Positions 1-64,000 of a stretch of DNA of 64,000 nt are shown piece by piece; the first letter of the stretch is position 1; each line of letters starts with the position of its first letter. The notes under the pieces were generated by a model that was given only the letters and a program-made list of their open reading frames with translations, was not told the origin of the DNA and did no database searches. The DNA is from Asterias rubens. Lineage: Eukaryota. Location of the stretch: assembly GCF_902459465.1 (NCBI RefSeq), contig NC_047081.1:12586001-12650000 (forward strand). Reading direction: 5' to 3'. Position numbers and translations under genes: made by a program.

Positions 1-645
1 TACAAGAAATTTCTTTTATGTGGCTGTGTGGTTTTGAATAGAACAGGCAGTCTACTTCAAGCTCTCTTATATAAACAGCATGTTCCATTTCACCTAAGGA
101 GACGTTATAACTTATACACAAAAGAGATCCATATGTAAACAGACCCTGTATGCAGCATAATAGCAACTGACACACATTAACAAACTGCAAATTAAGGGTT
201 CAGAATGAATGTGTTCATTTGTAATTTCTCCACATACTCCACAAGTATTACATTGTTACTCGAGGTTACACTGGTTACCAGTTCAACAAAAATTAGCATT
301 TAAAGTTGTTTTCATATAACTTGTTAAACCGTTCATGGTTTAGCACCAATGAACATTAAGGAGCTCATAACCATGAAATCACTCAGGGTTTAGCACCAAT
401 GTTCATTGACTAGCTCATATAATCTTCAAATCACGCTCTCAATTATCTTACCGTCTTACATGTAGGAGTTCACAAGACCACACACTTTTAACTTACCCTT
501 CAAGAACATCAAAGGCAACCGTAGGTGATCGAGAATTTCTTTTTGCTGCTCCTAAACTATAAATAATCTCCCTCCTTGTATTAGACAATCATGCTCGCTT
601 GATGTATTTAAAAAACTTTTGTTTATGATTAATTCTTTCTAGTAC

Positions 646-878
646 TGGGTGCGTTTGATTAGCTTCCCAGGGTCCACCCTGGTCTGCCCCCTGGTACGCT
701 CGAATAGCTTTGACTCCATTCCAGGGGCTCACCCGGGTCAGCCCCAAGTGCCCCGCTTGTGGGACAGGTCACTTGCGGCTGGCCCGAGGTGCATGACGTC
801 GTTCGATTGGCTCATGTTGGGGGCTCACCCGAATGACCAACGCGGGGTCGACACAGGGAAGCTAGTCGAACGCACCCA
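646..878. mobile_element. MITE with about 35-bp terminal inverted repeats in an OGDH intron
   Basis: Left end tgggtgcgtttgattagcttcccagggtccaccc vs reverse complement of the right end tgggtgcgttcgactagcttccctgtgtcgacccc; GC-rich non-coding interior with ggggctcacccg twice. Confidence 0.75.
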
Positions 879-1163
879 ATGTTAGATGTATTTGTTTTTT
901 GTAGCGCGCAGTAGAGTTTATTAATATATTTATTACCGATTTAAATGTTTCATATAGTTACTACTATGGCCCAGCATTCTTCTGCAGATGATCAGAGACA
1001 TACTGAGTGAAACATAAAGTTTTTAAATCACCGGTTCGTTTCAGAACCACCACAAATCAACCAGAGAGTTTGATGCACATGGTGTCTCGGTAAACTAAAT
1101 CATGAAACAGACATCAACCCTTTTTTAGGCCAGAGCTGGTGAGGGAGTAAGGTCAATAAATAC

Positions 1164-4100
1164 CTCCATGTAGACTGTAATCTTCTGGAACGCTGCTAAA
1201 CTTAGTGCCGATGTCTTTCAAGATGTCTTCACTGATTCCAGTCGATGGGTACCGGAGAGGAACATCATGGTTGAAAAATCCTGACCACAGATTAGAAGAT
1301 CACAGTTTTCAAAACCAACATATATTGTACAAAGGTTGTTTCTTACAACGTCTTTAAACATTAGAGTGTGGGTTTGGGTCACAGTAGTGTCTTTGCTATG
1401 TCCTGGGGAGATGGGACGTAAACTGATATAAAAACTCACTCACGCTATCATTAAGAGAAATGTGTTTGTCCCTAGTGTTTCTGGCATGGTTGATTCAAAC
1501 ATAGCTCTGCTTACATGCAATGAAATATGAATGCAAGTATTAAAGGCACCTAACTTGTGATAATGTGCTGAATAAGAAATGTGCTGAACTTAATCAGGGT
1601 CCGGAAGGATTCATAGCCTGGTCCCTTCAATAACTAACAAGAATTATAACTTAAATTGCATTATTGAATAGAGGGAACCCAACACAGAAACCACACCTTC
1701 AGATTATAGCGAATGAGTAAAACAACTACCTGTCCATGGTGAATCAAGCCAGTCTGAGTTCTTCACATTTTGGATGGTCTTAGCATTTTGATATGCATCC
1801 TCACATATCTTATCATATCCAGCCAGCTCCTCCTACATAGTGGGGGAAAGGGGATGGTTTTAATGTAAGCCTTATATATAGCAATCATCCAGCTTTCATA
1901 AATTATAAAATAAAATAAAAAGATTGACCGTCTAAACCGTGTACTGAATATTCATGGGTTTTTTTTTTTCATTTCTGGTAAAGCAAGACTCTGTCCTGTG
2001 TTTTATCTAATTGTCAATGGTGCAGGTGAGAAAATTGGACATCAGCCGAACGGTTGCCTGCCTGAATAATGATGGTAACAATTAGAACAACATTCTCCTA
2101 AAACGTGCACTGTACATCCTATGAACTTCTTATATGGGAAGTAATTGAGATTAAAGACACACACAAAATACTGAAAATATACTAAAGCCAATAAACAAAA
2201 TGACACTGATAACATGAAATGTTACACTGCTAATAAAGTCACCTCAAATTCTTCCTGAGTCATGACACCTTCTTTGATCTTGTCTCCAGCATACTTGGTT
2301 AGAGCCGGTGCGTGGTTACGAATCTTCTTGTACATGAGGGGCTGTGTGAACATTGGCTCGTCCATTTCATTGTGGCCATTTCGTCGGTAGCAAACCTTAC
2401 AAGACAAACAATTTATTTATCATTTTATAAGGCTATTCAATGTAATATCAAGTTTACCGGTACATGTATATTAAAAGAAGGTAAAAACAATACTAATCAG
2501 CTGAAACACAAATACTGCTGGAACAATAAGGTTGAGCCGCTGGCATCATGTATGGGTGCCTGTGGTAATCAGCCACACGAACCCATTTATAATGACAACA
2601 GCACACAGCCAGAGGTTGTAAGTGTGAGAGTCCCAGAGATAAGGCAGAGAAGAGAACCAATACACAACTCTACATACATTAGGACCAAGCTGGGAATCAA
2701 ACCAAAGCCGCAGTGATGAGTAGCAAGTGCTTCATGATCTAACAAAAGTAGGTTCTTAGATGGCACATAACATACTAAATACTAGATCATGGTGCTGTTT
2801 AACTTTATTATCTCTCGTCTTCAGTCATACTATAACCATTCTTGAAACATTCTCAACTCTCTTGCCAGGAAGCACAAAAGTTCAAACTGCTTACATAATA
2901 TCTCAACATTCACAAGCTCCTGTTTAACTCCCCCATGAAGAGAAGCAATTATGGTTAAGGAATTGAATACTCACTCAACTCCATGGGAAGCAGACAAGCA
3001 ACTTGATACTGCTTATACATCTACATGTACAGTGTGAGTGTAATGGGTTACATTAGGTGCTCAGAAATAACACAATCTCAGCACATGGGTTCCCCTTTAT
3101 ACATCCAGATAAAAAGAAGCAATTGATGGTTAAAGTAGCAATTACTCACTAAGTCAATAACGACATCCTTGCCAAAGGTGCATCTCCACTGAGATGCTAC
3201 CTGGCATACGTACATCACAGCCTCAGGATCATCCGCATTCACATGGAATATTGGTGCGTTGACCACGCGGGCTACATCCGTACAGTAAGGTGAAGACCGC
3301 GCATAACGAGGATCGGTGGTAAATCCAATCTAGAAGAATAAAACACAGGATGTCTAAACAAAACATTTACTTACGGGAAGACAAAAGATTTGAAAAGATT
3401 CAAAGAGGGGATGTTATGATTGTTTTTTAGTTTCCTGAAGCTTAGATAAAGTCAACCCAAAATGCGCTTGTAATCAGTTTTGCACAACTGTATAATGCAC
3501 TGGTAGATTTCACCAATATACATGACAGAGGGTTTTTAGTCACCCTCTATCATTGTATAGTTCAAGTCTTTCTTGTAGCAAGCAAAGAACAAGATAACGG
3601 AGACTACCAGCCTGTAAGTTGGAAAGATGTGAATGCTTATGTCTCGCACGGATTGTGCAAAGTGAATGTACATCAAGATCGCAATGTGGTCAATATTTCG
3701 TAGCACTTTCCAGTGAACTTTTTTACAGTTAATTCTAAACTGCAAAATTAGACTTTCCAGGCTTCAATGGAAGGATTCAGAGTTTCACGATCCATCAGGC
3801 TGTCACAGAAAAATGCAAATGCTTGGAGGTTTATGAATATTCATTCCTTTCCTTCAGAGATATTGCCTAAATTTATTCAAGTTCTTTTTAACTTTGTGTA
3901 AATATTCATGAAGGGCTTGGTGCCAGGACCCAATTGGCCATGGTTGTTTGGGGTCAATATTAATTATTAAGTATGCACACTTTTGACCCAGAGGGGATAC
4001 CCCAACATGAGGAGCAGTGAACCTCAAGTTTAACCTTTCAGCTTATTTGCATAATCTTGGGGGTAAGTGTATCATAACAAAGGATCAGGGTGTCGGCTCA

Positions 4101-7100
4101 TAGATTGTAAATAGAAGTGTGTGTGAAGTATATGGGAAAGGATAGTGGGAAGAATTCAGTTGAGTCTCAAGTGGTGAAGAGTACATGCCATTTTGTTCTG
4201 CTGCTCTGCTGTTCTGCTGCTATTTGTACAGATATAGGTACAAGCTGTTCCTTAAAACCCATAATATTAAGGGAACATTTTCTGCGAGCCAGATTATATT
4301 TTGCAGCCAGATTAAATTTATGCCAGCTGAGTGCGGAGGGTTTGATTTATCCACCCAATATTTAACTATGGCAACAAGGGAGACAGGTTGGACGACCCGA
4401 TCAACAACTATGGCCTTTATGGGAGTGTGAAGGGCGCAGTTGTGTTATATGAACATCCCACCCCTGCATGGAGTGGAAGTGAGACGACGTGAGTCAGATT
4501 TGTACGGCGAGGGGGAACGTACGCCCACCATCGTGAGAGAGGATGCGCTGGATGGGCAAGTTTCGAGTATACAGCAAAGAGTGAACTGTAGACATTAGTA
4601 ATAATTCCCCTCAGCCAAGTAATTTATTGCGAGTACAGTGGGCGTCCCAAGGTGTTGGGACAGACGACAAAAGGAAGTCAACGAGGAGACATTTTAGTTT
4701 TGGGAAGTGACAAACGAGATATTTTGAAGAACGGTGGTGGGGGATATTCATCCTCAGTTGGGAATTTATTTAACGCACTTAAGTTTGTATTGAGAATACT
4801 GCTGTGGAAACAAGGTGCTCTTTTTTTTCTTTAATTGTAGAGCCTAAGATAATCGTGGGGTTTTACTCGAGCTCGAGGGAGATTTGCTGGAGTTGATTTG
4901 TTTTATAATAAAATATAGTACCAATGCAAGAAATTGTCTTTCACGTATTATTTATTGTAGTTTGAATTCGGGAGGCGGATCGGTTACCCTTTGTTCTGAC
5001 ACAGGCTATCAATCAGTTTTGATATTGAGACCAAGTAAAGCCCAGATCATACTTCCTGCGAATGCGAAGTGAATTTGACGTGAATTTGATGTCACAACTA
5101 TCCTTTCGCAGCGATATTTGCAAGTGAGTTGAATGGAGCTGAACTGCTGCGAATATTCGTTGCGATTTTTGTGACGCCAACATTCACTTCGCATTCACAT
5201 TTGCAGGAAGTATGAACCGGGCTTTAATCTTGTTTGTCTTGGCTCCTAGTAGTTATTACCCACCTGATTGTTAACTACAACATGAATAGTGCCGTGCGTT
5301 GAGTAGTCTCGTAGATCAGAGAGATGGAACGTCTCAAACACAACACCCTGACCAGCAAAGGCAGCGTCACCATGCATTAAAATACTCATCACCTTCAACA
5401 ACAAAACACAAGATACATTATTGTCACTTGAAGCAACACAATAACAAAACTAGTGAGTAATTTTTTGCCGGGGATCCTTTTTTTCAAAGGATGAGTAAAG
5501 TCAGATGAAGTGATAATTGATAGTTACCCTCTTCCCTTCAGTGTCCCCACGGTAGAACTGTTCAGCTCGAACCTTCCCCTGGACAACAGGATCTACAGCT
5601 TCAAGATGGGATGGGTTGGCCACAATGGCAATGTTGATGTTCTTCTTTGTGATGTGGTTGAGGCGAGAGTGTGCCATACCAAGATGATACTTGACATCAC
5701 CAGAACCCTAAAAGGAAAGGAGCAGTTCAAAGTTAACCCCTTGCAACGACTTCACATGTGACTAGTGTCTGGTTATGGTCTGCCATTTTGGGAGTTCAAA
5801 AGCAAGTACAGATACGGTGAATGTATGTTCACTACACTGTATAACACACAGGGATACTGATTCCAACAATGTAGGACCAACACCTAATGATATTTGAAAC
5901 CCCAGAAGTCTAAGACATATTTTTGATTTAAAAGGCCATGTGCTACACTGTAATATTAGACCATCATAATCTTGAGATCTCAATCTGGCTGTTTGGAACA
6001 TTTCAATTGCATGTAAAACTGAAGATAAAACCTGTCACATTATGATGGCGTTTGAAGGCAGTTTGGAGTCTAAAGAGTACAACTGACCTCATCGGCTGCT
6101 TCTAGCTTGGAGTCAAACTGAGAGAAGAGATGTTCCAGTGGCTTGCGGGCTACGTTAGCGAGGACATTCAAACGACCGCTGTGTAAATCAATTGACAATT
6201 ATAAACACTAAATATAAGATAACAAAGCAGTTGGAAATTTGAACACTAGCAGAGTCTTTCTCTGAGGCTAAGTAAAAATAAGATCAACTGAAGCCTCCAG
6301 TTGTCTCTGTCCCATTTGAAAAACCAAGGTTCAATTTTATAGAGCTGATTAAGCACAAAAAAAGTAATCTCACCGGAATAAGGTTAACAGCTAAATACTA
6401 TGTCACATGAAGCATCTTTGACTGATATCCTGCTAATTTTTGCTTAGCATAAAACTGTTAAGCCAAATGGTCTGCTCGGGCCCATCAAGTTAGGACTGTT
6501 ATGCGGGTATGAAATATTAACTGTGCTCAATTACATAAGGCATCTCCATATTAGAAGATTTCTGCTGACAACCTATTAAGAAATTGGTCTGAAAGGGGTT
6601 TAATATTATTATTGATAATGCATCCTACCGATGGGGCATGCCGATGACGAAGCTCTCGACCCCTTTACCACTGCACACATCAATAATGCTCTTAAGGGCA
6701 GGGACAAGTACTTCACAACCCTCTAGTCCAAAACGCTTCTCTGCTGACCACTTCCTGGCTAAAAACTCTTCAAACCTGAAGGGCAGAGAATAATAAATAT
6801 CACACAGGGTCATTTCACATCATTTACATGTAATGTCCAAGATTGGGCTTTCTCAATCATCACGTAACAAGACAACAGTCTAAATTACTAAAGACTCCTA
6901 CAGGTGTAAGTATAATACAAACAAATTGGAAAACGAAACTAAAAATAGCTATGATGTTTTTTCCTTGAAACTATTATTATTGTTTTTGTTTACGTTCAGG
7001 GTCAATTGTCTTAAAGTTAGTCATGCCAGTGTCATAATACTGTTCATGAATGGGTCATTTTTTTCGGAGTAATTATAAATTAATTTTATCCCAAACCCTA

Positions 7101-10100
7101 CTTCTAATCAATTCCATTCTTTGACTTTGAGAGCTTCTTGAAACTTAAAGTGTGAAGACAAAATGTGAAAATAGATTGGGAAGTCTGGCAGACAGGTCGG
7201 CAAAACCCACCTATGGGAGCGTATGAGACGTTCAAGTATGAGTCGTTTATCCATCTTAGTGAACTGCATAATGCCAGGAGTCTCAAAACGCTGACGTATC
7301 CAGTCACACTGATCACGGTCATTAATGAACATGTATTCAACTCCAATGCTGCGGCAGTACGTATCCTGTTAAAAAAAAAAAAAGCATTATATGTGTTTGT
7401 TCAATACATCGACCATGGTAATATATTCTAAATTCTATTGGTTGAGAATTCGAGAACCAATCACCAATCATGTGATGGTACCATTTTTCTCATCAGATGT
7501 AGAACAAACCATGGACCACATCAATGAGCTTATAAATGGACAATTCTTTTTACTATTGCCGTGTAAGCAACTTTACGAAATTGTGGCCTGATATTTACTG
7601 AAAACCTATTCCATGCAAGGCTCCAGTCTGAATATGGATTCGAACCAGAGTTCACAGAGAACATTGTGTTATATGTATAAAATATTACCTCCAAGCGTCT
7701 GATGATCTCCCTCAAGGGAAGAGCTGATTGTTCCCCACCAATGAACGTGGTCTGAGGCAGTGTAAACACCCTATCCATATCATGTTCATCTAGGAATAGA
7801 GGAAGAGAATAAGAAAACAAGGACTGAGGTACACAATACAAACTGTACTCAAACATTGTAACATGATGGTATTTTGATCCATTAAATTAGTTTGAAGGAA
7901 ACTTTGTGATGCTTCATTATCGAAAACTGTTTGGTTGTTGGTCACCTACAACACTTGTTGCATGTTTAGTTGTGAGGTGTTAGTTAGGTGTAAATCATCA
8001 ATAGGAAAAAACTATACGTTGTAGTTAGTTTCTTCCTATTTATTGAAACCATGCAAAAACCTCAAACAATACTAACACCATCAATGACGTTGCTATCCTT
8101 TCCACAGGACAAATTGCTGCCTTCTGGGAGCTTTTCAACATTCCAAACTGGTTTGTTCTTACATATTATAGGGTTAGCTTAAATTCTGTTAATTAAAGTT
8201 GTTGCGAATTTCAAATGCTACAACTCTGTGCGGATAGCAAAGCATTTGAGAAAACAAATGTATGCAGTTATACTGTTGGCTTATTGATACTTACAGGTTA
8301 AGGAAATTTCACTTAGAAATGACAAAGAATGAACATCTTTTGATAAGATTTCTTGATTTCTTTATTACAGTGAATAGTGATATTGGTAGAAAGATGAGAT
8401 GGTGAGTAGAGGGATGGATTAGTCTCATGATATGGTCACAAGTCTGCCCTTGCTCTGTGCAACAGTATAACAATATTTCATTTATACCTTGTTACTACTC
8501 GCCAAATGAGCTACAGTATGACACATGAACAATTATTTTAATGAACACAGCGACATTTAGACACACTTTAACACCACAATATACAAAAAAAGACTGTTTT
8601 TTTAAAGGTTACGCTGGTCTTTCATCAAAAAGTGGGTGAGGGGTTAGCCCTCACTAAGGAAAGAAACAAAGATAATAAAATGCAAGAATTTGAAAACTTC
8701 ACCAGAGCTGAACAAAAATCCCCCAAAAATGTTTGCGTGTTTATTTATTTTTCATTATTTTTTTTTATTTTTTTGGTGGGGGGGGGGGGAATGCTGAGAA
8801 TAGGAAAACTTAACCTCAAAAGTCAAGTGCTGCAAGTACGGTAATCTAAACTGTTGTCTTGATACGATCGCACAGACATGACAGAGCTAAATTGTTGTCT
8901 TGTTCTGATTGCTTAGAGCTAAATTATGTGTACAATGTTTAAGTTGTAACACAAACTGGCTTTAACCTAACCACTTGAAACCCATCAAAATCCAACAGAA
9001 ATTGATTGAAGACTTCACCTTCATGCAGAGAACTGGGCCCAATGTCTAGGTAGCAGAGCCTTGAAATTGGGCCCTAATCTCTGCTTCAACTGTACTGCCA
9101 TAATCATACTATATAGACCAACCATAATCAGAGTCCAACAATTTGGGCGTTGAGTTACAGTCATGTAGCATGGTGTTGGATTTTTGTTAGAGTCAGATAC
9201 AATCCTAGTAAATCCCACAAGGGACTTAATATCAAAGAAAAACTACATTACAATGTTTAGACATGAACAACATCTCCACCCCAACCAAAGTTCAATTTTA
9301 GTACATAGCTTTATGTCTGTCCTTATGACAATCATAGTCTACACTGTACATCTAGTTTTTGTTTGAGGTTTTCAATGAGCTATATATGGTTACTTTTCAA
9401 CTAGGCGCTTTATTGACGCTTTAGTCAAAACCTCTTATAACTGTGGCTAGTTTGGATCATTTCCAACAACTATTAGAACTCATGACTATCTATAACTGTG
9501 ACACTGAAATGCAAACATCAAACTCAAAGTCCAAGGAAAGCCCTACAGCCTTGTTCCCACTGTTGAAAGATAACAAGTTAATTATATACCAAATCTTTGT
9601 TTCCTGAACCAACTAAATGTACAGTTTCAGATCTCTCACTCTTTGCAGTGATATCGCAGGGCGGAGTTCAAGTTCTTATCATTCCTACATGAAAGAAGGT
9701 AGCACCCATACATTAATATTGAAACTCCCTCCCCCTCACCATAAATAGTTTAAAGAGTTTTACAACAAATTAGTATTTTAAGGGTATTTCAAATGACAAA
9801 ATGTGTAAATTGGTTTGTAAGGAATTAAGTACACTGTAATTAGTAATGAATGTCGTTAAATTAAGGAATGGTATGTGAGTATGATGTAAATATTTTATCT
9901 TTGTTCAATTTTGTTGACAGATCAATGCCACTTTCAATTTTCAACAGACACTTCCAATGGAAAATCTATTAAGTCTATTTAGAAATCTTAAGGGACCCCC
10001 AAGGCCAAGATCTGGGCAACTAAGGCGGCCTTCGGGTATGTGGCCTTCAGGTTTGTCAATGCATTTAGAGCAAGGGTCAATGCATGTTGCATTCATTCAT

Positions 10101-13100
10101 GACAAGACCTTGCAAATCATAATAAAAAAAACATTTGCAATGCAAACATGTACTGTACAGGTATGCATTGCAGAGTACACATTAAATGCCAATGCTAATC
10201 AACAACGACAATGAGACACACATCACTTCCCAGGTTTTTAAAAAAAAGGTGTTAAGTACAACAGCTGTATCCTCGCCTACAAAAATAATGGCCTGTCATC
10301 TATCTCTGGGATTTCCATTTATCTTCATGTCAATGATCATTGTATTGTACACTAGCCATGCTAGCAACACAGTGGATTGTACAGGATAGTCGGTTGGAGC
10401 GATTGATGTTTGGTATCATACACCATGAATTTTAAAGAGTACACAGCATACTCAGTGTTTCCTTTTCTGAGAGTACATGTATGTGCTTACAAACTCAAGG
10501 AAGTGTTTAAATATCAACCTGTGTGCCGAGGGTTGACCCATCTTTGAAGTGGGCGAGGCCATACTGATTGTTCAGATTGTTCAATAAGAATAAAGGAAAT
10601 GTTGGGAATAGTTTGGAACAGACAATGTGGAAGGTTGGCTTGTGTAACTTTATTCTGCTTTAAAAAATAATTGGTTTAAAAGCAGTTATCAGGCACAGAG
10701 CTGTGTCGGCCAACAATTTACAATTTGTTTAGATTGAACACCAGTCACAATAGGAGACTTTCCAACGCTAGGCAGCAGCAGACATACCGGGTAAATTTCC
10801 ATTGTTTACGTAGTTCTGAACATGCGCATAATTCTGAGAACAATGGATTTACCCGGTAAGTCTGCTGCCCTCTATCGTCCCAGAAAGTCTCCCATTGTAT
10901 GTGACATGGTATTTTAGCTGTTAACCTTAGTCTGGTAAGCATAACTTTGTTGTGCTACACAAAAAGTTTCGCTTTTAGCAGCTCTATGCTATTGAGCCTT
11001 GTTTTTTACCCAAACAAGATCTTTCTACAGCAAGCAAATCTTTGTTCCTACATTGAATCAGCCTACATGCAATGTATCAATTTGCAATTTATTAATTAGT
11101 TAGAGGCAATGTTTGAGTATGAACAGATAACAGGGTACATATGTGACTAACACTAATCGTCTTGACAAAGTTATAACTTTTTTAAAACAGGCATTAGTGG
11201 CACTACAAATGTCTACATTATTAGTGACTATGTGGACATACAAAATACATGCAGATGTTTGAGGTTATCTAACATGAGGATGTACATGACATACAGTGTG
11301 AGAGGGAACAGTGTGCGAAAACAAAGTAGTAAAGACTTTCATAGATCACTAGCGAAAATTAATGAAAGTTGGCTTGGTGAAAATGCTATAATAAGCAATT
11401 TAATTTTTCCTAAAAATGCCTGAGTTTGTTCAGTAACCCTAGTCATACATTGTAGTACGGGTGTGTTAAACCACAGACACAGTGGATATTTACCTCATGA
11501 ACACTTCACTCAATGATGAAGGCCCAACCTTTCTTTGCGGATATCAAGTTTCTTTTTGGATCAAGTAAAATACATAGTTGTCTGCAGTGTCATTTATTAT
11601 AAGTGAAAGTCATAAAAAGAATGTGTACTGTTATAAATGACAATGGCTTCACTTGTGTCAAAATCTGACCAAATATTTTTGAGGGCCCATTCTTACAGGG
11701 ACACCCAAAGTAAACTTTGACAATATCAAGTCAAAGCGTGTTAAATTCCCAATCAGTCTTTTGCTCAATTGCTATTTAAGCAATTCAACCTTTGTTTTCA
11801 TACTGACCTTCCAACAAAATTTGAAACACTCGCAGCAAAACCAATAATCTTCACATTCGCACACTGATGCCCTCGTGTAAGTGATCAGTGAAAAAAGGAG
11901 TCCAAGATAAAAAAGGGCATCCATTGTTAGTTCTCTCAAGTCACCTGAACCTTACCCATCTTATAATTCTTGGCCTCAAGCTCTGGTGGTATCTCACTGT
12001 TCAGATCTGGATTGTTGATCCCCAACGGATCCAACTTAGAAATATTATGGCCCCGAATCTGAAAGGTAACATTCTGGTTTAATCCTTGTTTTCATACAGA
12101 GTGTACTTAAAATGAAATGGGAAGGGGCACGGTGGACTGCCAAGGAGAGGGTCTCCAGACCCATTATATTTGAGAGTATTAACATGGAGTGACCAGTTGT
12201 CTTTGGTTACATGGTTGCTTGACACCATTTTCCGTCCATAAGATACACTTGTAACCCAATGTCCGGTCCAGTCTGGCACCCTGATACTGCAATAATGTCT
12301 GCCGATTGCCCTCTCTCAATATGCTGACTTGTTGTAGAGAACTTTAAGCTGACAATGTACAGTTATGTGTAATCACAGTTTAAAGTTCAATGTCAACATG
12401 TTTGGCCTTCCCCTCTGCAGTGTATTTAAAATCAGGGACACATTACAGGGGACCTCCATGGTGGATTACACAAAGAGTTAAGACTACTCTTATCTGCAAT
12501 TAGGACAAGACTTCTTAAAGACTATTGTACCTTAAGTTTTTAATAAGGAATAGACCCCCCTGGCGTTAAACTTGAAGGGGGGCACATCAATTTTGCTCTG
12601 GTCCGAGGTCCAAGGCACTTCTTTTGAAAATGTAAAGTTGTGTTGAACCCGCATCCCTTAGAAAGAGTTTTGCAAAAGAAGGGGCACCACTGTCAGCAGT
12701 TGCTGTTGGTGCCTTAAATAGTTCTTTAGTTGTTGGCCTAACCAATGTACATGTACCTCCATGGCCTGACATTACAATGTACAATGGTCATTGATGAGGA
12801 CTTGATAGATCCCCCCCCCCCCCCCCCACCTTTGAGGGATGAAGGAGGATCATACTGTGAGTGGGCATTCGTTTGTTGCTTTATAGCAGTACACTGGGAT
12901 CATTTCATACAGGAAACCTCCATAGGTAAACAAAGTGTACAGATTGAGGTGCACTTTGGAGGTAGATTTCTACTGACAATTTAAGGATTACACAGTTGGG
13001 CTAGTGGCCAGGGTTTTATCTTGATAACAGTTGATAAATCGCTTTATCTTTCTCCCTGAAAATGTACACATATTGCACATGTATGGACAAGTGGACAAAC

Positions 13101-16100
13101 CAGTGCCAGGAAAAAGTAAGTGCACACACTTACAGTACAAATACTATTAAAACACTGGCTACAATAGACCTTTATCACTGTGTGGTCGTCTTCATGTTAC
13201 TCCATTCCCACTCATTGTAACCAAAGTGACAGCATGATCATTGAGTAAGGACATAAACAAGGTCTTTTACAATGTCCAACCATAGAGGAAGAGTCCAACA
13301 ATGGTAGCACCTTGGTCATTAGTGTAGAGGCTTATAGATTGTACAACTATGGTCAACCAGCACATAATGTCATAAATGTTGAAACAAGAGTAAAAGACTT
13401 CTGCTGGTAGATTCCATCTCCCTCCTGCTATACACATACATTACGTTGTAATGAACCCGTCTCAGTAATTTGTGCCTTAAGTCATAAAGGCATGTCTGGC
13501 GCCAAGGATATCTGACATGTCTGATGCCCATCATGCCCACTGCCTGGCCAAGAGTTTCAGGAATTAGAGTTCAAGTATTCAATCCATATTCTCACTAAGG
13601 GGGGAAGCAAATTTGGCCAATCACTCTCAATTAAATCACCCGATGTTGAACATCACTCGTTTTTATATTCCATTAAATGTCTGTTTATTATATGCATTGA
13701 GCTATGAATTATAACTATCAATACTGAACACTGTTCAAAAGAGTATAGAATTCAACTAATCAACCTGCAATAGTTTGTTATAAAGCAGAAAACTTAAAAC
13801 ATTGGCCTTTTTGAGAAAATAATGATTTGGTATACTAATTGAGAAAGCTGGGCCCAATTTCAGTGCTTTGCTTTACCAGAGAATTAAAAGTTGGTTTGTA
13901 CTACAAGTGTGTACATGTCCCTTAAGTGTAATTTAGTAGCTTCTTTTTTCTTTTTTTTTGCAAGCTCTTTATTGATCACCTGACATCTACGTGTCATGAC
14001 ATCTGCAGAGCAATTTGTTCTGAGCCAGCCTCTTGAGGACTGTACATGCAAATTGGCTGTCACCTAACGTGCCATCTTAAACAGGCCCAAGGTCTGCGCT
14101 ACAACGCACTTGGCATTGATTAACCCAGAGCATGAGCACACACTCATAAATCTAGAGTCCTTACACCAATCACGAGTGCTGCATTCTGTTCTGAGTAATA
14201 GGCAACATCCCTCAGTCAAGCTCTAACATGTCTGACTAATTAACCACTGGTCTACAAGGGTAACCGGAGACATGCCTCTTTCCACGACTCCTCTTGAATA
14301 TATATGAATTTTATGTCATGTACATTCGTATTACACTTGTGATAAGTCAATTTGTAATTAAGTATTACCTGTGATAACATAATATTTTGAGTGCTGTGTG
14401 AATTAACAGAAATCACATGATGTACAATGTACACACACATCTTCTCTACAATCCTCACCAACCATTACACATTTACTGAGCACTGTGTTATTTAATGTTA
14501 TTGAAGGCACTTCCCAATTCCCTTGTAAACACAAATCTTACGCACCATACATTGTAAGCCTACTGTGTGCAATTTGTTACTGTAAATAAAATTCAAGAAG
14601 TTGAATTGGATTATAATGCAGTCTCCAGGATACAATGTATATGTGTTCAAATGTGTAGTGTGCATAATATCAAATTTGAGTCTGCTCAAAATTATGTGAT
14701 GTTAGGGACACTGTGCTGAGCAGACTGTACATGTACGTACAGTGTACCAGTCACTGTTCATCCCAGTGCAGCGACTTTTCTTTAGCTCGTATCATTTTTA
14801 GGCTTCTCTAGATGATCGTCATCATCGTTGAAGCTAGTATTGCATGTATTGATTTGAAATGGCCCCTTCTGATTTCCTGTTGGCATTCTCTGGCTAAAAA
14901 TAAAAATTTGTTTTGACGTGAGGTGTGCAGGTGTTGCCTTTAAGCTCAGAAAAAAGTAGGAGTTCAGATTGTACTTAGAAGACTCTGTTTCACATTAAAT
15001 GCAAATAATAGTTAACGGCTTGATGTTTTGATCCTATCAGAGTCTATTTCAAAGGCTAAATCAAACCACAACAAACCCAGACAATTTACTGGTTTAGTAA
15101 CAAAACAGACTTTTGTTTTAAAATCCACTGTCCTTTAAGATAAAATATTTAATAATGATTGACCCCAACCATCTTCATTCCTTCAATATCCTAAGAAAGT
15201 TTATGTTTCATTCGACTCTGTGGGACTGCACTAATCAATTTCAGTTTAGAAGAACTAAAAATACTACATGTAATGGTGGTGCCTTCTCTGTAGTAATCTT
15301 CAATAGTAAAGTGTTATTTATGGGATGTTCTACATGTATGTGTTTGGAAAAAATTAGTGGCCAACTTGAAATTATTAGATTCTTAAAAAAAAAAAAAAAA
15401 CGAACAATCAAAACAAGACACCTACATTAATGTGCAGCTCTTCACTCGCATCAAGAAAAAGTTATCATGACAATCTTCCAGAGTTCAATTTCCCCTACTC
15501 CAGGTATTTTGTTGATAATTACACCACCTTGTAAAATTATACAAACAGTTGTGTATTCATTTTACAAAATGTTTTGGGTTGAACCACGAAACATACTAGA
15601 TTGGGACTTATCTGAGCTATATGGCCCCATCTGAGCTACATTGTACATCTCCATGAAGCATGTATGTTGGCGGTCTCCCTACACATGCCCTAGTTTGTCA
15701 ACATGAATCTATAAATGTTTGAACCAATATTGACAGAATAGGGAGACTGCCAACATAAATGAATGTACATGCAGGGCGAGATAGCTCTTGGCATGCTTGA
15801 TAGAGTGCTGGCCTGCAATCTAGATGTCACAGATTCAAGTCCTGCTCAGGTCAATTTGTCTTGAATTGACTTCCCCAATCAGTTTCCCTTGTCTGAAGTA
15901 ATATTTTATAAAAAGACTCGGGTCTTTAGCATTTACACTAACTATGTCAGCATTTTGGGACTCTAATTGTTCAGCTCTGGTGTTTTGGTATGGGGGTGGA
16001 TGGAGTGAGGTTAGGCACTGGCCTTGGAGAGTTACCTAGGTTATAGTTCCCAGTGACTAACTCTGGTATGGGTCCTGTTGATGCTGAGCTGATTCCTAGG

Positions 16101-19100
16101 GGGTCAAGTTGGGCAAGATGGTGTCCCCGAAGCTACAATTTCAAATCAAGTTAAATAACATTAATTTATACAAGTAGTGTGTTCAGTTACTGCATTAGAG
16201 CCGAAGAACATCTTTTTAGTGAAGGGCTGCGATCAACAATACAAACTCATCCACACAGTAGGTCTGTAGCCAGCCTCTGTCGTTTCCGGAGATTTTCATG
16301 GTAGAAAATGTTTGCCAGTGTATATATTCAACCTAATTTCTTCCTAATAGGATTAGGGTTCAGGCAATACCAACCAACAAATAAACATTTCATTCATTAA
16401 TTACTGAAGACAATATTGTCGGGATCTAGAAAGTTGGTGTCCAAAACGTGGTATTCAATTTAAAACATGGGTTTGCAATATTCATGCATCCCCACCTTAC
16501 ACCTTCCCTCCATACTTAAAACACAAAATACAGAATTTGTAATATAATTCAATTGGCGTCAAACAGCATGTCTGCAATTTCCTTCATTCCACAATAGTCA
16601 GAAGGTGTATAATTTATCTTGATTGAATTTGATCAGTCCATGATGAATGTCTATACTGTAGATTTAAAGGAAATGCCTTGAGTACATTGTACCTCTTGAA
16701 TATAAAAACAAATGCTAAGTACATGTACTGTGAGTATTGTGTATTGTACAATGTACATGTATACGTAGGGCTTGAGTGTCTGACAATGAACTGAGGAAGT
16801 TGTCACACAATCAGGAGGTTGTTTTCCTTCAAAGTGTTGGGAGCTCAAGGTCTGACTTCTTTTAGAAAAGGCTGCTTTGAAGTACTGTACCGTGTCTGAT
16901 GTACAATACAAAACAGTGAATGTTCTACTAAAAGTACTTCTTTTCAGAGCTTTAGCTTTCACATGAAATTTTCAGATTTGTTGAAAACAGCCAGTCCCAT
17001 GAGCTGCTTGTATAAATCTGTGCAGTCCATTATGGTTTTAGCTCTAAGATACATGTACAGTAGGGGTGTGAGGATACCAAGGTATGGTCTGTAGTAAATA
17101 CTTTGCAAGCAAACAAGTTGTGAATGTATTCTTTCATTATAAATGGATTAAACAACTAATAGTTGTTAGTGCTTAACTACACTCACACAAATGTTATCAA
17201 TATGAGGCTGGAGGTCGAAATAGTATGCTACCAAAAAGGGAACAAGAACGTTGCAAGTATAATATGTTCAACAATGTATCGCAAGGGAGGGTAACCAGAC
17301 AGGGGAGACCATGATTTGGAAGAATTTGTACATGTACATTAACACATGGCTTCATTTCTGGTTGGGACTTAAAGGGCCATTTCTAAGCCAAGTGGTTTCC
17401 CACATTAAAACAGTTGTTAACAGGGCCCACTTTCCTACAACTGCTACATGTAAGTGGCTGATTCTGTGCTAACTGTGTGATTTCCATTTCCTAAGGCTGC
17501 TATAAACCATAGTGGGAAAAGAGCACCCTTCCAGTGCTTTCTCTGAAAAGCTATGATTTAGCAATGCAAATCAAAGGTAAACGGCTGTGAAATGCAAGCT
17601 CTAAAATCACAAGTCTGTGACCTGGGCAGACGCCACAGTTTAGAGGAGTGTGGAATTCAAAGCATGGGTAAATAAACACTATTTATATCCACATCTTCAA
17701 GAAAACAGACCTGATAGGAACGGATGATAGTCTGGACAGACAAGTGATCTTCAATAACTCTCCTATCCAAGGGTGCCCCCAAAGACCTCCCCGCTGGTGG
17801 AGTCATCGTCGTAGCAACGGCTTGTGTTGATGCGGGATACATGGTAGATACAGGAGGGGGTGGGGTGTAAGCTGTACCTGGGGCAGCACCATTTTGAGCG
17901 TTGCGGAAGAAAATGTCCCATGACTGCAAAAGAAAATTGCAAAAAGTTTGGTTAGTAATGCAATGTCTCTCTGAACTGGGTTACTATGACAGTTATGACT
18001 TCTGGAAATAATGGCTAAGTGGTCCTACTGGCTACTAGTTCATCTGGTTTTTCTGCTCACAGAAATTGGTATCTTGAAAAGGAATTTTAGGAGTTAATTT
18101 GTGTGGCCAAAAATCTCATAGGCTTAGCATGTACATGTACTGACTTAAATCAAGGGATGCGCCCCTCCAAAACCCTGTCACAAAGAATTTCAACACAGAA
18201 CAAAAAAGCTACACGTACATGTATGTCATTTTGACGACAAAGGATGCCTTTATCAGTAGAATGCCTTTATCAGTTCACTGTGTACAATGCTTAGTAACAT
18301 GCACAAAGATGCCAAATTCCTGTGAAATACGTTTGACGTACACACAGAATTCCCTGCTTCTGTAAGCGCCGATTCTGTGCTTAGGGTAAGCAGAGCAATG
18401 AAATTGGGCCCTGTAGAGGGCGCTATACTAGAAACATGTTGATAGTTTTTGTAGTAGTGGTTACTAATAACAAGTTAAAGTGACACATTACCTTGGATTG
18501 GTCAAGTTGGTCCATGAAAAACTTTTGGAACCGTTTTATAAAATTCATGGTTTGAAAGATGTTCAAAAAGTAGAAAATAATGTTCCACACAAATGTGCCT
18601 CTAAACATTGCGACTTACATGTAACACAGTCGTCATTTTGTGGAGTCATAAATTTGACTCCACAAAATGGCCGACTGTGTTAGTTCACCATTTATAAGGA
18701 AAACTGTGCAATTTCGAGGCATATTTGTGTGGATCGTTATATCATACTTTTAAAACAACAAAACTGTTATAATTGCTTTCCATGGAACAACTTGCCCCAT
18801 CCAAAGTAACGTGCCCCCTTATTCCAATGCCAAGTATCCAATGCCTACGTGTGGTACTGAGGACATTCATAGAGTTGGAGGAAGAGTTCCTTCCTCCATG
18901 GGCCATCCACATTGGTGGCTATATTAGTCTATGCTCTTACCTTAGTCTATGGCTTGCTATGGCTTGCTTATATTGGCATATTGGTGTTGCCAAAGAGGTT
19001 GTTTATTTACTTCACTTCCTTAAATGCCATCATGTAAATGTATGATGAAGTGGAAATGCAGCCATTATAGCTGTTAATTTAATACTGCCGACTCCTAATA

Positions 19101-19910
19101 TACTACACGGTTTGTCGTGGAGAAACCTAGCACTTAGCAGCCAGTAGATACAACCAGGATTAAAATAAAAATAGATCAATCTTGGTTCACTCATTACTCA
19201 TTCTCCGTCATGTCCGTAGTCTAGTCTAATGTGACAGTCAAAAGTGTTAAGAGTGTGCAGGTCCTACCACCACCAGGGTCACTTCTAAAAATAAAATGTG
19301 TTTGCACCCTAATATAAATATTAATAACAATAAAATTTCCAATTATAAATAAAAAATATTTGTTTAGTTTGACTTATATGTAAAATTCTGGGTTCATACT
19401 TTTTTAATTAAAACGTTCTACTCTAGCTAGCAAGCAACTTGTCTAAAAACACACAACATCCCCAACAATAGGACAACATTACAGGCAGAAAGTAGAGAAA
19501 TACTTGACCAGGCAGTGCAGTGATTTATACTTCTTGAATGATTGATAAAATAGGTAAACTCAAGACTCAATCAATCAAACTAAATAAATTATACTAGGAC
19601 CTATGTTATGTACACATAAACCACTCGGATGCAATTCTTAATCTTATTGAATGAAGATCACCTTATGCACAGATTTGGGATCTTCAAGCCATGATTGGTA
19701 CATTTCTTCCACATAGTTCGAGCTACTGCCGCTCAGAAATGGCTCTGCAGCAACTGGAGCTGCATAGCCTCGCCGGGCTTGATGTCCATTTGGCGGGCAC
19801 CCGGTAACTGCTGCACCGGGTGACCGTAACGTCCTGAGGTAGCGAGATGTGGGCCCCCGATGTCCAGCCTGGAGTTGACCAAACGTCAACAGCGTCTTAA
19901 AACGGTACAT
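1164..19910 (-). CDS. OGDH: 2-oxoglutarate dehydrogenase E1 component, mitochondrial (5' part; gene continues past the left edge)
   Basis: Exons read with GT-AG ends and consistent phases: 19662-19910, 17711-17923, [16036-16132 OR 11956-12058], 7689-7789, 7211-7365, 6629-6775, 6088-6178, 5528-5707, 5264-5392, 3150-3329, 2243-2395, 1730-1832, 1164-1280. Peptides include [54 protein letters not shown], the ThDP motif [10 protein letters not shown]...[12 protein letters not shown] and [12 protein letters not shown]. The N-terminus is Arg-rich, like a mitochondrial presequence. Confidence 0.97.
5036..5226. mobile_element. TA-flanked MITE (Tc1/mariner-type target)
   Basis: TA-aagcccagatcatacttcctgc...gcaggaagtatgaaccgggctt-TA; inverted termini extend into gaatgcgaagtgaat / attcacttcgcattc. 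Confidence 0.75.
10519..10563 (-). CDS. Candidate 45-nt in-frame cassette exon of OGDH
   Basis: aatcag|TATGGCCTC...ACACAG|gttgat is 45 nt, phase 1-1 and open ([15 protein letters not shown]), lying between exon 3b and the next constitutive exon. The donor is weak and the peptide is not recognisably conserved. Confidence 0.3.
10748..10897. mobile_element. Short palindromic MITE
   Basis: caataggagactttc...gcagcagacataccgggtaaatttccattgtt pairs with aacaatggatttacccggtaagtctgctgcc...gaaagtctcccattg. Confidence 0.75.
11956..12058 (-). CDS. OGDH: OGDH alternative exon 3b (103 nt, phase 0 to 1)
   Basis: tttcag|ATT CGG GGC CAT...AAG ATG G|gtaagg encodes [34 protein letters not shown]. Confidence 0.92.
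15664..15756. mobile_element. Small MITE; related half copy near 40240-40262
   Basis: Inverted termini atgttggcggtctcccta / tagggagactgccaacat. Confidence 0.6.
16036..16132 (-). CDS. OGDH: OGDH alternative exon 3a (97 nt, phase 0 to 1)
   Basis: ttgtag|CTT CGG GGA CAC...AAC CTA G|gtaact encodes [32 protein letters not shown], a paralogue of exon 3b. Too short for the ORF track. Confidence 0.9.
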
Positions 19911-21908
19911 TGCGAGGGCTGCTTAGTCCGATTCGGCAACAAGCCGAGTATCTCGAGATTCTGTCTTATAAAGTGAAACACTTGTTGCTTTAGTGGCTCC
20001 AGTTTAACGCTGGAACACCTCTTTTTTTCCTAGAGTCTACCACCCCGAAATCGCGGCGATGGGCCTGCAGAAAAGCTGTTGTTGTTCGCGTTGGAATCCA
20101 ACCACGCAGTGTAGAAACACCATCAACGCGCTGAAAACTTTACTGAACTTTCCTTCAAAAGGACAGCAGTGTTCTAGTGGTCAGTCACTGTGATGAAAAT
20201 AATGGTAATGATGTGCAGGATTCTTTTAGGACACAAATACTTCTAAAATATAACTAAGATCCATGAATTGGGAGTACAAGAAAGGTTCAACAAACTCCAC
20301 AAGGTTCTTCTTGGTGTAAATTCGGGCTGATCCGTCGTCGTGTGTGTGTGTGTGCACACAGGCGGCCGGCCTCTGCGTGAAAAGGCTTCGTAGTAGAAAG
20401 TACCAAATCAATATCTTTACAATGATGCAATGCCGGCATTTCCTGCTTGCTTAAAACTTATCCAGCACACAATTTCTACCACAGTTTGATTGATGTTGTC
20501 AGTAGAACTCTCTTCAATAATATATCCTTTTACTGGATACTGAATTCGGCAGACAGCTGGAAGAAGGCCGATGTGCCTTTGGTGGAATTTCCAAGTAGTT
20601 CATGTACAACAGCAACATGCGAATGTGTGTGTGTGTTAGAGCAATTATTATTGGGAAGTGATGTACATGTACATGTTCATTACATGTACTGTATGTACGA
20701 TACGAAGGGAAGAGACCGATAAGATGTCGTAATGTATATGGAACGCAAAATGGGTAAAACAAAAATAGTTTGTTTACACACAGAGAAGTTGCAGATTTTT
20801 GAAGTCCACTCAAATAATTTCAATGCTCTTCTCTATCGTGCAAGCAAGCACACTTGAGTATATTATTTGGACCAATGAGTATTTTTTATTCGGGAAAAAC
20901 ATTCACAAGTACGAATAATAATTCACAAGAACAGATTGACATGAAACAGAGTCACCTCCCTACAAAGTTGCCCCCTTACAGAGTCGCCACCTATAAATCA
21001 CGTCCCCCTCCCCTGTTTGAGAAATCTTGGATCCGCCCCTCTAATGGATTTTGGTGTACAGAATATAGGTAATGATTTGAAAATAAGCATCACAGAGAAA
21101 ACTATTGTAATCGGTAGTTTGGTACTCATCTCATAAAACTCATCTCATAGACAATGTTTCTGTTGAAGCCACACACCTTCCACCTTCGAACAGCATTCGG
21201 AGCCCATTTGAAATCTGGACTCATTGGAATTGGAAATTCGAGGGTAAAATACATAATATTTTGACAGTTTGGTGGAGGTTTTCTTCAATACTATTTTATT
21301 TTGGCGGGTCTTTTCTTTAATTTTATTTATTCATTAATTGTTCAATTAATTCAATAAATTAATTACTTCCTTATGATATTTATTATTTATATTTTGTACA
21401 TGTATACGGACATGGTCTTGTTTTAAATTATGAAAACGGACCCACCCCAGCCACAATGATTTTTTCCCAAACGACATTACACTATTTGTTTTCAGTTTCC
21501 GTCAAAATTGGCTCTTTTCGTCATATTGAAATTATTAAAATCTTATACCAAATCATTGCAAGGTCGTTTGGGAAAAAAATACCCCCCCCCCCCCCGGCTG
21601 GGTCCCAGTTCATAACATGCCGGTTCTATTTCAGCCCGTTTGGCAATCCATACTAAAAAAAAAATTCAAGGAATTTGCAATCCTTGTTGGATGGTTTGTT
21701 GCTCCATGCAGTTCTACGGTGAATGTTGTTAGTGAAATACATTGATTTAGAAGCACTGAAAACTAAAAATGACAGGAGTGTCGAACAAAAGCACAATATT
21801 TTAAACTCATTTTTATTCTGAGGTTTGGCGTCCCATAATAAATCCTGTTGCCCCGCCTTCACTCTTTATGCCACAAGAGGTCGCCCTCACTATTGAGTAA
21901 AAAATAAA

Positions 21909-24546
21909 ATGGCAACAATCAAGGAGAGGTTTGAGCAACTTGTTAGTGCATTTTTTGAGAATTTTACTTTCCAAAACGGGTTGTACAGGGGTCACGTTGA
22001 CGACAAACAAAAGTTAAAGGAGTTTGAAGATAATTTATGCCAACTTGGGCTGAAATTTTCAACGAGGACCTCAACTTACAGACAGGAAAAGGAGTGTCTT
22101 TCTGGTGAGTGAGTTCGAATTGGATTATTTTATGGAGGAGAGTGTCAACGGACGAATGTAAAAACTTAAGTGTGGAACTGAAACTCAGAATGTCTGGTGG
22201 TACGGTGGTGGTGGGGGAAACCGGTTAGGTTCCCACATGGTTGTTTTTTCTGTTTTTATTGCACTTTGATAAAATTGACTCAATAACGTGCAGATGACAA
22301 TGACAGTATAAATTATAATCGGGACCCGTAAAACTAATTATAGTATACCACAGCCACAATTAAAATTACCACGGCCACGGCCCCACACGGCCACAGCCCA
22401 CACCACCACAACCTGACAACAGTCAACAGTTCTCCATCATGCATGATGGCATGCCTTACACCACTGTAGTGCAACTGTCAATGTCATGACTGGCTGTGTC
22501 ACTGTGTCTGTCACACTTGTCAGTGTCAATATTTTATATATTAAAATTATTAGTATATTATTTTTAAATAATATGTATAATTTATATTTTTGTATTAAAT
22601 TATTATGCCTACTTTTTACTAGTTTTTCTAGGGGTAGATCGTAGAGTATTAACTTTTAAAAAGTGCAAGTTAGTGGATAGTGCTTTCAGCTTGTGCCTGG
22701 TTGTGCTGAATCCCTGATGCCCCAAGCTAGGCCCACTTGCTTGTCATGCTTGCCCCTTGTGACCTTGTTCTGTTGAGTTGTAAATGTCTCGATAGCTCAA
22801 CAAGATCATGGAATTGGATTTGGAGGCATGTGTTAACTTTCCACGAGATGCATGAAAAATGCTGTTTATCTTCCTTCAATTCAAGTACAGTTCCTATTAG
22901 AAGTTTGGGGACTCGAGTAATGGCATCATACTATAGTCAATTGGTTAATTGGTTGCACAACACTTTTTGAAAAGTATGATGAGGTTAGGGTTGTTTGTTA
23001 TATATTTGGTGTGCACCTACCTGTCCTCGTTGCGATAACAACCCTCTCCGCAGTCGGGATCGGGAGGAGGGTTATGTTATCGCAACTAGCACCTACCGAC
23101 CTACCAAGTATAGCTCTGCAGATTCTGAAGATTTTTTTTTGTTTCTTTCATTTGGGCTATTCTAACAACAATAAATCAATTACTTTTTAAAAATAACGTA
23201 ACAAATGTTGTCCCCTTCTTTGTGCTTAAAAATTATAACAGTAAATGATTCCCTGTCCTTAAACTTTAGAAGAGGAAATACCAACGCAGCAAGTTGAAGG
23301 AGGATCCATAAATACTTCCATCAGCGTGAACAACTGTACTTTAGTACAAGGAAAAACACAAGCCCCAAATGCTGGTAAATATGATTTAAACCACAATAGG
23401 GCGCTCTCACCACAGACCGCCATCATGGAAGTTTGCTCCCGTGTTAGCGGTTGTTAGAGACCTTATCGCAAATACTCTTTAAGCACGCTGTAGTAGTTGA
23501 ATGAGGTGCATCATGCTGTTTTGAAGTTTGATCCCTAGCTAGACGAGCATGCACATTCAACAGTTGGCGCTTGCACAGAGTGGGTATTTGTGAAAGGTCT
23601 AGTGTGATAGGCTGTTCGTGTTTGATAGCACCCTCTATTGGCGACTCTATCAGCAATAAAAAAAAGCCACAGGAGTAGTGAGATAATTAACAACAGGAGC
23701 ATTCTGAACCAAGACTAGGTATCATGAACAGATGAATACTTGGATGATTGGTCTGCATGCGTTGAGATCAAAGGGAAACATTCGGTAGTGGCTACCAACA
23801 CAGTCGGTCTACCTCAGGGTTCTGTATTTGGACCCATTGGTTATACTATATACACGTTACCTGTCTCAGATATTGCTAGACATCATAAGGTTTCATATCA
23901 CACTTATGCAGATGATACACAGTTGTATTTTTCATTTGATCCTAAGCAACCAAATAGCCTAGATACAGCATTGCAAACCCTTTCAGCGTGTGTTATGGAT
24001 ATAAGTAGTTGGATGGGAAAGAACAAACTTAAACTTAATGAGCAAAAGACAGAATTTTTGGTAATTGGCTCTAAACACAACTTGCGCAACATGAACAATG
24101 TCATTTTTACATTTGGAACCACTCAGATTGCACCATCAACATCAATCAAGAACCTTGGTGTATATTTTGATTGCAATATGTCTATGTCTTACCAAATAAA
24201 CCACCTTTGCAAGTCTGTTCGATTTCAGTTAAAAAAGGGGGTCACAGATACGGAAGTATGTATCTTCGCTCCAATGCAGATCCATTTCGCCTTACTTTTC
24301 CCATGACTCACAGTAAGGCGGGAGATCGAACATTCACTGTTTCAGCAGCTAAAGAGTGGAATGAACTTCCCTCCTATATTAAATCTGCTGAAACAGTGAA
24401 TGTGTTTAAGAAGATTCTTAAAACCTACCTCTTTCCTAATTGATTTTGTTTTTTGTTTTTATTGTTGTTTGTTTGTATAATGTTTAATTTATTGCTCTTT
24501 GTAAACGCTGTGATATGGTTTTACCATGAATAGCGTACCTAAATGC

Positions 24547-24580
<34 letters not shown>

Positions 24581-26306
24581 AGGTTGTGTTGACACAGTTG
24601 GTGTTCACCAAGAATGGTATTCAATCACATTTCAAGTCATAAACCAGGTGCCAAAATGTTTGTTAAACTAATTTGCAAACAAACACAACGACACACTGCA
24701 GGAGGGGTTGAATGGTAGGATAGTGTTACAATTAAAACTGTTGACTGATTTTGTTCAAAATATTGTTTTGTTCCAGAGCAACGGTTGCTCTTCCACCAAG
24801 AAAGAGGGATCTGTATACCTGACTGTGGAATACCCTTCAGTATCATCGGTACAACCTCCAAACAATGTATATATGGGCCCCATTACTGGGCGCATGAGGT
24901 TTCAGGACATGCCAAGCAATCAGAGGTAGGCTTTGTTTGACTGGAAACATTGTGGAATGCTTTATATTCCACCAGATTTCAGTGAGATCATAAATCTGAA
25001 ATGTATGTAAGATGATGTGGCTAATTCACTGGAGCTTGTTTTAAAATCCTACTCACGACACCCATGGCCTTGATTAATTAATAGACTTGTATTGCTTGAG
25101 TAACGGGTACTTGCAAGAGAAGAAATGTTGATGTGAATATTTTGCAAACTGTACCCATTTGCTGCCAGTGCTGTGTATACTCCTTAGGAGTTGAGATGGT
25201 TTTTAGCAATCATGTCAATTATCAAATAATTAATGTAGCTGGCTTCCCAATACATCTTTGCATGCCTTAAGCTTGACCATATTATATCAAACACAATTCA
25301 GCTCCAAGTACAGCAAGGATTGACTTGCCTCTCAAATAGTAGTTGACACTACTTTCCGGGCAGTAACTGCTTACTTTCTTGAAAGTTCATGAAGAGATAT
25401 TATTTTGGTTCTGTCTATCAGTTTAAGTAAATTCGCTTTGTGTTTGTTGATGGATACCAACAGGGAGATGATGGGAGTGTTCGTAAACAGAGATGTCGTC
25501 TACCATCCAAGAAAAAAGGGTGTTCTTCATTTTTCAACGTGAAATGTGCAAGGTATTACCCAGACTTTAAAGTTGACAACAGTTCCCATTATCTATCCAA
25601 GTGGAAGTTACGATGCGCACGTCACAAGGCACTCAACTCTCTGCGAGCTGCTCTAGAAGCCGGAAATCAAACCTTGAAATCATATGATAGGTTTTACATC
25701 GAAATATCAGATATCAGCCAACACAACCATGAGTTAAAACTGCCTGACCCTACTCGGAAAATTCACCCTGGTCTTATCTCTAAGATACAAAACCTAGTCG
25801 GAGAGGGCATTACTGAATTCCAAGAGGTCAAATGTCAACTAGCTGATTTTGTGACCTCTGACATTCTGAACGGATGTGAGGCCCAGCCGCCAAAGTCCAA
25901 CAGATCTTTCTTTCCCTCAGACCTAACGATTCGTAACCTCATACAGAGCGCCCTCGATCAGGAGGCTAAGCAGCGCGAATTGACTTTGCAAGACAACGGG
26001 GCTCAATGCCGACGAATCTTGGAGAAGCTGACGGAGACAACACATCAAATCAAGGATCTAAAGACAATGCAGGGCTTTCTTGGATCTTTAGAACAGCTTT
26101 GGGCTGAAATGGAATCTAAAGTTCACCTAGACAGAGAGATGGTTAGTGTTGGTCAATCCATTGAAGAAAGTATTGGGCATGTCATTCTAAGTTCTTTAGC
26201 ATCAAAGCGACAGGCAGAGGAGATAACTTTGATTGATCTACCTTCGTCTAAAAGACTAGACACAGAGTCAGTCAATGTTTACAATTTTTATTCTGATATG
26301 GGCTAA
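21909..26306 (+). CDS. Calcium-responsive transcription factor (CARF/ALS2CR8 domain)-like protein, about 395 aa
   Basis: Exons 21909-22104 (G|gtgagt), 24777-24925 (ttccag|...GAG|gtaggc) and 25464-26306 are in phase. Spliced peptide has GIPFSIIGTTSKQCIYGPH, SKKKGC...QHNH, RKIHPGLISKIQNLVGEGI and KSNRSFFPSDLTIRNLI, which match my recollection of the vertebrate CARF domain (GIPFV...MECQYGP, RLHPQVAHKIQELVSQGI, HNLSFFPTVNDIKNHI). Orthology is not established. Confidence 0.75.
23790..24578 (+). mobile_element. 5'-truncated, internally deleted L2/CR1-group LINE (reverse transcriptase fragment) in the CARF-like intron 1
   Basis: RT motifs GLPQGSVFGP and YADDTQLY, NKLKLNEQKTEFL, KNLGVYFD; L2-type C-terminus GDRTFTVSAAKEWNELP...FKKILKTYLF in another frame; ends in a (TAA)n tail at about 24546-24578. 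Confidence 0.88.
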
Positions 26307-27352
26307 TTTAATAAAACGGTGTTTTTTAAATAGTTCTCGTTTTTAATAAGTCAACTCAAAGACCTACATATTTCTGCAGTTTGTATTAAAACAAAATTGA
26401 GAGAAGTATCTGGCACAGGAAATATTTGTAATGTGATTCTTATGGCGCAGCTGAGAACTGAACAACATAGGAAATCAGCTGAATGTTGCCTGCCTGATAT
26501 TATTGTGGTCTGGGCAGTTAATAGTTGGTCAGCATGAGTCGGGCATACTGTTCGATTAGGAGTCCACAAGTTTGGAATTAACAAAAAGTCCTGTAAAAAA
26601 ATCAGCTAAAAGAGGTTTTTAACAGAATGTTTTTGAAATAAACAAGTTGATTAAATCACTCATTACAATGTTACTATTAACCATTCGTTCTTGAATACAT
26701 AGTTTATTGACATCTTGATTAAGTATTAAAAGTTCTTTTCAAATATTATATGGAAAGATACAAACCTTTTTACTAGTGGAAGTACTTTAGTATTTACTAA
26801 AATATAAAAGTATAAATTCATGCCATACATTGTTCCTGCATTAGGCTTGAAATTTGTAAAAAATATAATGTATTTTTTCAAAAACTATTTTAATGGAAAT
26901 TACAAAGCCCATGGGCACGTAAACAATTGCCTGCGTTACACAACAATACACATGTTACATCTGTGGAGTATCAGGGTCCACCATGATTCCTAGTCAAATG
27001 CTCCTAACACTCAATCTTGTTCTTGATATATTTATCAACATTTCAGTATTAAAATTTCAAAAGCTACCTTTCAATCCTGTTATTTTTGTCCTCATCCATA
27101 CTAGAAAGTTAATTAGTTACAGCTGTTAATACATGGTTAAAGGGAAGTTACATGTATATATTTGGTAATTACTCCCGAAATCAATTACATATTTAAATAA
27201 TACTTGGTAAAGAGCATTAGAGAGCTGTTGATAACTTTGCTAGAATCGACGTTTGAAGTGATAGACTTTGAGAGGGAATAATCCTCCACTAAAAAAAATG
27301 AATCTAAGAAACTACCAAAAAATACCCTCCCTTTGAACCTGAGCAAAAAGAA

Positions 27353-27559
27353 TTAACCAGTCCTTCTGATTTGAGGTGTGCGATCGCACCCGCATGCCAT
27401 AAAAGCTTACCCAGGAGTGCGAATAATCACACGCCTGATCCCTCTAAAATACACGCCTCGGCATTCAGTTTTGGCGTAACCAAAATCACACCCCTCGTGA
27501 AAATCCAGGTGTGTTTTTATCTACACGCCTGTGATTTTCAAATCAGAAGGACTGATTAA
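27353..27559. mobile_element. TTAA-flanked MITE
   Basis: ttaa-ccagtccttctgatttga...tcaaatcagaaggactga-ttaa; internal acacgcct repeats. Confidence 0.7.
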
Positions 27560-27882
27560 CTGAAGTTAAAAAAAAGTTGTTAAAGAGTTCGTAAAACATA
27601 GAATCTGTTAGTAAACATACGCAACATTGAGTTTCCTTGGTGGCATCGTTTCATCTTATAAAAAAAAACCACGAGTTTGGTAATGATTGTATTGCACCCT
27701 GACAACTGAAGAAAGTGTACATGTAACATTTGGCATAAGCCCTCGTTACAAGTCTAGTACGGCTTTATTTGGTTTAAAGCACACGTAACAGTTTTAACAA
27801 ATTCTTTTCCCTTGGTAGGCCTCAAGGATATCAGTATCTATGCACTTCTGCTGTATTGCCTGACCTCAATTCCTAAAATTCT

Positions 27883-28165
27883 TGCATCACTTTGTTTACG
27901 TTGAACTTATATTGATTGTATTGGTTGAGGAGTTTGGAAATAGTTGTTGAATTGAATTGAGCTGTGTGCTTGTGAATTATAGATTATTTGGCTTTCCAAA
28001 AACAAAACAAAAAGAGAGAAATAGCTGCATCACTTTGTTTACGTTGAATTTATATTTATTGTATTGGTTGAGGAGTTTGGAAATAAATGTTGAATTGAAT
28101 TGAGTTGTTGAATTGAATTGAGCTGTGTGCTTGTGAATTATAGATTATTTGGCTTTTAAAATCAA
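27883..28165. repeat. Tandem duplication, period about 143 bp
   Basis: tgcatcactttgtttacgttgaa...gagctgtgtgcttgtgaattatagattatttggctt starts at 27883 and again at 28026; the second copy has an extra gttgaattgaattgag unit. Confidence 0.85.
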
Positions 28166-29445
28166 AAGAAAACAGAGGAATGGCGTTAAAGTAATTGATG
28201 TTGAAAGGTTTGATTCTGTCAATGAGTTGTCAGAAATTATTCATGATAGTCTAGAAAAAATTAAGTTCTAAAAATTAAGTTTTCTTTGTAGCGGCTGAGG
28301 AGCATGTCTTGATTTTGAAACAGGACGTGATCCAACTGTGTGAGGTGATAATAGGGTGACCTTTTAGGAGTGATTCGATGTTTAAGTTAGCAGGATTGGA
28401 TAGTTTGACAACATTTCTCAAATTCATTTTTCTTGGAACTTATTTCTCAAAAACTACAGCACCTCAGCAAGTAATAGTTTAAGGGAAGCTTTCTACTATC
28501 ATTATCTTCAAACTGTTAATATTTTAACGTCAATCTGTGGACATTGTGTAAAAAGTACCCAGACCAAATGTCGTTTTAAAAACTTTACAATACATAAACT
28601 CAATGTAAAAAATAATATTGGTATTCCAGTTGGTCAAATATTTCAATTTTCGGTTATGCAAGTGTAGTAGTTTTCACTCCCCCAAAATTAGAGACCATGG
28701 GAAGTATCCATTTCAATCGAGATTTAATCCATTTCATTTGGTTTAAAACAAGTTTGTTTGACATGAAAAGAGATCATCACTGGAGTTGAAAGGCATAAAT
28801 AATAAACAATTGTTCATCAGGCATGCAACTGCAACTTTAAAAAAAAAAAAGAGGAAATTTAAAAAATTCCAAAGATTTTGTATAGTATTTTTTTATTTTG
28901 AATGGTAAAACCGAGATTAAAAAAATAGGAAATCGGCTGATCCGAGGAAAAGTTGCATGCCTCGTTCATGGATAACATAATACAAGCAAAATAAATACGG
29001 AGTTGTTATTTAAATCCTTGTTATTATTATTTTGTCAATGTTGTAATTAATTGCTCTACACAGGTAGAAGATTGTTGATCTTGCACAGGAATCAACATTT
29101 TAGGTTTTCATTTAAATTGTTTGATAATACTTATCATTAATATTCTGTGTTGACATTCATGACACTTGATACCAAATCTAATTGCCAAAACTCAAAGCTG
29201 AATTTATTTGCTCATCAACTCAATGAGAAGCATTTTCAAATAACATCTAATTTATAGACCTTAGATTTTAAGTATTATTTTCTCAACATACTAGTGTTTG
29301 GTGCCTGGTTTTGGCATGGCATCACATTGGCTGTTATAAGTTTTGTACCGGTAACTCAATTTTTTAATGAAAGTCACCTTTAAAGACTTGGTTTGCTCAA
29401 AAGTGTTTGTTAAACTAAGCATCTCTTAAGTAATCCTCCAAGATT

Positions 29446-32400
29446 TCACATCTCTGAGTCACTGAGTAATGCAGTTGTCTCACCTATACTATCCCTTCCT
29501 GGTTCTCTTGACCTTTGACCATTCTGATTAAAAAGGTCATCTGGAGGTAATTCAGGTTGAAGGTCCGAGGGGCGATCTTCTACATACCTGTATTGCTCTG
29601 CTATGAGTAGAAAGACCAGGAAGTTAAGGAACATTATTCCCGCCAGGAGGAGGAAGAAATACTCCAAATGGCCGTTGTTGATTTCATTTGGGATCCATTC
29701 AGCTCCTGGGGGAAAGATTTGCAATGGATATCAGTTCTACTGCTCATACTCTTACATACATATTTACTGTGACTCAGTCTTTGCTGAGCAAAGTGTGATG
29801 TCACAATACTAATCACCGTGATATTGATTAATCATCTAATGAAGCCCAGCCAAGTACTTTTAATCTTAAGGTTGATGCGTGAGGCCATTAAAAAAACTAG
29901 TGCAATGGGATTTTGATACAATCAGTTGAGCCAGATTGTGGCATGGCAATGGAACTACGTAGAACAATTTCAAACACAGGAACAGGAATAGTGTTATTTA
30001 TCTTTTAAGGCCTTCTCACACACAACAATTTTAACAAGGAGGTTAGGAAATGCATCGCCTTTAATGTCTTACCAAATGTGATGGCATTGACAACAGTTAC
30101 CAGCAATGAGCCTAAATAGCTGCCGAGACCTGAGGCCAGTAGGCAGAATCCCATGATAACACCTTGCATTGATACAGGAGCCTGTGAATACGCAAACTCT
30201 AGACCTAATAACAAGAACAAAAATTACAATCACATTCATGTATCTACAGAAGCAAACATTTGGATTATTAATTTGTTATTTCTGATTGCAAATTTTACAA
30301 TGTTGCAGTACCCCCCCGACAAAAAAAGGATTGAACTGCCTCGAGCTACCAGGGCAATCTTGGTCTAGTGGTAAGGCACTGCTCTATAAAAGTTAAGGTC
30401 TTGGGTTCAACACCAACTCTTATTATGCAAGACCGGAAAGTAGGGCCTACTGAGTAACACACATCAGAGTAGGGTGAAGAGACAAATACATAATAATCTA
30501 ACAATTACAAACATATCTTGCACTGTTTATTGGTGACTTTTTTTGCCTATCAAGCACATCCAGCTTTAGTGAATTGGGCCAAGAAGTCTAAAAATGTTAA
30601 TTGAATGTTCTCAATTTGTCCATTTTTGTTTCTTCCATAATAGGAAAATAACAGAAATACTCACTTGTAATGCTTGCAAACACCTCACTTGCCCCGATGA
30701 ATGTATACTGTGGGATCTGAGCAAAGACAGACAGATCTGATGCATTGAAGATTTTACCAGCCACTTCTTGTTGAATGTAGCCACTCTTCTGTATGTCTGC
30801 TTTACGAGCAAACTCAATAGAAGCTGCTACTATCATGGACACAACGGCTAAGACCATCCCTACACCTACAATTTGCAATCAATTACAATTTTTTAAAGCT
30901 TGAACATTTGTTTATGACTCTGATTCGAGAGATCTGTTGGGGCCTTGAACATTTGGTATAAATTCTCCAAAGTCTTCAGCATTTGCATTGTTTGTTACCC
31001 TTTTGCAGATTAATGAAGGATAAATGGCCTTTGTAGTGACCTTCTTTAAAAGTGCTCATACCTTCCAGTTCCGGTTTTTTTGGCAATAATATAATATATG
31101 TATTTTCTTTTTTTGAGGGGGAGAGGGGGAAGGGGTGTGGTGATAGCTTTCTAACTTCACTCAAGGTGTAAACTTCTACCTAAGTCTTGCTTTTTCAATG
31201 CAAAGTAGAAAATAAAGTTTTATTGTGGACTTTTGGACCATTGAGGTTTTTTTTCCCTTTACTTACCGATTCGTTTCAGCTGAGACAGTGGATATCCCTT
31301 TCTGGCGAGGTATTGGTAAAGGAACCGGTCGACGAAAGGTACCAGTATGAGAATGATTAATGTGTTAAATAGGTTGAGTCCAGCCACTGGTATGGTGAAG
31401 CCGTTATACATCAAACGCATCCGTTCACCTTGTAGAAGATAGGTTGTATTCATCTGAAAATGATCAAAGTAAATTAAGTGTTTGTCTTATTTCACACAAC
31501 TATTCGAACAGTACATCTAAGATGGTCGGACACTTTAAAAAGAAATTATTTGTTGTAGTTTATTAGATAATTAATTACTTTTAATAAATACCTGAAAATA
31601 AACAGTCCAATAAAAAATCAGGACTAGGAATATAGGGATAAGTCTTCCCAGTGATTTAACTTCCTCTACTTTGACGTCTGAAAAGTGACCGCCATAGGAT
31701 GTCTTGGCCCGATCCAGCCAACTGTAGCTTGTTACACCAGCTGGTTTGGGTTTTCGAATCTGAGACAAGCCTTGGAAGATGATCTTGGCAACAGTGTTGA
31801 AGACACTCCCTAATCAGAGACGAATAAAGAGAGTGAGAGATCATCTTTGATACTTTTGTACTTGGGACTTTGGACATCTGCTGTAAATTTATGGCAACGT
31901 ATGTTGGGAAAAGTGATTGGATGAAAAAAGTCCTGTCTAAACTAAATGTTTACAGGATAGCTAAATCATTCTGTAACAAATGATGCAAGTTTAGCCAGCA
32001 ATCAATACAAATAATTATTAACAAAATATTCAACCATATTATACAGCTCAGTAGATTCAGATACAAGGTTCAAAAGGCAAAGGCATACACGTACATGTCA
32101 TTTCTTCTAAAATGCCATGAAAATATTCTCAACTGCTCAACAAAATTTTTGGTCTGATTATTTTCAATGGTACATATACCTTCAGGTGGCCTCATTCGAT
32201 ACCATTTACGTCCAATCATGAGAACCACAATTGCCAAGATTATTGAAACTGCAGGGATGGCAAATCCAACATCAAACCCAATCTCTTGTTGGACATAGGC
32301 GACACCAGAGAATGCAATGGCAGATCCAACATTGATAAACCAGTAGAACCTAAAAGTGTCACAATAATGTTTTAAAAGTAATTGTTAGCTTAAAGGCAGT

Positions 32401-33441
32401 GGACACGATTAGTAATTACTCAAAACAAACATTAGCATAACACCTCACTTGGTAACAAGTAATGGGGAGCTGTTGATAGTATACAAAATTGTGAGACACG
32501 GCTCCCTCTGAAGTAACATATAGTTTTGGAGAAAGATAATTTTCATGAATTTGATTTCGAGACCTCGGCATTAGATTTTGAGGTTTCGAAATCAAATCTC
32601 AAAGCATACTAACTTTGTGTGACAAGGGTGTTTTTTCTTCCATTATTATCTCGCAACTTCGATGACCAATTGAGTTCAGATTTTCACAGGTTTGTTATTT
32701 TGTGCATATGTTGGGATACACCAAGTGAGAAGACTGGTCTTTGACAATTACTAATAGGGCCTAGTGTCCAGTGTCTTTTAAAGCAGCTCTATGAAATTTC
32801 GTAGAGCTTCTGAAAGCTAAAAACATGGTGCTGAAAACAGTTCTGCTTAGGAAAAACAAGCATAACAAGTTACAAACTGTACTTGAGATGGGATAGGCAT
32901 ACACCTACAGTTTACCCTTTGCTGGTGAAAACTTTAATTTGAGCCTAAAGGTAATTTTTGTACTTTTAAAGCAAACCAACAACGTTGGACTTTGGTACTT
33001 ACCAATTAAAAAAGGATTTCACAGCACCTTCTCCCAGATCATCTAGTTGTTGAGCACCAAACGGTCCAACGTTAGATTTAATACCACCAGTACCAATAGC
33101 AATGAGGGTTAACCCACAGATAAAGAAGCCTTGTTTCTGCCCTACTGTCAGACCTAGAGTTTGGCCAAACTGGGTGTAGTCAATTGAGATAACTGGGAGG
33201 ATTGTTGTTCCTGTAGATCAGAAATAATACAAGATTGATCAGGTTGAAAAACAAACCACAAGGGAAACTAACTGTATGGAGTGAACAATAAAAAGATGAC
33301 TTGTGTCAGAGTTGGATTGGAACCTGTTGCCCCTTTATGAATCAGATGTTATCCTTTGTTTTGCTTTTATAATGTTTAGGGTTTTTGCCTTTTTAATGTA
33401 CAGCGCCTTTGAGCATTTTTTGGGATATGGCGCTTTATAAA

Positions 33442-33507
<66 letters not shown>

Positions 33508-34843
33508 CTTTATTATTATTATTGCAGTCTGCAGGTTTAAATCCTGCTCTACGATGCAGTCAAAAGTTGTCTATGTTCACCCTTATTTCTATATCTGACA
33601 GGAAAAGTTGTCTATATTCACCCTTATTTCTATATATGACAGGAAAAGCTGTCTATGTTCACCCTTATTTCTATATCTGACAGGAAAAGCTGTCTATGTT
33701 CACCATTATTTCTGTATCTGACAGGAAAAGTTGTCTATGTTCACACTTATTTCTATATCTGACAGGAAAAGTTGTCTATATTCACCCTTATTTCTGTATC
33801 TGACAGGAAAAGTTGTCTATATTCACCCTTATTTCTGTATCTGACAGGAAAAGTTGTCTATGTTCACCCTTATTTCTGTATCTGACATGTCTGACAGGAA
33901 CAATTTTCTTTGTTCACACTTATTTCTGTATCTGACAGGAAAAGTTTTCTATGTTCACCCTTAACATGCTTAATGCTGTATCTCACAGGAACAATTATCT
34001 ATGTTCAACCTTATTTCTGCTCACAGGAACAATTTTCTTTGTTCACCCTTATTTCTGTGTCTCACAGGAAAAGATTCTTTGTTCACCCTTATTTCTGTAT
34101 CACAGAAAAGTTTTCTATGTTCACCCTTATTTCAGTATCTCACAGGTAAAACCTTTGTACACAAGAAAAGATAAACTCCTGGAAAACATTCCGAGAAAAA
34201 AACATGTAGACCCCATAATACTTGATGACTGATTGTTCTTGTTTACACATTAACTTCCCTTTAACCTCTAAACTGATTGTCAAATTCTCAGTTCTCTTGT
34301 AAAAGTTTGAGATACCAAACGTTAATTTCACAAAGCACTAAGATTCATATTTTAAGATGTTGTCAATTGGCCACTTTATAGTGATTTGTGTCACTTAACA
34401 GACAGCATATCTTGCTCCAAGTTCATGGCACTGCTCTGTAAGTGAAATTACTAACAAAGTATAGGCTTACCTAAACAGTAGATGAGAGCAGCTCCAAATA
34501 TTGCATTGAATTTCCCTGAGATGGAGTCGGCAATCCATCCTCCAAACACAGGCACAAAATACGAGGTACCTGTGAAGATGAATGCAACGGTTGTGGCATC
34601 AGCACTAGTGTACTGCAACTCATTGGTGCAATACAGAACCAAGTTTCCCCCGATGCTGTAGTATGTCAGTCGTTCACAGAGCTCACAACACAGAATGCAT
34701 AGTACTACACCGATACGATCTCGCCGAATACCAGTTGATTTTGTACTATCTGATATTTCAACGTCAGATACGTTTGCTTTCATTTTCCTGTTTGGTTGAG
34801 GATAGTTTGAATTTGCACCAATCTCTTTATAAATGTTGGACAT
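29446..34843 (-). CDS. SLC15A4: Solute carrier family 15 (POT/PTR2) proton-coupled peptide/histidine transporter, SLC15A4-like, about 582 aa
   Basis: Exons 34471-34843, 33003-33210, 32180-32349, 31592-31809, 31267-31453, 30665-30865, 30073-30204, 29446-29705 total 1749 nt, in phase. ExxER motif ELCERLTYY, PTR2 signature GTGGIKSNVGPFGAQQ, FFNWFYWFINVGS, QIPQYTFIGASEVF, LEFAYSQAPVSMQG. Confidence 0.93.
32390..32781. mobile_element. TTAA-flanked Kolobok-like non-autonomous element, copy 1
   Basis: ttaa|aggcagtggacac...gtgtccagtgtct|ttaa; interior closely matches the copies at 35781 and 40967. Confidence 0.8.
33443..33522. repeat. (TTA)n microsatellite at the end of a LINE/SINE-type 3' tail
   Basis: Long TTA run preceded by cagcgcctttgagc...ggcgctttataaat; explains the spurious poly-Leu ORF 33441..33680. 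Confidence 0.9.
33562..34146. repeat. 41-bp minisatellite, about 14 copies, in an SLC15 intron
   Basis: Unit ctatgttcacccttatttctatatctgacaggaaaagttgt starts at 33571, 33612, 33653 and onward, degenerating rightwards. Confidence 0.9.
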
Positions 34844-35780
34844 TCTTCATGCGGCGCACAAATTGTGTCCAAACACAAATGCGTGTTCAATCATGTAGGC
34901 ATCTGCACATAAAATGAGACAAACCTGTGGAAGAAAAGAAATTAATTTAGAAAGTTCAGAAAAGGATGTACGTCTTAAACGTTGCTTTTAAACCTACGAA
35001 AGTCAGTACAGGCCATGCATGTAATTTTTTTCTTTGACTTTGAGAGGGCAATGCAAAGTATGGGTCTGTGAGAAACTTTTCAAGAGGCACCAAGGCCAAA
35101 CCAGGGCAACAAGAGGCCATGGCCTTTGTAGCTGGTGTGTGATTCCAGACATTTCAAGGTTTATCCTATAACCAAGTTAAAAAAAATTACATAAAAAATG
35201 GAAACAAGTTAACACTCCGCACCAATGGACGTGCACACAGTATGAGGAAGTAAACTTGAACAATAATTCACAAGGTTAATATCAATGTCACTTGTCTTTA
35301 TGTCAACACATCATGTGATGTGACATTATTTTCATCAGCCAGGATTCCATTTCCATCCGCAGTGTGAGTTACAACCATTGGGAAAAACCAGAGTGACTGA
35401 TTAGTCATGTGGTCCGAGGTTAGAGCGATGTTTCAGTTACAATGTTGCCGTGTTGAAACATTGGAACATGTGTGCATAAAGCTTCTAGATCTAACCCCAC
35501 AACTTACACAACTACATGTAGTTGTGTTTACAAACTCCCACAAGTTGGGCTAGGATTAGCTAGCATACAGTTCAAGAAAACGCAACAACCGCAGCATGCC
35601 AATACAACACACACAAATAGCGCGCTAATTGGCAACCCACACACAGCTAGCCGTTTGTCAAGCGCGCGCGCCCGCCACCCCAGACATCACACACACAAAC
35701 ATACAAGCGTGCGCGTTGGTCTTGTATGTACGTGGTATCTGTGGGCGCGCCTTGACTTCACACACAAGCGAAACACGTTC

Positions 35781-36030
35781 TTAAAGGCAGTGGACACTAT
35801 CGGTAATTGTCAAAGACTAACCTTCACAGCTAGTTGGTGTATCTCAACATGCATAAAATAACAAATCTGTGAAAATTTGAGCTCAATTGGTCATCAAACT
35901 TGGGATCTAATAATGAAAGAAAAAAACACCCTTGTCAAGAAGTTCTGTGCATAGATGGTTGATTTCGTGACCTCAAGTTCTAGTAAATCTAAGGTCTCGA
36001 AATCAAATTCGTGGAAAATTACTTCTTTTT
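35781..36030. mobile_element. Kolobok-like non-autonomous element, truncated copy 2 in opposite orientation
   Basis: Begins ttaaaggcagtggacactatcggtaattgtcaaagact, the reverse complement of the right end of the 40967 copy. Confidence 0.75.
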
Positions 36031-36429
36031 AGACAGATTCACCATCAGTCTCTTGCTTGAAAAGAGTGATGTATAAAAAAATGTAGAAATGGTATAAATA
36101 AATAATATGTATTTGACAAGTAAACAGCGCCATAATACGATATAGCCCAAGTATCATTATCATGGCTCATTCTGCTTCTGGTTTCTACATAAGCAGTAGT
36201 ACTCAGTAAAATAGAACTTAGAAGTATTACATTCATATTTGTAGCCTCATGCTCCAACTACTGTCAACCATAACGTAACCCACCTGCCGACGGCGTAGTT
36301 ACTGTGTAAAAGCAAAAGCATTATAAAAAAAATTAAAAGAGTGGTCTTTTCTAAGCAAACTCGACCTTCCCATATCATTATCATAATTATTTATTCAAAA
36401 ATCTTGTTATCAAGTAAAAAAACATTTAC

Positions 36430-36780
36430 CGTAAGAAAGAACCTGCTCCAACCTTGCTCGTCTCTCGAGAGTATTACAGCATGGTGTGTGGCTTCCGTCC
36501 TTGTTTATGAACATAAGTGAAACTTGTTTTTGGTTTTTAGCACATGTAATACACTTGACTTGACCGGTAGCTCTGGCTGAACCGCACTACACTGATCATA
36601 GCATGCACTGACCATGGAGGTTTATTCATCCATGCACTGACATGGAGGAAGGACTGATGATCAGCTGACGCGCATTGTTGATATCTGAAGTGTGTCATGT
36701 GACCCCGACGCCCGCCCGCTGCGTGAACCCAGCCTCAAAACATTGAATCGATTCTGTAAAACCGAACACCCGGAAGTAAA
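36430..36780 (-). promoter_or_regulatory. Putative non-coding first exon and promoter of the SLC15 gene, with an ETS-type site
   Basis: Donor cttacg|gtaaat at 36429/36430; CpG-richer segment; CCGGAAGT at 36770-36777; matching acceptor ccacag| at 34924 upstream of the ATG. Confidence 0.4.
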
Positions 36781-37542
36781 AAAGCGATTAGCAGGAAACG
36801 AATGCAATTGCAAAATAAATGCGTATTTTTCCCAAAAAACATGACAATCGCCCCGCCCCGCCCCCTAAAATATTTGACCACTCGAAAAGTAATTATAAAA
36901 TGAGTCAATGTAAAATTAACCCAACCACGTATCCAGTGATCTTTATCAAAGTTTGGTTGTTTTATTTTCTACATTTTTCCTTTATACAGGTAAGTTTAGT
37001 AGCAAGGAACAGAAAAGACTACATGATAGTTGAATAAGTCAATGAAGTGTAAACAATTCTGATTTATAATGGGATAGTTTCAGGGTGCACAATCATGTCA
37101 CAGGTGTGGATGCTGTTAAGAATGAGGTATTTAGACAATTTCAGTATTTGTCTGTTTGTATGGAGTCAGTGGGCCATCAAATACAAGATTGTGGGTGCTA
37201 TTTTTCCATTTTCAAACATCATTTGGCTATCATAATATGAGAGGTTTGCAGTATTACCAGTGTGAATAACACGTTTGAGTAGTGTTGGTTTTGAAACTAT
37301 GTACATGTACTCCTAAGTGATATTCACATCTAGTGTTTACTGCAAACCTTTTATACTTCCAGCATGCATAACATAATTTGGGGGGCAAGAAGTTTCTTAA
37401 AGCACAGTATCAAGAAACAAATAAACCATCTTGCAGAAGGCTGCACTTAAGAATGTAATGCAAACCCAGATCATAGAGAAGTAAGCCTACATGTGGATGT
37501 CCGAGTCACAAAGTCTCAAATAGAGTCCCAAAAAGTCTGCAA

Positions 37543-39137
37543 TTAATCAGCTTTTACAGTTTTAAACCAGTTTTGCAGTTTGATCAACAGATGTGGTAAA
37601 ATAGAATCAAGCAATGACATTCCTTTTACTGTAGCTCTTAATCCAAACTGATCCATTACAATTAGCCCTCCCTTCATAAAATCATCAACTGCATCCCCAT
37701 CAAACACCTCCCTGAGGCTTGTGACATTACTAAACTGTCCCCAGCGATGGTTTGTGACACCCTTACTTGTTCTCAACCCCACCATCAAATATTCCTGGAG
37801 GACATCAAGTTGCGACTGGATGACCCGTTTCCTTGTTCCGTGTCCGTATTTAAGGACTTCACGCATCCACGGTTCTGGTTCTAGAGTTTGTATCCTTGCT
37901 TCACGGTTTACCTGTACAGGCTGTAGGTTAAGCTGGTTGGGATTCCAATTATCATGACCTTGTATTTTGACAGATGGTATTCGTTTAGCCGTAGGATTCC
38001 TTAATATAAATCTACCATGGGCTCCTGGTCCAATGCCAATGTACTGACCCCCATCCCAGTAAGATTGATTGTGAAGACTCTCAAAGCCTTCCCTTGCAAA
38101 GTTAGACACCTCATATCTGTTCAGTCTCTCATTAGCCATTATCTCCACAGCTAACTCATACATATCAGCAGTTACATCCTCAGAAGGGAAGTCAACAGCA
38201 CCGACTTCAAACATCTTAAATAAAGCTGTGCCTCTTTCCAGGGTGAGTTGGTAGAGAGATACGTGGTTATCACATATTTGAGTAACTTCCTGTAGTTCTT
38301 TTTCCCAGGTGGACAGTCTCTGTCCCGGACGCCCAAAGATGACATCGATTGATACTCGTCCTGGAAAGAGTCTTCTGGCTTCTTCAATGCACTTTCTTGA
38401 TTCATCTGATGTATGATCTCTCCCTAGCAACTGCAGATCCTTATCATTCAAAGCCTGCACACCAAGTGAGACTCTGTTAATACCTGCACAAAATAAACAC
38501 AAATATTTGATTATAACAATTTTCTTGTATATAAACTTGTTACAATGTAATAAGTTACTTTTGAGAGCAATTTTGTTATTAGACTGTAATGTAATTTTGC
38601 TTGACAACCTGCTAGCTTGAATTCCAAGAGTTTGATGCGTCCCACTGAAGTAGGGTTTCCTTCCATGCTAACTTCTGCATCATTGGGCAAACTCACCACA
38701 CCAGAAACAGCTTCCAAAATGGCAGACAAAGTTTTTGGCTGGGCCAAACTTGGTGTTCCTCCCCCAAAGAATACTGACTTGATGCGTTTGACTCCACTTT
38801 CTTGGATCAGTGTCTTGGCCTCTCTGACAAGACATTGCTGCATTTTGTCATTGTCAACATTACTTCTGATGTACTTGTTGAAGTTACAATACGTGCACCG
38901 TCTCTGGCAATAGGGCCAATGGACATAGAGTGTGGCTTCTTCTGACCAATGAGTGGTTTGCAAATGTTGATCAGGTACATCTAGCACATTTTCATTTGCT
39001 TTATTATGATGAAACTTCCTCCGGTGGTTGTTGAAACAAAGAAGACCTACTGTTCCGCTGACCTCTGGAAATGAATTGCGTGCAAACAATTTCAACAAGT
39101 GTGAAAAACTCAAGCGTTGTGACATGAGAAAATGCAT
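37543..39137 (-). CDS. RSAD1: Radical SAM domain-containing protein 1, mitochondrial (HemW-like heme chaperone), about 489 aa
   Basis: Two exons, 38609-39137 and 37543-38483, separated by a 125-bp GT-AG intron. [17 protein letters not shown] (CxxxCxxC), [46 protein letters not shown]...HNQSYW...[11 protein letters not shown]. Confidence 0.95.
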
Positions 39138-40428
39138 CTTTGTCCATGAAAGAATGTCCCTTTAAGTTTAACTACCTAAACTCAAACCAGTGGTTTTGAC
39201 CAAATTTGCGCCACAACAAACATTGCACTTTTACTTCACAGTCACAATAATGAGACGTTATTACTTTGTGATAGTATCAATCATCTGAAGTTAGATATGC
39301 GTAGATCGATAAGCAGGATGGTTTTAATAATCCAATACTCTGCAATAGAATTTAATCAATGACTCTGGTCTTTCTGGATGAAACGTTGGGAGAGTGTTTT
39401 TCAACTGTTTTGCGTAATGTGGTAGACGGGAGCTACATGTACGAGTTTCTTTCATCGATATAGCATAATATAGGTAGAGCAAGGTGATTCATCTACTGGG
39501 TCGTTGGACAACTGTTGTACTCGTTGCTCTATGTTGAGATCAGAGTGAGCTGCATTTCAAAAAGTCTGACAGTGTGTAGTATTCGGCCTGCAGTGTGTTG
39601 TGCCTGTGGTATCCCATCCATTTGTTATGTCCAGACGACGTCTACTGCAGCAGCCTGTGTCCATCGCGGGGTGTCCTGTCGGTGTTTTTGGAGTGGATCG
39701 GTGTTCACAATATCGTCTTCTCCTGTGCTAATTTAACATAATGACAGATTTACGAATCAGTTCTTGGATCCCAGTTCTTCAGTCGAGATAAACAAAACTG
39801 GGTTTGAAATTTAACTGAAATTATCAAGAGTCAAATGGATCAAGGTCCTTGGCTTTGTCCTACCTCCATCACGGGTGCGTCGCGCAGTCTATCCGAAAAA
39901 AAGGCACGATTGTCTAGCGCCCTCTAACGTCACTGGTTTGACGCAGAAATCGGAGATCTCCACCTGAATTTTTGTTGTTAATATTTATTATTGTGATAAT
40001 TGATTTAAATATATTGGGTAGAATTTAGTATTGGTTTGCTGGTTTTTCGTTCTGCTTTATGTGACCCAACTACAATGTGTACTAAACAATATCTATGCAA
40101 AATAACGCAGGATGAAAAGTGGATGGCGGCCGTCACGCACTTTTTTCTTCATTGAGCAGACTATGGGCCATAATCGACAGTCCCCCACCTATATCTCACC
40201 CTAAGTCTTTGTGTCTCCTTATTGTCAATTAAGATTAAATAAGGGAGGGAGACTGCCAACATATAGCTGGATAGCTCGACAGTTGGTAGAGTAAACGATT
40301 CTTTGTTTTCAACCCCAAACAATAATAAAAACTTTACTAGGTTCCCCCTGTGATAAATTAAGAGGGAAAAAGAACATTGGACTGATGATCAACAACAGGT
40401 TATCAGGGCAATCACAACTTTAACAAAA

Positions 40429-40688
40429 NNNNNNNNNNNNNNNNNNNNNNNNNNNNNNNNNNNNNNNNNNNNNNNNNNNNNNNNNNNNNNNNNNNNNNNN
40501 NNNNNNNNNNNNNNNNNNNNNNNNNNNNNNNNNNNNNNNNNNNNNNNNNNNNNNNNNNNNNNNNNNNNNNNNNNNNNNNNNNNNNNNNNNNNNNNNNNNN
40601 NNNNNNNNNNNNNNNNNNNNNNNNNNNNNNNNNNNNNNNNNNNNNNNNNNNNNNNNNNNNNNNNNNNNNNNNNNNNNNNNNNNNNNNN
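40429..40688. other. Assembly gap (260 N)
   Basis: Run of N between RSAD1 upstream DNA and the NF-kB 3' region. Confidence 0.99.
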
Positions 40689-40966
40689 AAAACACAGTAG
40701 GCTACAGTGTATTAGTATAATTTTAACATAAACCTTTCCTTTTTAGAAAATTTATTAATACAATAAAATTAATAAAAAAACATTTTGAGAACAGCATAGG
40801 TAATTTTTATAGGAACAAATTGAGAAGTTCGTTCCATCATCAGTTCTGGAAACTAACAAACACAACACACTAATCAAAAATCCACAAAATACAACACTAT
40901 TGAAAACGTACTGATTCCCATTTGAAGTTATACATGTACTTTGGGAAACACAATCAAGATGGAATT

Positions 40967-41334
40967 TTAAAGGCAGTGGACGCTATTGGTAATATTACTC
41001 AAAATAATTATTAGCATAAAACCTTACTTGGTGACGAGTAATGGGGAGATGTTGATAGTATAAAACATTGTGAGAAACGGCTTCCTCTGAAGTGCCTTAG
41101 TTTTTGAGAAAGAAGTAATTTTCCGCGAATTTGATTTCGAGACCTCGAAATCAACCATCTAAATGCAAACAACTTCGTGTGACAGGGGTGTTTTTTTCTT
41201 TCATTACTATCTTGCAAGTTTGATGACCAATTGAGCTCAAATTTTCACAGGTTTGTTATTTTATGCATATGTTGAGATACACCAACTGTGAAGGCTAGTC
41301 TTCGACAATTACCAATAGTGTCCACTGCCTTTAA
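40967..41334. mobile_element. TTAA-flanked Kolobok-like non-autonomous element, intact copy 3
   Basis: ttaa|aggcagtggacgctattggtaat...attaccaatagtgtccactgcct|ttaa, near-perfect TIRs. Confidence 0.85.
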
Positions 41335-42360
41335 ATGTAAAAAAATCTATTCGAACCACAATGGATGCTAAATTGGAACTCATGCGACATTACATTGTCA
41401 ATCTCACCATTACATTGGCAATCTAGAGACACAAGAGACCAATCACCTCCTATGTAATGTGATACAAAGCAATAATGATGTTCTTAAACAAAAGATGCAG
41501 CATTTTGCACAACTTGTCCAAGACTCTTTCATAGGTAGTGATGTACACAAATCCAAACTAATATGATTTAAACTAGAGTGTGTTTGGAGGCTACACATTG
41601 TTCATAAAACAAACAGGTTGATAAACAGCATTGAGCCTATTATGCTTTCACCAATGCAATTCCCATCACAGCCATCTCCTTTACTTAACAATGAGCTAAC
41701 TATCACCATGTTTCTGCTTTAAAGTGAACTGTCCACAAAATTAAAACAAGCAGTTCCTAAAAATATGTTCTGTTTAAATCCTTCTTGACGACTATCAAAT
41801 AGATTGAAAAACAAGTATTTAAGAAACATTTCTTTATGGCTAACAAGGCTTTACAAAGCTGGTACAATAAAAAGATCCCTGCACTAACAAAGTAGTGCTC
41901 CCTTTTGTTTCACTGATGCAATGACAATAAAGCGACAAACATTTACATTTACAAACATAACAGACAATGTCCTGACGACAGTTAAGCCGAAAATTTTTAT
42001 GATATATGTTGCAGACAAAATTCTGTAAAAAATGTATCTTCAGAAAAAGAAAAAAAACCTATTACACAAGGAAAATATTCCCAAAAATCATTCTAATCTT
42101 CCAGCGTTTTGCTATGTTTCCCACAGTTATTTTCTGATAACAAAAACAGTTATCTTAAACACCTAGTTAGAAATTAAGACGTTTCAAGTTCTTCAACTAC
42201 ATAATACCTTAAGATTTAAACCGATAATACAAAGTAGAATATCTCACTTTAATAAACTTCACAAGGCATTTACGAAGCACTATGTACAACTATACAGTCT
42301 TTTGGGGAAACAAAACACCACCTATTTTTGCATCAAATTTATTTCTTAACACCAAAATAG

Positions 42361-45300
42361 CTAAACTTCAATATTCCTGGCATCCGACTGGTTGAACTGA
42401 TTCGTCATACATCCACGGGACAAACCAGAATCTCCTGTAATCTGCATGGATTGAAGGGAGGATGCCAGACCGGAATCGTTTTGAGTTGTACAATCCAAAT
42501 CTTTGGGTAAGGGATGAGCAGCTATAGAAAAAAAAATTATCAAATAAAAATAATTGGATTACAATGAAATGAGTTGAAAGGGCTTAGGAGCGAGCAGAAA
42601 AACCTGGTAAAAAATTCAGGTAAATAATTCCTTTTACAAAAATCCTACCTTTTTTCATTGGCTTCCTTATTTCTGCAATGACGTTAATAGCGTCTTCACG
42701 ATTTAGACCTTTGAGAACTGAGGTGAGCTCCGTGATAGTTCCATCCATGGCCTATAAACCCACACAAGTGTTAAACAAAAATAATAAGTTACAATAGGAA
42801 ATTGTTTCCACTATTAAAATTTGTCATCATTATTAGTTCACTCAACAATACTACGCATCAAGGTAGAAGTGGTGCAGTGAACATACTGGAGAACAATGGT
42901 GCATTCTCTTCAGCCGCGTATAGCATCTATTTAGACCAAACTGCAACCAAGTTGCTGGCTTTGTAGTGTTAGATTTGCTTTCAACATGTTAAAGAATACA
43001 AATTTTACTTACTACGTATCAGTTCAAAAAGTTTATATAACTGGGGTTTGGTGCGCTGATGTGATGATTGCTAATGGTGGAATGTTTGCATGAACTACAT
43101 GGGTGTTTTGAGCAATGAGTGGCATCCATAGTGCATTATGCCATTAATTGTCTACCAGCTAACTTACCTCATACTGGTCAAGCAGTATACTTGTGGGGCT
43201 ATCAAACTGCTTTAATTGGTTAATCATGTTGCCAAGGCCCAAGTGGTCTGCAAGAGACAACCAATCCCTGTGGGGTTTTATCTCATCCAGGAGCGACGAT
43301 AATTTCTGACGAGTTAAGGAATCCAGGCGATTCAAATCTCCTAATTAGAGGAAAAATAAATTTAAAAACAATTTGAAGTAACAGTTTGATTCAACATATC
43401 AAGATAAAGGATCATTCAGTACAACCAGATTTGTGACTACTGTGGTGAACATAATGAGATAAATCTTGGAACTGCCAACCTACCTGTGGGAGTGAAGCGG
43501 AGGCTAGTGCTTGATTTATTTGCAGTAGAGGTGTAGGAATCAGACATATTGGTCTTAGAGGCGTAGGAACCAGAAACAGCTGATACCAAACTCTCTTCAA
43601 ATCTAGGTGTGGATTCTGACACTGAACTGGATATGTAGTCCTCACCATTCAAAATTTTCAACATCTGTGGTACATTTAAAAAAGACAAGAAATATGTGAA
43701 AATTTCAACAAATTTATTCATCCTAGCCATTGTCTGTTTTTAAATGATTTTAATGTGTCAATGTTTTTACTGTATGCAGGGATTTGAATTACCCTTTGGG
43801 ATCTAATAAAGATAATGGCATTGTATTGTATTAACAATAATACAACATGTAGACAAAACAAGTTTTGTCATTTCTGAGAATGTGGAAAGAGTCCTTACCC
43901 TCTCAGAGCATGCCAGATCCACTGATGTCTTGCCACTAAGTATCTCATTATTGTACTCGTCTTCAAATATCTCCACATGTCCTTCATCAGATATTACACC
44001 AGTCTCCCCAGCCATCTCGTTGGAAGAGGTGTCAAAGTTCTCAATGCTTGGTTCTGCTCCAGCACTAACCAGAACTGCAGCAACAGCAACGTAATCAAGG
44101 CTGCAAGCAAGATGAAGTGGGGTATCACCAGCAAACGTCTGAATGTGGATATCTGCATCTGCATCAGCAATCAGGTATCCAAGCAGTGAGAAGTTTGCCT
44201 GCTCCACGGCGTAATGGAGGGTGGTGCGACCACTTTTACCATCCTGGACAATGAGTCGTTATAGAATGGTATTTAGGACAATTCAACTTACAAAATTATC
44301 AATTTAGTATTGGAAAACTTACTGAGGTTTAAGGTTATACTCGAAAAAGTAGGATCAAACTATACATTAATTGCACCTACCTGAACATTAATATCAGCTC
44401 CGTTTTTCACCAAAACTTTGAGGTTCTTCAAATCAGAGATCTGAACTGAAATGTGTGCTGCAGTGAAGCCTAAAAAATGGAGAACAAAATAATTGATGTC
44501 AAATTTATCATAATCGTTGTTAATACATCCAGCAATAACTTTATTATGAGGTCTAAAGCAAAAAAGATATTAACTTTATATTACCATCAAGATTCTTGAG
44601 GTTGATTTCAGTAGGGATTGGATCAATAGAAGCGTTGGACTTTCCAGGAAGTGGTTCCACCCCTTGGACTAAGACCTCTGTTATATCACTAAGACGATTA
44701 TGAGCAGCTAGGTGGATAGGCATACTCCCGTTATGATCCATGATGTTTGGATCAGCTCCACAACGGAGAAGTAACTCTACAATGTCAGGCTGTTCTGTGA
44801 TTACAGCAACATGCAGGGGCGTCTAGGGAATAACAAATGAAAACAAAATGGAATTCAGTTTCTGAGGGGGCCAGGTCATAGTTTTCATTGTTAAATCTTG
44901 TAATCCGCGGCTCTTTCTGGCCGACACCAAATCAAGATGGTATTGAACATGTTGAATGGTAGATAAACTATGCAAGCCTGCAGTATGATTATAATGTGGT
45001 TAAAACATCTACATCAGAGCTTACTGAACCTTTTTTTCTGGCTGTCTTATGAAACATTCCGGATTTGCAGCATTATTTTCTTACCTGATGAAGTTTGTTG
45101 TGATGATTAATGATCTTCTGATGAGGAATGCTGATAATGACATTTAAGAGTCCCAAAGCAACGTCGTATTTCTTGTGGATAATTGCCAGATGAAGAGGTC
45201 TACGATGGAACAAAATATGAAATAAAACTGTTACAATTTGGAGAGTATCATTTTAAAAAGTTTTTTTTTTGTGAATTCAATTCAATTAAATTTCAATTAA

Positions 45301-47828
45301 ATTCAATTCTTTATTTATCATGCCCAGCATGAACATCACTTTCTCGATTTGCACATTAAAAATACAGTTATTAAAAATAGCACAAAAAAATACATGAACC
45401 GTAGAAACTAAAACAGCAACAATATATTAAAAATATCACTTGGCACAAATAAATCGTTTCTAAAATACACTGGAATTAAAATATACATAAAAACAGAAAA
45501 CAAATAAACCAAGGATGACTTGAAAATGAATGTGGTTTGGGTGGATCAAACAGTCTGAAATCAGGCAAGTAAAGAGGAGGAAAAGTGGGGTAGAAATAAT
45601 TCAATAGGGTCTTAAAAACAGCACACCACCAAAACGTAGAGCTTCCCCAAACCAATGAAAGCAACTTACGTGTCACCATTCTCATCCTCCACAGCAGTCA
45701 GGTGCCTCTGGACCGCTAACAGCATCTTCATATCAGCAGTGATTGCAAAGTCACGCAATGCACGAGATGTACGCTCAGCAAGACGCCAAGCGAGGGATTC
45801 ATAATCCAATGGAATATCATCTGGGATAATATCAATTAAAACATTGATGATCTTTAAGTCATTAGGATAGGATGTCACTCAAATCATTTATCCCTGGTTC
45901 AACCATAAGCTTGGATGTGAAACACAATTGCACAGAGGTTTTAGGTTAAATGGTTTCTGACTGGCATCTCATTGATAAAATAAAAAGACTGCTAACAAAG
46001 GGCTAGATAGCTCAGTTGGTATAGTGGCAGCAAATTTAATCTGGAGGTCGAAGGTTCAAAACATGTTTTACTAAATTTGTCTTCGTCATTATCAATAACT
46101 ATAATTGTAAATAATATATCAACTAAGTGTAATTAAATTTGAGAAATGAAAATACCTGGACTGACTGACAAACAGTGTTTAATTTGTTCACTTTGTTTTG
46201 TTGGTAATATGTATTAGTGCTATGTAATTATCTTGACATAGTATACATTTTTTCTTCATTAATATCTAAAAGTTAACAACTGAAACATGTATTCCAGACA
46301 TAAGCCATTGTTCTACTTACCAGTCTGCACAGAAATATCTCTGGCACTTTTTGCTGGTTCAAAAGTGCTAACTCCAACTCCACTCTGCACACAGGATTCA
46401 AATCGCCTGACAGGGCCTTTTGTTGCATCCTCTGTTTTCAGGAGGCAAACAATGTATTTTGATCACAAAATAGTTCTTTATATAGTTTTATCACACAAAC
46501 ACCGGACAGGCATCTCAAAGCGCTAATTATTTGTGTACCAGGGGGCGATTTCACTAACGCGTTTTGGTCGTCGCAAACGCCGAAATCTATCGCTAAATCT
46601 AAAATCCATCGCAACTTAGCGATGGATTTTTAGCCGACGATTTCATGTAAACTTAACAATGAATATACTCGTCGCAAAGTTTTATTTAGCGATGACAATC
46701 TTGCGATGACATGTTAGTGGTCGCAAAGTGAAAGTTCATCGCAAACTTATGATACATTGCGCTATTCTGTGCTTATAGCTATAGCGGTGTACGTTTTAAC
46801 ATAAAATGAGTGGCGCTACATTATTTTAGTCTTGCGGTCTTTTACCTGGTAGACTCAGATTGCTGATGACAACTATCAGCGACGGAACTGCAGCAAAGAG
46901 CCCCTTAATATCGGTAAAAAGGAGATACTATATGGGTTCGATTATTTTAACCATCATTTTTAGAAAAAATGTGTAATGTATTGGCAAATTGACAGTGTGA
47001 AGCTTAGTATTATTAGACAGATATGTCAGAATTTTCATCAATCCCACCGTTACAACAGATTTACGAAAACTGTTTATTAAAATCTAAAATTATAATAGAG
47101 GCCATAGGCCTATAAATGCTTTAACCCTTTGTAAATGAATGCCTAAACATCGTCCACAATAGTTCGTATGCACCAACATGACAACGATTTACATATACCG
47201 GTAAACTGCACAATGCCATTTCACGACCGACGATTTTGTCGCGGGATGTCAAAGGTCACTACTTTTAGCCTCGTACAAAAACTTTATTTCCCTTTGCGAT
47301 GACTTTAGTGAAACGCAAAATTAGCGACATCGCAATTGCGATGGATTTGAAGTTTGCGATCTCATCGCAAGTGTGTTAGCGATGATCGCAAACATAGACG
47401 TTAGTGAAATCGGCCCCAGGTATGCAGAGCTAGAATTAAAAATGATAAGACCCATTTGCATAGCACTGTGTAATGATTTCCAAGGTGATGCAGAACCAAC
47501 CATGACAGGATATACCCCTTCCCTTTTACAGGTCTTGATTATTATTGTACTGGATTCTATTTGGTTCCAGAGTGCCCCACAGTTGAACAATGCTGGAAAG
47601 ACCCTTTCTCTAAAAACTGTAATTCAAAATAAATCCCAGACACATACCAAGTATTTGAGAATCTACTTCAAGATCGCTATCAATCTCTCTCTCCCCAATA
47701 AGAGTGACTGTAGGTAGAACCGCTGGTTGTGTGTCCTGCACCACTTCAGTCTCGCGGGTAATCTTCAAGTCTTGATCCTTTTCAAAGCTTATACCACGGC
47801 TCTGGAAGCCCGCACCCTGGTGATTTTG

Positions 47829-47870
<42 letters not shown>

Positions 47871-50800
47871 TTGTTGTTGTTGTTGCTGGATTTGCTGCAT
47901 GACAATCTGATGATGTTGATCTAAAGGATAAAAAGAAACGAGTCCCAACGTAAATGCCAAGTCTTCCGCGTCAGATTACTTAACAACATGAATTATTTGA
48001 AGGAACTTCTTCGCAGCCAAGTGGTTTACCGACCAATCATGCCATGACTTTGACCATCTCCTGTGCATGTCACCTACTTACTTTTAGTATGTTGTGCAAA
48101 GAAACAAGTGATACATTAGTCAGCATATGAACATAGCCGACTGTGTTACATCAAGAAGGTACTTTTTAGGATTGACTTACTTCTTTGTGCAATGTTTTGT
48201 TGTGTTGTTGCCGGTGCCTGGAAACTGTTATTTGATCCCCCTCCACGCCCACCAGTGAAATTCATATTAAGTGGTCGTTCTGGAGAGAATGGGTACCCTG
48301 ATCCACCTCCGCTTCCCCCTCCTGAGCCTCCGTAACCTCCCCCCTTGCCTCCACTTCCTCCCAAGAAATGTTCCTGGAATAATGGCAGGTCCTTCCTCCT
48401 CTTTCTCATGATACACTCTTTGTCTGCAAGAAAATTAATTTCAATTTATTTATCAATTTTTTATTTCAACAGATTCACCCAGTCAGTGGCAACTGCTGGT
48501 TCCCTTAGGTTCATGTCAACAAAAATCTTAAATGATGAAAGATCAAAACAAATTAATAACAATAATATATAAAACCCTCTGCAGGCCTAACTGAATTTAT
48601 AAAGAAAGGATAAAAGGTTAAAAACTAGTGTGCTGCAGAGTTTTTCAGCGTTGTGTTTCAAAGTGACTCATCACAAAAATAAAAAGCTTCAAGAAAAGTT
48701 TGAAAAAAAGAAGAAAAAAAACCCTTCACTATTACAGAAAGAGGGCATTCACAAAAGGAATTATAGGCCACGGACAATGCACAACATATGAACAAATAAA
48801 TCAACTGATTGATATCAATTACATAACTTGTATAACAAAAAATTCAATAAATTACTGTTATTCAAGTTGGTTTCACATTTTGTTTTCAAATCTGTTTGGA
48901 GGGATTTTTCAGGGCATTTCTCCCTTGGGTTGTATTTTCTATGATGTAATTTCTGATCCTGTTGCTTACCGGTAATCTGAGGGTGATAGGTGAATGGTTT
49001 AGGTTCGCTCACTTCCTTATCCGATCGCCTCTGAAGTTGAACTTGAACATGTGCTTGTTTGCTTATGTAGCAGTCTTTATATTTGGGTGTCTTGAAAACA
49101 ATCGCAAACTGCCAGAGAATCAATTGGAAAACAAGTATAAAATTGCAATTATAACTAGACAAGTGTTTGGTGCAAAACAAAAACTGAGGATTTGGGTTAT
49201 CACAAGATAAATAATTCTGAATTGAAAAAGTCATTGTGAAATTAATGCCATTTTCCCGATACACATGGCTGTTGTTTATTCCGATGCAATAATGTCAAGT
49301 TACATGTAAGTATGGAATCCAGAAATAGAACCTGATGCTTTACAGAGCTTAAGTTTACAGCTGATGACAAAGAAACATTATGAACATTCTCCACTAATTT
49401 TGCTGTAGTGTTGTAGTAGGGAATATTAACTTCGCATTTGAACTTCGCATTTGAACTTCCTCTTTGAAAGGGATGAAAGGGTAAGTTTGGGTTATGTGTG
49501 AAAGGTGCAGAGCATTTTACCAACGAAGTTGTTATAATCTTTAATTGACGAAGTAGACAATCTGAACACTCAAGACTCTCTCGAGTGTTTACAATAGATC
49601 CTTCTAACTTCACTCCCAACAAACCCCCAACCCTGTATAAAAACTCAACACTTAACCTCATAATGGTAGTATGACCGACACTAATCAGTGTGAAGCAAAA
49701 TTAGTTCACTAGTTAATCTCTCAGCGATTCCACAAAATCAAACAAAGAATGCAATTGGATTTGAGTCGAATTAGTGTTTATAAAAAGTGAATAGGTTGCG
49801 ACCTATTAGAGGCATTGCTTTAAAAGCTCAGTTTTTTCATTATTACCTACCTGTCTGTGGACATCTGTGGGCCCAAAGTCTGCATATGCCTCCCAAATTG
49901 TCTCCCCACTTCCGCTTGGGTTCATCTCAAAAAACCTCACATAAATGTCGTCCTTTTGAACTTTATCACAAAGCAGATATACCTCGTCATTCCCTGTCAC
50001 ACATCCTGAGCTCTTGTCCATACGGCAGATTTTTAAAGTTGTTGCACCAGGGGCCTCTGGTTAAGGGAGGGTTGAGAAAAACCAATTAGGCTGATAAACC
50101 TTGTCTGCATCAATTCTGAATTTATTTAGGCCATATGGTAGAGAGAACCAGTTGTGTCCTTTAACTATCTACACTAAGTAATCTATACATAAAGGATTTG
50201 AATTTTTTTATGGGGGGGGGTGTAGTAGGACCATTGGAAATAAGATCTCATGAGTTATTGTGGTTGCAAAATTCAACCAGTGGTGTAATAGCCTCAGCCT
50301 TAAAATTTGTGTGCTATAATTTCCTTTCAGAAGAAACAACTTTAGTAAACAGCTGAATTTCAGCACAAAGTATTCTTTAGCAAATTAGAGTGAACTACAT
50401 GTACATGTACACATAAAGTCACATTGGGTGCTTGATATGTGGCATGGTGTACCTACCCCCCCCCCCCCCAAACCATTTGTTGTCTTCATTATGGTGTTAG
50501 GAGTTATTTACAGATATGTCCGGGGGGGATTTCTTATTTCTGTACATGAGGTGAAGAGTGTATTAAAGAATAGAAAAGTTTAGTGGCCACATATCATTAG
50601 AAATGATAGTCATATTGATTAAACTACAATGAAACTGTAAGCTTACTGCTGTCAAAGATGGGTAGTGATGTGACAGGAGCCAGAGGACGCGTGTAATGTC
50701 CCTGACTGTCTGGAAGGTAGGCTTGAAAACACAAGCACACCTTAGACAGATCCATCTCCTTGGCCATTTCCTTGGCTTTCTTGGCAAGGGCTGGCTCAGT

Positions 50801-53209
50801 CTCAAGCAGATGCTGTGCTCCAGGTACGAATCCCTTATCACCAAGAAAAGTCCTATAAAGCTTCTGCTGTTCACGAAGACGATCTTTCAAGACCCTCTCA
50901 ACATTCTTGCGAGTTACATGAAGGATGCCAAGGTTTGGAAAGCTGGAATAAAAAACATCTCTAATTAAGGACTGAAACTTTGTTTGACATTAGGGAGAAG
51001 CTAGTGCCAGACAATTTAACACCTGAGGAATATTCTTGGGTTTTTTGAAGGGGCATTGCCATCTTTAATCCGAAAAGACACGTTATTGGTAAATCTAAGA
51101 AAATATAAGAAACTGTTGAAGAAGCTTCAAGACAAAGACCTGGGCAAACAGAGGCTATGTCCTCAAGATAATTCTAGGCTAACATACCTTGCAGTCATGT
51201 CTGTAGGTCCGACCTGCACAGTGCATGATCCATCAGTGCAGTGTTTGCCAACGATGCTATGTGCATGGGGTTTAGGTAGATCTTCACTGGTTACCAAGGA
51301 AACAACAATTCTTGCTGGTCCAGTATAGTTAAGTATCTACCACACACACAACTAAACAGTTAGCTTTGAATTCTTACAAATTATTGTATTTTGACTGATT
51401 TGTAAAAAAAAAAATGATAATAGCATCATCACTATCTTAATAAACGTTAATGCTTAATGCTTTAGAGAACCCTTTACCCAAAATTTCCACTCATACTGAA
51501 AGTTTCAAACTGTGGTTGGTTGGAACAATACCCCATTTGAAGTTGTTTGGACTTCCCCGGTTCTCACCTCAACTGATGGGAAGGTCTTCTTTCCTCTCTG
51601 GCTATGTTGACCCGGGAGACCACCATGTGATGGCCCTTCGCAGTCGTAACGGAACCGAAAGCCACGCTGTATGAGTGGTCAAAATAAAGAATCAATTTTC
51701 AACAAAGTGGCTACATGTAGGCTTTTTGTTTTGCAATACAATTTGGTTGATAAATACACTTACCTAATGATGCAATACCACAGGGTCCAATCCTGCTTTA
51801 AGCACAACAACCAGCTAAATAAGCCTATGGTTTAGACAATTTTTCTCCACAAAACTTTTGAGTCTGATTAATTGTATCTTTCTTTTGGCCCTAAATCAGC
51901 ATTACATTGACAAAAACCAATCTGCATGTTTGACCCTACCTTTAACACAAAGGTTTCACATTATTTTGATACCCCTATATATGTACATGTTCTGAAATCC
52001 CCAGGTTCCTAAACTCAACTCTAAAGTAAAGAGTTACATTGTATGTAGACCAAACCGAACCCTGTAGACGTAGATGTAGACCACGAGGGGTTACAGTAAG
52101 GGCCTCGTCAGAACATACTGCAGTCACCTTTGTAATAAACTCCCAATTCATTTGGAATCTGACAGTTCCTTGTCTAACTCTGTAATTGGTTATCAATATA
52201 TAATTAGCTCAGAATCAGGCATTATGAATATATAACTATCGGTTCCTTTTCCTGATTGAATTACACAAAAGTAGGATGTTTCATTCATTGCAAAGAATTC
52301 AAGGCCATACACGAACAAAGACAGACATCGAAAGAGGGTGAGGTAACTCTGTCTAAACCAAATCAAACCTAGAACATCATGTTTCTTTACAAAACTTGGA
52401 AACCCTGCGTTTAACCCACTCACCCATGAGCTTACATTATTATTACTATTAATCCATTTATTTCTTTTGTTGGTTGTTATTGTGTTATTGTGAACTACAC
52501 TGAGGCCATGCCATGGAGAGGATATTGGTGTTGGCCTTGATGCCCCTTTCTTTCTCATGAGATTTTCAATGCCAATCGAGGTGCCTCTTGTTCTTTACAA
52601 TGAAAATGGCCTTGTCCTCTCAAAGATGAAATTCCATACCAGCCGTGTACGTAAATTGCAGTCCATTATGGTAAAAACTGACTTTATGTAATTTTTGTAA
52701 ATTTGATGTAAAGGCCAAAATGAATTTCTGTCAATAATGAGGTAAATTGAATCATATATGTAGGCCTAGAGGCCTGTTACTGTATGCGAAAGGCACAACA
52801 AAATCTTTTGTAGGCCTACTAGGGCCTATGCTTTTAAAAGATTGTCTAAAAGTTTTCAAGTGTACAATCCCTGACTGAAAGGAAAGTCATATCCTTTGAT
52901 TATTGTTGATAGCCAGAAGTCTGAGAATAATTGAAAGATTATTCAAAATCTCAATGAATAAATGACTTTTGTTCAAAATACCTGTTTGGGTTGCTCTATG
53001 ATGCGGAGTTTGGGAGCAGAGAGGTCATTTAGCGTCTGTTGACTCGTTCCTGTCATGACCTCAAGTTGATGAAGGTCAGTTGGCAGAACAGATAAATTCA
53101 TTTCCGAGGATTGGTTTGATGCTCCGTTATTGTTTAAGAATGCTTGCTGTAACATGTCATTTGGGATCTCAACTGACTGCAGGGAATCAGACCTCTCCTC
53201 GTCTGACAT
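42361..53209 (-). CDS. NFKB1: NF-kappa-B p105/p100-type precursor (RHD, IPT, NLS, glycine-rich region, polyQ, ankyrin repeats, death domain, degron), about 1099 aa
   Basis: 18 coding exons totalling 3300 nt in phase: 52982-53209, 51568-51666, 51188-51336, 50647-50942, 49851-50056, 48970-49108, 48181-48423, 47648-47920, 46321-46431, 45670-45820, 45085-45199, 44585-44822, 44381-44469, 43899-44243, 43484-43664, 43168-43340, 42649-42751, 42361-42521. [71 protein letters not shown], ankyrin TPLHVAV / [17 protein letters not shown]. It is a pro-orthologue of NFKB1/NFKB2. Confidence 0.97.
46542..47416. mobile_element. PIF/Harbinger-like non-autonomous element (about 875 bp) in an NF-kB intron
   Basis: CAG|ggggcgatttcactaacg...cgttagtgaaatcggccc|CAG: TIRs with a 3-bp CWG target duplication; many subterminal tcgcaa/gcgat repeats. 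Confidence 0.8.
47826..47888 (-). repeat. CAG/CAA coding repeat, 21 Gln, in NF-kB exon 47648-47920
   Basis: 21 consecutive CAA/CAG codons on the minus strand. Confidence 0.95.
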
Positions 53210-53461
53210 CTTTTAAATTGGTGCTTCAAGTGTGACAAGTTGCAGTGTCACAATTCTGGATTGGCATTGGGACAAAACAAAACAAGTCTCTGTTAATATT
53301 TTATTAAAAAAAAAAACCCAGAAATGTTAACCTTTTTTTGCTCTTGTTCTTCTTTTCTAGTGCTGCAATTGAAGATAGTCCCACTGCTAGTAACCCTCCT
53401 GCTATCTGTGAAGCACCTAATTTAGGAGCACAGAATTCAAACTCTGGTGTTTCTGATCAGC

Positions 53462-53850
53462 AGACTTTGGGTTCGAATCCCCAGCCGTGATACTTATGTC
53501 CGTATAAGGTTATTAAGCAAAACACTTAACCATTGCTTCATCCTTCCGATGGAACGTAAAGTCGTTGGTCCCATGTGTAACGCATAAGAACCCAGAGCAC
53601 TTATCGAAAGGAGAAGTTGGTGCCCTGGTGTTCCCGACTGTGGCTGCTGTATAGGCCATAGCACAAACCCTTATTTATAACAGAGTTATAAGTAAGATGC
53701 TACATAACTGGGTCTCAGAATGCATCTCTGGTGCATGAACCTATCTTTTTGAAAGTTTGTATAATGTACTTAGCGCCTTGGCATGCTAATGCTTGGTACG
53801 TCCTTTGATTGGTAGATTCGCTACAAATATGATTTAATTATTAATAACAG
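53462..53850 (+). mobile_element. tRNA-derived SINE in NF-kB intron 1
   Basis: B-box gggttcgaatccc, conserved-core-like body (aacacttaaccattgctt...gtcgttggtccc), L2-like tail agcgcctt...cgctacaaata then attatt. Related tRNA-like heads occur near 15775, 30345, 46000, 59690 and 61450. Confidence 0.7.
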
Positions 53851-54076
53851 ATAAAGACTTTGATATTCTAAATAAATCTTGTTATTAAATTTAATTTAAA
53901 TAACTATATTATAATTATATAATTTTTTTTTTGGAGATGTTCTGTTGTTATTATTATAAATGCAAATAAACAGTCACTTCACCTTCACACATCATTCATA
54001 AATCATAGAGTATTACTCTAGCTTCTAGTCTACAGTACACCACACATGCTATTGCTAGTTGCTACATGTATCTTAC

Positions 54077-54640
54077 CTTCCGGTTTTCAATCTTCTTGCG
54101 AGGCCAATAGCAATACGAACGAAACCCGAACAAACACAAAAACAGAACGATGAGCTATTCTATATTATGTGCTGCTGCCTGTGTGTGTAAATTTCCAGTG
54201 TGACTGAAATCGTGTTGTTTTTTCACTCTTGGAATTGTTGTTAATCTATCGTGAGCTTTTTAATGTTGCCTGGTCAAGTCGTGAATTTGCAGAGTGAGGT
54301 TTCTACAAGCTGCAGGAAAGTAGAACTAGAAGAGTCTTCATCGACTGTGGTTTACACAACACATGAATTTCTGGGTTTTTCCTTGTTGTTTCTGGTTTCA
54401 GTTGTTGTCGTGTAGATAGATGGCGCGGGTCGTGTGATGTTGCAATTGCAGAATCTATTTTTAGTTCCGGGAAAAACCCAGGATTGCACTGAGCATGCTC
54501 AGATGTATGGGGTTTGCCCACAACGCTGGCGTTCTGTTCTACTACTTGAAAAGAGATGGCGTTCTTATTATAGGGACCAGTGATTACGACAACCTTGCGG
54601 AGTAGTGTTTCAAATACCTATGCAATGGGGATTTACCCAG
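54077..54640 (-). promoter_or_regulatory. Putative NF-kB 5'UTR exon and upstream promoter with kB-like sites
   Basis: Donor ggaag|gtaaga at 54076/54077; acceptor atccag| at 53255 upstream of the ATG; kB-like sites at 54373-54382, 54469-54479, 54509-54519 and 54627-54638. Confidence 0.5.
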
Positions 54641-54863
54641 TTATTACCTTGCTTCAAAATGACGTTTGTATATGGACACAAGCTTTCGTGTTTTTTATAT
54701 TTTATTACCAACACCACAGAAAATGAGGAGGAGGGGGGGGGGGGGGGGGGGGGTGTTACGCATTCATGATTGGAAATGCTCTGAAAATGTAACTGCATTG
54801 TTTCTGTGTATATTTGGTTTGCGGTAACACCAAGTGTGTGGCCTATCTACTTGCAAGTTAGTT

Positions 54864-55097
54864 GTTCTTAGAGAACTGTCTTGCTTTATTCTACTGCCGC
54901 GGAGTATGATAATCGGAGATCGGGAGACTTCTCAGTTCTGAAAAGAACTGTCCTGCTTTTTAACTATTACCAGGGCGGATGGTATAGAAAATAGACTGGA
55001 CTACTAGTACTATAGGAACGTAATTAACTGTACTGCCGCGGAGTCAGTTCTGAATTGGTCTCAACGTTTCGACTAGCTTGCTCTAGTCATCGTTAGG
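54864..55097 (-). mobile_element. Penelope/retrozyme-like short repeat with a minimal hammerhead ribozyme motif (G5A mutant)
   Basis: Minus strand CTAACGA-T-GACTAG-agcaag-CTAGTC-GAAAC-GTT-GAGAC at 55096 to 55058; the missing 5' stem I arm GTCTC is at the other end of the unit (54924-54928); actgccgcggagt is duplicated at 54893 and 55032. Confidence 0.65.
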
Positions 55098-56073
55098 TTT
55101 CTGTTGCAAATGCTGAATTTTATACTGCTCCGTAAAAAAAAACTCCGAAACGTAGTAATTACTGGTTCGCCCCAATAAACAATTCTTTCACAGGTTTATT
55201 GTTCTATACGTACAGTAATCTGTACATAATAATTTGTGTTTCACCCTGTCTCGAAGACACATTCCTACCTTATTTCTCTTGTAAGATTTACTGCCATTTT
55301 AATTATCAACTTGCGAATCCAACTTGTAAAAACAACCCACAATGACCAGAAGGAACTCGACGAATCACTAGAAACAACACCAACGACGAAAAGATGATAC
55401 TTTACCGAAGCCAGATTGGTTTAGTCTCGCAGCACGGCTTAAAAAAAATATTGGCGAAGTTTTGAACGAGGTATGAAATGTGTGCCTATTTTTTGTACCT
55501 TAGAAGACCAATGACAAAACAAAAAAGGGAAAACAACGGGTCTCCATAGGGGAATACGAAAGACTTATGTGTCACCGTCTGTGGGAAAATTATAAGTGCA
55601 AAAACAGGACCTTAAACAAACAGAACACTCTAAAACCCTAAATGGGACATAATTTACGAGTAGGAAAACACTTTCGTTGAAATCAAGTTCATTTTGGTTA
55701 CATAACCCACCTTTTATTTTATTTTTATTTTTAGCAAGTCGATGACTCAACAAGTTATACAAAACAGCAAGAGGTTATGTCAAGAAAGAGGGAATCAGAT
55801 GAAATCTAGCACAGTGATGCACCGGTTTTGCAAGGGTCGAGTGAAATGCCTTTAACAGTTGACGAAGAGCAAATGAAAGACTTGGGTGCAGGGCAAGAGA
55901 CTCAACAAATAGAAGCAGGGGGTAACAAACCTCAACGCTTAGGACTTGTGAAGCGTTTATCAAACAAAATAGAAGAAACGCTCACACAAAATACAGCATG
56001 ATATGAAACACAAACAAAATAAACAACTTAATGAGTGTAGTGTGGTATTGATATGTACATTTTATACAACCAT

Positions 56074-56895
56074 TAATACCTTTTGCCTGGAAACATAATG
56101 TTTTCTTCTTCAAACATTAGAGTATGTTTCTGAACAATAAAATAATTTTTTTAGTAATTATTTTTAACGATTTATATGTTTAACCAAATAAATAAAGTTG
56201 TGTGGGGGTGACTCCGCCTACCCCTTTGACGTCAATTGAGGCAGACTTTGCCTCGATCGAACATCGAACACACGTACGTGCAAGTACATTCAAGTCCTAG
56301 ACGTGAGTTTGTACGTTTCGAAAAAGTTTTTTTTGTTGCATTTTTCCGGCAATGTCGACCAGGTATTTTTGCTGCTGGATGCAGCAAAACAACTAAAGAT
56401 GGGGTCAGTTTGCAAGTCTTAACCAGCGCTGTGCAGCAAACACTTCGAGCCGTCACGAGCGTCGTGCTTCGAGAATCCGGAATACACTATTTTGACATGA
56501 AGAGAAAGTTCTTTCTTAAAACATGACGCCTTCCCAACAATTTTTCCAGCTAGTGGGGAAGTCGAAGAAGGTACCTGAAAGACGTAACGAACCTAAAGGA
56601 GCATTTGCCTAACGTGAAAACAATCAGGCATTGTTTCAACTTTGAGGGCATGTTTTTAGCTTTGGCTAAGCGTCACTATCGTGTGTTGGCACTGCATGCG
56701 ATTCATCGCGCCTCGATTGCCGTCACAAACAGCGCCCTCTCGGATCAGGCTTATTTTCAAATTTGTAAATAACGTATAGGAACTAATTTTGTAAAACCTT
56801 AGTTAATTGTTTATTCATATTCCACTCATCAAAACACATTATTTAAGTGACAAAAGTTTTATTTTGACAAAATACCACTTCCAGGTGACTTTTAA
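56074..56895 (+). mobile_element. Decayed THAP-domain-bearing DNA transposon derivative (Kolobok-like)
   Basis: Frameshifted THAP remnant at 56352-56550 (MSTR..AAGCSKTTKDGVSL...LK(H)DAFPTIFP); right end ccaggtgact|ttaa; left boundary uncertain. Confidence 0.55.
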
Positions 56896-58744
56896 CTAGG
56901 ATTTTCACACGCTTCGGGATAATTTTATTTTAAAGCATATTACACTATAGTATTAGTTACTTACATACAATGTTTATTTGAATTAAGCGTCTTCCTCATT
57001 GTAAAACAGAATAATTTGTAGAATAATATACTTACTAAATCTTGATACGAGACAGAAGGTATACTGAAATTCTGTCGAAACTATTCCGACCGTGCAGTTT
57101 ACGCGTTTATCTCACATGTTTATACAGTCGCCTATTATTGTTACTACGTTTCTCATGTATTTCAGTTTCCGTTTTGTTGTAAATTAATATGTAGAGGTAA
57201 TTGGTTAGCATGTTCTATAAATCGTTAATTTATTGTGCGAATCGTCGAGAAAGACACCCAGTTAACATACACACTTTAAAGAAGACGATGTTTCCATGTG
57301 TTCATAATACAAAACATTGCGCTGCCGGTATCCTAAAGCGCCTTCACTGGGGTCAACATGGTTTTCAGTTCATACACGATACACACTCATTGCAACCTCC
57401 TGTTTTCCTTATGTACAACATGCATGCGTATTTAAAAAAAAGCTTTAGAGAAAAATAGTGTTCTTCATGGAGGCATATCATACTGGAATAGTTTATAATA
57501 AGTATTATGAACTTTTACATAGTCACCCTCTTTCAGTCTTTGTTATAAAAAATAAAATAAAAAAGCTCAGTTTCCCAACTCATATTAAAAAACTTATATA
57601 ATTATTGGCCTTGTTTGACACTTGTATTGTCTGTGTTATTGTCCTCGTCCACGTAACCGTATACCTTGGTTGTACTAAATATTTGGATATTCATAGTTAA
57701 GGAAACAAAAACATATCGCTTTACCCTGTATCATAGAAGAATAACTGATTACATAGTTTATCGTAGTTGTGAACAACAGGCCTCGGCATTTAATTACATT
57801 CTAACTGTATTTTCTCTAGAGCAGTATAACTGTATGAATTGTGTATGGTTTCTTTTGATTTGTTAGTATCTTACCTCATAACATAATTTTTTTTCTTTTT
57901 CGATATAACCGGCATTGTTGTATTGATCTACATCATTGAAATAAATTATTGAATTGAATTGACTTAAATGACTATATAGTGCTAGACGTTGGCCAATGTG
58001 AATGTGGAAATACATGATATTATTATTGACTAATTGATTAACTGAATGAATGAATGAATGAATGTTTTTAAGGTCTATCCTACATTTGCATGGCTTTTAA
58101 CCCGTAGTTGTAGATGCTTTTGGCAAAACTGTTATCAGTTCTGCTCCTTGAACACCCAGCAGAGTGGATACGGACGTGCGCATCACAAGTCGTGATCATT
58201 ATTATTATTATTATTATTATTTTTTTTTTGTTCTAATAATAGGCGATATTTTATTACAGAAGAGGGTTGTGGTACTATATATACAAGAACCAATAAAAAT
58301 GTCAATGTTGGTTTATTCTTAGTTTAATTGTAAAAGATTGTGACGGCACTAACTGAATGCTTTAACGCCCTTGCCTATTGGTATAGTGCTGAATTGTTTG
58401 CTTTGATTTTTCTTCTTAAAGTATTGTGAACTTAATATTACTGAATACGTCTAGTGAAAAGCTTTCACACATGGGTGATTTGCTAAAGGCAAATGGACAA
58501 CAACAAAAGGATCGGAGTTTTTTTTTCTGTGACCACAGATTACTCCTCGTAACCCAGTGGTTTTGGAATGCTACGTTGTTTTTGGTTCCTTTCATAACTA
58601 AATACGCCTGCTAAGATAGAGGTACATCTTATAGACTGAGGTGCACCGACCCACGTTCCAAGTGAAGGGCCATAACGGGACGACCTTAACAACTAGTCAC
58701 ACGTTAAGTCTAGTTTATGGTCACCAAGAACATTAGGTAGGAAA

Positions 58745-61700
58745 ATGGACAACGAAGGTTACGAACTGGATGTTATGGTAAAATGTGTTCCCATAGTACC
58801 AAGCTTAGAAAATCATGGAAACGGAGATTTATGTATGAACCACGAGCAGCCAGTTGTCGAGGTAGCTATGGAAGTTAGTGCCGATAGGGAACGATATGAA
58901 GAGGTGAAGAGAGTAACGCAGACTGGCAATGGGTTACGACTTGATGAGTTGCTTACAGATTGGGTTCAATATGGCTGGTTACGGGATTGGAGAACTGATG
59001 ATGGTGTCACACTCTATGCAGATGCCATTACTGATGGTTTTACTGGTAGGTTACGATGGTTCTTTAAACAAAATACTGTACTGTTATTATGATTGAAAGC
59101 AGTACCACTTAGTACCGTACATTAATAGGGTACCGCAGCCAAATTAAACAAGAAGAAATAAATACTGCCAAAGCTAAAACAAATATCCAACAAATCCTAA
59201 CCCCATTGTGATTTAATAGTCCATTTTTACTTAACACACAGTTCAGAAAGAATTATAAAATTCGTGTTGACAACTCCCCTCTTTTAATAATAAATTTTAC
59301 AGTTTACAAATTTATCACTGTTATGTCTTGTAGTCATGAGTTTATTTATAAATTATGTTAAGCTTGTGTAGTGTTTGTCTCTGTGTGCTGCCTTGAATAA
59401 GCACATTGTGTGTGCACTACTAACAATACAGCGCCGAAGTAGAAGTAACAAGGAGTAAATTTTGATCCTGTACAGATGTTATTAATGTTCTGCTAAGTCA
59501 TGATATACCAGTTGGAGACGCTTTGATTAGAGCCATCGATGTAGAGTTTGGTGATGCAGTAGAGGCGATATGTCGCTATCTTGAAACACGAAAGGTACGT
59601 AAATACCATTTTCATTATTTGATGCGCAAAAGAGGAAGCTGACTTCTGACTAGCACTTGGAAATATTGAGGTAGGGAAACGGCAATCGTTTGAGCTAGAT
59701 GGCTTAGTACGAGGAGTGCCGGCACATTTACTGTGAGGGCGCGTGGTTAAAGTTCTGCTCCATATTACTTTGTTCAGTCCGGAATTAAATTGAATTTTTT
59801 TTTTAGCATAGTTATCATTATAGAAAACAAATTAAGAAGAAAAAAACTCACCCGAAGGATAATTTTGTGTAATTTGAGCAAATACAATCATAACCATTCA
59901 ATAAGGGTGGTCTAAATTGGCAATTACATGCTGATCGTTGAACATAAATGACGAGCAAACAAATGCACATGCAGATTTTTTTCCTGGATATTTTATGCCA
60001 CACATTTCTGTTTATCATCGGACTGCTATCCCTCCGCTTGACTTAGTTCCGGAGGAGCTTCATTATGAAGACAGTTTCACTGCTACAGCTTGCAAGTCAA
60101 AGGACACAGTCCTGGCCCCAATTTCATAGAGCTGATAAGCACAAAAACTGGCTGAGCATGACATTTCTTCCTTGGTTAAAACAGGGTTAACAACCAAATT
60201 TCCATTTGTTGCGTAATAGTTGCTTATTAATGGTATCCAGCTAAGGTTTGCTTGCCTGAAAATCACGTGAAAATGTGGTTCTTGGTAATCCTGTTTTTAT
60301 CAAGGAAGAAATGTCAGGCTGAGCAAATTTTTGTGCTTAGCAGCAGCTCTATGAAATTGTGCCCTGTAAACAAATTTGTTTGCTTTGTGAAGCAGAAACA
60401 CCAAGGTTAACCCATTGGCATACTCTTCCACTTCAAGTGTTCTATACTTATGCCCCACTGAAGGACTTAAAGATTAAGTTTCTTGCTCAAGGATACTAAG
60501 TTCTTTGTGAGTATTTTACTAGGCAAAACACCTTAGGCATTATTTTGGCGTAATTTGAAGAACACAAAACTTAGCGAGGACCATGAAAGGTCACACGCAA
60601 AGGTCAAAGGTCAATGTATATTTTGCACGATTTTTTGTGAGTAAAAACCATGGATGTTGTCATTTTAAATACTAAAAAGAACACAACGTAACACTTGTTA
60701 GAAAAACACCAATGTAATTGTGTTTGCATATTATTTTTAATAACAATACCCCGTGTTGTATGTAATATTTATATGAAACCAACAGTGTCAATTTTTAACA
60801 TCCTAGCTCCTGCAGTGTATATACAACAAGTATTGGAAGAATTAAAGCAAACGAAATAATAAATAAGTAACAAATAGGTTTGGTCCAACGATAGAAGCTG
60901 AAGACCCACTCGTTTTGACATTGTAATGTTTCATGCGGCCCTTCTCGCTAAGTAATAAGTGCTACTGCAAAAATTAGCAACAAAATAGGCACAAACTTTA
61001 TACATGTACATTACCATTAAGGAAGCTCTTTTTAGCAGACTCAACCCAAAAATTTGTGTATTTCTTTTAAGTAGACGGAAAGATTTAAGCGCTTCATACG
61101 TGAGATGACCTCATGAAGGTATAAAACAGGTGTTTGTTTTAGGGGAACATGTTCGTCTTTACTTATAATGTAAAGCTTTTTAATCACTGTCTAATTATTT
61201 TGTCGAGCGCTTGTGTACATTTTATTGAATTGGTGCAATATAAATCAATACATAAATGATGTGGACTGTCATTTTTGAACAGGAATTATGCGAGTCTGTG
61301 TTAAATTCCAACTGCGACAACGATGACTATCACCCGGCTGTTACACCTCTTGTACTAGCCGCTCAGCGGAATAACTTCAATACAGTACAGGTACCTAAAG
61401 TGTTACAAATGGTGTTTCAAAGAGTTATAACCCTGTAAACTGAAAGGGTGTCCTGGGTGAGCGGTTTGGAGCATTGAATTCAAGTTCCGGTGGTTAAGTC
61501 ATGGGAATTTGGGTTCGAATCAAGTGGTTGACAATGTGTTTGAAAAGCCCTCGGAGCGCCATGGCAGCCCAAGGCGCTGAGAAAGAACTAAAAACGTTAT
61601 TGAACCGGGCACTAATGTAAAGAAGTATGCGCTTGTATAATAACTTGTTATTATAACTCAAACAGTGAGACGGGGATGAATGACTAGTTTTAACTAAACT

Positions 61701-63962
61701 AAATTGTATAAACCCTAAGTTACATCGATGGGTTCCACATGCCTGATGATATGATATCATATCATTGCTGTATGGAGGTCAAGACTGTAAACTAGACACT
61801 GCAAACACATAATGTAATATAGGCTAACAATAAGTTTGGCGTTGTGTTTATTATAAGTTTTATTCAATTTAATTCAATTGAATGAATGGATTTAAGTTCA
61901 ATCGACATTTATTTCCAAATTATTAGTTTAAAAAAAAAGGAGAATGATAAACACATTAATAAATTTAAGTCAAAGACAGTTATGATGGTCAAGGGGAATG
62001 AACTATCTGGAAGGACGGGGAAAAGTAATAACTATTTTGTTGAGCACTAAATGTGGTTTTGCTATGACTTGCTTATATGATACAATCCATCCCGTTCCGT
62101 CTGGGGAATGTACAGAAACTATTGACTGTTAATTCTCAGATTGAAATAAATATTCAGGGTACTTTGTCAATCATTATTCTTGTGAGGTCAAACTTTAAGG
62201 TTTGTGCGTCAATAAGTTTTGTTCAGTGCACCGAGACATGTTCCCTTTGGTTCACTTTAATTATGAAAGGAAACTAATGCACCCTTTGGAGCTTAGTCAA
62301 ACTGACTTGGCCTTGGTGGAACGCAACACAGACTAGAGTATAATAGTTAAATTTAAAACATGTCGAGACCACTTCTTTTGAACAATGGTTGCTTCCAAGA
62401 TGGGAAATTTTTTTCTGGATGGATTCAAAACATCACACGGTGGACACAATTATTGGAAACAGGCGGGTACAACATAAAATGCACGTTAGGCCCACTGTAC
62501 GATAAAGTCTATGTTCACATTAAACTGCACACGCAGGTAAAACATACGAATAGCCCATCAATCAAACAGCTACAAAACAGTTTGAAATAGTTAAGCTACT
62601 GTTTAATACATACAATTGTCTTTCCGGATAACTAATTTTATTTTGACAACAGCATTTATAGTAATAGAGATGTCGTCATATATGACGTTTGGACAATGTG
62701 TTTATAGTTCAGAAAACGTTTCTGATTTTTGGACCCCAAATGTAGAGGTGAGCCATTAAAAAATAAATGGAGAACGATTGAGAACATTTTGTGTGTGGTT
62801 TTCTTTCAACAGCTTCTAGTGAAGCTCGGTGCTACACTCTGTGAACCGAACATCTCTGCAGTTGGTGATGTGACACTCACCCAGGCTACCTCTTTCCTTA
62901 ACATCTACCGTGCACTCTCTCAACCTGCCTACATTTTGGCAACACAGACCGACGTCTTTGGCCACGCCTTTGAGATGGGCAAGAAGCTCAAGACTCTGAG
63001 TAATCTTTGGGAAGACTTTGGGGCCGAATATGAAGAGATGTCAAGAGGAATCGAGGTGTTTGCAGGAGAGATGCTCGGACAGTCCAGCTCCACTGAAGAG
63101 GTAAACGACTTATGTTAAACGAAGCATGTTTTGAAAACCTCGCAACCAAAGTTTACCTAATAATGCAGATGATATAACTAATGAGTTTGTCAATTACATA
63201 TCATTGTTGTTCTTGTAATAAGATTCCTACTTGGATGTTATTGCTGTATGATTAATACAGATTCTTGGGCTGTTCCAGTACCATAACACTGACCAGTACA
63301 GAAACATGGAGGGAAAGCAGCACCCATTGTCCAAGGTGTTTGAAGCCATAAAGTACCAGCAGAAGGAGGTATGGCCACATTAAGACTATTATGCAAATAC
63401 ATGTCAGAAGAAAAGACATTGTCAACCCTCCGGGTGTCCATGAATAATTCAAAAGATAATTATGGGTACAAACTGAACTTGGCAAAGCTCGCCCAATTGT
63501 TGTGAACTATTTTATCAAACCAGTTTGTTGACTGGATTTCTCATCCAACACATAATATTAATGGATTTTAAAGTCGTGTTTGAAAATGCTTCAACAAAAC
63601 TGTTTCAACACATTACATTGCATAAGAAATGCTCAACTTCCAATTGCTTTCTATTAGTTCATAGCTCATCTTCGTTCTCATATTATTGTTCTTCTGAGTT
63701 CATAGCTCATCCTCGTTCCCAATATTCTTCTTGTATAGTTTATACATCGTCTTCGCTCCTGTTGTTCTTTTCAGTTCATAGCTCACCCTCATTCTCAGAA
63801 GGCAATCATTGCGCAGTTCTACCAGAACCTTCTGAGCTGGAACGAGAAGGGTGTAATCTACCAGATCCTGCTCACACTTTTCGTAATGTTGGGATACCCA
63901 ATCATTTCCCTGCTCTACATTTTCTTCCCGTTCCCGAAGGTGGTTAAATTCGCCCGACTGCC
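58745..63962 (+). CDS. Short transient receptor potential (TRPC)-like cation channel, N-terminal part; gene continues past the right edge
   Basis: Exons 58745-59045, 59476-59594, 61283-61390, 62813-63100, 63261-63368, 63775-63962 are in phase. TRPC-type segments VGDALIRAIDVEFGDAVEAI, TPLVLAAQRNNFNTVQ, LNIYRALSQPAYI, FAGEMLGQ, LSKVFEAIKYQQKEFIAHPHSQ, pre-S1 hydrophobic segment LGYPIISLLYIFFP. Confidence 0.88.
60115..60363. mobile_element. PIF/Harbinger-like MITE with long TIRs in a TRPC intron
   Basis: CTG|gccccaatttcatagagctg...cagctctatgaaattgtgcc|CTG; inverted arms extend about 90 bp. Related ends at about 9025-9075, 13850 and 18380-18413. Confidence 0.8.
63658..63800 (+). repeat. Four degenerate tandem copies (36-41 bp) of the TRPC exon-6 3' splice site
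   Basis: ag|ttcatagctcatcttcg at 63658, ag|ttcatagctcatcctcg at 63699, ag|tttatacatcgtcttcg at 63739, cag|ttcatagctcaccctca at 63775. Confidence 0.8.
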
Positions 63963-64000
63963 GTAAGTGTAATACTTTAACAGTACAATCAATCACGCCT

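What the first reader, a model, noticed from the sequence alone, without database searches (positions are those of the whole stretch)
11956..16132. Mutually exclusive exon pair in OGDH at the Ca2+-regulatory segment
Seen: two paralogous exons, [32 protein letters not shown] (16036-16132) and [34 protein letters not shown] (11956-12058), both phase 0 to 1 with clean AG/GT, lie between the SYQ exon and the DEHDMDRVF exon. Including both or neither shifts the frame. Established: mammalian OGDH and Drosophila Nc73EF have mutually exclusive exons at this position, and in mammals they switch Ca2+ sensitivity. Inference: this invertebrate keeps an equivalent isoform switch. The exons are about 4 kb apart, so steric exclusion cannot enforce it; NMD or long-range RNA pairing would be needed. 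Neither exon appears in the ORF track.
Basis: partly seen in the sequence, partly recalled or inferred. Interest (0 to 1): 0.75.

Follow-up and report, generated by a model that had tools for sequence, protein, structure and literature searches.

The report
Alternative exon pair in sea-star OGDH
A sea-star gene for the Krebs-cycle enzyme 2-oxoglutarate dehydrogenase holds two look-alike exons, and each mRNA seen uses only one; vertebrates swap the same segment to switch calcium control, but neither sea-star exon has the calcium-binding motif.

Summary
On the minus strand, exon A (16036-16132, 97 nt) and exon B (11956-12058, 103 nt) are paralogous AG/GT exons. Both run from phase 0 to phase 1 and both align to the same residues of human OGDH. 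They lie between exon 2 (17711-17923) and the next exon (7689-7789). Using both or neither gives a premature stop.

RNA data from two Asterias species labels show both exons spliced directly to exon 2. A is the major form: contig depths 33.7 and 59.4, and 27 reads. B is minor: one contig of depth 6 and one read. No A-B junction was listed. B is conserved in a more distant relative as an island that ends at its splice sites.

The window is an Asterias sea star (the neighbouring RSAD1 exon is about 98% identical to A. amurensis). Neither exon keeps the vertebrate DADLD calcium motif: B has NPDLN and A has no acidic cluster. The intron between them is 3,977 nt, so the vertebrate mechanism of a short intron with distant branch points does not apply. 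Frame incompatibility with NMD is the likely enforcer, but this is inferred.

Similar 3n+1 exon clusters sit at the same place in a bivalve, a beetle, a moth and three unnamed animals, but not in an isopod. This is a new member of a known kind, of moderate interest.

The parts
17711..17923 (-). OGDH exon 2 (213 nt, phase 0 to 0). Its donor is shared by exons A and B.
   Evidence: Sequence with its AG acceptor and GT donor. tblastn with vertebrate OGDH P0088, residues 75-137. Both RNA joints start at 17711.
16036..16132 (-). Exon A: 97 nt, 32 codons plus 1 base, the variant type with no acidic motif. It is the major isoform in the RNA sampled.
   Evidence: Joint 16132->17711: X1 depth 33.7; X4 depth 59.4 in a 3,343-nt mRNA contig; X17 27 reads from 22 starts; X18 1 read. 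The two differences seen in organism-B reads (16052, 16085) fall on third codon positions and are synonymous.
12059..16035 (-). Intron of 3,977 nt between A and B. It is too long for steric exclusion. It contains short pieces of repeats or abundant RNAs at 12460-12495 and 13162-13229.
   Evidence: Coordinates; depth spikes; no Rfam family at gathering score.
11956..12058 (-). Exon B: 103 nt, 34 codons plus 1 base, the canonical type with NPDLN where vertebrates have DADLD. It is the minor isoform.
   Evidence: Joint 12058->17711 (ends CT..AC): one X1 contig of depth 6 and one X17 read with 43 nt on the shorter side. An ortholog in L005 is 28/34 aa identical; DNA similarity of 98/119 stops at the splice sites. 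Codon changes are 11 synonymous and 6 non-synonymous.
7689..7789 (-). Next constitutive exon (101 nt, phase 1 to 0), the common acceptor for A and B.
   Evidence: tblastn with P0088 residues 205-245.
19662..19910 (-). OGDH exon 1 (start codon, presequence and conserved N-terminal motif).
   Evidence: ORF list; tblastn with P0088 residues 39-75.

Best explanation
This is the N-terminal part of the OGDH (E1o) gene of an Asterias sea star. Two tandemly duplicated exons encode alternative versions of the first ordered segment after the flexible N-terminal linker that binds E2 and E3. A mature mRNA takes one of them. Exon A, a variant without acidic residues, is the default in the RNA sampled. Exon B, which has the pan-metazoan canonical form, is a minor and presumably regulated alternative. 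Both exons are 3n+1, so using both or neither gives an early stop. Exclusivity at the mRNA level is therefore most likely enforced by frame incompatibility with nonsense-mediated decay, on top of regulated competition of the two acceptors for the exon-2 donor. It is not enforced by steric hindrance, by U2/U12 incompatibility, or by any RNA pairing that I could demonstrate. Shown: the exon anatomy, both upstream junctions, the lack of a listed A-B junction, and the conservation of B. Inferred: the role of NMD, tissue regulation, and any biochemical difference. The swap probably tunes allosteric behaviour or complex assembly of E1o. A vertebrate-style calcium on/off switch is unlikely, because neither exon keeps DADLD.
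For: Anatomy and frames. Same place in human OGDH. RNA: the exon2-A joint appears in all four runs (depths 33.7 and 59.4; 27 reads and 1 read). The exon2-B joint appears in X1 (contig depth 6, about 15% of exon-2 junction depth) and in X17 (1 of 28 junction reads). In X4 the 3,343-nt mRNA contig goes from exon 2 to A and onward, with zero depth over B. No 16036->12058 joint is listed. Selection: the B ortholog in L005 keeps its frame, the NNPDLN motif and both splice sites while the introns are unalignable. Exon A differs from organism B only at two synonymous sites. All donors and acceptors are GT-AG U2-type, and the A-B intron is 3,977 nt. PMC7969005 lists reading-frame incongruity with NMD as a standard way to enforce mutual exclusion. 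The ordered part of human E1o starts just before this segment, after a flexible linker S41-L128 (PMC11436768).
Against: Use of B rests on one bubble-arm contig and one read. The junctions from A or B to exon 4 were not observed directly, because exon 4 lay outside the only 6-kb stretch allowed. Tissues and stages of the runs are coded, so regulation is unproven. One or two A-B reads in a raw run would not have been listed, so low-level double inclusion is not excluded. NMD was not tested. No biochemical data exist for either isoform.
Confidence: 0.8

Rival explanations
1. Exon B is a decaying or noise-level duplicate. Its rare inclusion is splicing noise and makes no functional protein isoform.
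For: B is rare: 0 in X4 and X18, 1 of 28 junction reads in X17, about 15% in X1. Its calcium-motif aspartates are replaced, giving NPDLN.
Against: B keeps an open frame, a strong acceptor and a strong donor. A relative distant enough for its introns to be unalignable keeps the exon at 28/34 aa, with 11 synonymous against 6 non-synonymous codon changes and identical splice-site flanks. B clusters with the canonical exons of other animals.
Confidence: 0.1
2. The pair works mainly as an unproductive-splicing (AS-NMD) device. Co-inclusion or double skipping is used to lower OGDH output, rather than to make two proteins.
For: Both co-inclusion and double skipping give premature stops. NMD would hide such products from steady-state RNA.
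Against: No A-B joint was listed in four runs. Protein-level conservation of B is not needed for a poison-exon role. Each single-exon product is in frame.
Confidence: 0.06
3. The exon2-B junction sequences come from a paralogous OGDH-like locus elsewhere in the genome, not from this gene.
For: The junction was laid at a likeness threshold of 90%.
Against: The joint runs exactly from the exon-2 donor at 17711 to the B acceptor at 12058, with GT..AG ends and the k-1 overlap expected of a bubble arm. No mismatches in B were listed for X1. The window has both exons in the right order and frame.
Confidence: 0.03

Closest known systems
Vertebrate OGDH mutually exclusive exons 4a (LS1) and 4b (S1) (Denton et al. 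2016; Kralovicova et al. 2021, PMC7969005)
   Same: Same gene and same protein segment, in the same gene order: variant exon upstream and canonical exon downstream. Both exons are 3n+1, and one exon is used per mRNA.
   Different: Vertebrate 4b carries DADLD, which is needed for calcium activation; the sea-star exons have NPDLN and no acidic motif. Vertebrates enforce exclusion with a short intron and distant branch points close to the 4a donor; here the intron is 3,977 nt and a normal branch-site-like motif sits near the A acceptor. Here the variant exon is the major form. Orthology of A with 4a is neither supported nor rejected (AU p = 0.39).
Insect Ogdh (Drosophila Nc73EF) alternative exon cluster
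   Same: Paralogous 3n+1 exons with AG/GT lie between the same flanking exons in the beetle Asbolus verrucosus (121 and 103 nt) and the moth Spodoptera exigua (118, 133 and 103 nt).
   Different: The insect variant exons form their own group and carry an insertion. The intervening intron in the beetle is only about 290 nt. I did not examine the Drosophila case itself, and found no paper on it.
Frame-enforced (NMD-dependent) mutually exclusive exons in general
   Same: Long intervening intron, U2-type sites throughout, and a combined exon length that is not a multiple of three.
   Different: NMD dependence was not tested here.
Docking-site/selector RNA pairing (Dscam type)
   Same: Long introns could hold such elements. 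An inverted repeat (8700-8731 with 15951-15982, 32 nt, 78% complementary) would loop out exon B.
   Different: No pairing stood out from random intronic windows. No intronic conservation next to B was found in L005. Covariation could not be tested.

Membership tests
Mutually exclusive exon pair made by tandem exon duplication | Neighbouring exons that are paralogous, of similar length and of the same phase | tested here: met
   97 and 103 nt, both phase 0 to 1. Each is the other's only significant tblastn hit in the window.
Mutually exclusive exon pair made by tandem exon duplication | Each exon is spliced to the common upstream exon in RNA | tested here: met
   Joints 16132->17711 and 12058->17711 with GT..AG ends. 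Support for B is one contig plus one read.
Mutually exclusive exon pair made by tandem exon duplication | Each exon is spliced to the common downstream exon | tested here: inconclusive
   Exon 4 lay outside the laid stretch. For A, a 3,343-nt mRNA contig continues past A without B. For B, this was not observed.
Mutually exclusive exon pair made by tandem exon duplication | The two exons are not found together in mature mRNA | tested here: met
   No 16036->12058 joint was listed in four runs. Depth limits this to roughly under 10% of junction reads in X17.
Vertebrate-type OGDH calcium switch (4a/4b) | The swapped exon encodes the segment that holds the calcium site of E1o | tested here: met
   Both exons align to 7wgr_A residues 11-39, which include DADLD.
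Vertebrate-type OGDH calcium switch (4a/4b) | One exon carries the DADLD (DxDxD) motif | tested here: not met
   B has NPDLN (also NNPDLN in L005) and A has SSASTG.
Vertebrate-type OGDH calcium switch (4a/4b) | A short intervening intron with distant branch points near the upstream donor | tested here: not met
   The intron is 3,977 nt. The defining features are taken from PMC7969005.
Vertebrate-type OGDH calcium switch (4a/4b) | Exon A is orthologous to 4a and exon B to 4b | tested here: inconclusive
   The tree on 34 columns is unresolved. AU tests reject neither A+4a (p = 0.39) nor A+B (p = 0.26).
Vertebrate-type OGDH calcium switch (4a/4b) | The isoforms differ in calcium sensitivity | not testable with these tools
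   This needs enzyme kinetics of recombinant isoforms.
Docking/selector RNA-structure control | Conserved complementary intronic elements next to the variable exons | tested here: inconclusive
   The best local helix between the exon-2 downstream flank and the B upstream flank is -25 to -26 kcal/mol, and 3 of 31 random intronic windows do as well. There are inverted repeats, but no relatives were available for a covariation test.

The most novel reading that the evidence does not exclude
The OGDH exon pair is not a vertebrate invention. It is one ancient isoform switch that predates the protostome-deuterostome split. It was retained in sea stars, bivalves, insects and vertebrates and lost in lineages such as isopods. 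On this reading, the vertebrate calcium on/off switch was grafted onto an older pan-bilaterian switch whose original function is unknown. One hint: the variant exons of Asterias, the bivalve Tegillarca and locus L001 all keep the ancestral-looking RGHHLA start and a ...YN(L/M/F) end, while their canonical partners share a derived GH(N/S)I start.
Probability: 0.25. Interest if true: 0.65.

Novelty: new member of a known kind. Interest (0 to 1): 0.45.

Why it matters
OGDH exon 4a/4b is a well-studied example of mutually exclusive splicing with a clear biochemical output: calcium activation of a rate-limiting Krebs-cycle step. Published work treats the duplication as a vertebrate story, and names a mollusc and a sponge that have the motif without the duplication (PMC7969005). 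An echinoderm pair that is expressed and conserved changes that picture, as do look-alike clusters in a bivalve, a beetle and a moth. Either this exon has been duplicated into an alternative pair again and again, or the pair is much older than thought. Both readings can be tested with existing genomes and RNA-seq. The sea-star pair lacks the calcium motif and the short intron. It therefore offers a natural contrast for two questions: what the segment does besides binding calcium, and how exclusion is enforced across a 4-kb intron.

Tried and rejected
1. I tried to reach named full-length echinoderm OGDH proteins through a scaffold alignment of P0088 plus the window's exons. MAFFT scattered the fragments, so I did not use the alignment.
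2. Look-ups of P0002 (Lytechinus pictus fragment) and P0006 returned no DNA.
3. Denton et al. 2016 (PMC6101200) and McCormack & Denton 1981 (PMC1163036) are not held. What I say about them comes from PMC7969005 or from memory.
I resent it as the 46-aa in-frame genomic stretch around exon B.
5. In the docking/selector search, whole-flank duplex energies gave one apparent outlier, exon-2 downstream flank against B upstream flank, 0 of 100 shuffles. Its best local helix is matched by 3 of 31 random intronic windows, so I rejected it as evidence.
6. The inverted repeat 8700-8731 / 15951-15982 has no other copy in the window within three mismatches, but I could not test it for conservation.
7. Rfam returned nothing above gathering score in 7600-20000.
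8. The exon phylogeny and AU tests were uninformative.
9. U2/U12 incompatibility is rejected, because all sites are GT-AG of U2 type. Steric exclusion is rejected on intron length.
Full report
**Observation**

The minus strand of the window carries the 5' 60% of an OGDH (E1o) gene. It starts at exon 1 (about 19910-19662) and runs off the low end of the window.

Exon 2 is 17923-17711, 213 nt, phase 0 to 0. Exon A is 16132-16036 and exon B is 12058-11956. Both have an AG directly upstream and a GT directly downstream. The next exon starts at 7789 and needs one base carried over.

Spliced in silico, exon2+A+exon4 and exon2+B+exon4 are open. A and B together stop four codons into B. Skipping both shifts the frame into a stop.

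Each peptive hits only human OGDH among solved structures, and at the same residues: 7wgr_A 11-28 for A and 11-39 for B. In the whole window, each exon's only significant hit apart from itself is the other, and there is no third copy.

**Organism**

The closest named match to exon 2 is a Lytechinus pictus fragment at 63-66% identity. The large exon of the neighbouring RSAD1-like gene (37546-38607, minus strand) has about 7 differences in 313 residues from Asterias amurensis. It is 58-60% identical to Patiria and Acanthaster.

The window is therefore an Asterias sea star. The coded 'organism B' is a congener, judged from the share of sampled words it holds (0.24-0.26 of the 6-kb stretch; 0.71 of exon A).

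**RNA evidence**

I laid window:11900-17899, which covers most of exon 2, exon A and exon B, on four runs. Two were contig sets of organism A (X1, X4) and two were raw RNA-seq runs of organism B (X17, X18).

The exon2-A joint (16132->17711, skipping 1,578 nt, ends CT..AC, which is GT..AG on the minus strand) is present in all four runs:

| Run | Exon2-A joint | Exon2-B joint |
|---|---|---|
| X1 | depth 33.7 | one contig, depth 6 |
| X4 | depth 59.4, in a 3,343-nt mRNA contig | none |
| X17 | 27 reads from 22 starts | one read, 43 nt on the shorter side |
| X18 | 1 read | none |

The exon2-B joint (12058->17711, skipping 5,652 nt, same ends) has 26+4 letters on the exon-2 side in X1. That is the k-1 overlap expected of a bubble arm.

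X4 has zero depth over B, so its long mRNA contig goes from A onward without B. No A-to-B joint was listed.

A is therefore the major form and B a minor one, at about 15% in X1 and 4% in X17. The junctions to exon 4 lay outside the stretch, and tissue identities are coded. This is the main gap in the evidence.

**Selection**

In organism-B reads, exon A differs from the window at 16052 and 16085. Both are third codon positions and both changes are synonymous (my reading of the codons).

A protein search with the in-frame genomic stretch around B found one relative (P0183, locus L005, a 553-nt metagenome contig). Its exon is 28/34 identical and keeps NNPDLN, the tttcag acceptor and the gtaagg donor. 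DNA similarity (98/119) stops at the splice sites and the introns do not align. Codon changes are 11 synonymous against 6 non-synonymous.

B is therefore a conserved exon, not a decaying copy.

**Comparison with vertebrates**

In vertebrates the same segment is encoded by mutually exclusive exons. The upstream one is 4a (LS1, calcium-insensitive). The downstream one is 4b (S1, with the DADLD motif needed for calcium activation). Exclusion is enforced by distant branch points in a short intron (PMC7969005).

Fragments in the representative library show the two vertebrate exon types. Sea-star B has the pan-metazoan canonical shape, but with NPDLN in place of DADLD. A has no acidic cluster.

The A-B intron is 3,977 nt. 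All splice sites are U2-type GT-AG, and a branch-site-like motif sits about 15-19 nt upstream of the A acceptor. Steric exclusion and U2/U12 incompatibility are therefore out.

My in-silico search for docking/selector pairing gave nothing beyond what random intronic windows give. Rfam found no family at gathering score. Frame incompatibility with NMD, which PMC7969005 lists among the standard mechanisms, is the best-supported enforcer. It is inferred, not shown.

**Protein context**

In the human E1o structure, the ordered model begins just before this segment, after a flexible N-terminal linker (S41-L128) that binds E2o and E3 (PMC11436768). The swap therefore changes the hinge between the tether and the catalytic core.

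From memory, not checked here, McCormack and Denton (1981) found calcium sensitivity of the complex in vertebrates but not in insects. Together with the missing DADLD, this makes a vertebrate-style calcium switch unlikely in the sea star. A difference in allosteric tuning or in assembly is my inference.

**How widespread**

I fetched genomic loci through exon-2 ORF fragments and scanned them with the exon peptides. In every case listed as present, the exons are paralogous, have an AG acceptor and a GT donor, have a length of 3n+1, and lie just downstream of exon 2; the next exon was found downstream only in Spodoptera.

| Locus | Organism | Exons at this place |
|---|---|---|
| L007 | Tegillarca granosa (bivalve) | canonical 103 nt, then variant 106 nt |
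| L006 | Asbolus verrucosus (beetle) | variant 121 nt, then canonical 103 nt |
| L008 | Spodoptera exigua (moth) | three exons: 118, 133 and 103 nt |
| L001, L002, L004 | unnamed metagenome-derived animal contigs | two exons each |
| L009 | Armadillidium nasatum (isopod) | a single exon |
| L010 | unnamed | a single exon, fused to exon 2 |

PMC7969005 reports no duplication in Lottia or Amphimedon.

The order of variant and canonical exons differs between lineages. A tree of the exons (34 columns) is unresolved. AU tests reject neither A with vertebrate 4a (p = 0.39) nor A with its own partner B (p = 0.26).

So this exon has either been duplicated into an alternative pair repeatedly, or the pair is very old and has been rearranged or lost many times. 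I lean towards recurrent duplication, at about 3:1.

**Verdict**

The pair is real, expressed and conserved. Functionally it is a mutually exclusive pair, with A as the default. It is a new member of a known kind: the same gene and the same segment as the vertebrate 4a/4b pair, but without the calcium motif and with a different way of enforcing exclusion. I did not find it described in the literature I could search. It may already appear as isoforms in genome annotation, which I could not check.

Noticed in passing
window 12460-12495 and 13162-13229 (inside the A-B intron): Two short pieces (35 and 68 nt) have enormous depth in all four RNA runs: assembler depths up to about 6e4, and hundreds of raw reads. 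Their loose ends run into other sequence. The flanks of the 68-nt piece are nearly constant (agreement 0.97-0.99). These are fragments shared with a very abundant RNA or a very common repeat elsewhere in the genome. No Rfam family matched.
   Followed up: partly
L008 17069-20306 (Spodoptera exigua, GCA_022117675.1): Three paralogous 3n+1 exons (118, 133 and 103 nt) lie between OGDH exon 2 and the next exon. The deposited annotation splits the gene into two models at this cluster.
   Followed up: partly
L001 13359-13461 and 15135-15237 (ENA ERZ25069853, 479-kb contig, organism unknown): An OGDH exon pair, both 103 nt, in which the canonical exon is upstream and the variant downstream, the reverse of Asterias. 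Yet its canonical exon groups with Asterias B (support 90/78). The organism's identity and the reason for the reversed order are unexplained.
   Followed up: partly
window 8700-8731 and 15951-15982: A 32-nt inverted repeat, 78% complementary. One arm lies 54-85 nt downstream of the exon A donor. The other lies about 0.9 kb upstream of the exon-4 acceptor. Pairing would loop out exon B. It has no other copy in the window within three mismatches, and its conservation is untested.
   Followed up: partly
window 23740-24306 (+): A 188-aa ORF with a YADD motif that looks like a reverse-transcriptase fragment of a retroelement, lying between OGDH and the next gene.
   Followed up: no
window 33400-34200 (+): A run of about 41-nt tandem units, which gives many overlapping short ORFs with the same peptide, next to a long poly-Tyr/poly-Leu-coding simple repeat. 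It lies inside the multi-exon minus-strand gene at 29446-34843, whose ORFs look to me like a peptide/histidine transporter (not checked).
   Followed up: no
window 37543-39137 (-): An RSAD1-like (HemN-type radical SAM) gene in two large exons. Its exon part is about 98% identical to the Asterias amurensis protein. I used it here only to place the organism.
   Followed up: partly
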